Positions 1 through 64,000 of a DNA stretch of 64,000 nucleotides are shown one piece after another. Source of the stretch: Azolla caroliniana. Lineage: Eukaryota; Plantae; Polypodiophyta. The notes beneath the pieces are model-generated. The model worked only from the letters and a program-made list of their open reading frames with translations, was not told where the DNA came from and did no database searches. The stretch lies in the NCBI GenBank assembly GCA_043228905.1, contig JBHGNT010000016.1, forward strand, positions 15,314,001 through 15,378,000, in the 5' to 3' direction. Numbering within the stretch: position 1 is the stretch's first letter; each line of letters opens with the position of its first letter. The translations under genes were made by a program, and so were the position numbers.

Positions 1-10
1 ACACAGAAAA

Positions 11-3000
11 ATGGACAATTCGTTGGGAGGCATGTTCAAGCTCACCGGCTCCAACTATTCAGTGTGGAAGTCGAAGATGAGGGACATGCTCGTGGTTAAA
101 GATCTTTGGTTGCCAGTTCAGTTCGGGGACAAGAGACCAGACAAAATCGATGCCACGATATGGGAGGTGATGCACATGAACACAACGGCGTACATACGGT
201 GCTTCATCGACATGAGTCTATACAACAACATCAATGAAGAGAGTAAGGCTCATGAGCTCTGGGAGAAGATCGGCATTATGTTTCAGAACAAAAATGTTGT
301 TAATCAAGTTTCGGTATTTCGGAAGCTAATAAGACTTTGAAACCAAGATGGCTCCAGCATGGTGGAGCACATGAATGCCTTCCAGGGGTTGATCCACCAA
401 GCAACATCATTGGAAGTACCTCTCGCCGATGAGGTACTAGCACTACTCATGCTCGGTTGGTTGTCACTTTAGGCAATGCCGGGCCGGAAGGGAAACAGTT
501 ATCCCTAACAAGAGTGAAGTTGAGCTTGCTAGACGAGGAGGTGCGTCGGAAAGACAAGGATACGAGCTCCGACTCCAAAATGCTCCTTACTGAATCGGAA
601 CGCGGAAGACAAAGGAACCGTAGTCCCCCGAACCGGGAAAATTCGGGGACACGGTCAAAGTCAAGGGGGAGGCCTACTTGCTTATATTGCGGCAAGCCAG
701 GACACTTCCAGAAGAACTGTCGGCACTTCCGAAAGGACAAGGAAACCGAAAGTACCGATTCGAAGCGGACACCGGACCGGAACGGTAAAGACCGAAGGGG
801 GCCGAACCGGAAGGGAATGAAGACAATCGCGGCAAGTGAAGAAGAGTTGATGCTCATCACCGAGGAGAGTGAGTTGAACCTTGCCGGCAACGAGACAACG
901 TGGGTTGTCGATTCTGGAGCATCGTTCCACCTTACCCCGGACCGGAAATGCTTCTCATTCTACACAACCGGTGATCACGGCTGTGTCCGGATGGGGAATG
1001 AAGGTACATGCCGAATTATCGGCATAGGAGACGTATTGTTGACAACACGAACCAGATGCAAGCTGCTACTGAAGGATGTCTGACACGTTCCGGAGGTTCG
1101 ACTGAACCTGATATCAGTCGGTCGGCTAGATGATGAAGGCTACACGAGTAGCATCCGCAACGGAGTCATGAAATTTAGCAAAGGGAGCCTAATAGTGGCT
1201 CAGGCCCGGAAGGTCAACACGTTGTACCTGATGAATGCCCGGCTATGTCCGGAAGAAATGAACGTGGCTTCCGACACTGTCGGTGAGCTGCAGCACAAGA
1301 GACTGTGTCACATGAGCGTGAAGTGGATGAAGAGGCTTGCCGATGACAACCTCATTCCGGTGAAGAACGTGCATCTTGAGAGGTGCACCGACTGCCTAGC
1401 CGGTAAGCAAAACCGGACCTCCTTCCAATCAAGGCCACCGATGAGACGTAATGCACCATTGGAGTTGGTGCATACCGATGTGTGTCAAGTGGACACGAAG
1501 TCCCATGTCGGAGCGCAGTACTTTGTGACGTTCATAGATGACCATAGCAGGAGGCTATGGACCACACCGTTGAAGACAAAGGATCAGGTGTTATCCGTCT
1601 TCAAGGAGCTCCACGCAAGAGTGGAAAGAGAAACCGGACGGAAGCTGAAGTCCGTTCGAGCAAATAACGGAGGGGAATACCGGGGGCAGTTCGAGGAGTA
1701 CTGCCGCTCGAAGGGAATCCGGCTCAAATTTTCCATGCCGAAGATGCCGGAACTAAATGGGCTAGCGGAGAGGATGAACCAGACCATAATGGAAAGGGTC
1801 CGGAGTATGCTTGCGCATGCAAAATTACCCAAGACGTTTTGGGCTAGCCCATGCTAAACTACCCAAGACATTTTGGGCTGAGGCGCTGTCGACAACGACG
1901 TATGTGATAAACAAATCACGCTAAGTGGCCTTGGATGGAGACACGCCGCAAAAGGTGTGAACCGGTAAGGAAGTGTCCTATCGGCATTTGAAGGTGTTCG
2001 TGTGACTCGCGTACGTGCATGTTGCTAAGGACCGGAGAGGAAAGTTGGATCCAAAGACCCGGCCATGCATATTACTTGGATACGGCGATGATGAGTTCGG
2101 CTACCGAGTGTGGGATCCGGTTGACAAGAAGGTTTTCCGGAACCGAGATATTATCTTCATGGAGGACAAGACTCTTGCCGATTGGGAGTCGGAGAAGAAC
2201 ATAATGAACTCTGATGAGATTCAGACCCACCCGGCTAAGAGCCGGTTGACACTTGAGGAACCAGCCGGTTACGGTGAGGATACCGAACCGGCTAGAAGAA
2301 GTAGTAGAGGAAGCTAAAACCGGAACCGGCCAAAACCCCGAATCGGATTCGGATGAAGAACAAATGGAGGAGCCAGTTGCCGAAAGCCAAAGATGGAGAT
2401 ATCCTCTCAGAGAGAGAAGGGCCCCCCGAAGATTTCCGGATGCAGAGCATGTGTTGCTGACCGATGAGGTGGAGCCGAAAAGCTTCGAAGAAGTGAAGGA
2501 CAACACCCATAGCCGCAAGTGGTTAAGTGCCATGCAGGACGAGATGGATTCCCTGCATGAGAGCCACACGTATAAATTGGTGGAGTTGCCGAAAGGAAAG
2601 AGGGCACTCTGAAGCAAGTGGGTGTACAAGTTGAAACCGGGAGATGTCGGCAACCCTCCAAGGTACAAAGCTAGGATCGTGGTGAAGGGGTTCCAGCAGA
2701 AGAAGGGCGTGGAATTCAACGAGATATTTGCCCCAGTAGTAAAGATGACCTCCATCTGGACGGTGTTGAGCATAGCGGCAAGCATGGACCTCGAGGTAGA
2801 GCAGTTAGACGTGAAGACGACGTTCCTCCATGGAGACCTCGAAGAGGAGATCTACATGCAGCAACCGGAAGGATTTGTGAAGAAAGGGAAGGAGCACCTA
2901 GTTTGCCGGTTAAAAAAGAGCCTCTATGGGTTGAAGCAGGCTCCCCGGCAATGGTACCGGAAGTTCGACTCATTCATGACCGATCAAGGGTACCACAAGA

Positions 3001-4042
3001 CGCAGGCCGATCATTGCGTATTTGTGAAGAAGTTCGAAGGTGGAGACTTCCTGATACTCCTCTTATACGTGGACGACATGTTGATCGTCGGACGAGACCA
3101 AGTCAAGATACAGACGCTGAAGAAGGCCCTGAACCGGACCATCTCAATGAAAGACTTGGGTCCGGCAAGACAGATGATGGGGATGCATATCATCCGAGAC
3201 TGGCCAACGAAGCAATTGTGGCTGTCACAGGAGAAGTACGTGACAAAGGTGCTTCAGCGGTTCAACATGTCAAATGCGAGACCGGTCGGATCGACACTTC
3301 CGGCAAACTGCAAGTTATCTGCTAAGCAAAGCCCGAAGATGAAGGCAAGAAGGCGGATATGATGAAGATACCATATGCCTCTGCCGTCGGGAGCCTAATG
3401 TACGCAATGGTGTGTACCCAACCAGATATCGGAAATGCAGTCTGAGTGGTGAGCCGGTTTATGAGTAATCCCGGTAAGGAGCACTAGAATGCGGTAAAAT
3501 GGATACTTCGATACTTGAAAGGCACCTCAAGTATGTGCCTCCGATTCGGCTCCAGTAAACCCCAACTTGACAGTTTCACCGATTCGGATATGTCGGCTAA
3601 TGCGGATACCAGCCGGTCAACATCCAAATATGTCATGACATATGCGGGGGGAACTGTTTCGTGGCAATTGAGGCTTCAGAAGACGGTTGCGTTGTCAACC
3701 GCGGAAGGGGAGTACATGGGGGCTGTGCAAGCCGGCAAGGAAATACTATGGATGAAGGACTTCATCAAAGAGCTAGGGATCCGGCAAGAGGAATACCGGC
3801 TCTATTGTGACAGTCAAAGTGCCATCCACCTTGTGAAGAATGCAGCGTATCATTCCAGGACGAAGCACATCCAGCGGAGGTACCACTGGATTCGGGAGTG
3901 AGTAGAAGACCGAGAGTTCATGCTGACAAAGATCCAAACGGAGGAGAATGGGTCGGATATGTTGACCAACGTGTTGATGCCAGACAAGCTAGACGCATGC
4001 CGGAAGGAGATCGGATTGACGAGGCATCCCATGCCGGAGTGA
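11..4042 (+). pseudogene. Disrupted copia gag-pol polyprotein
   Basis: ORF fragments 11-340, 457-1083, 1168-1857, 2015-2612, 2622-3362, 3515-3901 are collinear with copia-2 but broken by stops and frameshifts. Ends HPMPE* at 4042. Confidence 0.92.
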
Positions 4043-4052
4043 AGGGGGAGTT

Positions 4053-4670
4053 TGTTAGGATCTCAGTCCCTCCGGATGGGATACGAAGGCCCAACATCAG
4101 AAGACCCGGTGAGAACCGAATGACGAGTACCCGGCCAGGAAGACCCGGTGAGAACCGGATGTTGCAAGCCTGGTGAGAACCTCTCACCGGATGAAGGGAC
4201 ACATATGTAGATATGTTTCTGAGAGCCCATTGGGGCTATATCTGTAAATAGTCCTAATGTCATATTAGTATAAATGTGACCTAGGGAAAACAGTGTGATG
4301 GGAATCATAGTTGTTGTTATTACCTTTGTATAGTGTGATTGGTGTAATGACTGTACAGAGAGAGAGAGACAGAGACAGAGACAAAGAGAGAGCGATACAG
4401 AGCATGTGTCTATTGTAATCGCCGCCAAGCAAAGATTGTGAGCAAGAGGTCATTGCCTCCATGCTCCCTGTTGTACTCCTTGACATAGTGATAGTTTGGA
4501 GTCTATGGACTCCCATGGTTTTTCCCTCTCAAGGTTTTCCACGCTAACATCTTGTGTATTCTCTTTCTGTTTTTGTACTTACCTCCATTCCCATTTCCTC
4601 TGTGTTTGATTTTCATCAAGTGATCTACGCTTCGGTTGTGGCCGGAGATTAGTCCGCATATTTCACGTCA
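4053..4670 (+). repeat. 3' LTR of copia-1
   Basis: Starts TGTTAGGA after the PPT. Contains U3 short repeats, TATAAAT at ~4269 and an (AG)n tract. Ends ...cacgtca, matching the ...cccgtca end of copia-2. Confidence 0.8.
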
Positions 4671-7600
4671 CAAGATAAGGCGGTGGATTAGAATGGGGAC
4701 ACAAAACATCCGAGTAACTAAGGCACTCTCATTTCGTGAAAATAGAGCAATTGGAGAGCATAAGTGCTTACAGGTAATCCGAAGAATGCAGACAAGCCCA
4801 GGCACTCCAAATCTTCTCAACACCAGTGAAAGCAAAGAAGACCCCGCACCCATGGCGTTATCCAAAGCAACCAAAGCATGGTTCAACCGGAACGGACTAG
4901 AGGGATTCCTCCGAATAGTAGAAGCACCTCCGCACGAGGAACCGAAGAAGGTCGTTATGCGGACAAACCTCGAGGAAATAATAGAGGAAGTTGTGCGTAC
5001 CCTAATCGGACTACTGGTGGGAGGACTATTCTCCATTGAAAGCCCTTCCACCGAGACCCTGACTGAGTACTTTGGTGAGTACTCCATCACTGGCAAGGCG
5101 TATAGAACACAAGGGGGCAAAGACCCCCTATTCCGAGAGGTTGCACGCGTTCTCCACGAATACGGCTTCCTGCACCCCCACCCTCCAGCAATGCCTTAAA
5201 ATATAGCCGTATTTATCATCGTAACATACAAAGCAGTTAAAGTAGATTGGTCGGTGATCATCGCTAATTCATTGTGAGTGTCCATCCAATCGGTTGTGGA
5301 TGGGAAGAAGGTATGGACTGCAGTAGCGTAGTGACTAACACTTCTCGCAGCCTAGGTGCCAGCCATTAAGGCAAAGAAGAGGGCTTGACTGAGAGATACA
5401 ACGCCGAACAAGCCATCCAAGCTGCAACAACTCCTGGCCAAGCATAACCCCAGATGGGCAGAGGGATGTTCGGCGCAGAAGGAAACGGAGCAGCCAAGGG
5501 ATTCGGTGCAGAAGGAAATGGAAACAGTGGTGCCAATGGAAAAGCAAGCAAAGGCCTTCAGAATCAAGCTGCGTCGACAGGAAAAGGAAATGGACGACCT
5601 TGTTTGGAGGGCGCACCAAGAAAACACGAGGGAAGAGGCAGAGGAAGAACCAGCCGAAACCCTCCAACATCGGTCAAGGAAGCACGACACAAAGCAGCAG
5701 GGGGAAGGAGTGGGTCCAACGCTCGACAACACCCCAGTGACCTGCTCAGTGGTGGGAGAACCCCGGATAGAGGCAGAACCTGAAATAAGGCTAGAAACGG
5801 TGACCACAGGTCAGCAAGAACCAGTTATAGTGATGTAGACCTCGCCAGGCCTTCAAGAACAGAAACACGAGGAAAGCCATCCAGAGCAGACACCAGTACC
5901 ACTAACCCAAGGGTTCAAAACGGAGGCCGAACCAACAGTGGCACACGGACTGCCATTCGTCCTCCCAATACAACAAGGAACCTCCCGACAATGGCTGAGA
6001 TGGCTAGGCGAGCAGGTGTCGAGAAATGTGAACCGGTTAGAGCAAGAGGAAAGGGTGCAAATGGATCGGTTGCTAGCCATGACTAAAGAATTAGAAAAGT
6101 CCCGAAAACGGATTCGGAGCTTAGAAGAAGCAAGAACATGCGGTCGGTACGGCCCAGACGACGCCAAAGACAACCACAAAGCCGGTGGCACGGGCTAATA
6201 CACAAACAAGCAATGAACCAGGGGCTAACATAGCACCGATAACGAATAACGAGCATGAGCAAGAAATAGCCACCTTAAAGGAAGAGTTAGCAGCTCAGGA
6301 GGCCCTACGAGGCAAAGAGAGGGATCAGAAGAAAGCAGTCGAGGAAGAGAAGCGAAGAATTGAATAAACCCTCCGAAAAGCTCAAGCAAGCAACGACCGG
6401 CTGAAGGAGGAGAAAGAAAAACTGTTGCAAGAAAAAGACAAGCTTCGGAAGATGGCAGAAAGCAAAATTGAATGGCTGAAGGAGGAGCTCTGGCAACAGA
6501 AAGATAGGGAGGACCGCGCACGAGGGAAAATCAACCGGAAGTTAAAACAAAAAACAAATGATTTTGAGAAGCTGCACGGGGATCACAAACAACTTGATGC
6601 GGAGCATAGGAAGTTAATTGTAGAGTGTGACCGGCAGCAAGAGAAGATCAGAGAGCTCCAAGCTGAAGTAGCAAAGAAAGTGGATGCCTTGGCAGAGGAA
6701 CAGACAAAGGCAGTCGAGTCAGCGAAGCTGCTAGAGGAGGCACCAAGAGAAAGGACGGTGCTCACCCAGCAACATTACGAGGAGGTTGAATGACCAAAAA
6801 TGGTTCTGGATAGGGTTCATACGACCTATCAGACCCAATTGTTGGACTATGGGGTACAGGCCCACGCAACCACGGCTCTGATAAAGAAGTTGAAGGAGAA
6901 CAAGAAGGCTGCAAAGGACAAGTCCAAGCAGGGGGTCAACCGAATCCGGGCTATGGTGCTGGCATGGAAAGAACGAATGAAGCGGATGATCGAAAAAAGC
7001 TTGGTAGAATAGTGGACAAAATGGACGCAACAAGCAGCCGAGTTACAGGTCCTACGAGCGGACGTCAAGAATTGGAGAAAAGAATACTACCACTTCTATA
7101 AGATGGATGCGGAAAGCATTGTCACCATCCGAGAAGAGTTCTCGGATGACTTTCTGTCCTTGGCCAAAGAGCAATTGGCTGTTGTCAAAAGGCTGGTGGA
7201 ACGATTAGATGATGACCAGCTCGGCACCCAACTCCAATTCGAGCGATTCGAATGGGAGCATCGACAAAAGGAGATAGTGCAGATGAAGGTCGCGATCAAC
7301 CTCAATGATGAAGAACAATCTCCGGATCAGCCACCAATTGAAACCGAGGCCGGGGCAGCGCAGCCGGATAGAGACAAAACAGAGTAGCCAGATGAAGCCG
7401 GATCGGAACAACCAACATAAGCCAAACAGGAGCAGCCGGAAGGAGTAGAAGAAGAGCCGAGAGCGAAGGGAGCCGGAGAAGACGGAAATGCCGGAAATGG
7501 AAAGGAGCAACAGTAGCTAGAGCGGGAGCAACAAAGTGAGGAACCCCTTGACCTGACTATCTTAGACATACTTGATGAGGAGTAGTGGAGCTAACCCATG

Positions 7601-8110
7601 GGTTCGTCATACAAGGTGTTGTCCCACAGGCGTGCCATGTGTTGGCCGTTGGCGGCCAAGTATGTAATGAGGAAGGGGTGAGCCGGTTTCCAGATATATA
7701 ATAATATTATTAGTTATGGACGGATCCGGAATAGGTATGCCAATCCGGATCCAGACTGATTCGTAGCCGGTTGCTAGTTAGGCACCATTTTGTAGCACTT
7801 AACCAGATGCCTATAAAAGGATCCGGGTATCGATGTATTTAGACGACGGAATATTAATATAAGAAAGTTTTGTTATTTTATCTTGTGGATGTTTATGTTC
7901 CTATTCCGGTATGCACTTAACGTATGGATCTTACGTGTGTAATTGAGGTGTGTAGTGAATCCAGATACAGAACCGGAAGATAACCGGTTATGGTTGTTAG
8001 TGTTGAATCCCTTACCATAACCACCCTTTGGTGAAGTGTTCCAAAGGGACACCTTGTGTTAAAGGCAAGTCCGGCCCAGGAGTAACAGAAGCGAGCGAAC
8101 TTTTTGCACA
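4671..8110 (+). mobile_element. 3' portion of a probable non-chromovirus gypsy element (Tat/Athila-like): decayed extra coiled-coil ORF plus putative LTR
   Basis: Chain of same-strand E/K/Q-rich ORF fragments ~4852-7590, then an LTR-like block (TGTAAT 7663, TATAAAA ~7812, ...tgcaca 8110). No pol in the window, so the clade is inferred. Confidence 0.55.
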
Positions 8111-9030
8111 AATACCTTCAATGTTTTGAGACTTGTTCGAGTTGTGACCTTTTGAATTACTTCGATCTTTGCTTCATCAACATGAACTCCTTCTTAGCAC
8201 ACCACATTCTCCACATTACCTTTACTTGTATATACGACTATTTTATCTAGATTCTCATCTTGAAAATGATGTGAAAGTTGATCTCGTTTGGTTGAGTCAT
8301 TCAAGGGTTTGAAGTCAATGACATTCTTCTTTGGAACCACAACAATAGGTGACACACACTTCAAATCCTCCATATGATAAATGAAACTCACTTGAAACAA
8401 TGCTTTCAACTCCTTTATTAGGTCTTCCCTTTCACAATCCCCAATTGTCGAAGCTTTTGGGCAATTGGTACACTTTCCTTCAACTTGATGTGGTGTTTGA
8501 TGCCTTCTCCTCTTATCTGTGAATAGTCATTTATGAATAACTTTGGAAACTTAGAAAGAAAAAAAATAAACCTTAGATTCTCTTCTCCTTGCACTTTGTT
8601 TGAATCATCATCTTTTTCCCCTTTATGGTAATAATACCTACTTCAATGACTTCTCCTTCATCCTTCGACACCACGTGGAACAATTTCTTTTCCATATCCC
8701 ACGAAGATCGATCTCTTGTTATGCTTTCCTCTTCTTGCTTGCCATTGTCGATAGATGTTTCCTTCTCCTTTATACACTTGAGTACTCGTTGTAGATACAA
8801 GTCGTAGAATATGTTAAACCACTTTGATGGTGATAAGTTCATCATACTCCAATCCTGTATTACATGTAATTCTTACATCCAAGATCTTACTAATACTAAG
8901 GAGCAAGATGGCCCTTTATGGAGTATCACATGTAAATCCATTGAAATGGATATGCCAAAACACTCAATAACAACATCCTCTATATAGAAGACATAATTTT
9001 TCTCTCTAAATCCGAACACGACTTACAAAG
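8111..9030 (-). pseudogene. Old gypsy pol remnant (RT N-terminus)
   Basis: ORF 8194-8409 reads VSPIVVVPKKN..IDFKPLNDSTKRD, a decayed gypsy RT motif. Probably the same old element as the gag at 21.2-22.4 kb. Confidence 0.65.
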
Positions 9031-9280
9031 GCTAGGAGGCTTAAGACTGGCGTTGAACCGATTTGGTTCTAAATAATTCCTTGTGCCTCCTTTTATAGTG
9101 TTCTCAGGAGTACTCCTGAAGTTTCTAGAATATTCTAGAGAAATCTGGAATATACATCAATTTTTTATAGTAAAACTTAAATGAAAATAATATCCTTCGT
9201 ATTACAAAACATAGCCTAAGGGTAAGAGCTCGACCCATGTAACATAAGGTCATGGGTTTGAGTCTTGCCATATCATGACA
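9031..9280 (-). repeat. Truncated 3' LTR of chromovirus copy 1
   Basis: Matches 19781-20025; similarity stops at ~9031. Confidence 0.88.
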
Positions 9281-11739
9281 CTTTCCTCACTTTAAAACGA
9301 CGAGTGGCATGAGTCGTTTTGGATTGAGGATCAGGTTTGTCTGGATATTGACGATAGAAGTCTTCAAGAAGACCACGAGCATTGGCCACATTCTCTATCG
9401 GTTCCCAAGTACACTCGTTGGGACTATATCCTAGCCAATCGACTAAATAGTAGATCTTGTTGCGAACAATCTTGGAATCGAGGATGGCGGCAACCTCGTA
9501 CTCAGGTCCATCTTCAAGCTCGATCGGGGGTGGAGGTTGTTTAATACGACCTGGGATGGTGGTGTCTTGATAGGGTTCGAGGAGAGAACTATGAAACACC
9601 GAATGTATCCGAAGTTGTGGAGGTAGATCGAGACGAAAAGCGACATCATTAATTTTTCCGATAATACGGAAAGGACCTAATCGTCAGTAATCCAACTTCT
9701 CGCATGGGTGAGTAGTCTTGACGTGTCGTCGTAGTAGCCACACCCGATCTCCAATGTCAAAACTGGATGGAAACCGATGACGATCCGCGTAAACCTTGTG
9801 TGTTTGTTGAGCTTGTTGTAGATGAGTAGATAAATCTGCTTGTATCTTATGTAGCCGCTCCAAACGATCCTCTGCACAAGAAATTGTAGGTAACTCTAGG
9901 GTTTCAAATAGACACCACCGAGGGTGAAAGCCCATGTAAGCATAAAATGGTGTCACCTTTGTCGATGAGTGGACAGAGTTATTATACGCAAATTCGGTGA
10001 AGTGGAGAATATCCGCCCAGTCATCTTGATGATAGCTTAAAAAGCACCGAAGCTACTGCTCCAGCGTTTGATTTGTTCGTTCTGCTTGGCCGTGTGTTTG
10101 TGGGTGGTAGCCGGAGGAGAGGTTACAAGTGACCTAAAGCATTTTAAAGAGGTGCTTCCAAAACTTCGAGACGAACTGGGGTCCGCGGTCGCTAATGATA
10201 CTATCGGGAAGGCCATGATTCCGACATACTTCACGCATGACCATTTCGGTGGTTTCTTCACTGGAGATTTCCTTAGTACATGGCAAGAAATGGGCCATCT
10301 TTGTATATCGATCTACTATTGTTAAGATTGCATCGAATCCCTTAGAGACCGAAAGATCTGTGATGAAATCTAGGGCAATGGATTGTCATGGCTTGCTTGG
10401 AATTGGTAATGGTTCTAATAAACCATATGGATGATGCCTTGGCATTTTTTCTCTACAACATGTATCACAAATCCGAACAAAATCTTTGACAAATTGTCGC
10501 ATATGGGGCCACCAGAACGATCCTTGTACTAAATCTAGTGTTTTAGTACACCAAAATGCCAAATTGTATATGTGTCATGAGAGTTTTGGACTACTTGAAG
10601 GTGACAAGTACCATTAGGAACATACAAGAGTTTCTTAAAGAATAGTAATCCATCATGACATTCGAATTGTCAATAGTCCGCACCTGGTTGTTGCGACTCT
10701 GAACAAGATGCTCGAGAGGGATCAATTTGTGCTAGAATGGCTTGAGCGAAAACATCTGTCTTCAAGTTCTCACGTATGGTATCGATAATGTGGGAATCCA
10801 GGGGCATACCGAAGACCTACGTTGCTTGCAATCGTGCCGGTCCCAAGATTACTTGCTTTTGGTTATCGAAAGCCTTCTCGCCGGGACACAGTGCTAGATA
10901 CGAACGTCGTGATAATGCATCTACCTTCCCTTGTTGCTTCCCAGGACGATATGTAATTTTGAAGTCGAAACGAGTGAGGAATTGGGGCCACCGAGCTTGA
11001 CGTTGATTTAACACACGAGCATTCTAAAAGTAGGCAAGGTTTTTGTGATCACTGAATACGATGACTTGATGAGAAGACCCCTCTAGAAAATGTCTCCATT
11101 GCGTAAAAGAGTCCACTATTGTTAATAGCTCCTTATCATGAATTTCATAGTTGATTTCCGTGGCGTCAAACTTGCGTGAATGGAAAGCCACAGGATGGAG
11201 CTTTTCATCATCGCCTTGTTGAGATAGAATGCTACCCAAGGCAAAATCTGACGCATCTGCTTCAATGATGAATGGTTTTTCTGGATCAACCGGAGCTAAA
11301 ATAGGAGCTAATGTAAATGCCTTCTTAAGACTCTCAAAAGCAATGTCTGCTTCTTCAGACCAAATGAACGATTTTCCCTTCCTGGTAAGTTGTTAGAGAG
11401 GCAGAACAAGCTTTGAGTAATCCTGTATGACCTTGCGGTAAAAATTGGCAAAGCCTAAAAAGCATTGCACATCTCACAACGAACGCGGAGTCTACCACTC
11501 TACCACCGTTTTAACCTTAGATGGATCCATGGAGATGCCTTCCGAGGAAATGACATAGCCCAAAAATATTACTTGGTTGCACCTGAAACTACATTTTTCC
11601 AGTTATGCATAAAGACCATGTTCTCGAAGTCGTTTTAGTACTAACAGTACATGAGAATCATGCTCTTCTTGGGTCTTCGAATAAACCAGTAGATCATCCA
11701 AATAGATGATCAAAAAATCATCCAAGAGATCTCAGAATA

Positions 11740-12491
11740 TGTTGGGAGACAGGTCCCTCCGGATGGGAAGGGAGAAGAACAGTGCTAACGAACAAACTCC
11801 GGATGGGAAACGGTATGAGGAGTACCCGGCTACGGAGAGCCGGATGATACAGGCCCGGTGTGAACCGGATGAGTAGTACCCGGCTACGGAGAGCCGGATG
11901 ATACAGGCCCGGTGTGAACCGGATGAGTAGTACCCGGCTACGGAGAGCCGGATGGTGCAGGCCCGGTATGAACCGGATGAGGAGTACCCGGCTACGGAGA
12001 GCCGGATGGTGCAGAACCGGTATGAACCGGAGGAAGAGACATATTCGTAAATATGTTTCTGAGAGCCCATTGTGGCTACATTTGTAAATAGCCGAAAAGT
12101 CATATTAGTATAAATATGACTTAGGGCAAACTTTTAAGTTGTGGCTGTCATTTTCTTGTTGATGCAAGAAGAAGAAGAGAGAGCACGTAACATTGTACAG
12201 AGAGAGAGAGAGAAAGAGGTCGTTGCCTCTGTTGTAACCGCCGCCTGTGGCGAAGATCGTGAGCACGAGATCGTTGCCTCCGTGAACTCACTGTTTTGTA
12301 CATTCATACATAGTGACAGTTTGCAGCCTGTGGGCTGCCGTGGTTTTTCCCCCTAGTTTGGGGTTTTCCACGTTAACCTCCTGTGTACCATTTCTCTTCT
12401 TTGTGTCGTGTTCTATTTCCCATTTTCTGTGTATGAAAAGAATCTCGGTTGTGGCCGAGTCTTGCGCATAAGGAACGACAAGTTCCCATCA
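11740..12491 (+). repeat. 5' LTR of copia-2, with four 54-bp U3 tandem repeats
   Basis: Unit agtacccggctacggagagccggatg... starts at 11821, 11875, 11929 and 11983. Confidence 0.95.
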
Positions 12492-12520
12492 AGTGGTATC
12501 AGAGCAAAACGACACAAAAA

Positions 12521-15500
12521 ATGGACGAATCGTTTGGCGGCATGTTCAAGCTCACCAGCTCCAACTATTCAGTGTGGAAGTCGAAGATGAGGGACATGCT
12601 CGTAGTTAAAGACCTCTAGCTGCCGGTTCAGTTCGGGGACAAGAGACCGGACAAAATCGACGCCGCGATATGGGAGGTGATGCACATGAAGACAATGGCG
12701 TACATACGGTGCTTCATCGACATGAGCCTATACAACAACTTCAATGAAGAGAGCAAGGCTCATGAGCTCTGGGAGAAGATCGGCATTATGTTCCAGAACA
12801 AAAATGTTGTCAATCAGGTGTCGGTATTCCAGAAGCTAGTAAGACTCCGGTACCAAGATGGCTCCAGCATGGCGGAGCACATGAATGCCTTCCAGGGGCT
12901 GATACACCAGACAACGTCATTGGAAGTACCTCTTGTCGACGAGGTACTAGCGCTACTCCTGCTCGGTTCCCTCCCAGATAGCTGGGAGACGTTGGTTGTC
13001 ACTTTGGGCAACGCCGGGCCGGAAGGAAAACGGTTATCCCTAGCAAGAGTAAAGTCGAGCTTGCTAGATGAGGAGGCGCGTCTGAAGGATAAAGATACGA
13101 GCTCCGACTCCAAAGCGCTCCTTACCGAATCGGAACGCGGAAGACAAAGAAACCGTAGTCCTCAGAACCGGGAGAAGTCGGGGACACGGTCAAAGTCAAG
13201 GGGGAGACCTACTTGCTTCTATTGCGGCAAGCCGGGACACTTCCAAAAGAACTGTCAGCATTTCCGTAAAGACAAGGAAACCGACGGTACCGATTCGAAG
13301 CAAACCCCGGACCGGAACGGTAAAGACCGGAGGGGGCCGGACCGGAAGGGAACAACGGCAATCGCGGCAAGTGAAGAAGAGTTGATGCTCATCACCGAGG
13401 AGAGTGAGATGAACCTTGCCGGCGACGAGATGACCTGGGTGGTAGACTCCGGAGCGTCGTTCCACCTTACCCCGGACCGGAAATGCTTCTCATCCTACTC
13501 AGCCGGTGACCACGGCTGTGTCTGGATGGGGAATGAAGGTACATGCCGAATTATCGGCATAGGAGACGTGTGGCTGTCAACACCAATAGGATGCAAGTTG
13601 CTGCTGAAGGATGTCCGACACGTTCCGGAGGTTCGTCTGAACCTGATATCAGCCGGTCGGCTAGATGATGAAGGCTACACGGGTAGCATCCGGAACGGTG
13701 TCATGAAGTTCAGCAAAGGGAGCCTGATTGTGGCTCGGGCCCGGAAGGTAAACACACTATACCTGATGAATGCCCGGTTATGTCCGGAAGAAGTGAACGT
13801 GGCATCCAACATTGCCGGTGAGCTGTGGCACAAGAGGCTGTGTCATATGAGCAAGAAGGGGATGAAGAGGCTTGCAGATGACAACCTCATTCCAGTGAAG
13901 ATCGTGCACTTGGAGAAGTGCACTAATTGTCTGGCCGGTAAGCAGAACCGGACCTCCTTTCGATCAAGGCCACCGATGACACGTAATGCACCACTGGAGT
14001 TGGTGCATACGGATGTGTGTCAAGTAGACACGAAGTCACATGCCGGAGCGCAGTACTTCGTGACGTTCATAGATGACCACAGTCGGAAGTTGTGGGCCAC
14101 ACCGTTGAAGACAAAGGATCAGGTGTTATCCGTCTTCAAAGAGCTCCACGCAAGAGTGGAAAGAGAAACCGGCCGGAAGCTGAAGACGGTTCGAGCAGAT
14201 AACAGAGGAGAGTACCGGGGGCAGTTCGAGGAGTACTGCCGCTCGAAGGGAATCCGGCTCGAATTTACCGTGCCGAAGACGCCGGAACTAAACGAACTGG
14301 CCGAGAGGATGAACCGGACCATAATGGAGAGGGTGCGGAGTATGCTAGCACATGCAAAACTACCCAAGAAGTTTTAGGCTGAGGCACTGTCGACGGCGAC
14401 ATATGTGATAAACAGATCACCCTCAGTACCCTTGGACGGAGACACGCCACAGAGAGTATGGACCGGTAAGGAAGTGTCCTACCGGCATCTGAAGGTGTTC
14501 GGGTGTCTCGCGTATGTGCATGTAGCAAAGGACCGGAGAGGGAAGTTAGATCCAAAGACCCGGCCATGCATATTCCTCGGTTACGGTGGCGATGAGTTCG
14601 GCTACCGAGTGTGGGACCCGGTCAACAAGAAGGTATTCCGGAGTCGAGATATTATCTTCATGGAGGACAAGACGCTCGCCGACTGGGAGTCGGAGAAGAA
14701 GATAATGAACTCTGAGTCGACCGGTAAGGATAGACTCTACGATGAGCAGACCCAACCGGTAAGAGACCGGTTAGCACTCAAGGAACTAGCCTGTTACGGT
14801 GAGGATACCGAATCGGCAGAAGAAGAGGTAGAGGAAGCTGAGACCGGAACCGGCCAAGACCCCGAATCGGATTCGGATGAAGAGCAAATGGAGGAGCCGG
14901 TTACCGAAGCCCGAAGACGGAGATATCCTCTCAGAGAGAGAAGGGCGCCCCGGAGATTTCCGGATGCAGAGCATGTTCTGCTAACCGATGAGGGGGAGCT
15001 GGAAAGCTTCGAAGAAGTGAAGGAAGACACCCACAGCCGAAAATGGTTAAGTGCCATGCAGGACGAGATGGATTCCCTGCATGAGAACCATACATACGAA
15101 TTGGTGGAGTTGCCGAAAGGAAAGCGGGCATCCCGAAACAAGTGGGTGTACAAGTTGAAACCGGGAGATGCCGGCAACCCCCCGAGATACAAAGCCAGGA
15201 TTGTGGTGAAGGGGTTCCAGCAGAAGAAGGGCGTGGACTTCGACGAGATATTTGCCCCGGTAGTAAAGATGACCTCCATCCGGACGGTGCTGAGTATAGC
15301 TGCAAGCATGGACCTCGAGGTAGAGCAGCTGTACGTGAAGACGGCATTCCTTCACGGCGACCTCGAAGAGGAGATCTACATGCAGCAACCGGAAGGATTT
15401 GTGGAGAAAGAGAAAGAGCACCTGGTATGCCGGTTGAAGAAGAGCCTATATGGACTGAAGCAGGCTCCCCGGCAATGGTATCGGAAGTTCGACTCCTTCA

Positions 15501-16567
15501 TGACCGATCAAGGGTACCACAAGATGCAGGCCGATCACTGCGTGTTTGTGAAGAAGTTCGAAGGAGGTGACTTCTTAATACTCCTCCTATACGTGGATGA
15601 CATGTTGATCGTCGGACGTGACCAAGTCAAAATATGGATGCTGAAGAAGGCTCTCAACCGGACCTTCTCAATGAAAGACTTGGGTTCGGCAAGACAGATG
15701 TTGGGGATGCACATCATCCGTAACCGGAAAGCGAAGCAATTATGGCTGTCACAGGAGAAGTACGTGACAAAGGTGCTTCACCGGTTCAACATGTCAGAAG
15801 CGAAACCGGTCGGATCGACACTTCCGGTAAACTGCAAGCTATCCGGTAAGCAAAGCCCGAGGACGAAAGCAGAGAAGGCGGATATGATGAAGATCCCATA
15901 TGCCTCTGTCGTCGGAAGCTTGATGTACGCAATGGTTTGTACTCGACCGGACATTGGATACGCAGTCGGAGTGGTGAGCCGGTTTATGAGCAATCCCGGC
16001 AAGGAGCACTGGAACGCGGTCAAGTGGATACTCCGGTATTTGAAGGGCACTTCAAATATGTGTCTCCGATTCGTCTCCGGAAAACCTCAACTGGACGGTT
16101 TCACCGATTCGGACATGTCGGTTGATGTGGATACCAGCCGATCTACATTCGAGTATGTGATGACATATGCAGGGGGAGCTGTTTCGTGGCAGTCGAGGCT
16201 GCAGAAGACGGTTGCATTGTCAACCACAGAGGCGGAGTACATGGCGGTTGTGGAAGCCGGCAAGGAAATATTATGGATGAAGGACTTCATCGGAGAGCTC
16301 GGTATACGGCAAGAGGAATACCGACTCTATTGCGACAGTCAAAGTGCCATCCACCTTGCTAAAAATGCGGCCTACCATTCCCGGACGAAGCATATCCAGC
16401 GGAGGCATCACTGGATCCGGGAAAGAGTAGATGACCAGGAGTTCGCACTGATGAAGATCCACACGGCCGAGAACGGGTCAGATATGCTGACCAAAGTGCT
16501 GACACCCGACAAGCTGGATGCATGCCGGAAGAGAATCGGACTGGTAAGACACCCCATGCCGGAGTGA
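12521..16567 (+). pseudogene. Near-intact copia gag-pol with two premature stops
   Basis: ATG at 12521. In-frame TAG at 12617 and 14375, both at Trp positions. ORFs 12677-14377 and 14405-16567 carry CCHC, DSGA, integrase, YVDD and RNase H. Confidence 0.93.
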
Positions 16568-16577
16568 AGGGGGAGTT

Positions 16578-17215
16578 TGTTGGGAGACAGGTCCCTCCGG
16601 AGTACCCGGCTACGGAGAGCCAGATGATACAGGACCGGTGTGAACCGGATGAATAGTACCCGGCTACGGAGAGCCGGATGATACAGGCCCGGTGTGAACC
16701 GGATGAGTAGTACCCGGCTACGGAGAGCCGGATGGTGCAGAACCGGTATGAACCGGAGGAAGAGACATATTCGTAAATATGTTTTTGAGAGCCCATTGTG
16801 GCTACATTTGTAAATAGCCGAAAAGTCATATTAGTATAAATATGACTTATGGCAAACTTTTAAGTTGTGGCTGTCATTTTCTTGTTGATGCAAGAAGAAG
16901 AAGAGAGAGCACGTAACGTTGTACAGAGAGAGAGAGAAAGAGTTCGTTGCCTCTGTTGTAACCGCCGCCTGTGGCGAAGATCGTGAGCACGAGGTCGTTG
17001 CCTCCGTGAACTCACTGTTTTGTACATTCATACATAGTGACAGTTTGCAGCCTGTGGGCTGCCGTGGTTTTTCCCCCTAGTTTGGGGTTTTCCACGTTAA
17101 CCTCATGTGTACCATTTCTCTTCTTTGTGTCGTGTTCTATTTCCCATTTTCTGTGTATGAAAAGAATCTCGGTTGTGGCCGAGTCTTGCGCATAAGGAAC
17201 GACAAGTTCCCGTCA
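16578..17215 (+). repeat. 3' LTR of copia-2
   Basis: Near-identical to 11740-12491 except one fewer 54-bp unit and a 60-bp deletion. Confidence 0.95.
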
Positions 17216-19577
17216 GAATATATCATTTGTCATGTGTTGGAAGACTATTGGAGCATTAGTGAGGCCGAATGTCATGACCGTATACTCGAAGTGCCCATAT
17301 CTGGTATGAAACGTCGTCTTCCATTCATCTCCTCGTCGGATCTGTACGAGGTTATACGCTCCTCATAAGTCGATCTTTGTGAAGAACCTTGCACCATTGA
17401 TCCGTTCTAAAAGACTTGAGATAAGGGGAAGTGCATACCTATTCCTAATGGTGACTTTATTCAATCCATAATAATCGATGACGAGAGGAAGTGATCCATC
17501 CTTTTTCTTGACGAAGAAAATGGGTGCGTCGGCTGGAGATTTCGAATGTCGAATGAAACCATTTGCTAAATTCTCCTCTATATAGGCTCGAAGCACTTCT
17601 AGCTCGGTTGGTGAAAAATTGTAGATCAGTCCTCATGGAGGCTCTTTTCCCGGTTGTAAATCGATGGGGCAATCATACGGTCGATGGTGAGGAAGCGAAT
17701 TAGCTCTTACTTTATCGAACACATCGGCATAATGACGATACTTCTCTAGAAGTTGAACAATGAACTCCTCTTTATTTATACTGGAGGGGTTTACTGATAT
17801 TGCGAAGAGAAACATTTCTTCCTTGCGTCCTTCCTCACGCAACTGATGTAGCGAAATGGTTGCAATCTTATGAGTAGATCCTCGGGCTTGTCGACACCGT
17901 ATTTCTCTTGTTCTCCAATCTATGGCTGGGTTATGTAATTCGAACCATGGTAATCCCAAAACAATGGGATGTTCTAGGATACTAATTATATTAAATGACA
18001 CTACACACGCTAAGTTATCTAGGACAATATTAACGGGTTCTGACTCTTGTATAATATTCCCGGAAGCAATGGGACAACCATCAATGACTACTATAGAGGT
18101 TGGACATGGGAGTTTCTTTAGGGATATTTGATGAGCTTGGGCAAAATTCCTATCCATGAAGCAAGAGTTGGCTCCGGAATCTAAGAGTGCTAAGACATGT
18201 ACTAGAGGAGTACTTTTAGTACTAACCATTACTTGAGCTAAGAACACATTGCTAACTTGATTAGAGGAAATGGAACCACTAATGGGTTGCACAGATCTAG
18301 GGTTGTCCAACCAAACGGCTCCTATTTTGGCTGAACTTAATCGTTTAACTCTTCTTCTAGTTGACTAAGGATTTCAAATTTGTTTGAAAGGCTTGGGCTA
18401 TTCGGAATATCAGACAAACATAGAGAAATAGACTCGAGTTTAGTATTATTAGTACTAGCGGTTATTTGATTTACCTGCCTTTTTAGCCGATGGGGGCAGT
18501 TCACTGCAATATGCCCTAGTCCACCGCAATAAAGACATAATTGATTTGCCCTATGTTGCTGCTTTTCTTCTTCCGATAGTGGTCCGCGACAACGTGTGGT
18601 GTCGATTTCCATTGGAGTCGAAGTATTTGTTGGAGACGTATTGAATGACTCCCTTGGGAAAGGCTTTGCTATGATTGAAGCATAGGTGGGCTCTGATCTT
18701 GTCCTTGGCATTTGGAACTAACATTCCGAATGTCATTCGAAGAGGCGATTATCGCATCGCACCGCACGATTGATTGCTTCTGTCAATGACTTTGGCTCCT
18801 CAGGGAAAGTTAAGGGTAAATCTTTAACATCATTACGTAGGACAAAACGAAATTGCTCCATTAGTGTCTGGTCATCCTAGGGAATATCGGTGGCGAGAAG
18901 ACAGAAATCTGCAGCATAAGCCGAGGCCGGCCGCTCACCTTGGCACAACCTTCGGATTTTGTTGATTGTTGTTCTAACACCGTCGGTATCTCCAAAACAT
19001 GTTTTAAACTCAGTAATAAACTCTTCGAAATTATTTAACAAGGGAGAGCTTTTTTCTAACAGGGGGGCGAACCATGCCAAAGCCGTGCCACTAAGTAGAG
19101 TGCCTACTAGTCCCACTTGTGATGCATCGATGGGATATCGAGAAGGATGCATTTGAATGACTAATCATATCTGATTAAGGAATCCTCTAAACTGCGATCG
19201 CGTTCCATCGAATTTCATGGCAAGGCCAATCTTGGGTTCTTTATGAATCCCTTGTGTACTGGGTCCTTGGTGTTGCATCACTACTAAGGTTGCTTCGAGT
19301 TGTTGCACGCGTACCACTAGTTCCCCATGTTGTTGTTGCATATGCTGCTTTTCTAAGGAGATTTGTTGAAGATTCCCCAACAACCATTGATTTTCTTGTT
19401 CCAAAGCAAGGAACTTCTCTTTCAAGCATTGCAGCTCTGAGAAAACAGATTGATATTCTTGAGCGCTAACAGTGGCCATAGTATGAGAGAAAACAGGAAT
19501 AAGAGATTAGTATGAAGGGAGGGAGAAGTAAGAAGATAAAGGAAGAGAATGAAAGAGATGAAAAAATCGGTTCAAAC

Positions 19578-20025
19578 TGTCGGGAGTAGTACTAAGACAG
19601 AGAAGTACTGTTAGGAACAGTACTAAAACAAAGAAGGAATTAGTACTAAAAGATGAGGATTAGTACTAAGGGAGGTGTAGAACTCTTGAGAGAAGGAATG
19701 AGTGAGTGAGTGAGTGAGTGAGAGAGAGAATGAGGATAACAAAAGATATATATATTATGTTAAGGGAATATACAATAGTAGCTAGGAGGCTTAAGACTAG
19801 CGTTGAACCGATTTGGTTCGAAATAATGCCTTGTGCCTCCTTTTATAGTGTTCTCAAGAGTACTCCTGAAGTTTCTAGAATGTTCCAAAGAAATCTAAAA
19901 TATACATCAATTTTCTATAGTAAAACTTAAATGAAAATAATATATTTCGTATTACAAAACATAGCCTAATGGTAAGAGCTCGACTAACATAAGGTCATGG
20001 GTTCGAGTCTTGCCATATCATGACA
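19578..20025 (-). repeat. 5' LTR of chromovirus copy 1
   Basis: Reverse complement of 61732-62159 (tgtcatgat...gaca). Confidence 0.92.
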
Positions 20026-21010
20026 GAATCTAGGGAAAACTAAAGTCCTTATCTTCCACACATCGGCCCAAGTTAGAGCTAAGTGTCACCTAACTATCTC
20101 CTATAGCCCAGTTGAGGTGGTTGGATCATATGTCTATCTGGAGTCACTTTCAGTGCCCGCTCAGATAAATTTTCGATGACACAAGCAGCGAAGGATAGAC
20201 TTACAAGAGGACATGCATCCCTCTCACTCCTCGAGAGACAATGCCATCAAGCATACTTTCAAGAGCGCTAGTGACTCCCTCCCTCATGTATGCATCAGTG
20301 GTTTGGGCTCCAGGACTACCATCTTTCATGTGGACGCAATTAGAGAGACCATTATTGATAATGTTATCACGACAACTCCGAAGCAAATCGACAGTACCAC
20401 ATGACATTATTAGGGCTGAATTCACTTTACCCCCCGATGTTAGTAGAGACATTTTTTTAACTTGTAGTCTTTATCCACAAGATACATAGCCAACCACATG
20501 ATAGAATATCCCATTTAGCCTTTAGTGATGTATGAGTCCGGCTATACTAGCTCATGGTATGGCATGATAGTGAGTTGGCTTCTTGCGAACAGTCTAGACA
20601 TTAATAACCTCCCTCCCCTTAGGTACAACCACGCGCTTGATAACACTTTAATCTCTCATGAGGACCGCAATAAAGTAATACACCAAGAAATATGGCAAAT
20701 TTACACTTGGTATAAATGGATCACCCCACTATAGTCACTCCTATATAAAATGGTGTACTATAAGGAACACTTCATGCACTTCTCTAAGTTAGGTTTTATT
20801 ACGCGGCCAAAATATCTAAATGTATTCTAACCACATGCACTAAGGGTTGCCATTGGACAACTTAGAATATCATCTCACCAACTGGAGATTGAGAATGGTC
20901 GTACTAATGGAGTCCGTAGGGAGGAAAGGATATGTAGCTTATGCCACATAGAGATAGAGGATGAGTACCACTTTACATGCAAGTGTCCCACCTACGCCAA
21001 GATAAGGGCA
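20026..21010 (+). mobile_element. 3' fragment of a non-L1 LINE (RTEX-like)
   Basis: Translates to NLGKTKVLIF..YVYLG (RT end), then LRISSHQLEIENGR..RICSLCH..EDEYHFTCKCP (C-terminal CCHC). Clade assigned by motif recall. Confidence 0.75.
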
Positions 21011-23128
21011 TCAATTCTAATACCATTATCTACTAAGGCATCCTTAATTAAAAGACCTTTAATGGTTACCGAAATAGTGGGTCGAATATCCGTTCGATCT
21101 TTCACTTGCACAATCTTCGCACAATGTAATGTCTTTATACGTTGTTGTATACTTGATACACGTCCCTACTCCTTTTTTAGTGATGGAGAAAGTTGAAGAA
21201 ATTGTGGCCAAGTGATGCAAGGTCCACTAGAGATTAGCTCTTGCTTGAGAGCAAATGGTTCCACACCTTTCCCCATTGGCATATCATCAATTTTAATCTT
21301 TCTTCACGGATGTTTCTTTCTAGGTCCATCCTCCAAGTTAGTCTCATTGGCCTTCTTCTTTTATTGAGAGTTACTAGACTCTCCTTCCAACTCTTTATTT
21401 TTATGTGATAGTCAATCAGATTTACCTTAGGGGTAATTGTTGGAATTTGCACTAAAGTACTTTCCCCTCCTACCACATGGTTGTTGAGTTGGTGAAAGTT
21501 GTTTCTAGTGTTGTTTTGATTACTCTGAAATTGATCCATGCCTTGACCCCAATCACCTTGTTGTCGTGAAGGACATCGTGTAGATATATGTCCCTCAACA
21601 CCACATGTGTAGCACACAATCACTCTCCTTTGCCTTGGAGCATCTCGAATTTGACTTACATTAACATTTGCTTGCATGTTTTGTATTTTTCGAGTAATTT
21701 CATTGAGACATTGATTTACTTGCTCCGAGAAACCTCCTTCCACCTTAGGTTGAGTAGCTTCTTGCATCACCAAAACATTAGGTTGATATGTCGTAAAAAC
21801 ATTACAGAATACTTGATCTCCATACACAATTGGTGATTGTTGAAGAATAGGATATTTAAATGTTGCAACCATTGAATCCATTCACGCTTGTAGAACTTGC
21901 TTTTGTCTATTGTAGGCTTGACAAGTTTGGATAAGTGCTTGGAAAGTTGTAGGATCCTTTAGATTTTCCTCCAACGCAAAGTGTGGACTTAATCCCGCTT
22001 TGAAGGCGGTCCACCTTAAACCATTCATCCTCCATTCCACCACATAGTCGAATACACGTATTGTAGAGGTTAATAAATTCCCTCTCATAATCGATATACT
22101 CCATTGTTGTTGACATTCGTAAACGAAAGAGTTCCTCTCGCACTTCCCTCACATTTCGGCATCGAATATACTTAGCTTTAAATTGTTTTACCAATAGTTT
22201 GTAATTCAATTGTTGGTTTGGTAGCAAGGACTCATACCAATCCCTTGCCATCCATAAAAAGTAGCCACCAATAGAGGAAGCTTCTCAAAATCCATCGTTT
22301 TCCCTCTTGATATTGCATGATGTTCAAAGGCGGACAAGAAAGCACCCGCATCTTGGACCCCATCACCTGCAAAGGCAAACTAAAAAGCCGTATTGGCTAA
22401 AAACAAGACCTTCCAATTATGTGAACTGAATCTACCCTCCTTGGGGTACAAAGAGAATTGACCCTCCTTGGAGAGCCAAAATGATGGAGAGATATAGAAA
22501 AAGATAGAGAAGAGAAGTGGAAGAGAAAGTAATACTTTAATATACTTTTAAGATAACAATACCATCTTCTTAGACTCAAAAAGTAATAACCCCAAAGAAC
22601 TACCTTAATCTCAATGACATTAATTCATTATAGCCTTTCCTTCTTCTCTCTTTCTTCTACTAATACTCCTCTCACTTCTTCTAGCCTTCTTATTCCTCCC
22701 CAATTGCTAAGAATACCCTCCTGTTTATAGGTTTTTGGTTGCGTTATTCTTGCTTTTTTCTTTTCTTTTCTTTTCTTTTTACATATTCTCGAGTTTATGT
22801 AAGGCATTTTTTTATATCACCACTTCTGTTTTGTCATCTCAAATTTGCCAACAAGAAATCTCTGTTTGTCAACTTTCTTATGAATCTTTTCTTTTGAAAT
22901 TTGGATATGAGATGAAGAAGTTATGAGCTTTTTTCCTTGCCCTACGTTTTCTGCCTTTTTCTTTTTTCCTGTTTTTTCTACTTTTGAAAAACGCATCTAA
23001 CTTTATATCCCTTCAAGTTTCTTCATCTTTTAACTCTTGAACCTTTCATATCGTGCTTTATTCTTATACACCTTAGCATCCAATGTATTTGCCACGGTCT
23101 TTTCTAACGAGCAAAAATTGACATCACA
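21011..23128 (-). mobile_element. Old gypsy remnant: gag plus possible 5' LTR
   Basis: Retrotrans-gag-like ARDWYESL (21907-22251) and CCHC CYTCGVEGHISTRC (21234-21881). Putative LTR start tgtgatgtc at 23128 with TATA at ~22725. Boundaries uncertain. Confidence 0.65.
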
Positions 23129-24230
23129 CTAACCAATAGGTTATTACCAATATTTCCAACACTAGAAAACAAGGGGGAAATCATGAAAAAAAAAACTTAA
23201 CTTTTACCATAAATGTAAAAACACTTTATTACTTTAAAAAAAATCTCTATTAACAATATTTATTGGTAACATATTATTCATATGCTCGATAACAAAAAAC
23301 ACAAATAGTAAGATTTTTGTTATTGTTAATTATCAACATACATCTAATGTTTGGAATTCGTTTGATTTTATTATAAAGTCAAGGTATTCTCATCATTCTT
23401 AACAAGGCATAGGGGTATTCTAGTAAAATTGTGAATTTCGAGCATTTGTATAGTAGCAAAAGTCACAATTTTGTTTATTTCCTACTAAGACTTAACATTC
23501 ATGCAAGTGTTAGAGAGCTTATCTTTATGAAGATGAATAAATCACCTTTGAATTTGGTGAGGCCCATGTGTAAGACAAAAAGGACATAAATATTGATTGT
23601 CAATATAGTGCTACCAAGTATATGAGTTGGAATGCATGTCAATTTACATTGTTCATCCAACACATTAAGCATTCCTTAGGGCTCTAAGTTGTCTACACTA
23701 ACCATTAGTTTATTACTGCTAGTAAGCCGTAGTCATGCAATTAGTGTCATGTTTGTGATAGGAAACCAATCCTATGCATGTGAATATACATTGGTGCACC
23801 AACATGTTAGTTGTTCCTCCAGGTATTCATCTTATCAATACACTTACCACTAGACTATCCAACCACAAGAGTCTAGACTCTCCCTCCCAATGGGTTGAGA
23901 TAATAAGATATTTGTCTAGCTAAGATACTTGATAATGTTGTAAATGTATATCTCAAATGGAGGACACAACTATTTTCGTCACTTGGTTAAGGCTATAGTA
24001 GGCCCATTATAAATACTACCTCAATTGATCATCCTAATAATACAATTGTTTGTAGAGTTTGAAGGAAACTTACATGAGAGTAACTTCTTTCTTTAACAAT
24101 GTAACTACACTCAACATTGACAAGGATGAGAACACAGAATAAAACAAATAGCATGATTATATGATCCATTTATCAAGAGAACATGATTGTGATCAAAACT
24201 AAACTTCGTCTACCTCATATAATAAATAAA

Positions 24231-26139
24231 TTACCTCAACAATGAAGTGAAGGTGTTCCACATGTCAGCATCATTGCATGATGATGATGGTGACTCTAAT
24301 GCATTGATAAAGGGTTGGGATTGGCCATGGAAATTATTAGTATTTACATTATTTGAGTTATAATTACTCTCATGAGGACTAGATACATTGTTCGAGGAAT
24401 TGGGTCTATTAGTAATTATATCAATGTTGATTTTATTGTTAGTAGTAGAATTTATATCGATAGTATGATTGTAATGCTTACTATGATCCAAGGCATGAGT
24501 ATAAGCCCATTGTTCTACTAGTGGATTGACAAGGTAATTACTACAATCATATCGATCAAAATCACCAAGGTGGTGGTCTTGATTAACATGATTATATAAG
24601 TTGGGAATAGTAATGCTAGTAAAGCCCTCATCATCATGGCTTCCATGATAAGGGAAGAAAAGAGAAGTATTGTTGGTCATATGTTCGGTATTACTAATAG
24701 TAATAGTAGTGTTCTTGTTATTGATGTTTAAATTCGCATACTTGTGGTGATTCACATCAACATTAGAGCCCAACACCATTGGGTCATTGTCGTATGCTAT
24801 GGCCGGCGTCTTGCATTTGTTAATACTAGAAGATATGCTAATGTTGTCGACATTGCTTGAATTCGGGTGAGAAAGATCTCTTGGTGACCTCCGTTGTTCT
24901 GCTTCAATGCATCTTGATACCCTAATTGGGCTCTCTAGTCGAGGTAAGGGCAAGAAACTTGTACAAGGAGCTAGTTGATCTTGATTATGAGTATCGTTTA
25001 ATAATGGATAATTATGATCATGAACTAGACATTGATCATGTTGAAGTTGTCCTCGTTGTTGCTCGTCTTGACCATGGACTAATTTTGCATCACATTGACT
25101 TCCACAATTTTCTTCATTGTCACGAGAATTGTTTTCATCATGTATTGTCTCTTCTTTGCAATGATATGACCCAAGGGTCTGAGCTCCATCAATATAAGGT
25201 TCTTCAGCATTCTTTGGTGGATTTAGAAGGAAAAACATCTCCAAAATGTTAGCCACTTTCATGGAGGGGAAAATAAGGTTCATTACATTGTTTATTTGAT
25301 TTGTCCTTAGAATGAAGTCGTTTACACTCTTGTTTGTGTACACCACCACTCCCAAGTATTCAAGGCCAAATTTTCGGCCTCACATTGCTTTTGCTTTTTC
25401 TAAAACCCTCTAAATGCAACTTGAATCGCAATTCATTACAACTAGCTTTTATACATGAATGTGTATTTAGGTTCTCGAACCATTTTGGACTATGTACCTA
25501 TATATAGTGACACACATATGTATCCTGCAACACATACACATACATACACACACATACACACACATACATATACCTGGTTGTATGATTCAATGTTTGCAAT
25601 AGAGACTAGGCGATTGCTTGAATATTGCTCCAACTTAGCGAATTTGTCAATTGCATCATTGTCATTGTCAAATATGGTTGTTGGGCAAACACTTTCTAGT
25701 CGCGTAAGTACACGACGTTTACAAGTCTTGGTCATGTTAAGATTGTTATGGACTTCAATATGGTGACTGTTGGCATATTGATGTTGCATTCGCTTCTTGA
25801 AGACTCGACACACTGCCCATCCGTCGTCTTCCTACAAGTAATTAACTAGATCATGGATTTGGATACTTAATCTACCATTTTATGTAGATGATAGTAATCA
25901 CCATACTTGTTCTAGTGGTATTAATCTTGAGATCTCATTGTTTTTCAGTTAATTTTAGCTTATAATGAGAACCCATAATTACTTACTCTACTAAAAATAG
26001 GACAATTGAAATTAATGTATGGTTGGTCTCGTTATTCATATTTTATGTACTTATGGTGGTACTACAATATAACACTCACCACTAACGTTAGTCTCAAGTA
26101 ATGAGAATCAATTGGTATATGCATGCATGCATACATACA

Positions 26140-26170
<31 letters not shown>

Positions 26171-27675
26171 GTGTGTGTCTAGGTAGTATCCATATCATTA
26201 TTCACTCTAATTTAACACTAACATTAGTCTCAAGTAATGAGAATCAATTGGTATATGCATGCAAACATACATATGTGTGTGTCTGGGTAGTATCCATATC
26301 ATTATTCACTCTAGTTTAACACTATTCCCCATTTTATGAAATTCTAGTGTCACTTACATTGTTTTGATCTTGCAATGTGTGATCTTCGAGCCGATACTCG
26401 TGCATTATCCAATCAGTCTTTTGCCCATGCGGAGCACGACCACGATAAAATACCAAAGTTTTCCGCATGCCAATCCGCTCAGAATTGCAATGCACTGCCT
26501 TATCTCGACCAGTCGCTTTCCAAAATCCAGCCATTGTAGCCCGATTGGTTCGAGAGCCAGTAGGATACTTCTTGTCCTTGTGGCTAAAGAAATACCACTC
26601 TGCAGATTGGCTCGAGTCAATCTGACAAGTCTCTAAAATTACAACATTAATTGTGAATGTGATTGCAATGTTGATCAATTAGTGTTCAAATTATTTACTT
26701 TAGCTTGCCATATAGCTATAAACATTGAATGGCCATTAAGTAATTTTAATGTAGCACTATCCTTGTTTATACATTTCTTGAATCATCATGTCATCATACA
26801 TGTTGAAGATTGTTGTAATCCCAACTATCCAATTAACAATGTGGACTACTACTATTGCTACTTGCACCAACTTGATAAAACCTTGATTCTAGATTATGGA
26901 TATTGGCATGGTAAATGATGATTAATTGGGCTTTTTAAAAGCCTATATGCACATCCATATGCATGCTAACACAAATGTAGGCAAGTTATTTAAACCCTTC
27001 CACGTGGGGCATGATAAGAACAATATTATATAATAACCATGCATTTAGGCATGTGATTATTTAGCCTCTCCAAGAATGAGGAATCCCATCCTAGACATCT
27101 CTAGGTTAATGGAACCTTGACCAATGCATGGACGAGGCCCTTTACATCTATCAAATGACACACAATACAAATCATTAAGTGGCCATCAAGTGAAGTGAAC
27201 TTTAATGATGTAATCATTCATCCTTGTTTTTTTAAATCTTGCTACTTCTTTGAAGCATCACATATTCCTAAACATATTTCATTTTATGGGCATTATATGT
27301 AAAGTTTAATAACATAGTACCAGGTATAGTTCCTTGTCAAGCATTTTGTCAATATAATATATACATGCAAGTCCCTATTAATTATAATTAGACATTAATT
27401 ACAATCAAAATCTTTAACAACTTACCATGGAGATCCCATGGTTCAAGCTTGTTGAGATCCACATCCTTAATAACGTCTAGATCGAATGTCTCCATATTTA
27501 CTTTCTTTCTCAAGTAGTAGTTCACAAGCTCTTCGTCGGTGGGATGGAATCGAAACCCAGGTGGCACTAGTGGCGAAATCATCGAACATGAGTTCGAGCT
27601 TGGTGTCAATTTACCATCACAAGAGTTAAATGTAACTCGACTATAATTAATACTAGTGGCTAAATTATGATCCAT
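24231..27675 (-). CDS. NAC transcription factor of the VNS (VND/NST/SMB) group; exons 27675-27426, 26632-26358, 25831-25574, 25211-24231; predicted 587 aa
   Basis: [66 protein letters not shown]-terminal LPRLESP (LP-box) and terminal DMW motif. All introns are GT-AG and phase-compatible. The exon 4 acceptor is the least certain. Confidence 0.93.
26080..26320. repeat. Tandem duplication with (TACA)n microsatellite in NAC intron 2
   Basis: Two copies of ttagtctcaagtaatgagaatcaattggtatatgcatgca...catatcattattcactcta, differing in microsatellite length. Confidence 0.85.
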
Positions 27676-30613
27676 GTGGAACTACTTATAAGAGAATAAA
27701 TGACGTGTAGCAAAGATATTTTGAGAGCTATAATGTGGGTGATTTGGAAACCTATAATAGTTATAAACAGTGGGTCATATAAGTGTATTCAATGCATTCA
27801 AAAACCTATAACTCATGAGATTAGTGTACGTGTCACCTTTTCAATGTCATGTTTCACTACTACAAAATGAGCGTCTTTCGACACTTATACTACCATTTGT
27901 TATCTCGATTGGAAAATTTTCTAATGTGCACTTAGAACAAAATATACACTTATAAAAGTAAGGGTGTGTTGTTTGCCCTTTTGCTTTTTTTTTATTTTAC
28001 TTGTTTTTTTGTGATTGAAACTATAGTCATGATTTCTTGGGTAAATCTAAAAAGAAAAGGAAACAAATATTGCTCCAAGTTAAGAATATAATACATTGGG
28101 AAAAAATCCTTCTAGGCTTGCAATACAAGCAAAGATATTTAACTATAATATATTGTTCCTTTACAAGATGATATTTCTTCTAGTTAGATCCTTCTTTCGG
28201 AAAGTTTCATCCTTTCTATGACCATCTTTTCCTATTCTATCCATATAGATATGGTCACTACTAAAGAGAGTTAAGAGCATTGTAATGCATGTGACAATTC
28301 ATTGCCATGATCATCATTATATAATATGTTTTGATGTAAATGGTTGTGGATCATTCCTAACGAACAAAAAACACATAATTTGCATCAAAATGCTTAATAG
28401 ATCCTTAAATCCTATGTTCGTGTTTCTTGATTTCGTCGATGACCGACATTTTCAAAAGAGTCTTGTAATTATTCATTTTAATGTTAGCTCATTTAAGTTG
28501 CCTCAAATTCTTCGAGGCATATGAAAATGTTCTTTTTTATCTAAACATTAGAATCGTTAAGCATATTTATCATATGACATCCATAGTTAAATAAGGTTGA
28601 AGAGTCGAGTTTTAATGAACCTTGAAACATAGGGTATATATTATGCATGGCTTCCATAGCTTCTCTCTAGGTCCATTTATTTCTATTTCAATAAGCAAAC
28701 ATGAGAGCATCTGTAATGCCTCTCAATTAATTCAACCCAATGAAGATTGCAACAACATAATTATGACATTTGTTGTCCAAGCTCCTTTTTAAAGTTGTAG
28801 CTTTGTTTCTTAGATGGTGCATACATTACTTGTAGGGTCCTTACTAGAGAAAAGCTCTCCAATCATTTCTATCACAAGGTAATTTTGTTCACATGCAATC
28901 TGAATCTTTAGTCACCTCCATATCTTCTTTGTTGAAAAGAAAATAGTAACGAATAAAGGTTATTTCTAGATTTTTGTACGATATCTCAACTTGATGACTT
29001 TATGATCATCACCCATTAGTGATGCATCCACCTAAGCCCCATGTTTGTCGTTAGTTCATTTTTGCCTTATATAGATTGTGGGTAGAATTAACTTTACAAA
29101 GTTGAGAGGTAAGTAGATTTTATTAACATCCTTGAAGGTCAAAAGTGATATATGGAACCAAAATGAAAATTTTCCACACAAATTAGACATTATGTCAAGT
29201 ATAATGGTGCTTGGTTGTAATGTATAATGGTGTAGATTACCATGGAAATAAACTGGGGTTGGGATAGAAATGACTATCAAACTAAAATGCTTGTTGTGTG
29301 ATTTGTGTGTGTGTGTGTATGTGCGTAAAATAGTGCCACTAGGGTGTTAGTGGCTCGAACTTCCTAGTTATATTGTTAATTAACATCCAATTAAAAATCA
29401 GAGAAGTTATTACAAGGGAGAGAATAATCAATTACCTAACATTGATAGCAATCATTATATGGTAGAGGAAATATAGAAGTACTTGACTCAACATATGGAT
29501 ATTCAAATAAAGGAAAAGAAAATCAATTTTGTGCTTCCCTTTTTCCACTAGGAAACCATTAGACTACCTTATAGCACTCTCCCTTGGGCGAAAACCTAAA
29601 GAAAGGTGGTGTCTTGGATGGTGGACCAACCATTCACATGTTTTATAAAATGTAACCTCTCTCTCTCTCTCTCTCTCTCTCAAACAAATAACCTTGTGGT
29701 TCGCATGAAAATGATCATGATCCTCTAGGACCGTTTTTCCCGAAAGGGTCTATTATCTTAGTGAAAAAGGATTAGTTTTTCTAACAAAAGGTAGTAGATT
29801 CAAATTCCTACTTTCACACATCTTTGTGTTACACCATTTATCACCTCCTAAACAACATGCTCCAAATTGAAGACCACACAACGTCCAAATAATTCTCTCA
29901 TATGATATATCATCTTGGTCAAGGATACTTTGGGCAAAATAAATGGATGTACATTAGACCATGACTTAGTGAATGGACCGAGTAAAGATCAACAAAACAA
30001 GTTGTGGATATTGGGAAGGATATACAATTAAAAGGATCATAACTTCACATTAAGCACAACCATGTAGTAAGTTTGAGCACCAATGAAAAATATATAGTGT
30101 TTCTTTATAAACTTCTACAAACCATCTGATAGTGTCACGAGCAAAAGTAATAAAAAGAGCACATGCCATGAAAGTACCCGAGAATATATGGTGGATAATA
30201 TATGCCAAAACAAATTGGAGGAGGAAATATTAGAGATAGACTAGTGAGAGCAATGATAATATTGTTCTAAGTTGTGCTTATTTATGACATGCTAGAGAGG
30301 CTTCAAATGCACCTAGATGTTCTCCACACCTTTTGTTAAGATAGTAGAGATAACATGGTGTATCTTGTGAAAGCTAAAGCTAAGTTGTTTGGAACTAAGT
30401 AGAATCGATCAAGTTATGTCTAAACTGCCACAAACCATGTTACAACTTTTTAAACTATTGCCAAGTGACATATGCGGGCATGACATGTCAAACACATGGA
30501 TCACCCACGTAAAGAGTATTGTGATGAGGTTAAATATAGGGGCATGACATGGATCATCCACATAAAGAGTATTACAATGTTTGGAAGTACATGGCAAAAC
30601 CACTTAACACATT

Positions 30614-33600
30614 TGTCAAAGTTAATATGCGGAAGCTTTGACAAACCGGTTTATCCGGATAGCAATAGAAAACAGAGAATAAAGGTTTAATTGAAGCTTA
30701 GGAACAGAGAATACACATGAGAGACAGAGATCAGAAAACATAAACTCGATTCAAAATAATAGCACTCTATAACACTCTGTACATAGAATGTACTCAGAGG
30801 GCACTTTTATACAAGTCCTTATACGGACTGACAAGTACTTCAATGTTCATACGAGCGACTGGCACGGACTCCGAGGAATCTGCCTATGTACTAGGCTAGA
30901 TTCGTAGGCCTCTAACGGCTTGCCAGTTACAGTCGTTTGCTATTGCAACTCCGGCACTTGTAAACTCGTTGTCTCCTCCGTGTTGGCGTCAACTTCGGCT
31001 ACCTCCTCGTATACTTGGCCTTTAGTAGATTCAACTCCTCCGAATCAAACAGTTGAATCGAATCGACTGTCTCCGATTCGTTCCCGCTCTTGTTTGAGTT
31101 GGCTTTCTACAATTCGTTCCTGATCCCTGACCCTTCACGACATCGGACCATGTCCATGTCTTAGTCTTCTTCCGGTCGGCTTTGTCCTTCTTGACTCTGC
31201 CTCTATCGCCACTTGTTCCGACTTGTTCGAATATGCCGACTTCTTCAGTCAACCCAGCTTCCTTTTCCTTCTTGTCTCCACATGTCTTTGTTCTTTCTTT
31301 CTCTCCGGCTCCTTGTCTGGTGCCATTACCTATTTCCATTCTCCCCCTCAAGTGTGGCACGTCGAGATGTTGACCGAGCATCTCCAAAAAGTGTTGCAAC
31401 TTGTCCGATTCGAGCGGCTTGGTGAAGATGTTGGCAACCTGCCGATCCGTGTGAACATACCGAAGTTCAACTTCACTACTTAGGACCCGCTCACACACAA
31501 AGTGATAATGTACTTCTATGTGCTTTGTCCGAGCATGAAATACAAGGTTCTTAGTGAGTTGTATGTTGCTTACATTGTCACAATAGATCACGATCGGGGT
31601 CGGTACCTCGATCCGGAGGTCTTGCACCAGTTGCCGAAGCCATATAGCTTCACAAGTGGCAATGGTAGTGCCCTGGTACTCAGCTTCCGTGCTCGACAGA
31701 GCTACGGTTGGCTACTTTTTGTTGTTCCATGCAACAACCGCACTACCAAGAGAAAACATGTATCCAGAGGTGGATTGGCGATCTGATGCATCACCAGCCC
31801 AGTCAGCATCTGTATACCCGACGAGCTTTTCAACTATACCGTGTCACTATAACAAACCCTTATCCTTAGTGCCACTAACATACCGTAGTATCCAGTGTGC
31901 ACATTGAAGGTGCTCCAAGGTCGGCTTCTGCATGAATTGGCTAATCACTCTGACCGGATAATTGATGTCGGGTAGGGTGATAGTTAAGTAGATAAGGCTT
32001 CTGACAATTTTTTGGAACCATGTCTCGTTGCAAATCGGTTCGGAGTCAAGACATTGCTTCAGGTTCTAGTCCAGCAGAGTGGAGATCGATCGGCAATCCG
32101 TCATGCCGAACTTGTACAACATATTCAGCACATAATGTCGTTGTGAGAGCAATATGCCGTCGAGGTTATGGATCACCTCGATCCCAAGGAAATAATGAAG
32201 GTCCCCCAGGTCCTTCATTTCAAATGTGTCTGACAGTTGGGACTTCACTCCACTGATTTCATCGAGCCTAGGTCCGGTGATCACTAGATCATCTACATAT
32301 AACAGGATATATACCAGACCGTCCGAACCTTTCCAAACGAATAGTGAAGAGTCGAATTTTGAGGCCGCAAACCCCATCTTACGCAACTAGTGCATGATCT
32401 TCGAATTCCAAGCACGAGGGGGCTTTTTCAGGCCGTAAATCAACTTCTTAAGTCGGCACACTGCCGACTTGTTCATCTCCGATTGAAATCCAAGGGTTGG
32501 ATCATATAGACCTGTTCTTCAAGGTCACCTTGAAGAAACGCATTCTTCACATCAATCTGATGAAGATGTCATCCCCTTGCCGCAACAACCGCTAGCAGCA
32601 CACAGACCATTGTCATCTTCGCTACCAGAGCGAAGGTCTCATCATGGTCAATTCCTTGGGTCTGTGCGTATCCTATTGCCACTAATCGAGCCTTAAACCA
32701 GTTGACCAAACCGTCAACATGATACTTGACTTTATGCACCCACTTGCACCCGATCAGTTTGCAATGTTGGGGAGGGTCAACCAGGTCCCATGTGTTGTTG
32801 GCATCGAGTGCCCGCATTTCTTCCTCCATAGTGGCATGCCAGTGTGCGTTATTTGCCGCTTCTATGTAGCTCTCGAGCTCACGCACTTCCACCACTTTCA
32901 TCATGTACGCATAGTGATGCGCCATGTACTCATTTTATCTGTACCTCTTTACGTGGTTCTTCTGGCAGGTTGATCAGCGTAATTTCTCGTTAGATGATTT
33001 GAGGACCCTCGTGGCCGGCTCAGACTTCATTCCTGAAGGTCCGTCCTCGTTCTTCCTCGAGTTGGATTCGCTTTGATCTGACTCGTCTCGACCGGTGTCC
33101 TATTCCAGCATCTTCTTCTTCCCCTTTTCCTTGCATGTGAACCGTCTCCTTGGTTCCTTAAGGGGGGAGAGCACAACTGAGTCTCCACTACTCACCGGCT
33201 CTTCATTGGACTGGTCATTCCGACTCAGTCACTCATGCGGCTCACTCGAACTTGTTTTGTTTGGGGGTTATAGCACTTATAACCCTTTTGCTCATGTGAG
33301 TAGCCAACCAGGATGCACACCTCTAACTTCGGGTTCAACTTTCTCCACTTCTCATCTGGCACATGTGTTGGGAAACATGTCCCTCCGGATGGGAAGTGAA
33401 GTACCGTGTTGGCGAGTATCTCGGCCGAGGACGAAACCGAAATCGAAATCATAATAGAAAACCGAAATCATTTCGAAAGACTATAATTGTAAATAGTCTG
33501 AGATGCCCTTGTGGGCTATACTTGAAAATAGCCAGAAAGTTGCTTTTGTTTATAAGCAACTAGGGCAACTTTTAGTAAGTAGTTAGTTGATCATTATTGA

Positions 33601-36501
33601 AAAAGTTAGAACGAGGTGGTTGCCTTTGTAACAATGAGTGTGAGAGTGTAACTCTGTAGCAGTCTGTCAGACGAATGAGAACTCGAGGTCGTTGCCTCTG
33701 AGTTTCGTACTTGTACTTCCTTTCTACTATAATGATCTGTTTTTCTCAGGGTTTGTGGCCCCCGTGGTTTTTCCCCATTTTGGGTTTTCCACGAAAAACA
33801 TTGGTGTCTCTGTGTTTGCACGTTTTTCTTGTCTGTGTACTTGTTCTTGATTTCTGCACACGAACATGAACGTCTAACCGGTTGTGGCCGGTCGATTTCA
33901 AACAACATGCACATATGCAATGCTACCGAATATCTTAAGGTGTCTTAAATTCAGCTTCCGCCTGAAATATAGCTCGTGTGCTGACACCTTATCTCCGATC
34001 TGGTTTAGGATGTAGACAGCCATCAGTCGAGTAGAATTTGGGCATGCTTTTCTCCTCAAGCATTGCCCTTGCCACGTCGACAATCGACCGGTTCTTTCTC
34101 TCGGGCACACTGTTTTGTTCTTATGTGTATCTACAGCTGAATTCTCTTCGAATTCCTTTCTATTGCAGATAACTGTTGAATTGGCCAGAAAAGTATTCTT
34201 TTCTGCCATCCGACTGCAGGTAGTTGATCTTCCTCTACGTTTCCCGTTCAACAAGACTTTGCAGGTTTCGGAAACAGTCAAAGACTTTGCTTTTCTTCTC
34301 GATGAGGTAGATCCATGTGTGCCGGCTATAGTCGTTGATGAAGGAAATGAAATATCGACTCCTGCCAAGACTAACGTTCTTTGTCGGTCCCCATACATCC
34401 GAATGTATTAGATCGAGCTTGTTATGGCTCTGGTTTCTTTTGGTGGGGAAGGGAAGTCGTTGTTGCTTCCCGAGTTGGCAAGCTTCACAAATTTGGGCCT
34501 TTCGGCCACTAAATTTCGGCAATCCGAAAACAACTTGTTTCGATAGCAGGTCCTGAAGCCTCCGGTAGTTGACGTGGCCGATCCGCTTGTGCTAGAGATC
34601 GATGTCTGATTCGATCTTCTGTCCTTTTGTGAACATAGTGGTGTCGACGTCATTGGTGTTGAGAATGAACATCCTCCCATTCATGCGCCCTTGCGCGATT
34701 ATCTGCCCTTCTTCCTCTATGAAGCACCCGAGGTGCATGAACCGCACCTGCAACCCCTAGTCAACAATCTACCCGACCAACACCAGATTCTTTACGATTG
34801 TCGGAACATGTAGTACGTTCATCAGCTTTCCCTTTTGTCTAACATGGCTTAAAGGGACTCGTCGACATGCACAATCGGGTGAGGAGTGTCGTCTCTGATT
34901 TCGACAACTTCTTGTTGCTCCGATTTTTCCAAAAACAAGAACCACTCTTCATGGCTCGTCATGTGGTTTGATGCTCCAGAGTCAACGTACCACACTTCCT
35001 CCTATCCGGAAGTGGTCTTCTTCATCGAGTTTGCCTTGTGCTTCATCACAAAGGTTGGCCCTTTTCCGGTCTTTTCGGTTCCGGATACTTCCAATTCTTC
35101 TGCGTAGTGCAAGCTTTGTTGGTTCCCTTGTCTGGCTTGCTAGATCCGGATTTATCCGAATCGGCACGCTTCTTCCAGTACTCGCTTTCTCGGTGACCTT
35201 TCTTGCCATAATACCAACATTTCGTTGCGGTTTTCTCTTGCCTGCTCCCGGCACCGCCTTGACTCCCCCTGCTTGTGGAGGGTCCGGAACTGTTGTCGCC
35301 ACCATCATTGTGCCTTCGATTCTGCTCTTGTCGGCTGCCTGCATTGTGTGTTGACCCACTTCATCCCCAGGCCCACAGGGCCGATCCACCTCCTTGTATA
35401 GTATCCAAATTTGATTGAGTGGTCCTCAACCCACACACGTGGTTTTCTTCGACCATCAGCATCAATTATAGGTCGAAGAAGGACGGTAGTTTTTCCTGGG
35501 TGCAAATTGCCGTCTGGATCTGCGCGTACCATTGTGCTAGACCACCGAGGCAGATCTGGACCGTCACGTTCATGGAACCGAGCGCGTCGTAAATCTCCTT
35601 AATCTTGGTGGTGAAGTCGGTGACTGACATGTCCCTTAGCCAAATCTTGTTAAGCTCTTGCCGGAGTTGCAACTTCCGGGCCCTCGTACTTGTGATGAAA
35701 ATCTTCTAGAGATTTTCCCAGGCCTCCTTTGGTGATTTTACATCTCTGATGTAGCCAAGAATCTGTGTGCACACAAGACGCGAGGCAGTACAAAACCCTG
35801 CTCCGTCCTTGCTCCCAAACCGGGAAGTCCTTGTGTGCCGAATTCGGCACTGCTTCATTCGCTCCTTCCACGTACCTCCAGTATCGATGCCCAAGCAAGT
35901 ACTAGTGCATTTTATACGACCAGGACGAATAGTTGCTCTGGTCGAGCTTTTCCGTTGGAAGTGAGCTCGCCATGCTTCTGTCCATACCTTCTCTTTTAGG
36001 TTTGTTCTTTTACCGGTGATTAGGGTTTGTTTGTTTCTAGCAATTGTCAGCAGTTGAGGTTCTCAACCCGCGCTCTAATACCATGTCAAAGTTAATATGC
36101 GGAAGCTTTGACAAACCAGTTTATCCGGATAGCAACAGAAAACAGAGAATAAAGGTTTAATGAAAGCTTAGGAACACAGAATCCACAAGAGAGACAGAAA
36201 GAGCAGAAAGCATAAACTTGATTCAAAATAATAGCACTCTATAACACTTTGTACATAGAATGTGCTCAAAGAGCACTTTTATGCAAGTTCTTATATGGAC
36301 TGATAGAAGTACTGACAAGTACTTCAATGCTCATATGAGCGACTGACACTGATTCCAAGGAATCTGCTTATGTACCATGCTAGATTCGTAGGCCTCTAAT
36401 GGCCTACCAGTTACAGTCCGATCCGGCTCCTGGTTCCGGACACCGATTCGACTCTGGCTTGTTCAGCCGATCCAGATCAATTTGAGCTTGCCCGCTCAAC
36501 A
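30614..36501 (-). mobile_element. Degenerate Ty1/copia element (copia-3, family B)
   Basis: 5' LTR 36084-36501, adjacent PBS tggtattagagc, gag ATG 35973 (MASSLPTEKLD), INT/RT/RH fragments. 3' LTR 30614-~30934 has lost its U3 tip and PPT. TSD acatt/atatt. Confidence 0.92.
33366..33904 (+). mobile_element. Solo LTR related to copia family A, inserted in copia-3 integrase
   Basis: TGTTGGGAAAC...AAACA with perfect TSD ACATG (33361-33365, 33905-33909). Shares gtccctccggatggg, ggttttccacg and ggttgtggccg with family A LTRs. Confidence 0.93.
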
Positions 36502-37092
36502 ATATTCGTACCACATGTAATATGAGCACCATTGTTAATGCCATAACATATCATTAGAGCATAGCTATGAGTAGCAGTGATGACCATAGTTGAATCTTTA
36601 TCAAAGGTAGTGACTTCCATAGCAAGATTATTATAACCTCCTTGACAATAGCTACTCGCAACTTTCTCTCATATTTGTTGTACGGTTACCAACTGTTAGA
36701 CGTAAACAATTTTAATATGCTTAGATGAGTACTTGCTCTTGTATGGTATGCATACTAAATTAATGACCTTCACTCTAACCCTTTCTACAACCAAATTTCC
36801 CCACTTTGTGGCTTAACCTATTGGAAACAAGTCACGTGAGAAAAGCCAACATACTAAGGATAAACACTGAGATGACATGGGTTAACCCCTGGTTCTTACA
36901 AGAGAAGGATAATACACACAATCATTTAAAAAAAAAGATTGTGTGAATAGTGAGGCATGAAGGAAGATGACTACATCTTGTTACTATATATTTCACAGTC
37001 AGGAGGACAATCTAATCATGGTGTGTTGGTGGTTCTCATTTGTCTCACAATTGCAAATACTACTACAATCACACTCTCCTAATTATGTAACT

Positions 37093-37435
37093 AACCCAAT
37101 AAACATGATTAATAAAATAAAAGGACATGTAGCATGAGGAATATTGCTTCTTCCAACCCATTACAAATCCAATTTCTACACGATCATAATGGATTTAGCC
37201 ATGTCTAGCTTGGGAATTGTGTTTGACCAACATCCATGTAGAGGTGACCGATGAAGTGTGAACCATAAGTTATGCAATTAAGGTCTCAATGCTGTGACAA
37301 TCAAGTTCACCCAATAAACATGATTAATAAAATAAAAGCACATGTAGCATGAGGTAGTATTACTTCTTCCAACCCATGAAGTGTGAACCATAAGTTATGC
37401 AATTAAGGTCTCAATGTTGTGACAATCAAGTTCAC
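37093..37435. repeat. Local imperfect tandem duplication
   Basis: acccaataaacatgattaataaaataaaa and atgaagtgtgaaccataagttatgc...caagttcacc each occur twice. Confidence 0.75.
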
Positions 37436-38845
37436 CTCATGTACCAAATTAATTGCTCCAAATATTGAACTTTTTTCTATTCTTCTACCAAATTGAACCC
37501 TTAGATATGATCATACCTTACAACACGAACATACATGCACGTGTTTTCATTAACATCAATAATTAAGGTAGTTGGGTTAACATAAGAGTAACAAAGTAAG
37601 CACAATAACAAATATCTTGTCTACCACAAAGTAGCTTTACATTCTCATTATGTCCAATGTGATTGAAATGAATTAAGAGGTAGTCGCTTTGGTGGAGTGT
37701 CTAATTAATCGAAGGGGTAACACTACCAAACGAGTAGACACCTTTGTTAGTGTAAGACAAAAAACAAAGCTAGGGGGCCAGCCTTCTAAGAATCAGCCTA
37801 TTGTTAGCTACCTCTTGGATGAAAATCTTGTCACAAAATACCAAATTTGCAAGGCACATTCTGTAAGGATGGTTGAAAAAGCATATGGTGACCATATAGG
37901 TAACTCCATTATTCGACACGACAATAATTATCAGTCCCCATTTACATATAAAATTGCCTCCACCTTTGGCGAACCAATCAAGGCATATTTAAGAGACATT
38001 ACATCAGGTAAGAGCCTATTTCCCTTCAAGATCCAAAACTGCCATAAAAGCATTACTCCTTACACGATTCACTTGGTCATTCAATATGGTCATCATGTGA
38101 ATGTAATCAAGTTGATCACTATATATATCAAATATAAAAAAGAGCGCATATTGACTGACCAAATTTAACACTTTCAATTGTAGATTGGAAGAAAAGGTTG
38201 AAATCTGCCTACGAACAAGCATAGATGAAGGGGGTACATGAATAACAATATTAATGTATATAGGGAGTTTTCTTGACATCCATGCACTGAGATCATCATT
38301 TGCATGAAGAACAAATATCTCCAAACACTATTTCCTTCCTGAAATCTGTGGAAATTCCCTGCAAAAATCCTAAAGAAAACCTACCACTTCCGCACCTTCA
38401 AACTATCAATAAGCGCTGATTTGTTTCCTTTACAAATATCCTAAAGAAACTATCACTTGCACACCTGCTTGAAAATGGATTGAAAAGGGTGCAATATAGG
38501 GTGACAAATGCACTATAGAAGAGCCTGCTAATTTCAATTGAACCTATAAAAATCTTATATACGTATGATTTATCAAAGTAGAATACAAGCTATGTTAATT
38601 TGACATGTGAAACAAACAGCATATATGCATTTAGAACCAAATTTCCTTCATGGTTCTACACACTGGTGAACCTCATCTAACAAGTTGTTGCCTCATGATT
38701 TTCTTTTACCATTCATTGCATTTAAGCAGAGATAGAGAAGTCTTTGTTTTGCCATACCCAGGGATAAAACACATTCTCTGTGTATTCACTTTCCCTTTGG
38801 TCAGTACTGTGCCTTCCAAGCCTGGTAGAAACAAAATAATAATGG

Positions 38846-41069
38846 TTAGTCAGCACTTTCACATTTTAGTCCGTAATATCGGCTCAAACGCTGTATTGTC
38901 TTCTCGCTTGTGCAAGCTTGGATTTCATCTAGCTTCTTGAGGTTTTCTTTCACTTTCTCTTCCTGCTCCTGTGCCAGCTTTTCTTCTTCCTTCCTAATCT
39001 CCTGTTGTAATGAAACCAACACATCAAAATCATGAAAATATATAAAAACAGAAAAATGCTCTCTTCCCCAATTGTCAACATAATTGCAATTATTCCCCAA
39101 AACATCTGAATGCAAACTCTAAGCTTTATTAATCCCTCTAAAGTGTTTCAATTACAGAAATTTCCAGTTGACGCTTCAATAACCTCATGTAAATGCACAT
39201 GCCAATACCCATGATCCTCCCCATTGGGAATTTAACCCAAGATCTTTGTGAAGGACACCATATTTAAATCAAGGCCAACATATCTAGATGTATATATTAC
39301 CCGTATCCTGGAAAGCTTCATAAATCCTCCACAAACTACAGATGGTATCCCAACACACACCCTCCTATATCCTACAATAACTTACAGATATGGCGCTAGC
39401 AATATAGTTGCATATATAGCACATGCTTGTATGTCATTTACCTTATTGTAATACAATCACAGTGTACCATCACCGTCCTAATTGATTACATGCATCATCA
39501 CCATTGACAGTATGTATCACCCCATTTCATCCTGGTCTTGGAAACACATTGCTTCTGGTGTCTAATAGATCACAATTTTTGCTTTGGCATGGATAGATCA
39601 CTAACTAGTCCTGTATCTATGTATACACAACAAAATTATCGAAGACTCTATACTACAGTTAAATCTACATTCTCATCAAATTCATGGATGGTTCACTAAT
39701 TAATTTCTTATATATGTATTCACAAGAAAATTATTGAAGACTCTATACTATAGTCACAGACGTACATTTTCATCAAAATCCGTAGCTGATGTAAAACAGC
39801 CAGAACAATTCATAAACCAAAACATTGATGATACAATAAGACAAAGGACTGGAAAAGGTATCTAGATTTATATGAACCTGCATAAGGTATTGCACCTCCG
39901 AAGCATGCCTCTTTGCTAATTGTTTCTGCTCATTATACCTGCTTGAAAAAATAGATGCATTCAATCACTAAATTACAGATTAGATTCTTTTGGTTCTTTT
40001 GATGGTTCAAATATTATAAAAGGTAACAAAACTCCACGTAAATTTCTGGAGCATTAAAATTGTCTGTTAAAGGTTTGATAAATTTATGGCAGTTTTTTTA
40101 TTATCAAAACTCCAGACTACTTGGAAATTGTTTCTGCTGATTATACCTGCTTGAAAAAAAAAGATGCATTCATTCACTAAATTGCAGCTTAGATTTTTTG
40201 TTTCTTTTGATAGTTGAAATATTAAAAAAGGTAACAAAACTCCAAGTATTCAAATTTTCTGTTAAAGGTTTGATAAATTTGTGGAAGTTTTTTTATTATC
40301 AAAACTCCAAGAGTAAGTAGAGCTTCAAATAAATTTCTACAGAATTGCCGTATTTTTCTAATGATTTCGAAGCACACATAGCACATCATATCTGTCTTTG
40401 TCAGGATAACGTCTTAACTTGTACCATTCTTGCACTACTAAATTGAGAATTATCTACCCAAACTCCATACAATTTTGTGGTATTTTCCTTGCCTTCAAAA
40501 CCAAGTCTCGTCCAAATACCAAACTAAAACAAATAATCCTATCCAGGGTGAGCCCCCAGTCCATGTGTCCAAGATTACCTGTCCCAGTCAGGATCGCCTT
40601 TCTTGACCCATTTGAAAATCTTAGTACTCCCATTACTACTACTAGCTATCTTCCGGGGCCGATCGGGGAACATAGTTGAAGAAGCAGGCACAGCTCGGAC
40701 GGGCCGAGGCACTCCTTTAAGCATGAAAGGATGTTCTTGGATCTCTTTCACAGCATGAGAAGCCTCACGGGCCGATGCCATCTCTACCAGCACTTTCCTA
40801 GCAGAGAGCTTCGAGTCAAGAGGGTCGGTGATGATATTGACGGATGTGACATTCCCGAATTGGCCGAGGGCAGTCCGGATCATCGGGACTGTGGCTTGGG
40901 GGGTCACATCGTCCAGCATCAGCGATCTCCGCAGCTTCTCGCCGAACAAACGATGCATCTCTTGGTTTGCAAGAGAGGCTGAAGTGGAGGAGGCGGAAGA
41001 GGAGGAGGCTGAAGAAGAGGTGGGGGGAGGCTTCTTCTCTGAGGATGGGACCACGGCCGGAGTTCCCAT
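38846..41069 (-). CDS. AIPP1: RRM protein, AIPP1/EDM3-like; exons 41069-40579, 39938-39878, 39001-38846; predicted 235 aa
   Basis: EKLRRSLMLDDVTPQ..TALGQFG..VLVEM..PFMLKGVPRPVRA..MFPDRP..W...DPDWD, then LAKRHASE and a coiled-coil EEEKLAQEQ tail. Matches recalled Arabidopsis AIPP1 motifs. GT-AG introns are in phase. Confidence 0.85.
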
Positions 41070-41299
41070 TCTCGTCTCCTCCTCTTTCTTCTTCTTCTGC
41101 TTCTGCTTCTGCTTTGGCTTCTTCTGTTGTCTGCTTAATCTGTCTGTCTGTCTATCTGTCTGTCTGCATTCAACTTGATTATGCCCATTTTCATTCACCG
41201 TCTCTTTTTCATTCTCGTTCAGAGGCGCACAGGTAGAGACAGACACACAGACACAGAGATGAAGGCAAGGTAGAGAGGCTTTAGAAACATGTGTTTGTC

Positions 41300-41383
41300 T
41301 ATGTATGTGTGTATGTATGTATGTATGTATGTGTGTGTATGTATGTATGTATGTATGTATGTGTGTGTGTATGTATGTATGTA

Positions 41384-41420
<37 letters not shown>

Positions 41421-41588
41421 ACGCGCGCTCGCGCTGGGGACAAGTCAGATTAGTTCCTCCGTAACACCTCTTCGGGCCAGCCGTTGATCATGTCGGCCAT
41501 GGCAAGACCGCTTACATGTATGTATGTATGTATGTATGTGTATGTGTGTGTGTGCGCGCGCGCACGCTCGCGCTGGGGACAAGTCAGA

Positions 41589-41634
<46 letters not shown>

Positions 41635-41740
41635 CGCACGCGCTCGTGCTGGGGACAAGTCAAATTAGTTCCTCCGTAACACCTCTTCGAGCCAGCCGTT
41701 GATCATGTCGGCCATGGTAAGACCGCTTACATGTATGTAT
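41300..41740. repeat. (ATGT)n/(GT)n compound microsatellite with two full and one partial ~100-bp inserted unit
   Basis: Unit gctggggacaagtcagattagttcctccgtaacacc...gaccgcttacatg at ~41433 and ~41648; partial copy at ~41572. Confidence 0.9.
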
Positions 41741-41896
41741 GCATGCACCTGCCTCTGTACTACTATACTAAGAAGCCACCCATCGTCGACTAGAACCACT
41801 TCAAAGGCTAGAAGGGTAGGGAGAAGAGTTATGTGGCGCAAGGCCATTGTGCATGCTGAGCCTCAACATGTTCCCTTTACTTTCAACTCTCTCGGG

Positions 41897-42578
41897 TTTT
41901 TTATTTTAAAGAATATATCCTGTCATTAGTGTAAACATTTTACAAGATTTTTAAAATCTATGTGATTGGCGAGGGAAACACCATTTCGAAGGCTGAAAAT
42001 GCCAATAAGGAGTACCATAATCAAATGTCATGAATGGAGTAGTTGTCCAGATGATAATAAACTCATGCCGTTGAGCAATTTTAGCATCAGAATCTCCAGC
42101 TATACCATCCTATTGTCCCTTCAAAGTATGAACTATGTCTAACCAAATATTTGAAACCAATTCAACCACTGATGTTTTAAGTTAATGGAAAATGAAAGAG
42201 CATCGAGCCTTCTAGATGTGATATATAGTGGTGCTACTCATATCTCCCATACTGGTTGGACTTCCTTCCGTATTCCTGAAAAATGTAATGACATCAATAG
42301 TAACGTATGAACACTTCCAAATTTGGTGTAAAATCCATGGTCCATAGATTCGGTGTCATAAATGAAACACAACACGGACAAGTGATGTCCAAACCACCAT
42401 GCCCCAAGTGAAAACCAATGGGGGAAAATAGTTAGCAAAAATTCTAAGGATACATTGCCATATCAGTTGAGACTCAATGCATTCCCATAAACAATGTTTT
42501 TGAGTTTCCGTTTGTAAATGGCATCGAGCACAACCAGAAGATACTCCCATTCTATGCAACCATGTGCCAATTGGCAAG
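41897..42578 (-). mobile_element. L1 LINE 3' end (zf-RVT and A-rich tail)
   Basis: LPIGTWL..CARC..ETQKHCLWEC. Continues the ORF2 at 51264 once the MITE is removed. Confidence 0.85.
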
Positions 42579-45500
42579 TAGCAATGAGCACGGTTTCGGC
42601 TCAAACCGAACCAAACCGTTAAGCCATGGCTTAACGATTTATTGGTTCAAAGATAAATAAACCGTTTGGTTTGGTTTCAAATATTATGATCCAGTTTGGT
42701 TTCGGTTCGGTTCGGTTCTGAATTTTATGGTTTAGCGGTTTAGCGGCTTATGTGGTTTGGTTTAAAGGTTTAAAAGTGTTGAGAGACAAGCTCAACATCG
42801 GCCGGATCGGCTAAAGAAGCCGAGGACCGGATCGGTTGGGACCGATCGGTTAGGCGGTTAGGAAAGATATTCCGTGAGGAATATATTTGGGAGTTAGTGT
42901 AGGAGCTCTTAATGAGCATTGAAGTACTGTCAGTACTTCGGTCAATCCTTCTAGGACTTGTATAAAAGTGTTCATTGAACACACACATATAAGAAATATA
43001 GAGTCGAGTATTGAGATTGTTTTTTGGTGGAATACAGTTCTTGTGTTTTCTCTCTCACTCTCTCTGTCTCTCCCGCGTATACTGCGTAAGCTCAAGCTCT
43101 CCATTAAACTTGAGTCTTTCTTCCTTCTGTTCGGTCTTTATACCTGCTTCTGCTCGTTATTTTTTACATGGTATCAGAGCGCGAGGGTTGAGAACCTCTC
43201 TGCAGCCGACACAGCTTGACGAAGAAGAACGATGGCGAGCTCGCTTCCAACAGAGAAGCTCGACAGAACCAACTACGCGTCTTGGTCCTACAAGATGCAC
43301 CAGTACCTGCTCGGGCACGGCTACTGGACTTATGTCGAAGGAGCTAATGACGCGGCACCCGAATCGACACACAGAGACTTCCCGTCATGGGAGCAATCAG
43401 CGAGCAAGGTATTATACTGCTTCGCATTGTGTGTGGGCAAACAACTATTGAGCTATGTTCGGGATGCAAAGACGCCGAAGGGTGCGTGGGAAAATCTGAA
43501 GAAGATTTTCGCCGCGAGGGCCAGGAAGCTTCAGCTCCGACAGGAGTTGAGCAACCTACGACAACGCGACTTGTCGGTGGCGAACTATACCTCGAAGATC
43601 AAGGATATCTACGACTCCCTCGCCTCCATAGAGGTGAACATCGAGGAGAGCGAGATGGTCCAGATCTGTCTCGGAGGTTTGGCGTCGAAGTTCGGAGCGT
43701 TTCGAACGGCTGTGTGTACCCGGGAGAATACGCCGTCCTTTTTTGACTTACAGTCAATGCTCCTGGTAGAGGAGAACCACGCAGGTGCGTCTATAAGCAC
43801 GCACACCGACAACAGAAATGCTGTACACGGAGGAAGATAGGCCCCGTGGACGTGGAGGACGAGGCGAGTCGGCGCGCAATGGAGGCGGCCGACGAGATCA
43901 AGGAAGAAGGCACCAAAGTGATGCCGACAACAACTCTAGACCCTCCGGAAACAGGGGGAGTCGAAGCGATGAGAACCGGCAAGGGAAGGCCATCGCGGAG
44001 TGCTGGTACTGTGGCAAGAAAGGCCACAAGGAAAGTGAGTGCTGGAAGAAGCGCGCCGATTCGGAGAGAACCGGTTCCGGAAACGGCTCCAGACATACCG
44101 ACAAGGGAAATCGGCAGCGATCGCACTACACCGAAGACTCCGGGAGAGCCGGAGAAGGGTCTGCCTTCGTGACGAGACATGAAGCAAACTCAATGAAACA
44201 GAGCACCCCGAGATCGGACGAGGTGTAGTACATAGACTCTGGCGCGTCAAACCACATGACGAGCCATAAGGAGTGGTTCTTGTACCTTGAAAAACCGATA
44301 CAACCTGGAGTAGTCGCAACAAGAGACGACACTCCGTATCCGATCGCGAATGTCGGAGAAGTTCCCCTTAGCCATGTCGGGCAGAAAGGGAAACTCATGA
44401 ACGTGCTGCACATTCCAACAATCACGAAAAACTTGGTCTCGGTCGGACAGATCGTCGACCAAGGGATGGAGGTTCGGTTTACACACCTCGAGTGCTTCAT
44501 TGAGGAAGAAGGCCGTGTGTTTGCGCAAGGGCGCAGAGACGGGAGGATGTTCATCCTCGACTCCACTGACGGCGGCACCGCAATGTTCGCGAAGGGACAA
44601 AAATCCGAGTCAGACATCGACTTGTGGCACAAGCGGATAGGCCACGTCAACCACCAGCGGCTTCAAGATCTGCAATCGAAACAGGTAGTGTTCGGATTGC
44701 CCAAATTTAGTGGCCGAAAGGCACAAATTTGTGAAGCCTGCCAACTCGGGAAGCAACACTGACTTCCTTTCCCCAACGAGCGAAACCGGAGCCGGAACAA
44801 GCTCGACCTTATACACTCCGATGTATGGGGGCCGACACAAAACGTTAGTCTTGGCGTGAGCCAATATTTCGTCTCCTTCATCGATGACCACATGCGGCAC
44901 ACGTGGATCTACCTCATTGAGAGGAAGAGCGAAGTCTTCGACTGCTTTCGGGACCTCAAAGGGTTCGTGGAAACGGAAACGGGACGAAAGATCAAGTGCC
45001 TACGGTCGGATGGCGGGAAAGAGTACTTCTTCGGTCAATTCAACGGTTATCTACAACAAATGGGAATTCGGCGCGAATTCAGTTGTAGATACACGCCGGA
45101 GCAGAACGGCGTGGCCGAGAGGAAGAATCAGTCAGTTGTGGAAGTGGCACGGGCAATGCTGGAGGAGAAGAGCTTGCCCAAGTTCTACTGGGCCGAGGCG
45201 GTAAGGACCGTGGTATACATCCAGAACCGGATCGGAGACAAAGTGTCGGCGCACGAGCTATATTTCGGAACGAAGCCGAACTTGCGTCACTTGAGGGTGT
45301 TCGGTAGCATTGCGTATGTGCATATACCGAAGGAGAAAAGGAGGAAGCTGGACGCAAAGGCCGAGAAATGCATCTTGGTTGGTTACTCGGACGAGCAGAA
45401 GGGTTATAAGTGCTATAACCCTCGCACCAAACAAGCGCGTGTCAGCCGCGACGTTGTGTTTGACGAGTCCGTGTCCTGGTACCTGCCCCCGACTCCGAAC

Positions 45501-47758
45501 CCTGCCCCCAATCTGAGCTCTGACGATGACCAGTCCGATGAAGAGTCAGCGAGTAGTGGAGACTCGGCCGTGCATTCCCCGCGCAGGAAGCCGAGGAGAC
45601 GGCTTACACGCAAAGAGAAAGGGAAGAAGAAGGTGTCAGATTCCGGCACGGATAGGAAAGAGTCAGACCGACGTGAGTCCGACTCCAAGGGAACCGGTGA
45701 CGGGTCCTTAAAAGTGAAGTCCGCGTCGATCGAGAAGGCCTCGACATCGGCTAATGCGAGATTACGCCGATCTACCTGCCAGAAGAATCCTGTTTTGCGG
45801 TTCGGATACAACGAGTACATGGCGCATCATTATGCGTACATGACCCGTGTAATGGAAGTGCGTGAGCTGGAGAGCTACGCAGAAGCGGCTAAAGACGTGA
45901 CTTGGCGTGCCGCGATGGAGGAAGAGATGCACGCATTGGCGAAGAACGAGACCTAGGACCTGGTTGACGCACCAAGAGGGGTAAAACCGATCGGGTGTAG
46001 GTGGGTGTACAAAGTCAAGTACAACACCGATGGCTCCGTCAACCGGTACAAGGCTTGGCTAGTGGCAAAGGGCTAGCGCAGAAACACGGCATCGACTACG
46101 ATGAGACATTTGCGCCGGTCGTGAAAATTACGACCGTCCGTGTTTTGCTCGCAGTAGCCGCAGCCAAGGGGTGGCACCTACATCAAATGGATGTAAAGAA
46201 TGCGTTCCTGCAAGGTGACCTTGAGGAACAAGTGTACATGGTACAACCCCCCGGATTTCACTCCGGAACGAACTCCTTGGCAGTATGCTGACTAAAGAAG
46301 TCCCTTTACGGACTGAAGCAAGCCCCGTGTGCCTGGAACGCGAAGATCATGCAACAACTGCGTCGGATGGGCTTCGTCACGTCAAAATCGGACTCTTCCC
46401 TGTTCATCCGGAAAGGTCGACTCGGACCAGTTAGTATTCTACTATATGTCGATGACTTGGTCATCACCGACGCCGACCTAGGTGAAATCGACCGCGTGAA
46501 GCTCCAGCTTGCGGCATCGTTCGACATGAAGGATCTGGGGGACCTTCATTACTTCCTCGGGATCGAAGTGATCCGTACCCCCGAAGGCATATTGATCAGC
46601 CAACGTCATTACGTGCTGGGTATGCTCTTCAAACTCGGGATGGCCGGCTGTAAGTCCGTCTCGACTCCTCTAGACAGAACCATCAAGCTTCGTCCCGATA
46701 CGGGAGAGGTATGCGACCCGACGAGGTTCCGACAAATTGTCGGAAGCCTCATATACTTGACCATCACCCGACCCGACCTCAGTTATCCGGTCGGGGTGAT
46801 CAGTCAGTTCATGGCGCGACCTACCGAGGAGCACCTTCAGTGTGCGCAACGCGTACTGCGGTACGTAAGTGGCACTAAGGACCGCAGACTGCTATATCAG
46901 ACCAGTGTAGCCGCGCAGTTAGTCGGCTACACCGATGTTGATTGGGCTGGCAACGCCGCCGATCTCCGATCCACGTCTGGATACGCGTTCTCCCTCGGGA
47001 GTGCCGCGATCGCGTGGAGCAGTAAGAAGCAGCCGACATTTGCACTGTCGAGCACCGAAGCTGAGTACCGAGGAGCGGCTGTCGCGACATGAGAAGCCAT
47101 ATGGTTGAAGCGGCTCCTTAAGGACCTGCAAGAGGAGGTGTTAGATCCGATGACGATCTACTGCGACAACCTCAGCAGCATCCAGCTCGCGAAGAACCCC
47201 GTTTTCCATGCACGGACCAAGCACATTGAGGTGCACTACCATTTCGTCTGAGAGCGTGTCCTTTCCGGTGAAGTCGAACTTCAGTACGTGCCGACGGATC
47301 GGCAGATTGCCGACATCTTCACCAAGCCTCTTGGTCTGGACAAGTTGCGGCAATTCTCCGGTGCGCTCGGGTTGCGTCACCTCGACGTGCCAAACTTGAG
47401 GGGGAGAACAGTCCTGAATGACCAAGCAAGGCAGCAGGAAAGGAGCGGAGACCGCGACACCGAGTCGGTTGTCGAGTTCGACTTCGGATCGGTTGAAGAA
47501 GCCGAGGGCAGACCCGCGGAAAAGTCCGGAAGCGGACAGAAGGGGAGCAGCCGAAGGAGAGAGCCGAAGCCAACCACGCATGGGGGAGATGACGCCATCA
47601 AGGGCGAGAAGACCGAAGACGAGTTGGAGACAGCCAACTCGGACGAGAGCGAAAACCGATCGGAGGTAGCCGAGTCGGTTCGGATGTTTGATTCAGACAC
47701 GTTGAATCAACCGAGGCCCAAGCGGAAGAAAAGGCAGCAGAAGAAGTGTCGACACCGC

Positions 47759-50489
47759 TGTTGGGAACTCGACGTTCCTTATGTCCGACGCTCGGCCACA
47801 ACCGAGATTCTTTTCATACACAGAAAAACAGGTAATGAAACGCGACACAAAAGAGGAGAAATGGTACACAGGAGGTATACGTGGAAAGCCCCAAAATAGA
47901 GGAAAAACCACGACAGCCCACAAGCTGCAAACTGTCACTATGCAGAAATATACAACAGTGAGATCACTGAGGCAACGACCTCGTGCTCTCAGATCTTCGC
48001 CACAGGCGGCGGTTACAACAGAGGCAACGACCTCGTCTCTCTCTCTCTCTCTCTGTCTCTCTGTACAGTTACGCGCTCTGATTTCTTCTTGCACCAACAA
48101 GGAAGAATAACCACAAAAAAAAACGACAACAACTACCCCGCTAAAAGTTTGCCCTAAGTCATATTTATACTAATATGACTTTTCGGCTATTTACAAATGT
48201 AGCCTCGATGGGCTCCATCCGGCTCTCCGCAGTCGGGTACTCCCCATTTGGTTCATACCGGGCCTACACCATCCGACTCTCCGCAGTCGGGTACTCCCCA
48301 TCCGGCTCTCCGCAGTCGGGTACTCCCCATCTGGTTCATACTGGGCCTACACCATCCGACTCTCCGCAGTCGGGTACTCCCCATCCGGCTCTCCTGTGAC
48401 AGCCATAATTGCTTCACTGACCGGTCCCGAATGATGTGCATCCCCAACATCTGTCTTGCCGGACCCAAGTCCTTCATTGAGAAGGTCCGGTTGAGAGCCT
48501 TCTTCAGCATCCGTATTTTTCCTTGGTCTCGTCCGACGATCAACATGTCATCCACGTACAGGAGGAGTATCAGGAAGTCCCCTCCTTCGAACTTCTTCAC
48601 AAACACGCAGTGATCGGCCTGCGTCTTGTGGTGCCCTTGATCGGTCATGAAGGAGTCGAACTTCCGATACCATTGCCGGGGAGCCTGCTTCAGTCCGTAT
48701 AGGCTCTTCTTCAACCGGCATACCAGGTGCTCCTTCCCTTTCTCCACAAATCCTTCCGGTTGCTGCATGTAGATCTCCTCTTCGAGGTCGCCGTGAAGGA
48801 ATGCCGTCTTCACGTCCAGCTGCTCTACCTCGAGATCCATGCTTGCTGCTATACTCGCTTCTTCAAAGCTTTCCGGCTCCCCCTCATCGGTCAGCAGGAC
48901 ATGCTCTGCATCCGGAAATCTCCGGGGCGCCCTTCTCTCTCTGAGAGGATATCTACGTCTTAGGGCTTCGGTAATCGGTTCCTCCATTTTCTCTTCATCC
49001 GAATCCGATTCGGGGTCTTGACCGGTTCCGGTCTCAGCTTCCTCTACTTCTTCTTCTGCCGGTTCGGTATCCTCACCGTAACCGGCTGGTTCCTCGAGTG
49101 CTAACCGGTCTCTTGCCGGTTGGGTCTGCTCATTGTAGAGTCTATCCTTAACGGTCGACTCGGAGTTCATTATCTTCTTCTCCGACTCCCAGTCGGCGAG
49201 CGTCTTGTCCTCCATGAAGATAATATCTCGACTCCGGAATACCTTCTTGTCGACCGGGTCCCACACTCGGTAGCCGAACTCATCGTCACCGTAACCGAGG
49301 AATATGCATGGCCGGGTCTTTGGATCTAGCTTTCCTCTCCGGTCCTTTGCTACATGCACGTACGCGAGACACCCGAACACCCTCATTCGCTTCTGGAATA
49401 CCGACGCCTGATTGACAACATTTTTGTTCTGGAACATCATGCCGATCTTCTCCCAGAGCTCATGAGCTTTGCTCTCTTCATTGAAGTTGTTGTACAGGCT
49501 CATGTCGATGAAGCACCGTATGTACGCCGTTGTCTTCATGTGCATCACCTCCCATATTGCGGCGTCGATTTTGTCCGGTCTCTTGTCCCTGAACTGAACC
49601 GGCAGCCAGAGGTCTTTAACCAGGAGCATGTCCCTCATCTTCGACTTCCACACTGAATAGTTGGAGCCGGTGAGCTTGAACATGCCGCCAAACGATTCGT
49701 CCATTTTTCTGTGTCGATTTCGCTCTGATACCACTTGTTGGGAACTCGACGTTCCTTATGTCCGACGCTCGGCCACAACCGAGATTCTTTTCATACACAG
49801 AAAAACAGGTAATGAAACGCGACACAAAAGAGGAGAAATGGTACACAGGAGGTATACGTGGAAACCCCAAAATAGAGGAAAAACCACGGCAGCCCACAAG
49901 CTGCAAACTGTCACTATGCAGAAATATACAACAGTGAGATCACTGAGGCAACGACCTCGTGCTCTCAGATCTTCGCCACAGGCGGCGGTTACAACAGAGG
50001 CAACGACCTCGTCTCTCTCTCTCTCTCTCTGTCTCTCTGTACAGTTACGCGCTCTGATTTCTTCTTGCACCAACAAGGAAGAATAACCACAAAAAAAACG
50101 ACAACAACTACCCCGCTAAAAGTTTGCCCTAAGTCATATTTATACTAATATGACTTTTCGGCTATTTACAAATGTAGCCTCGATGGGCTCCATCCGGCTC
50201 TCCGCAGTCGGGTACTCCCCATCCGGCTCTCCGCAGTCGGGTACTCCCCATTTGGTTCATACCGGGCCTACACCATCCGACTCTCCGCAGTCGGGTACTC
50301 CCCATCTGGTTCATACCGGGCCTACACCATCCGACTCTCCGCAGTTGGGTACTCCCCATCCGGCTCTCCGCAGTCGGGTACTCCTCATCCGGTTCATACC
50401 GGGTCGGCCTTGGCCTGTCGGCCTCGGCCGAGTTTGTTCGTCGGCACTGTTCTTCTACCTTCCCATCCAGAGGGACCTGTTTCCCAACA
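47759..50489 (-). mobile_element. Internally deleted copia element (copia-5, family A)
   Basis: TSD ACCGC (47754-47758, 50490-50494). 5' LTR 49736-50489, PBS 49722-49733. 3' LTR 47759-~48393 is fused to RT with no PPT. Confidence 0.95.
48253..49704 (-). CDS. Chimeric in-frame ORF: gag N-terminus, integrase C-terminus/linker, RT core, LTR-repeat tail
   Basis: Stop-free frame from the family gag ATG (MDESFGGMFKL) through FGCLAY and LLYVDD. Expression unknown. Confidence 0.55.
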   Translation of the reverse strand: MDESFGGMFKLTGSNYSVWKSKMRDMLLVKDLWLPVQFRDKRPDKIDAAIWEVMHMKTTAYIRCFIDMSLYNNFNEESKAHELWEKIGMMFQNKNVVNQASVFQKRMRVFGCLAYVHVAKDRRGKLDPKTRPCIFLGYGDDEFGYRVWDPVDKKVFRSRDIIFMEDKTLADWESEKKIMNSESTVKDRLYNEQTQPARDRLALEEPAGYGEDTEPAEEEVEEAETGTGQDPESDSDEEKMEEPITEALRRRYPLRERRAPRRFPDAEHVLLTDEGEPESFEEASIAASMDLEVEQLDVKTAFLHGDLEEEIYMQQPEGFVEKGKEHLVCRLKKSLYGLKQAPRQWYRKFDSFMTDQGHHKTQADHCVFVKKFEGGDFLILLLYVDDMLIVGRDQGKIRMLKKALNRTFSMKDLGPARQMLGMHIIRDRSVKQLWLSQESRMGSTRLRRVGWCRPSMNQMGSTRLRRAGWGVPDCGESDGVGPV

Positions 50490-51255
50490 ACCGCAACAAC
50501 ATAAGAGCTGATAAGGGCCACATGAGCAGACAAGCCGACCGGAAGGGTCGAAGCGCGGGAGTCGAACAGGTCGAGGAGCGCGAGCGAGGCGTGAAGCCAG
50601 GAGGAACCGGAGCTGTGAAGATCCCGAAGAGCCTCAAGTTGAGCTTGAGGGGGAGTGTTGAGAGACAAGCTCAACATCGGCTGGATCGGCTGAAGAAGCC
50701 GAGGACTAGATCGGTTGGGACCGATCGGTTAGGCGGTTAGGAAAGATATTCCGTGAGGAATATATTTGGGAGTTAGTGTAGGAGCTCTTAATGAGCATTG
50801 AAGTACTGTCAGTACTTCGGTCAGTCCTTCTACGACTTGTATAAAAGTGTTCATTGAACACACACATGTAAGAAATATAGAGTCGAGTATTGAGATTGTT
50901 TTTTGGTGGAATACAGTTCTTGTGTTTTCTCTCTCACTCTCTCTGTCTCTCCCGTGTATACTGCGTAAGCTCAAGCTCTCCATTAAACCTGAGTCTTTCT
51001 TCCTTCTGTTCGGTCTTTATACCTGCTTCCGCACGTTATTTTTTACAAAAAGTTTTGAGGGTTTAAAGGTTTAGAGGTTTATCGGTTTATAGGTTTGGTT
51101 TGGTTTTGATTTATGATAAATCGATTTGGTTTGGTTCTAAATTTTTCATGAACGGTTTGGTTTAAATGGCTTCATAAAAATAAAACAGTTTGGTTTGGTT
51201 TGGTTTCAAGACCAAGAAACCGAACTGAACCGAAACCGAACCGCGCCCATTGCTA

Positions 51256-54200
51256 CCGGCAAAGCTCAGTGTACAAGTAACCATTGTACCTACAATATTT
51301 GGTGTGACATTTTCTTGCCCATAATATAACCCAAAAGTTTGCAAGGAATTGGGGAGGAATACTTTATTGATTCCAATATTGAAATGAAGCCGGTAACACA
51401 TCTTGTGTATCTGAAAGCAAATGTCTTCCTAATTGTACAAAATATTGGAAGAAATTGAACTTGTTACACGTAAAAGGATCTGTCCACTGATAATCAATTG
51501 GGTCCCAACCTAATTTGAATACTGATTTTTTAGCCAACACCCACAACTTCCAATGTGCCCTTATTTCCTCTATCACTGGATCAATATACCAATTACGGTT
51601 GGCATATTCGATGACCCTTATCTTGTGTTCAATAGCATAAGGGTAATATATCACCATTTCCCCCGATTGAGACAATTGGTTTGTTTCATCCACCTCAAAA
51701 TAACGGTAGGTCTTATCATCGGAATACCCCTTAACAGCCAAGAGTACTTTCAATCTTGAAAAACCCCAACCCATCTGTGGTTAGAGTTATTGGGTGGTAT
51801 GGGGAGTCTACTCATAGATTCCTGAATTTGTTGATATATTATTTGGCCACCATGCATATTACCTAGGATTTCTTTTTGCTCTTCCCATGAACACAATAAA
51901 AATCCTTGCCAAGTCTGAACTGTTTTTGCAGGACCTTCTGTCATTTTTCCCATGATAACCATTGTCTAGAACCCAACACTAAACCATTTGATGTTGTAAA
52001 CAACGAGTTCCAAACTATCCTTTGTCTGAGATACTCAAGATAATGTTTGGGTTTAGGTTTATTACGAAGCAAACTAGAAAATACTTGTTTCCATGCTGAA
52101 AATAATGTCCTAATAAAATTGTCTTCCCATCTATTGGCTGAAGGTACTCGGAAATTTTCCCTAAATATCCAATTTACATCCTTCAACCAAGGGGAACATA
52201 AGCGAGTCAAGCAATAATATTTTCCATATCTCTCGCCCCAGCATAAATACTCTAATGAGCAACTTACTTAACAATGCTCTTGATTCATTTGGTCTACTGG
52301 ATCAACAATACCTAATCCCCCTTTAGAATGAGGTAAGGTAATAACATCCCATTTCACTTTAGAATGAGCATTGCCTTCCGTTTTACTGGACCACAAAAAA
52401 TTACGAATCAATCTACGTATTTTTAGAATACACGACTTGGAGAATATCCAACGTGACAAAACATACCATGTTGAAGCCAATAAAACCTAATTAGCAACTA
52501 CAATCCGACTAGCAAAAGACAACTTGGCTGAACTCCATAATAACAACTTTTTCCGTAATGACAATAGGAGGGTTGCCACTCGATTTTCCATTGAAAGATC
52601 AATACCTCCTATAGTGCATCCTAGGTACCGAACTAGGCAACCTGATGGTATCCACCAAAATTGCGGATGTGGATTCCATAAAGGAGGATCTACATCCCCC
52701 ACCCAAAATGCAAAGGACTTGTTCCAATTGATTAGTGCACCTGAAGCCTTACAAAATGTGGATATAGCCAATTCTGTTATTTGCAAATTTTCCAAATCAC
52801 CTTTTAAGTATAGGGCAATGTCATCTACAAATTCAGCATCCCTTACTTCTATATGTGAGAGTGGGATGCATAGTCCCCTGTATACCAATATCACCAACAT
52901 TCAAAAAAGAAACCATTGCCTCATCAAAAAACAGAAACAGAAAGGGAGCCAAAGGATAACCCTGGCAAACTAATCAAACTAATCGAACTAATCAAGAAAT
53001 AGAAAATAAAAGGCCATAATTCCCATCCAGTAAGACTCGGCTTTGTGCAGAATTATATAATGAAGAAATACCTCTTATCCATTCTTTCGAGAAACCAAAA
53101 TGAGCCAATACACCTTGTAGAATTTCCCAGTCAACACGATCATAAGCTTTCTCAAAATCAAGCATAACAACGGCCAACGTTTGATTAGATTTGGCTGCCA
53201 AGGCCACAGATTCCCTAAATGTATAAACATTATCCAAAATGCTCCTTTCTCGAATGAATCTTGTTAGAGTGGGATGTATAATTGTAGGCATTATAGTACT
53301 AAGTCGTATACTAACTGCTTTAGCTAGGATTTTATACACTGTATTCAATAGTGTAATCGACCGTCATTTCTTGATATCCAGTGAAGGACTATCTGATTTA
53401 GAGATAAGGTAAATTAGTCCTTCTATAAAATGTGAAGGCATATTACCCTCTCGAAGTTTTTGTTGGAATGTTGTACATAAATCTACTTTGAATAAGTCCC
53501 AATATTTAATGAAGAATGTTGGGGTTAGACCATCCATACTTGGGCAACATCATTTTGGCAAAGTTTGAAGTGCTTCACTCAATTTATCATAAGTGAGAAC
53601 GTCTTGAAGACATACATTCATATCTTATATTATTCTTGGATTCAACTTATTCCATACACAGGACCGACTTATTAATTCCTCATTGGGAAAGGAAACAACT
53701 GATAATAGGTTGGAAGAGTATTGTGTGGCTATTTTTCTCATCACTTGAGGGTTAGATGAGATGGTCCCATTCTCATGTTGTAGTTGTTTGAGTGAAACCA
53801 CATTATGATTGGGTCTCATTGCATGAAAAAATTCAGTTGTGCATTTATCACCCATTTGGGTCCAATTACCTGTCCTACAATGATATTGAAATTTGGCATG
53901 CTTTTCTAATCGCTCAACAAGTTCTTGTTTTGTTGACCCAAGTTTCGCAACAATCCAAGTACAATGTGGATAACGTTCATGTAACCGTTGTAAAGAAACA
54001 AGAGAAGTACAAGACCTTTTCTCCTTTTCTTGCATCATAGAAAACCTTTCCTTGGCTTTACACCTGAAAATTTCGGAAATACTTTGTAAGCCATTAGTTA
54101 CCTACATAGCCATTGATTCTTGCACAACATCTTTTTGAGACCATAATTCAGTGACTTGTAATGAAAAGTTATTGTCTAACAACAGATTTTCAGGAATCTT

Positions 54201-55755
54201 GAAATTGAAAAATTCTTTAAGGTTTTGAGTTGAGACTGAAAGAATAACTAGAGCATGATTAGAAAAGGTAGTTCCAGGCATTATATGTTTGTACCAGTTG
54301 TTGAAAGAAATTTGCCAGATAAATAAAATCTATCCAAATGAGATAGATTAGTACCATTTACATGCCTATCTGATCTTGAAAACAAAAGTGAGGTGTTTGT
54401 ACGAACCATCGAAGGACCATGCCAAGCATCTAACATTTGTAAGGAAAACACGAATTGCTCCCACATTGCTAATTCATGGCCATGTATCGTGATTGAGCTA
54501 CCTCCCATTTTATCCATGGGGTCCTCAAGCATGTTGAAATCACCAACGATACACCAATGATCAAGAGGAGGCAAATTATTTAATTAATCTTTCCAAAATT
54601 GTTGTCGAGCAGAGGCTGTATTGGGAGCATATATATTCAAGAGTCCCCATGTAATCTCTCCCTCTAGGATAATAACAAATTGAGCCCTTCTAGGAATAAC
54701 CACTTGTTTTTGGATAATGGATGGAATCCACCTTTGAGAAGTAGCCATACAAACCCCACCACAGACTTCCGTGTTGCCTACTACGGGGGACCAAAACATG
54801 TCCCAATTTCTAGATAGAATAGAACCATAACGAGAAATTCTAAAAGTATTTAAATGACGTTCTTGTATTAAAAGAAAATCCAGGGATCCACCCACTACGC
54901 ATTTGTTAATTGCTTGACGGAGATGATGTTTGTATTGTCTATATAAGGGGTCCCCTAACCCCTGAACATTCCATGACATCACTTGCATTTAAGGAAACTT
55001 AGGTTGCTATGACACCATTTTCATGTTTTTTGCTAATGGTTCCAAATTGACCTCATTGCCATCTTGCTCACCACTTATTGAACATGATAAAGGTATCGCA
55101 TCAGGTATCATTCTATAATGATGATGAGCTTTAGCTAATACTTGCCCTTCCGATAACCCATCTTCATGAATATAGGTATATCCACAATTTGGAAGGATCT
55201 TAGAATCTAAGGAGACAACCACCTGCCTCTGCCCCATCACATCAAACACTGGCAAAAGTTGCATAGTTGCTACCTCAAATCCCCTTAATATTACTTCCCC
55301 AAAATTTTCACAATTAACATATTTCGCGAAATGTAATGTTTGTTGTCTAACAACCAATCGAACATCCGTTGCCACCCCTGTTTATTTATCATATCCACAA
55401 AAGGAAAGGAAAAGCCTACAAGATATTGCGTAGACTTGAAAGGAACATGAACACACATTGATGCAACCCCATTATCAACCATTTCTCCCAAAACTTTCAA
55501 AAACTCAAACCCATTTGTGGCATTCCATCTAGTGACTGCAAAATCACAAGTATTTTCTACTTGAGAGTTTATCCTGATTGTGCGAATGAAGTTCGCATTA
55601 AACCCTGTCAAGCTAGACGATCATTTTATAGATATATGAAATGGTCGAGATGCATTAAGCAAGTTCAAATGTTGTTTACTTGATACCATTGTTGTTTTAC
55701 TCTGAGTGGGCATAATAAGGGTATTGACTAATTCAATCTCTTCTCCACTAAGAAT
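51256..55755 (-). mobile_element. Degenerate L1 LINE body (ORF2 EN-RT and ORF1 end)
   Basis: APE endonuclease (MSWNVQGL at 54988, GDFN, LDRFY), RT (LDFEKAYDRVDW, FVDD, RYLG). Many stops. Confidence 0.92.
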
Positions 55756-56063
55756 TGTCATGACCTTATGTTACATGGGTCGAGCTCTTGACCATTAGAC
55801 TATATGTTGTAATACAAAGGATATTATTTTCATTTAGGTTTTACTATAGAAAATTGATGTATATTCCAGATTTCTCTGGAACATTCTAGAAATTTCAGGA
55901 GTACTCGTGAGAACACTATAAAAGGAGGCACAAGGCATTATTTCGAACCAAATCGGTTCAACGCTAGTCTTAAGCCTCCTAGCTACTATTGTATATTCCC
56001 TTAACATAATATATATCTTTTTTTATCCTCATTCTCTCTCTCTCTCTCTCTCAACTCTCTCAC

Positions 56064-56805
56064 ATTGAATACATGCTTAAGGTTCAAAAAAGTCCCTCGC
56101 ATTGACTTCCTAGAATTGCGTGGGAAGTAAGCAAAAAGATCCAAAAGACGCATAAAAGCAAAATTTTGTGTTCCGGTTGGATGCAAGATATAGAAAAATG
56201 GTTTGGTAGATGGGATGCGAGACACTTGCTTCATGATGCATCATTAGATTCCTCTGTAAATGAGGCCTTTTTGCAACGCCAATGTATCATGACATGGGAC
56301 AAATGTGGAGGCTTGCACTTCACACATTATACTACACATGTTGCACCTAACTACAAAACCATATTCTTTGCGGAACGGGGAAATCGTACACATCGATACA
56401 TGTTAGAGCCCATACTGTTATCTGCCATTCGAATCGTTGCTTCCATGCGACTTAGCTCACATGCATTGTGATGTGAAACAGGGCGTTGGGGCACAAGTGA
56501 TGAGAGTGGTCGACTATGCACACTTTGCCCTAAACAAGTTCGCGAGTCTGAGTATCACACTTTGATACAATACTCTACCTTTGATCATATTCGACCATGC
56601 TTTCCACATCTCTTCGACCGATCCCAAAATTTGCATGAATTCCTCTCACAACCACAATGTGCACTCTCAATTGCAACATTCATTGGTAAAGTTCTTGAAC
56701 ATCGAGAGTCACTACTCACTTTCACATGTATCACGTGAAATGTAATATTTTTGGTCTCATAGGTCATATTTGACCTCTGAAGACGATAATATAATCTATC
56801 TATCT
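56064..56805 (+). mobile_element. 5'-truncated RTEX-like LINE inserted in the chromovirus 5' LTR
   Basis: Absent from the other LTR copies. MRLSSHAL..ETGRW..RLCTLCP..ESEYH motif, (ATCT)n tail, flanked by tctcac direct repeats. Confidence 0.8.
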
Positions 56806-56938
56806 GTCTCACTCTTTCATTCTCTTGAGAGTTCTACACCTCCCTTAATACTAATCTTCATTTTTTAGTACTAATTCCTTCTCTATCTTAGTACTGTTCC
56901 TGACAATACTTCTCTGTCTTAGTAATGCTCCTGACAGT

Positions 56939-56950
56939 TTGAACCGATTT
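56939..56950 (+). promoter_or_regulatory. Self-priming-type PBS (ttgaaccgattt)
   Basis: Starts 2 nt after the LTR end. Exact reverse complement of 55950-55961, which begins 33 nt after TATAAAA at 55917. Also present in copy 1 at ~19564-19575. Confidence 0.8.
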
Positions 56951-58161
56951 TTCTCTCCTTCCTTCTCTTCCTTTATCTTCGTACTTCTCCCTCCCTTCAT
57001 ACTAATCTCTTATTCCTCTTTTCTCTCATACTATGGCCATTGTTAGTGCTCAAGAATATCAATCCGTTTTCTCAAAGTTGCAATGCTTGAAAGAGAAGTT
57101 CCTTGCTTTGGAACAAGAAAATCAACGGTTGTTGGGGGATCTTCATCAAATCTCCTTAGAAAAGCAGCAGAAGCAACAACAACATGGGGAACTAGTGGTA
57201 CGCGTGCAACAACTCGACGCAGCCTTAGTAGCGATGCAACAACAAGGATCCAGTACACAAGGGATTCATAAAGAACCCAAGATCGACCTACCCATGCAAT
57301 TCGATGGAACGCGATTGCAATTTAGAGGATTCCTTAATCAGGTACGATTAGTCATTCAAATGCATCCTTCTCAATATCCCACCCATGCATCACGAGTGGG
57401 ACTAGTAGGCACTCTACTTAGTGGCACAACTTTGCCATGGTTCGCCCACTTGTTAGAAAAAAGCTCTCCCTTGTTAAATAATTTCGAAGAGTTTATTACC
57501 GAGTTTAAAGCCTGTTTTGGAGATACTGACAGTGTTAGAACAACAATCAACAAAATACGAAGATTGCGCCAAGGTGAGTGGCCGACCTCGTCTTATGCTG
57601 CGGATTTCCGTCTTCTCGCCACCGATATTCCCTGGGATGACCAGGCACTAATGGAGCAATTTCGTTTTGGCCTACGTAATGATGTTAAAGATTTATTCTT
57701 AACTTTCCTCGAGGAGCCAAAGTCATTGACACAAGCAATCAGTCGTGTGGTGCGATGCGATAATCGCCTCTACGAATGACGTTCAGAACATCAGTTACAA
57801 ATGCCACGGACAAGATCGGAGCCCACCTACGCTTCAATCGTAGCAAAACCTTTCCCAAGGGAGTCATTCAATACGTCTCCAACAAATGCTCCCACTCCAA
57901 TGGAAATCGACACCACACGTCGCTGCGAACCACTATCGGAAGAAGAAAAGCAGCGACGCAGGGCAAATCGATTATGTCTTTATTGTGGTGGACCGGGGCA
58001 TATTGCAATGAACTGCCCCCATCGCTGAAAAGGCAAGTAAATCAAATAACCGCTAGTACTAATAGTACTAAACCCGAGTCTATTCCTCTAGGTGTGTCTG
58101 ATAGTCCTAATAGCCCAAGCCTTTCAAACAAATTTGAAATCCTTAGTCAACTAGAAGAAGA

Positions 58162-58206
58162 GTTAAACGATTAAGTCTAGCCAAAATAGGAGCCGTTTGG
58201 TTGGAC
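58162..58206 (+). promoter_or_regulatory. Putative -1 ribosomal frameshift signal (G_TTA_AAC plus stem-loop)
   Basis: Lies at the gag/pol overlap; conserved in copy 1 (18305-18349, minus strand). Confidence 0.7.
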
Positions 58207-61200
58207 AACCCTAGATCTGTTCAACCCATTAGTGGTTCCATTTCCTCTAAGCAAGTTAGCAATGTGTTCTTAGCTCAAGTATTGGTTAGTACTAAAAGTA
58301 CTTCTCCAGTACATGTCTTAGAACTCTTAGATTCCAGAGCCAACTCTTGATTCATGGATAGGAATTTTGCCCAAGCTCATCAAATATCCCTAAAGAAACT
58401 CCCATGTCCAGCCTTTGTAGTAGTCATTGATGGTCGTCCCATTGCTTCTGGGAATATTATAGAAGAGTCAAAACCCATTAATATTGTCCTAGATAACTTA
58501 GCGTGTGTAGTATCATTTAATATAATTAGTATCCTAGAACATCCCATTGTTTTGGGATTACCATGGTTTGAATTACATAACCTAGCCATAGATTGGAGAA
58601 CAAGAGAAATACGGTGTCGACAAACCCGAGGATCTACTTGTAAGATTGCAACCATTTCGCTACATCAGTTGCGTGAGGAAGGACGCAAGGAAGAAATGTT
58701 TCTCTTCGCAATATCAGTAAACCCCTCCAGTATCAATAAAGAGGAGTCCACCATTAAACTTCCAGAGAAGTATCGTCATTATGCTGATGTGTTCGATAAA
58801 GTACGAGCTAATACACTTCCTCACCATTAACCGTATGATTGCCCCATCGATTTACAACCGGGAAAAGAGCCACCATGGGAACCGATCTACAATTTGTCAC
58901 CAACCGAGCTAGAAGTCCTTCAAGCATATATAGAGGAGAATTTGGCAAATGGTTTCCTTCGACATTCGAAATCTCCAGCCGGCGCACCCATTTTCTTCAT
59001 CAAGAAAAAGGATGGATCACTTCGTCTCGTCATAGATTACCATGGGTTGAATAAAATCACAATCAGGAATAGGTATGCACTTCCTCTTATCTCAAGTCTT
59101 TTAGAACGGATCAATGATGCAAGGTTCTTCACAAAGATCGACTTACGAGGAGCGTATAATCTCGTACAGATCTGACCAGGAGATAAATGGAAGACTGCGT
59201 TTTGCACCAGATATGGGCACTTCGTTCAGCCTCACTAATGCGCGAGTAGTCTTCCAGCACATGGCAAATGATATATTCCGATATCTCTTGGATGATTTTT
59301 CGATCATCTATTTGGATGATCTACTAGTTTATTCGAAGACCCAAGAAGAACATCATTCTCATGTATTGTTAGTACTAAAACGACTTCGAGAACATGGTCT
59401 TTATGCAAAACTGGAAAAATGTAGTTTCAGGCGCAACCAAGTAGAATTTTTGGGCTATGTCATTTCCTCAGAAGGCATCTCCATGGATCTAACTAAGATC
59501 AAAACGGTGGTAGAGTGGTAGACTCTGCGTTCATTGGGAGATGTGCAATGCTTTTTAGGCTTTGCCAATTTTTACCGCAAGTTCATACAAGATTACTCAA
59601 AGCTTGTTCTGCCTCTCACACAACTTACCAGGAAGGGAAAATCGTTCGTCTGGTCTGAAGAAGCGGACATTGCTTTTGAGAGTCTTAAGAAGGCATTTAC
59701 ATCAGCTCCTATTTTAGCTCATGTTGATCCAAAAAAACCATTCATCATTGAAGCAGACATGTCAGATTTCGCCTTGGGTAGCATTCTGTCTCAACAGGCG
59801 ATGATGAAAAGCTCCATCCTGTGGCTTTCCATTCACGTAAGTTTGACGCCGCGGAAATCAACTATGAAATTCATGATAAGGAGCTATTAGCAATAGTGCA
59901 CTCTTTTACGCAATGGAGGCATTTTCTAGAGGGGTGTTCTCATCAAGTCATCGTATTCAGTGATCACAAAAACCTTGCCTACTTTCAGAATGCTCGTGTG
60001 TTAAATTGACGTCAAGCTCGGTGGGCCCAATTCCTCACTCGTTTCGAATTCAAAATTACATATCTTCTAGGGAAGCAACAAGGGAAGGTAGATGCATTAT
60101 CACGACGTTCGTATCTAGCACCGCGTCCCGGCGAGCCGGCTTTCGATAACCAAAAGCAAGTAATCTTGGGACTGGCACGACTGCAAGCAACGTAGGTCTT
60201 CGGTATGCCCTTGGATTCCCACATTATCGATACCATACGTGAGGACTTGAAGACGGATGTTTTCGCTCAAGCCATTCTAGCACAAATTGATCCCTCTCGA
60301 GTATCTTGTTCACAATCCCAACACCCAAGTACGGATTATCAACAATTCGAATGTCATGATGGATTACTATTCTTTAAGAAACTCTTGTATGTTCCTAATG
60401 ATACTTGTCGCTTTCAAGTAGTCCAAAACTGTCATGACACATATACAGTTGGGCATTTTGGAGTACTAAAACACTAGATTTAGTACAACGATCCTTTTGG
60501 TGGCCCCATATGCGACAATTTGTCGAAGATTTTGTTCGGACTTGTGATACATGTTGTAGAGAAAAAATGCCAAGGCATCATCCATATGGTTTATTAGAAC
60601 CATTACCAATTCCAAGTAAGGCATGGCAATCCATTGCCCTAAATTTCATCATAGATCTTCCGGTCTCTAAGGGATTCGATGCGATCTTAACAGTAGTAGA
60701 TTGATATACGAAGATGGCCCATTTCCTACCATGTACTAAGGAAATCTCCAGTGAAGTAACCGCCAAAATTGTCATGCGTGAAGTATGTCGGCATCATGGC
60801 CTTCCCGATAGTATCATCAGGGACCATGGACCCTAGTTCGTCTCAAAGTTCTGGAAGCACCTCTTTAAAATGCTTAAGTTCACTTGTAACCTCTCCTCCG
60901 GCTACCACCCACAAACAGACGACCAAGCAGAACGAACAAATCAAATGTTGGAGTAGTATCTTTAGTGCTTTTTAAGCTATCATCTAGATGATTGGGTGGA
61001 TATTCTCCACTTCGCCGAATTCGTGTATAATAACTCTGTCCACTCATCGACAAAGGTGACACCATTTTATGCTTACACAGGCTATCACCCCCAATGGTGT
61101 GTATTTGAAACCCCAGAGTTACCCACAAATCCTTGTGTAGAGGATCGTTTGGAGCGGCTACGTAAGATACAAGTGGATTTATCTACTCATCTATAGCAAG

Positions 61201-62164
61201 CTCAATAAACACACAAGGTTTACATGGATCATCATCGGCTTCCATCCACTTTTGACATTGGAGATCGGGTGTGGCTACTGCGACGACACTTCAAGACTAC
61301 TTGCCCATGCGAGAAGTTGGATTACCGGTGATTAGGTCCTTTCCGTATTATTGGAAAAATTAATGATGTCGTTTTTTGTCTCGATCTACCTCCACAACTT
61401 CAGATACATCTGGTGTTTCATAGTTCTCTCCTCAAACCCTATCAAGATAGCACCATCCGAGGTTGTATTAAACAACCTCCATCCCTGATTGAGCTTGAAG
61501 ATGGACCTGAGTACGAGGTTGCCGCCATCTTCGATTCCAAGATTGTTCGCAACAAGCTCTACTATTTAGTCAATTGGCTAGGATATAGTCCCAGTGAACA
61601 TACTTGGGAACTAATAGAGAATGTGACCAATGCTCGTGCTCTTTTTGAAGACTTCCATCGTCAATATCCAAACAAACCTGGTCCTCAATCTAAAACGACT
61701 CGTGACAGTCGTCGTTTTAAAGGGGGGATAGTGTCATGATATGGCAAGACTCGAACCTATGACCTTATGTTACATGGGTCGAGTTCTTGACCATTTGACT
61801 ATATGTTGTAACACAAAAAATATTATTTTCATTTAGGTTTTACTATAGAAAATTGATGTATATTCCAGATTTCTCTAGAACATTCTAGAAACTTTAGGAG
61901 TACTCCTGAGAACACTATAAAAGAAGGCACAAGGCATTATTTCGAACCAAATTCGTTCAACGCCAGTCTTAAGCCTCCTAACTACTATTGTATATTCCCT
62001 GAACATAATATATATCTTTTGTTATCCTCATTCTCTCTCTCTTTCACTCACTCACTCTTTCATTCTCTCAAGAGTTCTACACCTCCCTTAGTACTAATTC
62101 CTTCTCTATCTTAGTATTGTTCCTGGTAGTGCTTCTCTGTCTTAGTACTACTCCTGACAGGAAT

Positions 62165-62700
62165 AGATTGTTCAGAAACATTACTAATTTGGCATATTTG
62201 AACATCATTTTGAGATAAAGAGTTATCTAATTCCTGTAAGACATCATAACGATTTATACTTACGTGAGCACCCTTAGATTTTATGCTCTTATTGGGTATT
62301 GAGTGTCGCTTTTGAATTGGTCTCCACGTCTCATCCTTGGAGAGTTGAATGTACTTTTCCCTTTATCATCCTTGGAGGGCTGAACATTTTTCCCTTTCTT
62401 AGTTCCCTCAACTAGATGTGATTGTTGACTTTTATCCAGATTAACATGTTTAACATTTGTATGCTCATTACTTGTACCATTCTAAGATTTGAATCCCTTC
62501 TTCTTTTTTGGGCAATCTTTCAGTACATGTCCTTTCTGTTTACAATAACAACATTGTCCAAGCATACCTACATACTCCAATTTTTGTATGAACATCGAAT
62601 TCCCTTGTGATTGATGGTAAAAGTACCCAAGAAGGTAAATTTTACATTGAGGGAAATAATATTCTAATTGATGGGTATCTTGTCATCTTCGTTTCTAATG
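62165..62700 (-). mobile_element. Probable continuation of L1 ORF1 beyond the chromovirus insertion
   Basis: Reading frame joins across the TSD (..NVSEQSILSGEEIELV..). No diagnostic motif. Confidence 0.45.
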
Positions 62701-64000
62701 ACTCCTCAGCTCCAAGTTGTCGGCGGCCATGACGCCGAGCATGAAACGAAAGGTCATCATTTTCACCACTGGTGAAAAGATTTCGTCGAAGTCGATGCCA
62801 TATTCTTGTTGAAATCCCTTTGCAATTAATCTGGCCTTGTACTTTGGGTTGGTCGAGTCGGACGTGTCTTTTAGTCGATAGACCCACTTACATGGAACAA
62901 CACGACGATTCTCTGGTAATTCGACTAAGTCCCAAGTCTTGTTTGCCCGAATGGAGTGCATTTCCGACTCCATCGCCAGATGCCATGTGGTGGAATCGGT
63001 AGATGCCGATGCTTCTTTGTAAGACGTCGGTTCGCAAGCGTCAGTGAAGAAAGTTCCGGGAGAGTACCCCTCCGAAGGTTGCGACAGTCTCTCGGATTTG
63101 CGAGGTATGATTGAACTGGTCGCATTGGGTGTCGATGTCGGATGATCGGGAGCCGAGCCATTTGGCTTTGCCGAATCGGTGGATTCGGTGCGAGAGTTGT
63201 CGGTTACCCGTGAAACCGATCTCATGTTGGCACTTCGGAAAATATTACCCTTCGGACTTCAATAGGCCTTTCGGCCGGCCGACTCATTGAACAAGACGTT
63301 CGAACTTTGGACAATTTGTCTGTGCTCGGGGTCCCAGAGTCGGTATCCGATCTCACCGTCGGGTCCATACCCAAGAAAAACACATTTCCTTGACCTTGGT
63401 TTGAGTTTCTGGCAGTCATCTTTCGGTATGAGAGCATACGCCTTGCAACCAAAGATCCTCAGTTTGTCATAATTCGGCTTATTGCCGGTCCATATTTCCT
63501 GAGGTATTTGAAGTTCTTGAGGTCTACTTGGCGACATATTATTATGTGTACTACCGTAAGTAGAGCCTCCGCCCAGAAGCCATCTGATAGTCCGGAGTGT
63601 TGGAGCATGGATACTACGCGTTCTTGAATCGTCTGATTCATGCGTTCAACAATTCTGTTCTGCTCTGGACTATAGGGAGCCATATATTCACGTCGGATGC
63701 CACGTTCCCGACAGAATTTGATGAATTCTTCAGACTTGAATTCTCCTATATTGTCAGTTCGGAGACATTTCAATTTCCGACCGGTCTGATTTTCGACCAT
63801 TGCAAGCCATTCAGAGAAGATCGAGAACACCCGATCTTTGGTTATGATGGGGTAAGCCCACACCTTCCGAGTCGAGTCGTCAATAAAACTGATGAAGTAG
63901 GAAGCACCGCCGAGAGACTGATGTGGCATCGGGCCACAGACGTCCGAGTGGACCAAATCGAGGGGACTCGATTCTCTTGATGCTGATGTCGGGTGTGATA
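62701..64000 (-). mobile_element. Ty1/copia fragment of a third family (integrase to RT start), running off the window end
   Basis: VHSDVCGP..FIDD..LRTDN..PEQN, FGCKAY, KARLIAKGF..FSPVVK. Abruptly truncated at ~62700 with no LTR. Confidence 0.9.

Follow-up and report, generated by a model that had tools for sequence, protein, structure and literature searches.

The LTRs of one clade of autonomous chromoviruses carry at their outer tips, antisense to the element, a conserved tRNA-derived module with an A-box and a B-box at tRNA-like spacing. We are confident that this module is real, derived from a tRNA and under selection. As to its function, the best overall explanation, which we hold to be somewhat better than an even bet, is a putative TFIIIC/Pol III type-2 promoter site acting as a barrier at the edge of the element. 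In the window (the whole stretch of DNA analysed, 64,000 nucleotides), self-comparison identified two decayed copies, A and B, of one Tcn1-like, self-priming chromovirus, whose broken frames gave Pfam matches to gag, zinc knuckle, RT, RNase H, integrase zinc finger, SH3 and chromodomain. Their features are as follows.

9031..20025, minus strand: element A, a decayed copy of the same family as element B (self-comparison and Pfam)
19578-20025, minus strand: 5' LTR of element A
truncated at 9031, minus strand: 3' LTR of element A
about 11741-17212: Copia element nested in element A
55756..62159, plus strand: element B, a decayed chromovirus with gag, PR, RT, RH, IN, SH3 and chromodomain
55756-56936 (with an insert of about 745 nt) and 61732-62159, plus strand: LTRs of element B
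61332..61739, plus strand, and 9276-9683, minus strand, in copy A: integrase SH3 and chromodomain frame, the LTR-blind anchor for relatives
61719..61731, plus strand: polypurine tract, immediately 5' of the 3' LTR of element B
56937..56950, plus strand: PBS of element B, complementary to the self-primer motif of its own LTR and not to a tRNA 3' end
19564-19577, minus strand: PBS of element A, complementary to the self-primer motif of its own LTR
55950..55962 and 61949, plus strand, and 19802-19814, minus strand: self-primer motif, about 30 nt past the TATA box
61878..61922, plus strand, 55879-55923 and 19841-19880: GAAnnTTCnnGAA array (which we take to be heat-shock-element-like) and TATA box
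19955..20025, plus strand: module at the outer tip of the 5' LTR of element A (A-box 19962-19972, AGGTC 19992-19996, B-box 20000-20010)
9205..9280, plus strand: module in the 3' LTR of element A (A-box 9212, B-box 9255, one decayed base per box)
61732..61808, minus strand: module in the 3' LTR of element B (A-box 61801, B-box 61757, spacing 44)
55756..55808, minus strand: module in the 5' LTR of element B (A-box and AGGTC kept, B-box gone)

Element B is 6.4 kb long, including 0.75 kb of insert, is flanked by a 5-bp target site duplication with one mismatch (AGAAT/GGAAT), and has many stops and frameshifts in its coding frames. An earlier note on this DNA had reported an antisense A-box and B-box at the edge of the LTR of element A, and these are indeed found there, reading TAGCCTAATGG at 19962 and GGTTCGAGTCT at 20000 on the plus strand; the equivalents that it gave at 9212/9255 (+) and 61801/61757 (-) are also in place, each box of the former with its decayed base. 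The spacing of 43-44 nt that it assigned to undeleted copies agrees with the 43 nt measured for 9212/9255 and the 44 nt for 61801/61757, while in the 19962/20000 copy a deletion of 5-6 nt has shortened the spacer, leaving 38 nt. The loss of the B-box by deletion in the LTR at 55756 proved to involve 23 nt between two CATGA repeats. All four LTRs start with TGTCATGA, at 20025(-), 9280(-), 55756(+) and 61732(+), on the strand opposite to the boxes, which thus face outward. Pairs of A- and B-boxes with at most one mismatch each, 30-60 nt apart, occur three times in the window, and two of the three belong to these LTRs; 10 block shuffles gave 0.2 per 64 kb. The third, an A+B-like pair at 21205-21267 (+) with one mismatch in each box and a spacing of 52, lies outside any LTR, has no match to the tip model described below and is within chance.

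The layout is that of a type-2 Pol III promoter, by the consensus that we take as standard, with the 5' half of the A-box weak. The derivation from a tRNA, which the earlier note had proposed, was borne out by a model built on sequence alone from 19 tips: when the E. coli K-12 chromosome was searched with it at E<=10, 18 of the 19 matches overlapped tRNA genes in the same orientation, and the other was a duplicated 3' half of tRNA-Thr. Among the loci retrieved in this work the model matched clade tips that had not been used to build it, as well as a tRNA-Leu gene and the LTR tip L030:140-204, and it matched nothing in the 40 loci outside the clade. The module at 19955..20025, also outside the training set, scored 44.5 bits. 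The cloverleaf has decayed, as had been claimed: 49.6% of the cells are paired versus 48.7% after shuffling (acceptor 35%, anticodon stem 40%), and neither ARAGORN nor Rfam detects a tRNA in the window, in two tips or in 20 related loci. Conservation of the cloverleaf was rejected, and the module lacks the cloverleaf and anticodon of a tRNA gene. Relaxed ARAGORN was unspecific, with scattered calls on both strands and in non-carriers too. The most tRNA-like copy seen, L030:133-228 (+), again outside the training set, has a T4 run; its A-box is canonical, and its acceptor, D and T stems survive in part.

The relatives were selected blind to LTR sequence, through the SH3-chromodomain frame, which was aligned with 42 of the 120 homologues listed. 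The 79 loci fetched were the best 79 of 508 confirmed stretches, and in them the 3' LTR directly follows the anchor; 60 tips of at least 95 nt were scored, 7 were shorter, and in 12 loci no tip was found. Boxes were scored against fixed A and B consensuses, with at most three mismatches in total and any spacing from 30 to 60 nt. An antisense A+B pair is present in 25 of the 31 scorable tips of the clade versus 1 of the 29 outside it, and the sense-strand control gave a pair in 1 of 60 tips, so that the outward orientation seen in the window is borne out in the clade. Although the wider range was allowed, the spacing is 43-44 nt in 23 of the 25 paired clade tips, and AGGT, which was not scored, stands at tRNA positions 44-47 in 22 of them. 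The six clade tips that lack a scoring pair are L013, L015, L020, L029, L033 and L034, of which L020 and L033 still match the tip model.

On the tree (64 rows, namely 62 loci and two window rows; 131 columns; midpoint root; L060 omitted as too short), the carriers fall in one clade with support 100/97, comprising 34 rows, 29 of them labelled carriers (L002, L020 and L033 by eye). The non-carriers inside it are scattered, and some of them are short or decayed. A single series of assemblies supplied most of the clade's loci. In the sister pair L037/L043 there is at most a remnant of the module. The earlier note had placed the module in the LTR consensus of a family; it is indeed conserved, but it is older and more widespread than was supposed, being clade-wide. 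Seven carriers (L003, L008, L010, L016, L022, L024 and L028) have stop-free pol frames of 1,115-1,235 aa, and RT, RNase H, integrase and chromodomain were matched in all four carriers tested; as these frames are intact, the module rides on autonomous elements. In viral contigs no loci were found by protein or by LTR pattern, and the single match to the box-derived pattern was a tRNA-Leu gene. In L008:4200-9244, L024, L028, L021 and L037 an LTR is directly followed by a PBS and a second gag/pol, reflecting either tandem arrays of two elements with three LTRs or collapsed assemblies.

Conservation was measured as pairwise identity by tRNA position among 11 lineage representatives. Identity is 0.86 in the A core, 0.90 at positions 44-48 and 0.90 in the B-box, the A and B values being partly so by construction because the rows were anchored on those columns. 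Elsewhere it is 0.34 in the anticodon arm, 0.36 at positions 62-73, 0.38 upstream, 0.44 at positions 49-51, where the 11 lineages show 8 different triplets, and 0.46 at positions 8-13; the 5' half of the A-box is weak, with T frequently in place of G10. In an unanchored comparison of the first 330 nt, no 6-mer is shared more widely than TCGAAC, present in 10 of the 11 lineages (in 9 of them at the tip), against a maximum of 6 in 300 shuffles. Four-fold degenerate pol sites are 26-50% identical between the main lineages, where composition alone predicts 26-32%, five close pairs being higher; these sites and the spacer (34%) are thus near saturation. The boxes, clearly more conserved than the flanking U3, the yardstick that the earlier note had proposed, and than these neutral sites, are therefore constrained. 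A T4 run at tRNA positions 73-81 occurs in 5 of the 11 lineages (null mean 1.7, p = 0.012) and is absent from the other 6, including the window family, where, in the 3' LTRs, the first T4 comes 62 nt beyond the start of the B-box, and in the 5' LTR it depends on the flank. Within the family, a comparison of contigs, in the 40 of 126 rows listed, has the A-box side shallower and more variable than the B-box side, and we give it no weight as a test of conservation.

Two further details of the earlier note hold for the window family but not across lineages. The hairpin that it described is real in all four family copies examined (z of -2.9 to -4.0) and is absent from 7 other tips (z of -0.9 to +0.9), and was therefore rejected as a conserved function. 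Likewise, the tRNA-equivalent 3' end falls about 4 nt from the LTR end in the window family only, the distance from B-box to tip being 15-39 nt across lineages.

The order of the LTR is the same across lineages: TGTCA tip, antisense module, AT-rich stretch, enhancer block, TATA box, self-primer and R-U5. The Pol II promoter, in the window the GAAnnTTCnnGAA array with its TATA box, thus lies inward of the module, and its start is probably near the self-primer motif, which follows the TATA box by about 30 nt. The enhancer block differs by lineage while the module stays: the window copies (19841-19880, 55879-55923 and 61878-61922), L008 and L018 have the array, whereas L016, L021, L024, L028 and L033 have CATGCA/CCAAGTGG repeats, presumably ABRE/RY-like, and this swap may mean different stress induction. 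The PBS and the self-primer covary in L008, L016, L021, L024 and L028, which are the five relatives whose PBS can be seen (four loci, one window family). No tRNA primer is therefore needed, as the earlier note had surmised. Self-primer and PBS of L008 differ from those of the other four with no change in the module, and pairing of the tip with the self-primer was rejected, the B-box of L008 being unchanged where its self-primer has changed. In the window (55940-55962) and in L016, L021, L024 and L028, the self-primer makes up the 3' arm of an inverted repeat that is conserved and spans the presumed start, so that its RNA copy from the 3' LTR could fold back and be masked.

The surviving blocks are close to what TFIIIC reads, and the features that a tRNA needs as an RNA are gone. 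A- and B-boxes recruit TFIIIC (PMC13437025), and the motifs at the LTR tip make it likely that the module is a TFIIIC/Pol III site. A single capture in the ancestor of the clade is the probable origin of this tRNA-like module: a tRNA gene, or the head of a tRNA-SINE, would have been inserted antisense into U3. T8/R9, ARYGG, AGGTY and GGTTCRA have been kept at 43-44 nt as the stems decayed and neutral sites came to their present saturation. TFIIIC would bind these blocks, and in the lineages with T4 Pol III would make an antisense RNA of 75-85 nt. By analogy with yeast tDNA barriers, the complex would keep a nucleosome-free edge, and it would do so at both ends of each insertion because U3 is copied into both LTRs. 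The main role of the module may be that of a barrier of tDNA type, through which the Pol II enhancer and promoter farther inward would stay accessible within heterochromatin, although we propose this tentatively. Three points favour the edge-barrier reading: the promoter is antisense and so cannot make genomic RNA, unlike those of Cassandra and Helenus; a tDNA barrier requires TFIIIC and Pol III but works in either orientation (PMC2040200); and RLG1 of Physcomitrium, which has a chromodomain, sits in heterochromatic TE islands and yet is transcribed (PMC7466625).

Some observations run counter to this proposal. Positions 8-13, at 0.46 identity, make a weak A-box by the consensus used, and AGGTY (44-48), though no less invariant than the B-box, falls outside the core B-box consensus. 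The spacing required by TFIIIC is looser than a fixed 43-44 nt, and the invariance of AGGTY together with the fixed spacing could point to a role at the RNA level. The T4 run is missing from 6 of the 11 lineages, the window family among them, and six of the 31 clade tips lack a scoring A+B pair. Finally, L037/L043 and SM-Tcn1 replicate without a clear module, which is thus not required by all self-priming Tcn1-like elements. PolyA reads from a related organism, from libraries that were polyA-only, cover the LTR tip at a depth of 1-5 with no pile-up of starts, which speaks neither for nor against the proposal.

The product or the start site of Pol III, and not a barrier, might be what matters, through a short antisense RNA tuning either silencing or the output of Pol II, or through a landing pad for Pol III-seeking elements. 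We think this unlikely. The T4 run stands right behind the module where it is present, the window family folds into its strong hairpin, and foamy-virus U3 yields Pol III precursors of miRNAs (PMC3993851), all of which would fit such an RNA; but no RNA structure or sequence is conserved between the boxes, and 6 of the 11 lineages lack the terminator. The landing pad fares no better, as the two insertions into these elements in the window (about 11741 and 56063) are not just upstream of an A-box.

Slightly less likely again is a docking of host tRNA at the RNA level, in which the U3 tip of the genomic RNA would anneal to the D-loop, variable loop and T-loop and so aid dimerisation, packaging or strand transfer, as in Ty3. 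It has the merit of explaining the kept blocks, AGGTY included, which correspond to tRNA loop segments at exact tRNA spacing, and an antisense tRNA-Lys3-like gene, reportedly present in HIV-1 U3-R, would favour it. The likeness to the bipartite PBS of Ty3, also a Ty3/gypsy element, is that U3 sequences there are complementary to the T and D arms of tRNAiMet; Ty3, however, is tRNA-primed and its U3 sites pair with one tRNA (PMC5371799), whereas here there is no tRNA PBS and positions 49-51 vary freely. The 8 triplets at these positions, together with the freedom of positions 8-13, would break a duplex with any one tRNA. Moreover, no tRNA can bridge the two ends when both window copies, and the five relatives whose PBS can be seen, prime themselves, and the change of self-primer in L008 with its B-box intact indicates that the tip does not track the primer.

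Exaptation of the remnant as Pol II transcription-factor sites, forming part of the enhancer and having nothing to do with TFIIIC, is very improbable: the module does adjoin the enhancer block, and a weak 5' half of the A-box and an extra AGGTY would suit it, but all three blocks retain the geometry of a tRNA and agree with positions that are invariant in tRNAs, and enhancer motifs turn over between lineages where the module does not. A functionless passenger, or repeated recapture from tRNA genes or SINEs, is largely refuted and less probable still, for although single copies decay (9212/9255, the deletion at 55756, L013 and L034) and the partial acceptor, D and T stems of L030:133-228 would fit a younger capture, the boxes remain 86-90% identical with four-fold sites near saturation and the stems gone, and the carriers form one clade on the tree.

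The elements match Tcn1-like chromoviruses in their features and in a by-eye comparison with SM-Tcn1. The Tcn1 clade is described as self-priming, with a 5-bp TSD and a length of 5.5-9.4 kb, and in plants as known from mosses and club-mosses only (Neumann 2019, PMC6317226), by which a moss-like plant would be the probable host; our elements share with it the order of gag and pol, the C-terminal chromodomain, the 5-bp TSD, the length of about 6 kb and self-priming (PMC2864245, PMC6317226). SM-Tcn1 of Selaginella resembles them by eye in gag, chromodomain and PBS style (Novikova 2010), and its LTR shows, also by eye, no module; the passages describing it report neither a PBS nor self-priming, but the bases 3' of its 5' LTR look complementary to a motif in the LTR, in the same layout, so that it probably self-primes (PMC2864245). 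In the passages on Tcn1 and RLG1 consulted (PMC2864245, PMC6317226, PMC7466625) there is no mention of a tRNA-like module in the LTR.

The earlier note knew of no description of this combination, and we likewise found none of an antisense tRNA promoter in the LTRs of Tcn1 or other autonomous chromoviruses in the largely open-access literature covered; the note had, however, missed closer precedents in the Helenus TRIMs, the Pol III genes of foamy-virus U3 and the U3 sites of Ty3. In the Helenus TRIMs (TRIMp3; Kojima 2024, PMC10886601), as here, the LTR holds tRNA-derived sequence conserved around boxes A and B and non-functional as a tRNA, and a Selaginella member even has AGGTC before the B-box, as in our module. 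Yet Helenus elements are non-autonomous, 311-1263 bp long and without coding capacity, whereas our carriers are autonomous chromoviruses of about 5.5-6 kb; Helenus is tRNA-primed and the carriers self-primed, with a PBS matching their own LTR; and in the 3-4 Helenus LTRs compared the tRNA is in sense and proposed to transcribe the element, where here it is antisense, at the outer tip and beside a separate Pol II promoter (PMC10886601). As these three defining features of Helenus are absent from the carriers, they are not Helenus members. The same paper, in an analysis confined to TRIMs, remarks that "not a few" Repbase LTRs hold tRNA-like parts, and its account of Cassandra offers a likeness in the Pol III promoter motifs kept inside a plant LTR, although Cassandra is non-autonomous and its 5S (type 1) promoter makes the RNA of the element itself (PMC10886601). 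Foamy viruses resemble the carriers in having Pol III promoter elements in the U3 of an autonomous LTR retroelement, but their boxes are noncanonical and give structured miRNA precursors, in contrast to the tRNA-like geometry, antisense orientation and lack of conserved RNA structure seen here (PMC3993851). With yeast tDNA barriers the shared principle would be a TFIIIC/Pol III complex that blocks the spread of heterochromatin in either orientation, those barriers being, unlike LTR tips, host tRNA genes at fixed loci (PMC2040200).

Our data extend the capture of Pol III promoters from miniature to autonomous LTR elements, and in a different geometry. Chromodomain retrotransposons are thought to insert into heterochromatin, yet they need transcription to spread, and a conserved module of tDNA type at the edge of the LTR is a precise and mutable candidate for staying expressible there. 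It would also provide a test case for TFIIIC barriers in plants, since the passages of a plant review that cite tDNA barriers do so for yeast and animals only and give no plant example (PMC9540200). The window family is very abundant in all four sequencing runs of related organisms, so that module sites could rank among the most numerous B-boxes of the host genome. One might go further and propose, as somewhat less likely than not, that a clade of heterochromatin-seeking autonomous plant retrotransposons has domesticated a tRNA gene as a portable barrier: two putative TFIIIC sites would flank each insertion and keep its promoter open, and the most abundant repeats of the host would thereby have scattered thousands of insulators through heterochromatin.

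Among the other contents of the window, Pfam recognises nothing in an unrelated ORF of 382 aa at 24231-25379 (-), nor in the repeat of about 745 nt (56063-56808) that is inserted in a (TC)n tract of the 5' LTR of element B; judged by eye, an LTR in L029 is flanked by this repeat too. Much of the window is taken up by several Copia elements, nested and inverted (1-4609, 11741-17212, 30614-36418 and 42775-51047).

What the first reader, a model, noticed from the sequence alone, without database searches (positions are those of the whole stretch)
55917..56950. tRNA-independent self-priming signature (Tf1-type) in a plant chromovirus
Seen: after the 5' LTR there is no TGG tRNA PBS. Instead gtTTGAACCGATTT is the exact 12-nt complement of AAATCGGTTCAA (55950-55961), which starts 33 nt after the TATA box, at the expected TSS. 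Copy 1 has the same pair (19564-19575 and 19803-19814). Known: fission yeast Tf1 primes reverse transcription with its first 11 nt annealed to the PBS and cleaved by RNase H, and the Tf1/sushi group shares this. Inference: this family self-primes, consistent with the fungal-related Tcn1 clade of non-seed plants.
Basis: partly seen in the sequence, partly recalled or inferred. Interest (0 to 1): 0.7.

Follow-up and report, generated by a model that had tools for sequence, protein, structure and literature searches.

The report
Self-priming plant chromovirus, already predicted kind
Two dead copies of a jumping gene, likely from a seed-free plant, have no tRNA primer site and instead carry a 12-base match to the predicted start of their own RNA, so the family likely primes its own copying as yeast Tf1 does, which is already predicted in print for this group of elements.

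Summary
After the 5' LTR (ends CA, 56936) come GT and TTGAACCGATTT (56939-50), the exact complement of 55950-61, 33 nt from the TATA start; the minus-strand copy has the same pair (0 of 20,000 simulated LTRs reach 12 nt). The element is a decayed Ty3/gypsy chromovirus with an aromatic-cage chromodomain, overlapping gag/pol and a 5-bp TSD. Relatives settle the covariation test: all 4 close relatives that hold the junction show CA, GT, then a PBS matching their own LTR 31-32 nt after TATA, in different letters (3 exact, 1 with one mismatch). Self-priming is therefore likely, but the TSS was not mapped, two 'pretzel' helper duplexes are weak, and no named Tcn1 or Tf1 was in my tree. It is not new: Neumann 2019 predicts self-priming for 83% of 1,500 plant Tcn1 elements, and this scan reported it twice on other genomes. 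Side finds: a U3 hairpin that could mask the primer (strong in relatives, weak here) and an antisense tRNA-like A/B-box in U3.

The parts
55751..55755 (+). 5' target-site duplication AGAAT (3' copy GGAAT at 62160-62164, one mismatch)
55756..56936 (+). 5' LTR of element B (TG...CA), with a ~23-bp deletion near its start and a ~745-bp insertion
55917..55923 (+). TATA box (TATAAAA)
55940..55961 (+). short U3/R inverted repeat (5-bp stem, z about -1.8) whose right arm is the primer
55950..55961 (+). predicted self-primer AAATCGGTTCAA = predicted first 12 nt of the RNA
   Evidence: TSS inferred
56064..56807 (.). foreign high-copy repeat inserted in the CT tract of the 5' LTR; ends approximate; no Pfam hit
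56937..56938 (+). 2-nt spacer GT between LTR end and PBS
56939..56950 (+). primer-binding site TTGAACCGATTT
57033..58174 (+). gag (Ty3 capsid/Retrotrans_gag, CCHC knuckle), broken
58147..61718 (+). pol in an overlapping frame: protease, RT, RNase H, integrase, SH3, chromodomain; several stops and frameshifts
61719..61728 (+). polypurine tract
61732..62159 (+). 3' LTR of element B; its primer copy differs at 2 of 12 positions; antisense A-box/B-box pair in its first ~75 nt
19578..20025 (-). 5' LTR of element A (copy 1), uninterrupted
19803..19814 (-). predicted self-primer of element A
19564..19575 (-). PBS of element A, after CA and GT
19962..20010 (+). tRNA-like A-box/B-box pair, antisense to element A, in U3
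9031..9280 (-). truncated 3' LTR of element A, with an intact primer copy (9053-9064)
11740..17213 (+). Copia element nested in the RT of element A; TGG-type PBS (internal control)

Best explanation
These are two decayed copies of a Ty3/gypsy chromovirus, likely of the plant Tcn1 branch of the Tf1/sushi group, whose RNA is predicted to start at 55950 and likely primes its own reverse transcription. Shown: the LTR/PBS complement, its fixed register (CA, 2 nt, PBS; primer 31-37 nt after TATA) and its family-specific covariation. Inferred by analogy with Tf1: Pol II starts at the C|A step 33 nt after TATA; nt 1-12 fold back on the PBS; the RNase H domain of RT cuts after nt 12; RT extends that 3' end through the 2-nt spacer, U5 and R; the strong-stop DNA jumps to the 3' R; the PPT primes the plus strand. 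Because the plus strand copies the primer, PBS and primer would be kept matched at each cycle. Neither copy here can run the cycle alone: both have broken pol, A is split by a Copia, and B has an insertion in its 5' LTR.
For: Exact 12-nt complement, far beyond chance. Folding from 55950/19814 gives the duplex with mean pair probability 0.92-0.93 in both copies (MFE z -7.2 for copy A). Of 6 fetched loci in the well-supported clade that holds element B (99.2/100), 4 carry the LTR-PBS junction: L003 (12 nt, 3 compensated changes), L082 (12 nt, 6 changes), L006 (11 nt, 6 changes in 12 columns) are exact; L007 matches its own 3' LTR at 10 of 11, read by eye. Each PBS matches only its own family's LTR: 10-12 nt against 3-7 nt for other families (9 x 9 table). 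A scan of all 158 loci gave 12 with offset 2 and a TATA 31-37 nt upstream. Four Copia elements in the window have TGG PBSs, so a tRNA PBS would have been seen. Chromodomain keeps the three cage aromatics when aligned to HP1; gag and pol overlap; TSD 5 bp; these are the Tcn1 traits in PMC6317226. Tf1 mechanism as summarised in PMC7175516 and PMC5341516 (passages).
Against: No TSS data: the 9 runs found are all contigs, not raw reads. The two helper duplexes of the Tf1 'pretzel' are weak here: 5 bp upstream of the PBS, no better than shuffles (0.50, 0.32); 5 bp downstream, reached by 2-2.5% of shuffles. No named Tcn1, PpatensLTR or Tf1 sequence was available for the tree, and the link to named fish/amphibian elements is moderate (88.9/93; 0.57). 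The primer's last 7 nt look like a tRNA T-arm, and 3 of 9 viral loci with the primer plus T-stem pattern are tRNA genes. No host tRNA set could be tested. The primer would be 12 nt, not 11 as in Tf1.
Confidence: 0.88

Rival explanations
1. A host tRNA fragment ending in the T-loop is the primer, and the LTR match is incidental or a relic.
For: The primer ends in GGTTCAA, a T-arm/B-box sequence; tRNA genes with the same 12 nt exist in phage contigs (3 of 9 loci). Half-tRNA priming exists in Copia lineages (PMC6317226).
Against: PBSs of relatives lose the T-arm likeness yet still match their own LTR. The half-tRNA primers named in PMC6317226 are confined to Ty1/copia; that they end in the anticodon arm, not the T-loop, is recalled. 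It does not explain the fixed distance from TATA.
Confidence: 0.05
2. The pairing is real but structural (closing a leader domain for packaging or translation control), with priming by another route or from an RNA that starts elsewhere.
For: The duplex dominates the predicted leader fold; TSS unmapped; in Tf2 most transcripts start downstream of the primer in unstressed wild-type cells (PMC5341516 passages); Novikova 2010 found neither priming mode in SM-Tcn1.
Against: The 3' arm always begins exactly 2 nt after the LTR's CA, where a minus-strand primer must end; no other PBS is present; the same geometry is proven priming in Tf1.
Confidence: 0.05
3. Chance complement in an AT-rich LTR.
For: The two copies in the window are not independent (92% identical).
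Against: 0 of 20,000 and 10 of 20,000 simulations; covariation across families.
Confidence: 0.01

Closest known systems
Plant Tcn1-clade chromoviruses (REXdb; Neumann et al. 2019, PMC6317226: passages and Additional file 5 read; Additional file 1 too large to read)
   Same: No tRNA PBS; LTR complement of 10 nt or more starting 0-5 nt after the 5' LTR (their criterion; 83% of 1,500 elements); 5-bp TSD; gag and pol in overlapping frames; chromodomain with aromatic cage; length about 5.7 kb without the insert (their range 5.5-9.4 kb).
   Different: Whether this family is among the 1,500 could not be checked. Their set is moss and club-moss; other AI notes on this genome suggest a fern (not tested here), and Tcn1 in ferns is already stated in PMC13477047 (one passage), though Novikova 2010 found none by PCR (section 7).
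Tf1/Tf2 of Schizosaccharomyces pombe, Tj1, Tosmo (Tf1/sushi group; PMC7175516, PMC4600332, PMC5341516, bioRxiv 10.1101/2022.12.06.519325: passages)
   Same: PBS next to the 5' LTR complementary to the predicted RNA 5' end; chromodomain integrase; RNase H present.
   Different: 12-nt rather than 11-nt duplex; helper duplexes of the three-duplex 'pretzel' weak or unresolved; two overlapping ORFs rather than the single ORF of Tf1; nothing shown by experiment. Levin's primary papers were not held.
Helenus/TRIMp3 (Kojima 2024, PMC10886601: abstract and passages), for the side observation only
   Same: tRNA-like sequence inside an LTR.
   Different: Helenus is non-autonomous, tRNA-primed and thought to use the tRNA-like part as its promoter; here the A/B-box pair is antisense in U3 of a protein-coding element with a TATA promoter.

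Membership tests
Ty3/gypsy chromovirus | gag, PR, RT, RH, INT order with C-terminal chromodomain, LTRs TG...CA, PPT, TSD | tested here: met
Plant Tcn1 clade | Group I chromodomain with aromatic cage | tested here: met
   Y, W and Y align with the HP1 cage positions; also occurs in Chlamyvir and Galadriel, so necessary, not sufficient
Plant Tcn1 clade | No tRNA PBS; self-complement of 10 nt or more starting 0-5 nt after the 5' LTR | tested here: met
   12 nt at offset 2
Plant Tcn1 clade | gag and pol in overlapping frames; 5-bp TSD; 5.5-9.4 kb | tested here: met
Plant Tcn1 clade | RT-RH-INT monophyly with named Tcn1, PpatensLTR, SM-Tcn1 | tested here: inconclusive
   No named reference obtainable. 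Element B falls outside the clade holding the tRNA-Met-PBS loci L105 and L113 (99/100) and next to fish/amphibian chromodomain elements (88.9/93)
Plant Tcn1 clade | Host is a seed-free plant | not testable with these tools
   No genome held; nearest proteins unnamed; plant-type Copia neighbours only
Tf1/sushi self-priming elements | Primer is the capped 5' end of the RNA | not testable with these tools
   Only contigs available; spacing from TATA is consistent
Tf1/sushi self-priming elements | Three-duplex 'pretzel' leader | tested here: inconclusive
   Central duplex strong; flanking duplexes 5 bp each, one not above shuffles, one at 2-2.5%
Tf1/sushi self-priming elements | RNase H cleavage releases the primer | not testable with these tools
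   RNase H domain present; activity needs experiment
tRNA-primed plant chromoviruses (Tekay, Reina, CRM, Galadriel) | TGG PBS for tRNA-Met within 0-5 nt of the LTR | tested here: not met

The most novel reading that the evidence does not exclude
In this plant lineage priming is gated by where the RNA starts: a U3 inverted repeat between TATA and primer folds over any primer copy that has U3 in front of it (the copy at the RNA's 3' end, or a read-through RNA), so only the capped 5' copy can reach the PBS; and some families add an antisense tRNA-derived Pol III cassette in U3 that acts as a working promoter or boundary. The mask is strong in relatives (pairing falls from above 0.85 to 0.13 or less in 3 of 10 leaders) but weak in the window's own family.
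Probability: 0.2. Interest if true: 0.5.

Novelty: new member of a known kind. Interest (0 to 1): 0.2.

Why it matters
Little at the level of the headline: self-priming is already the predicted norm for plant Tcn1 elements and was used as an argument for their horizontal origin from fungi (PMC6317226). What this adds is a clean covariation series across related families and exact primer coordinates. I found no experimental test of self-priming in a plant element among the 5 papers listed or the 13 listed, so mapping the RNA 5' end and strong-stop DNA in an active relative would turn a prediction into a result; these dead copies are not the ones to test.

Tried and rejected
No whole genome held, so no host tRNA scan or copy census. 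Three protein searches and two cluster look-ups gave no named moss, fern or fungal relative. Sequencing runs are contigs only; no TSS, strand or expression can be read; the absence of variant rows at the primer in run X1 is not proof because 74 and 260 rows were hidden. In one search my LTR ends were mis-called for 4 of 18 loci (L005, L007, L056, L063) and off by one for element B; 8 of the 18 gave only an 8-nt match near the LTR end with no TATA, a distant family that I left out of the covariation count. In one search, 6 of 158 loci gave hits of other geometry, treated as chance or repeats; most loci lack the junction. I expected tRNA structure to forbid the primer's 12 nt in a T-arm; two searches showed such tRNAs exist, so that argument was dropped. 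ARAGORN and Rfam do not call the U3 A/B-box stretch a tRNA. Literature searches for the exact 12-mers, for tRNA-like LTRs in moss and for a primer-masking hairpin (listing only) returned nothing on point. The supplement listing individual Tcn1 primers could not be read and may already hold this family.

Full report
Observation. The sequence is as described. TATAAAA starts at 55917 and AAATCGGTTCAA at 55950. Its exact complement lies at 56939-56950, after the LTR's terminal CA (56936) and a GT spacer. No TGG follows the LTR. Copy 1 (element A) lies on the minus strand with the same pair. In Markov-resampled LTRs, 0 of 20,000 (copy A) and 10 of 20,000 (the longer LTR of this copy) reached 12 nt. 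The copies are about 92% identical, so they count once.

Anatomy. Element B runs 55756-62159 with a 5-bp TSD bearing one mismatch, a PPT at 61719-61728, gag, and pol in an overlapping frame with protease, RT, RNase H, integrase, SH3 and chromodomain. The chromodomain keeps the aromatic cage. Both copies are dead: stops and frameshifts in pol, LTR divergence 0.06-0.09, a Copia nested in A's RT, A's 3' LTR truncated. Folding still predicts the duplex across the insertion (0.93).

Pol relatives were fetched from three collections (158 loci). An RT-RH tree places B in a clade with 6 loci (0.965 in the 177-row tree; 99.2/100 in a 32-row subset that I chose). Four of the 6 hold the LTR-PBS junction. 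L003 (79% RT-RH identity) has a 12-nt pair with 3 compensated changes; L082 (66%) a 12-nt pair and L006 (61%) an 11-nt pair, each differing from the window's PBS at 6 of 12 columns; L007 (63%), a decayed copy, matches at 10 of 11. All have CA, GT, PBS and a primer 31-32 nt after TATA. More distant loci (L012, L040, L053, L060, L093 and others; 12 of 158 in all) show the same register. In a 9 x 9 cross-test each PBS matches its own family's LTR over 10-12 nt and other families' over 3-7; these 9 were chosen because they had a match, so the unbiased count is the 4 of 4 above. Part of this covariation is expected from the mechanism itself, since the plus strand copies the primer (inference).

Controls and rivals. 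Four Copia elements in the window have ordinary TGG PBSs. The primer's end resembles a tRNA T-arm, and tRNAs with the same 12 nt exist in phages (3 of 9 loci), so a tRNA fragment is not excluded by sequence alone; but relatives lose the likeness and keep the self-match. The host's tRNAs could not be scanned. The TSS could not be mapped, since all 9 runs are contigs. That 33 nt from TATA and a C|A step suit a plant Pol II start is recalled knowledge. The two helper duplexes of the Tf1 'pretzel' (described) are weak here.

Mechanism. Most likely (0.88) the family self-primes as Tf1 does: RNA nt 1-12 pair with the PBS, RNase H cuts after them, RT extends through the spacer and U5 (Tf1 facts from PMC7175516 and PMC5341516, passages; primary papers not held). 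Shown: complement, register, covariation. Inferred: start site, cleavage, priming.

Comparison with what is known. Neumann et al. 2019 state that most plant Tcn1 elements lack a tRNA PBS and are predicted to self-prime (passages), 83% of 1,500 (Additional file 5). This element meets their criterion and every Tcn1 trait tested; the one defining test left open is monophyly with named references, because no named Tcn1 or Tf1 protein was returned. B lies outside the clade of tRNA-Met-PBS loci and beside fish/amphibian chromodomain elements. The host is not identified by my calls; other AI notes on this genome say likely fern (unchecked), and Tcn1 in ferns is in print (PMC13477047, one passage). 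This scan reported the same thing twice on other genomes.

Side observations. (1) In 6 of 16 LTRs folded, the stretch between TATA and the primer forms a strong hairpin (z -2.9 to -7.1), in four of them with half or more of the primer in the stem; in the window's family it is a 5-bp stem (z about -1.8). Adding 25 nt of U3 abolishes predicted primer-PBS pairing in 3 of 10 leaders (L082, L006, L093) but not in copy A (0.94) and only partly in B (0.67). This would mask the 3' copy of the primer; two earlier notes, seen after this test, propose the same for fungal elements. (2) The first ~75 nt of U3 carry, antisense, an A-box/B-box pair at tRNA spacing: 1-3 mismatches in three window LTRs and 2 in L003, against 5-8 in 8 other relatives and 1 of 984 background windows at 3 or fewer (box consensus recalled). 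ARAGORN and Rfam do not call it. It is probably a tRNA or SINE relic; function untested. (3) One depth-3.5 contig in run X2 joins U3 plus primer to what looks like antisense U5 exactly at the 12-mer; a library chimera explains it equally well.

Verdict. Real, correctly read, and a new member of a kind already predicted in print. Interest 0.2.

Noticed in passing
window 19962-20010 (+), ~9210-9265 (+), ~61745-61801 (-); L003 ~4230-4300 (-): tRNA-like A-box/B-box pair at tRNA spacing, antisense in the first ~75 nt of U3 of this autonomous element and of L003; not called by ARAGORN or Rfam; deleted in part in the 5' LTR of element B.
   Followed up: partly
window 55940-55961; L082 110-139, L006 1969-1996, L004, L007, L002, L042: Inverted repeat between TATA and self-primer, family-specific in sequence, predicted to mask any primer copy preceded by U3; strong in 6 of 16 LTRs, weak in the window's family.
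   Followed up: partly
window ~56064-56807: Unclassified ~745-bp non-coding repeat, high-copy in runs X1, X6 and X2, ending in a short simple repeat and inserted in a CT microsatellite; no terminal inverted repeat seen, no Pfam hit in 7 ORFs.
   Followed up: partly
run X2, record 12, laid on window 19803-19885: Single 201-nt contig (depth 3.5) that appears to fold back exactly at the primer/PBS 12-mer; could be mispriming, a genomic inversion or a library chimera.
   Followed up: no
window 11740-17213, 30614-36418, 42775-51047, 47759-50489: Four Copia elements with TGG PBSs, two of them nested in other elements; the one at 12620-16567 has long open frames.
   Followed up: partly
L011, L013, L020, L021, L024, L041, L055, L067: A distant chromovirus family whose PBS (offset 2) matches 8 nt, more with a bulge, about 80 nt before the LTR end with no TATA nearby: a different self-priming geometry or a U5 stem.
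   Followed up: no
L003 4200-4646, L006 1851-2120: Contigs in which two internal regions share one LTR (tandem elements or collapsed assemblies).
   Followed up: no
window 24231-25379 (-): 382-codon Asn/Ser/His-rich open frame with no Pfam match, possibly an exon of a host gene.
   Followed up: no
L082-L158: Many bacterial and archaeal genome bins hold eukaryote-type Ty3/gypsy pol contigs, most likely binning contamination.
   Followed up: no
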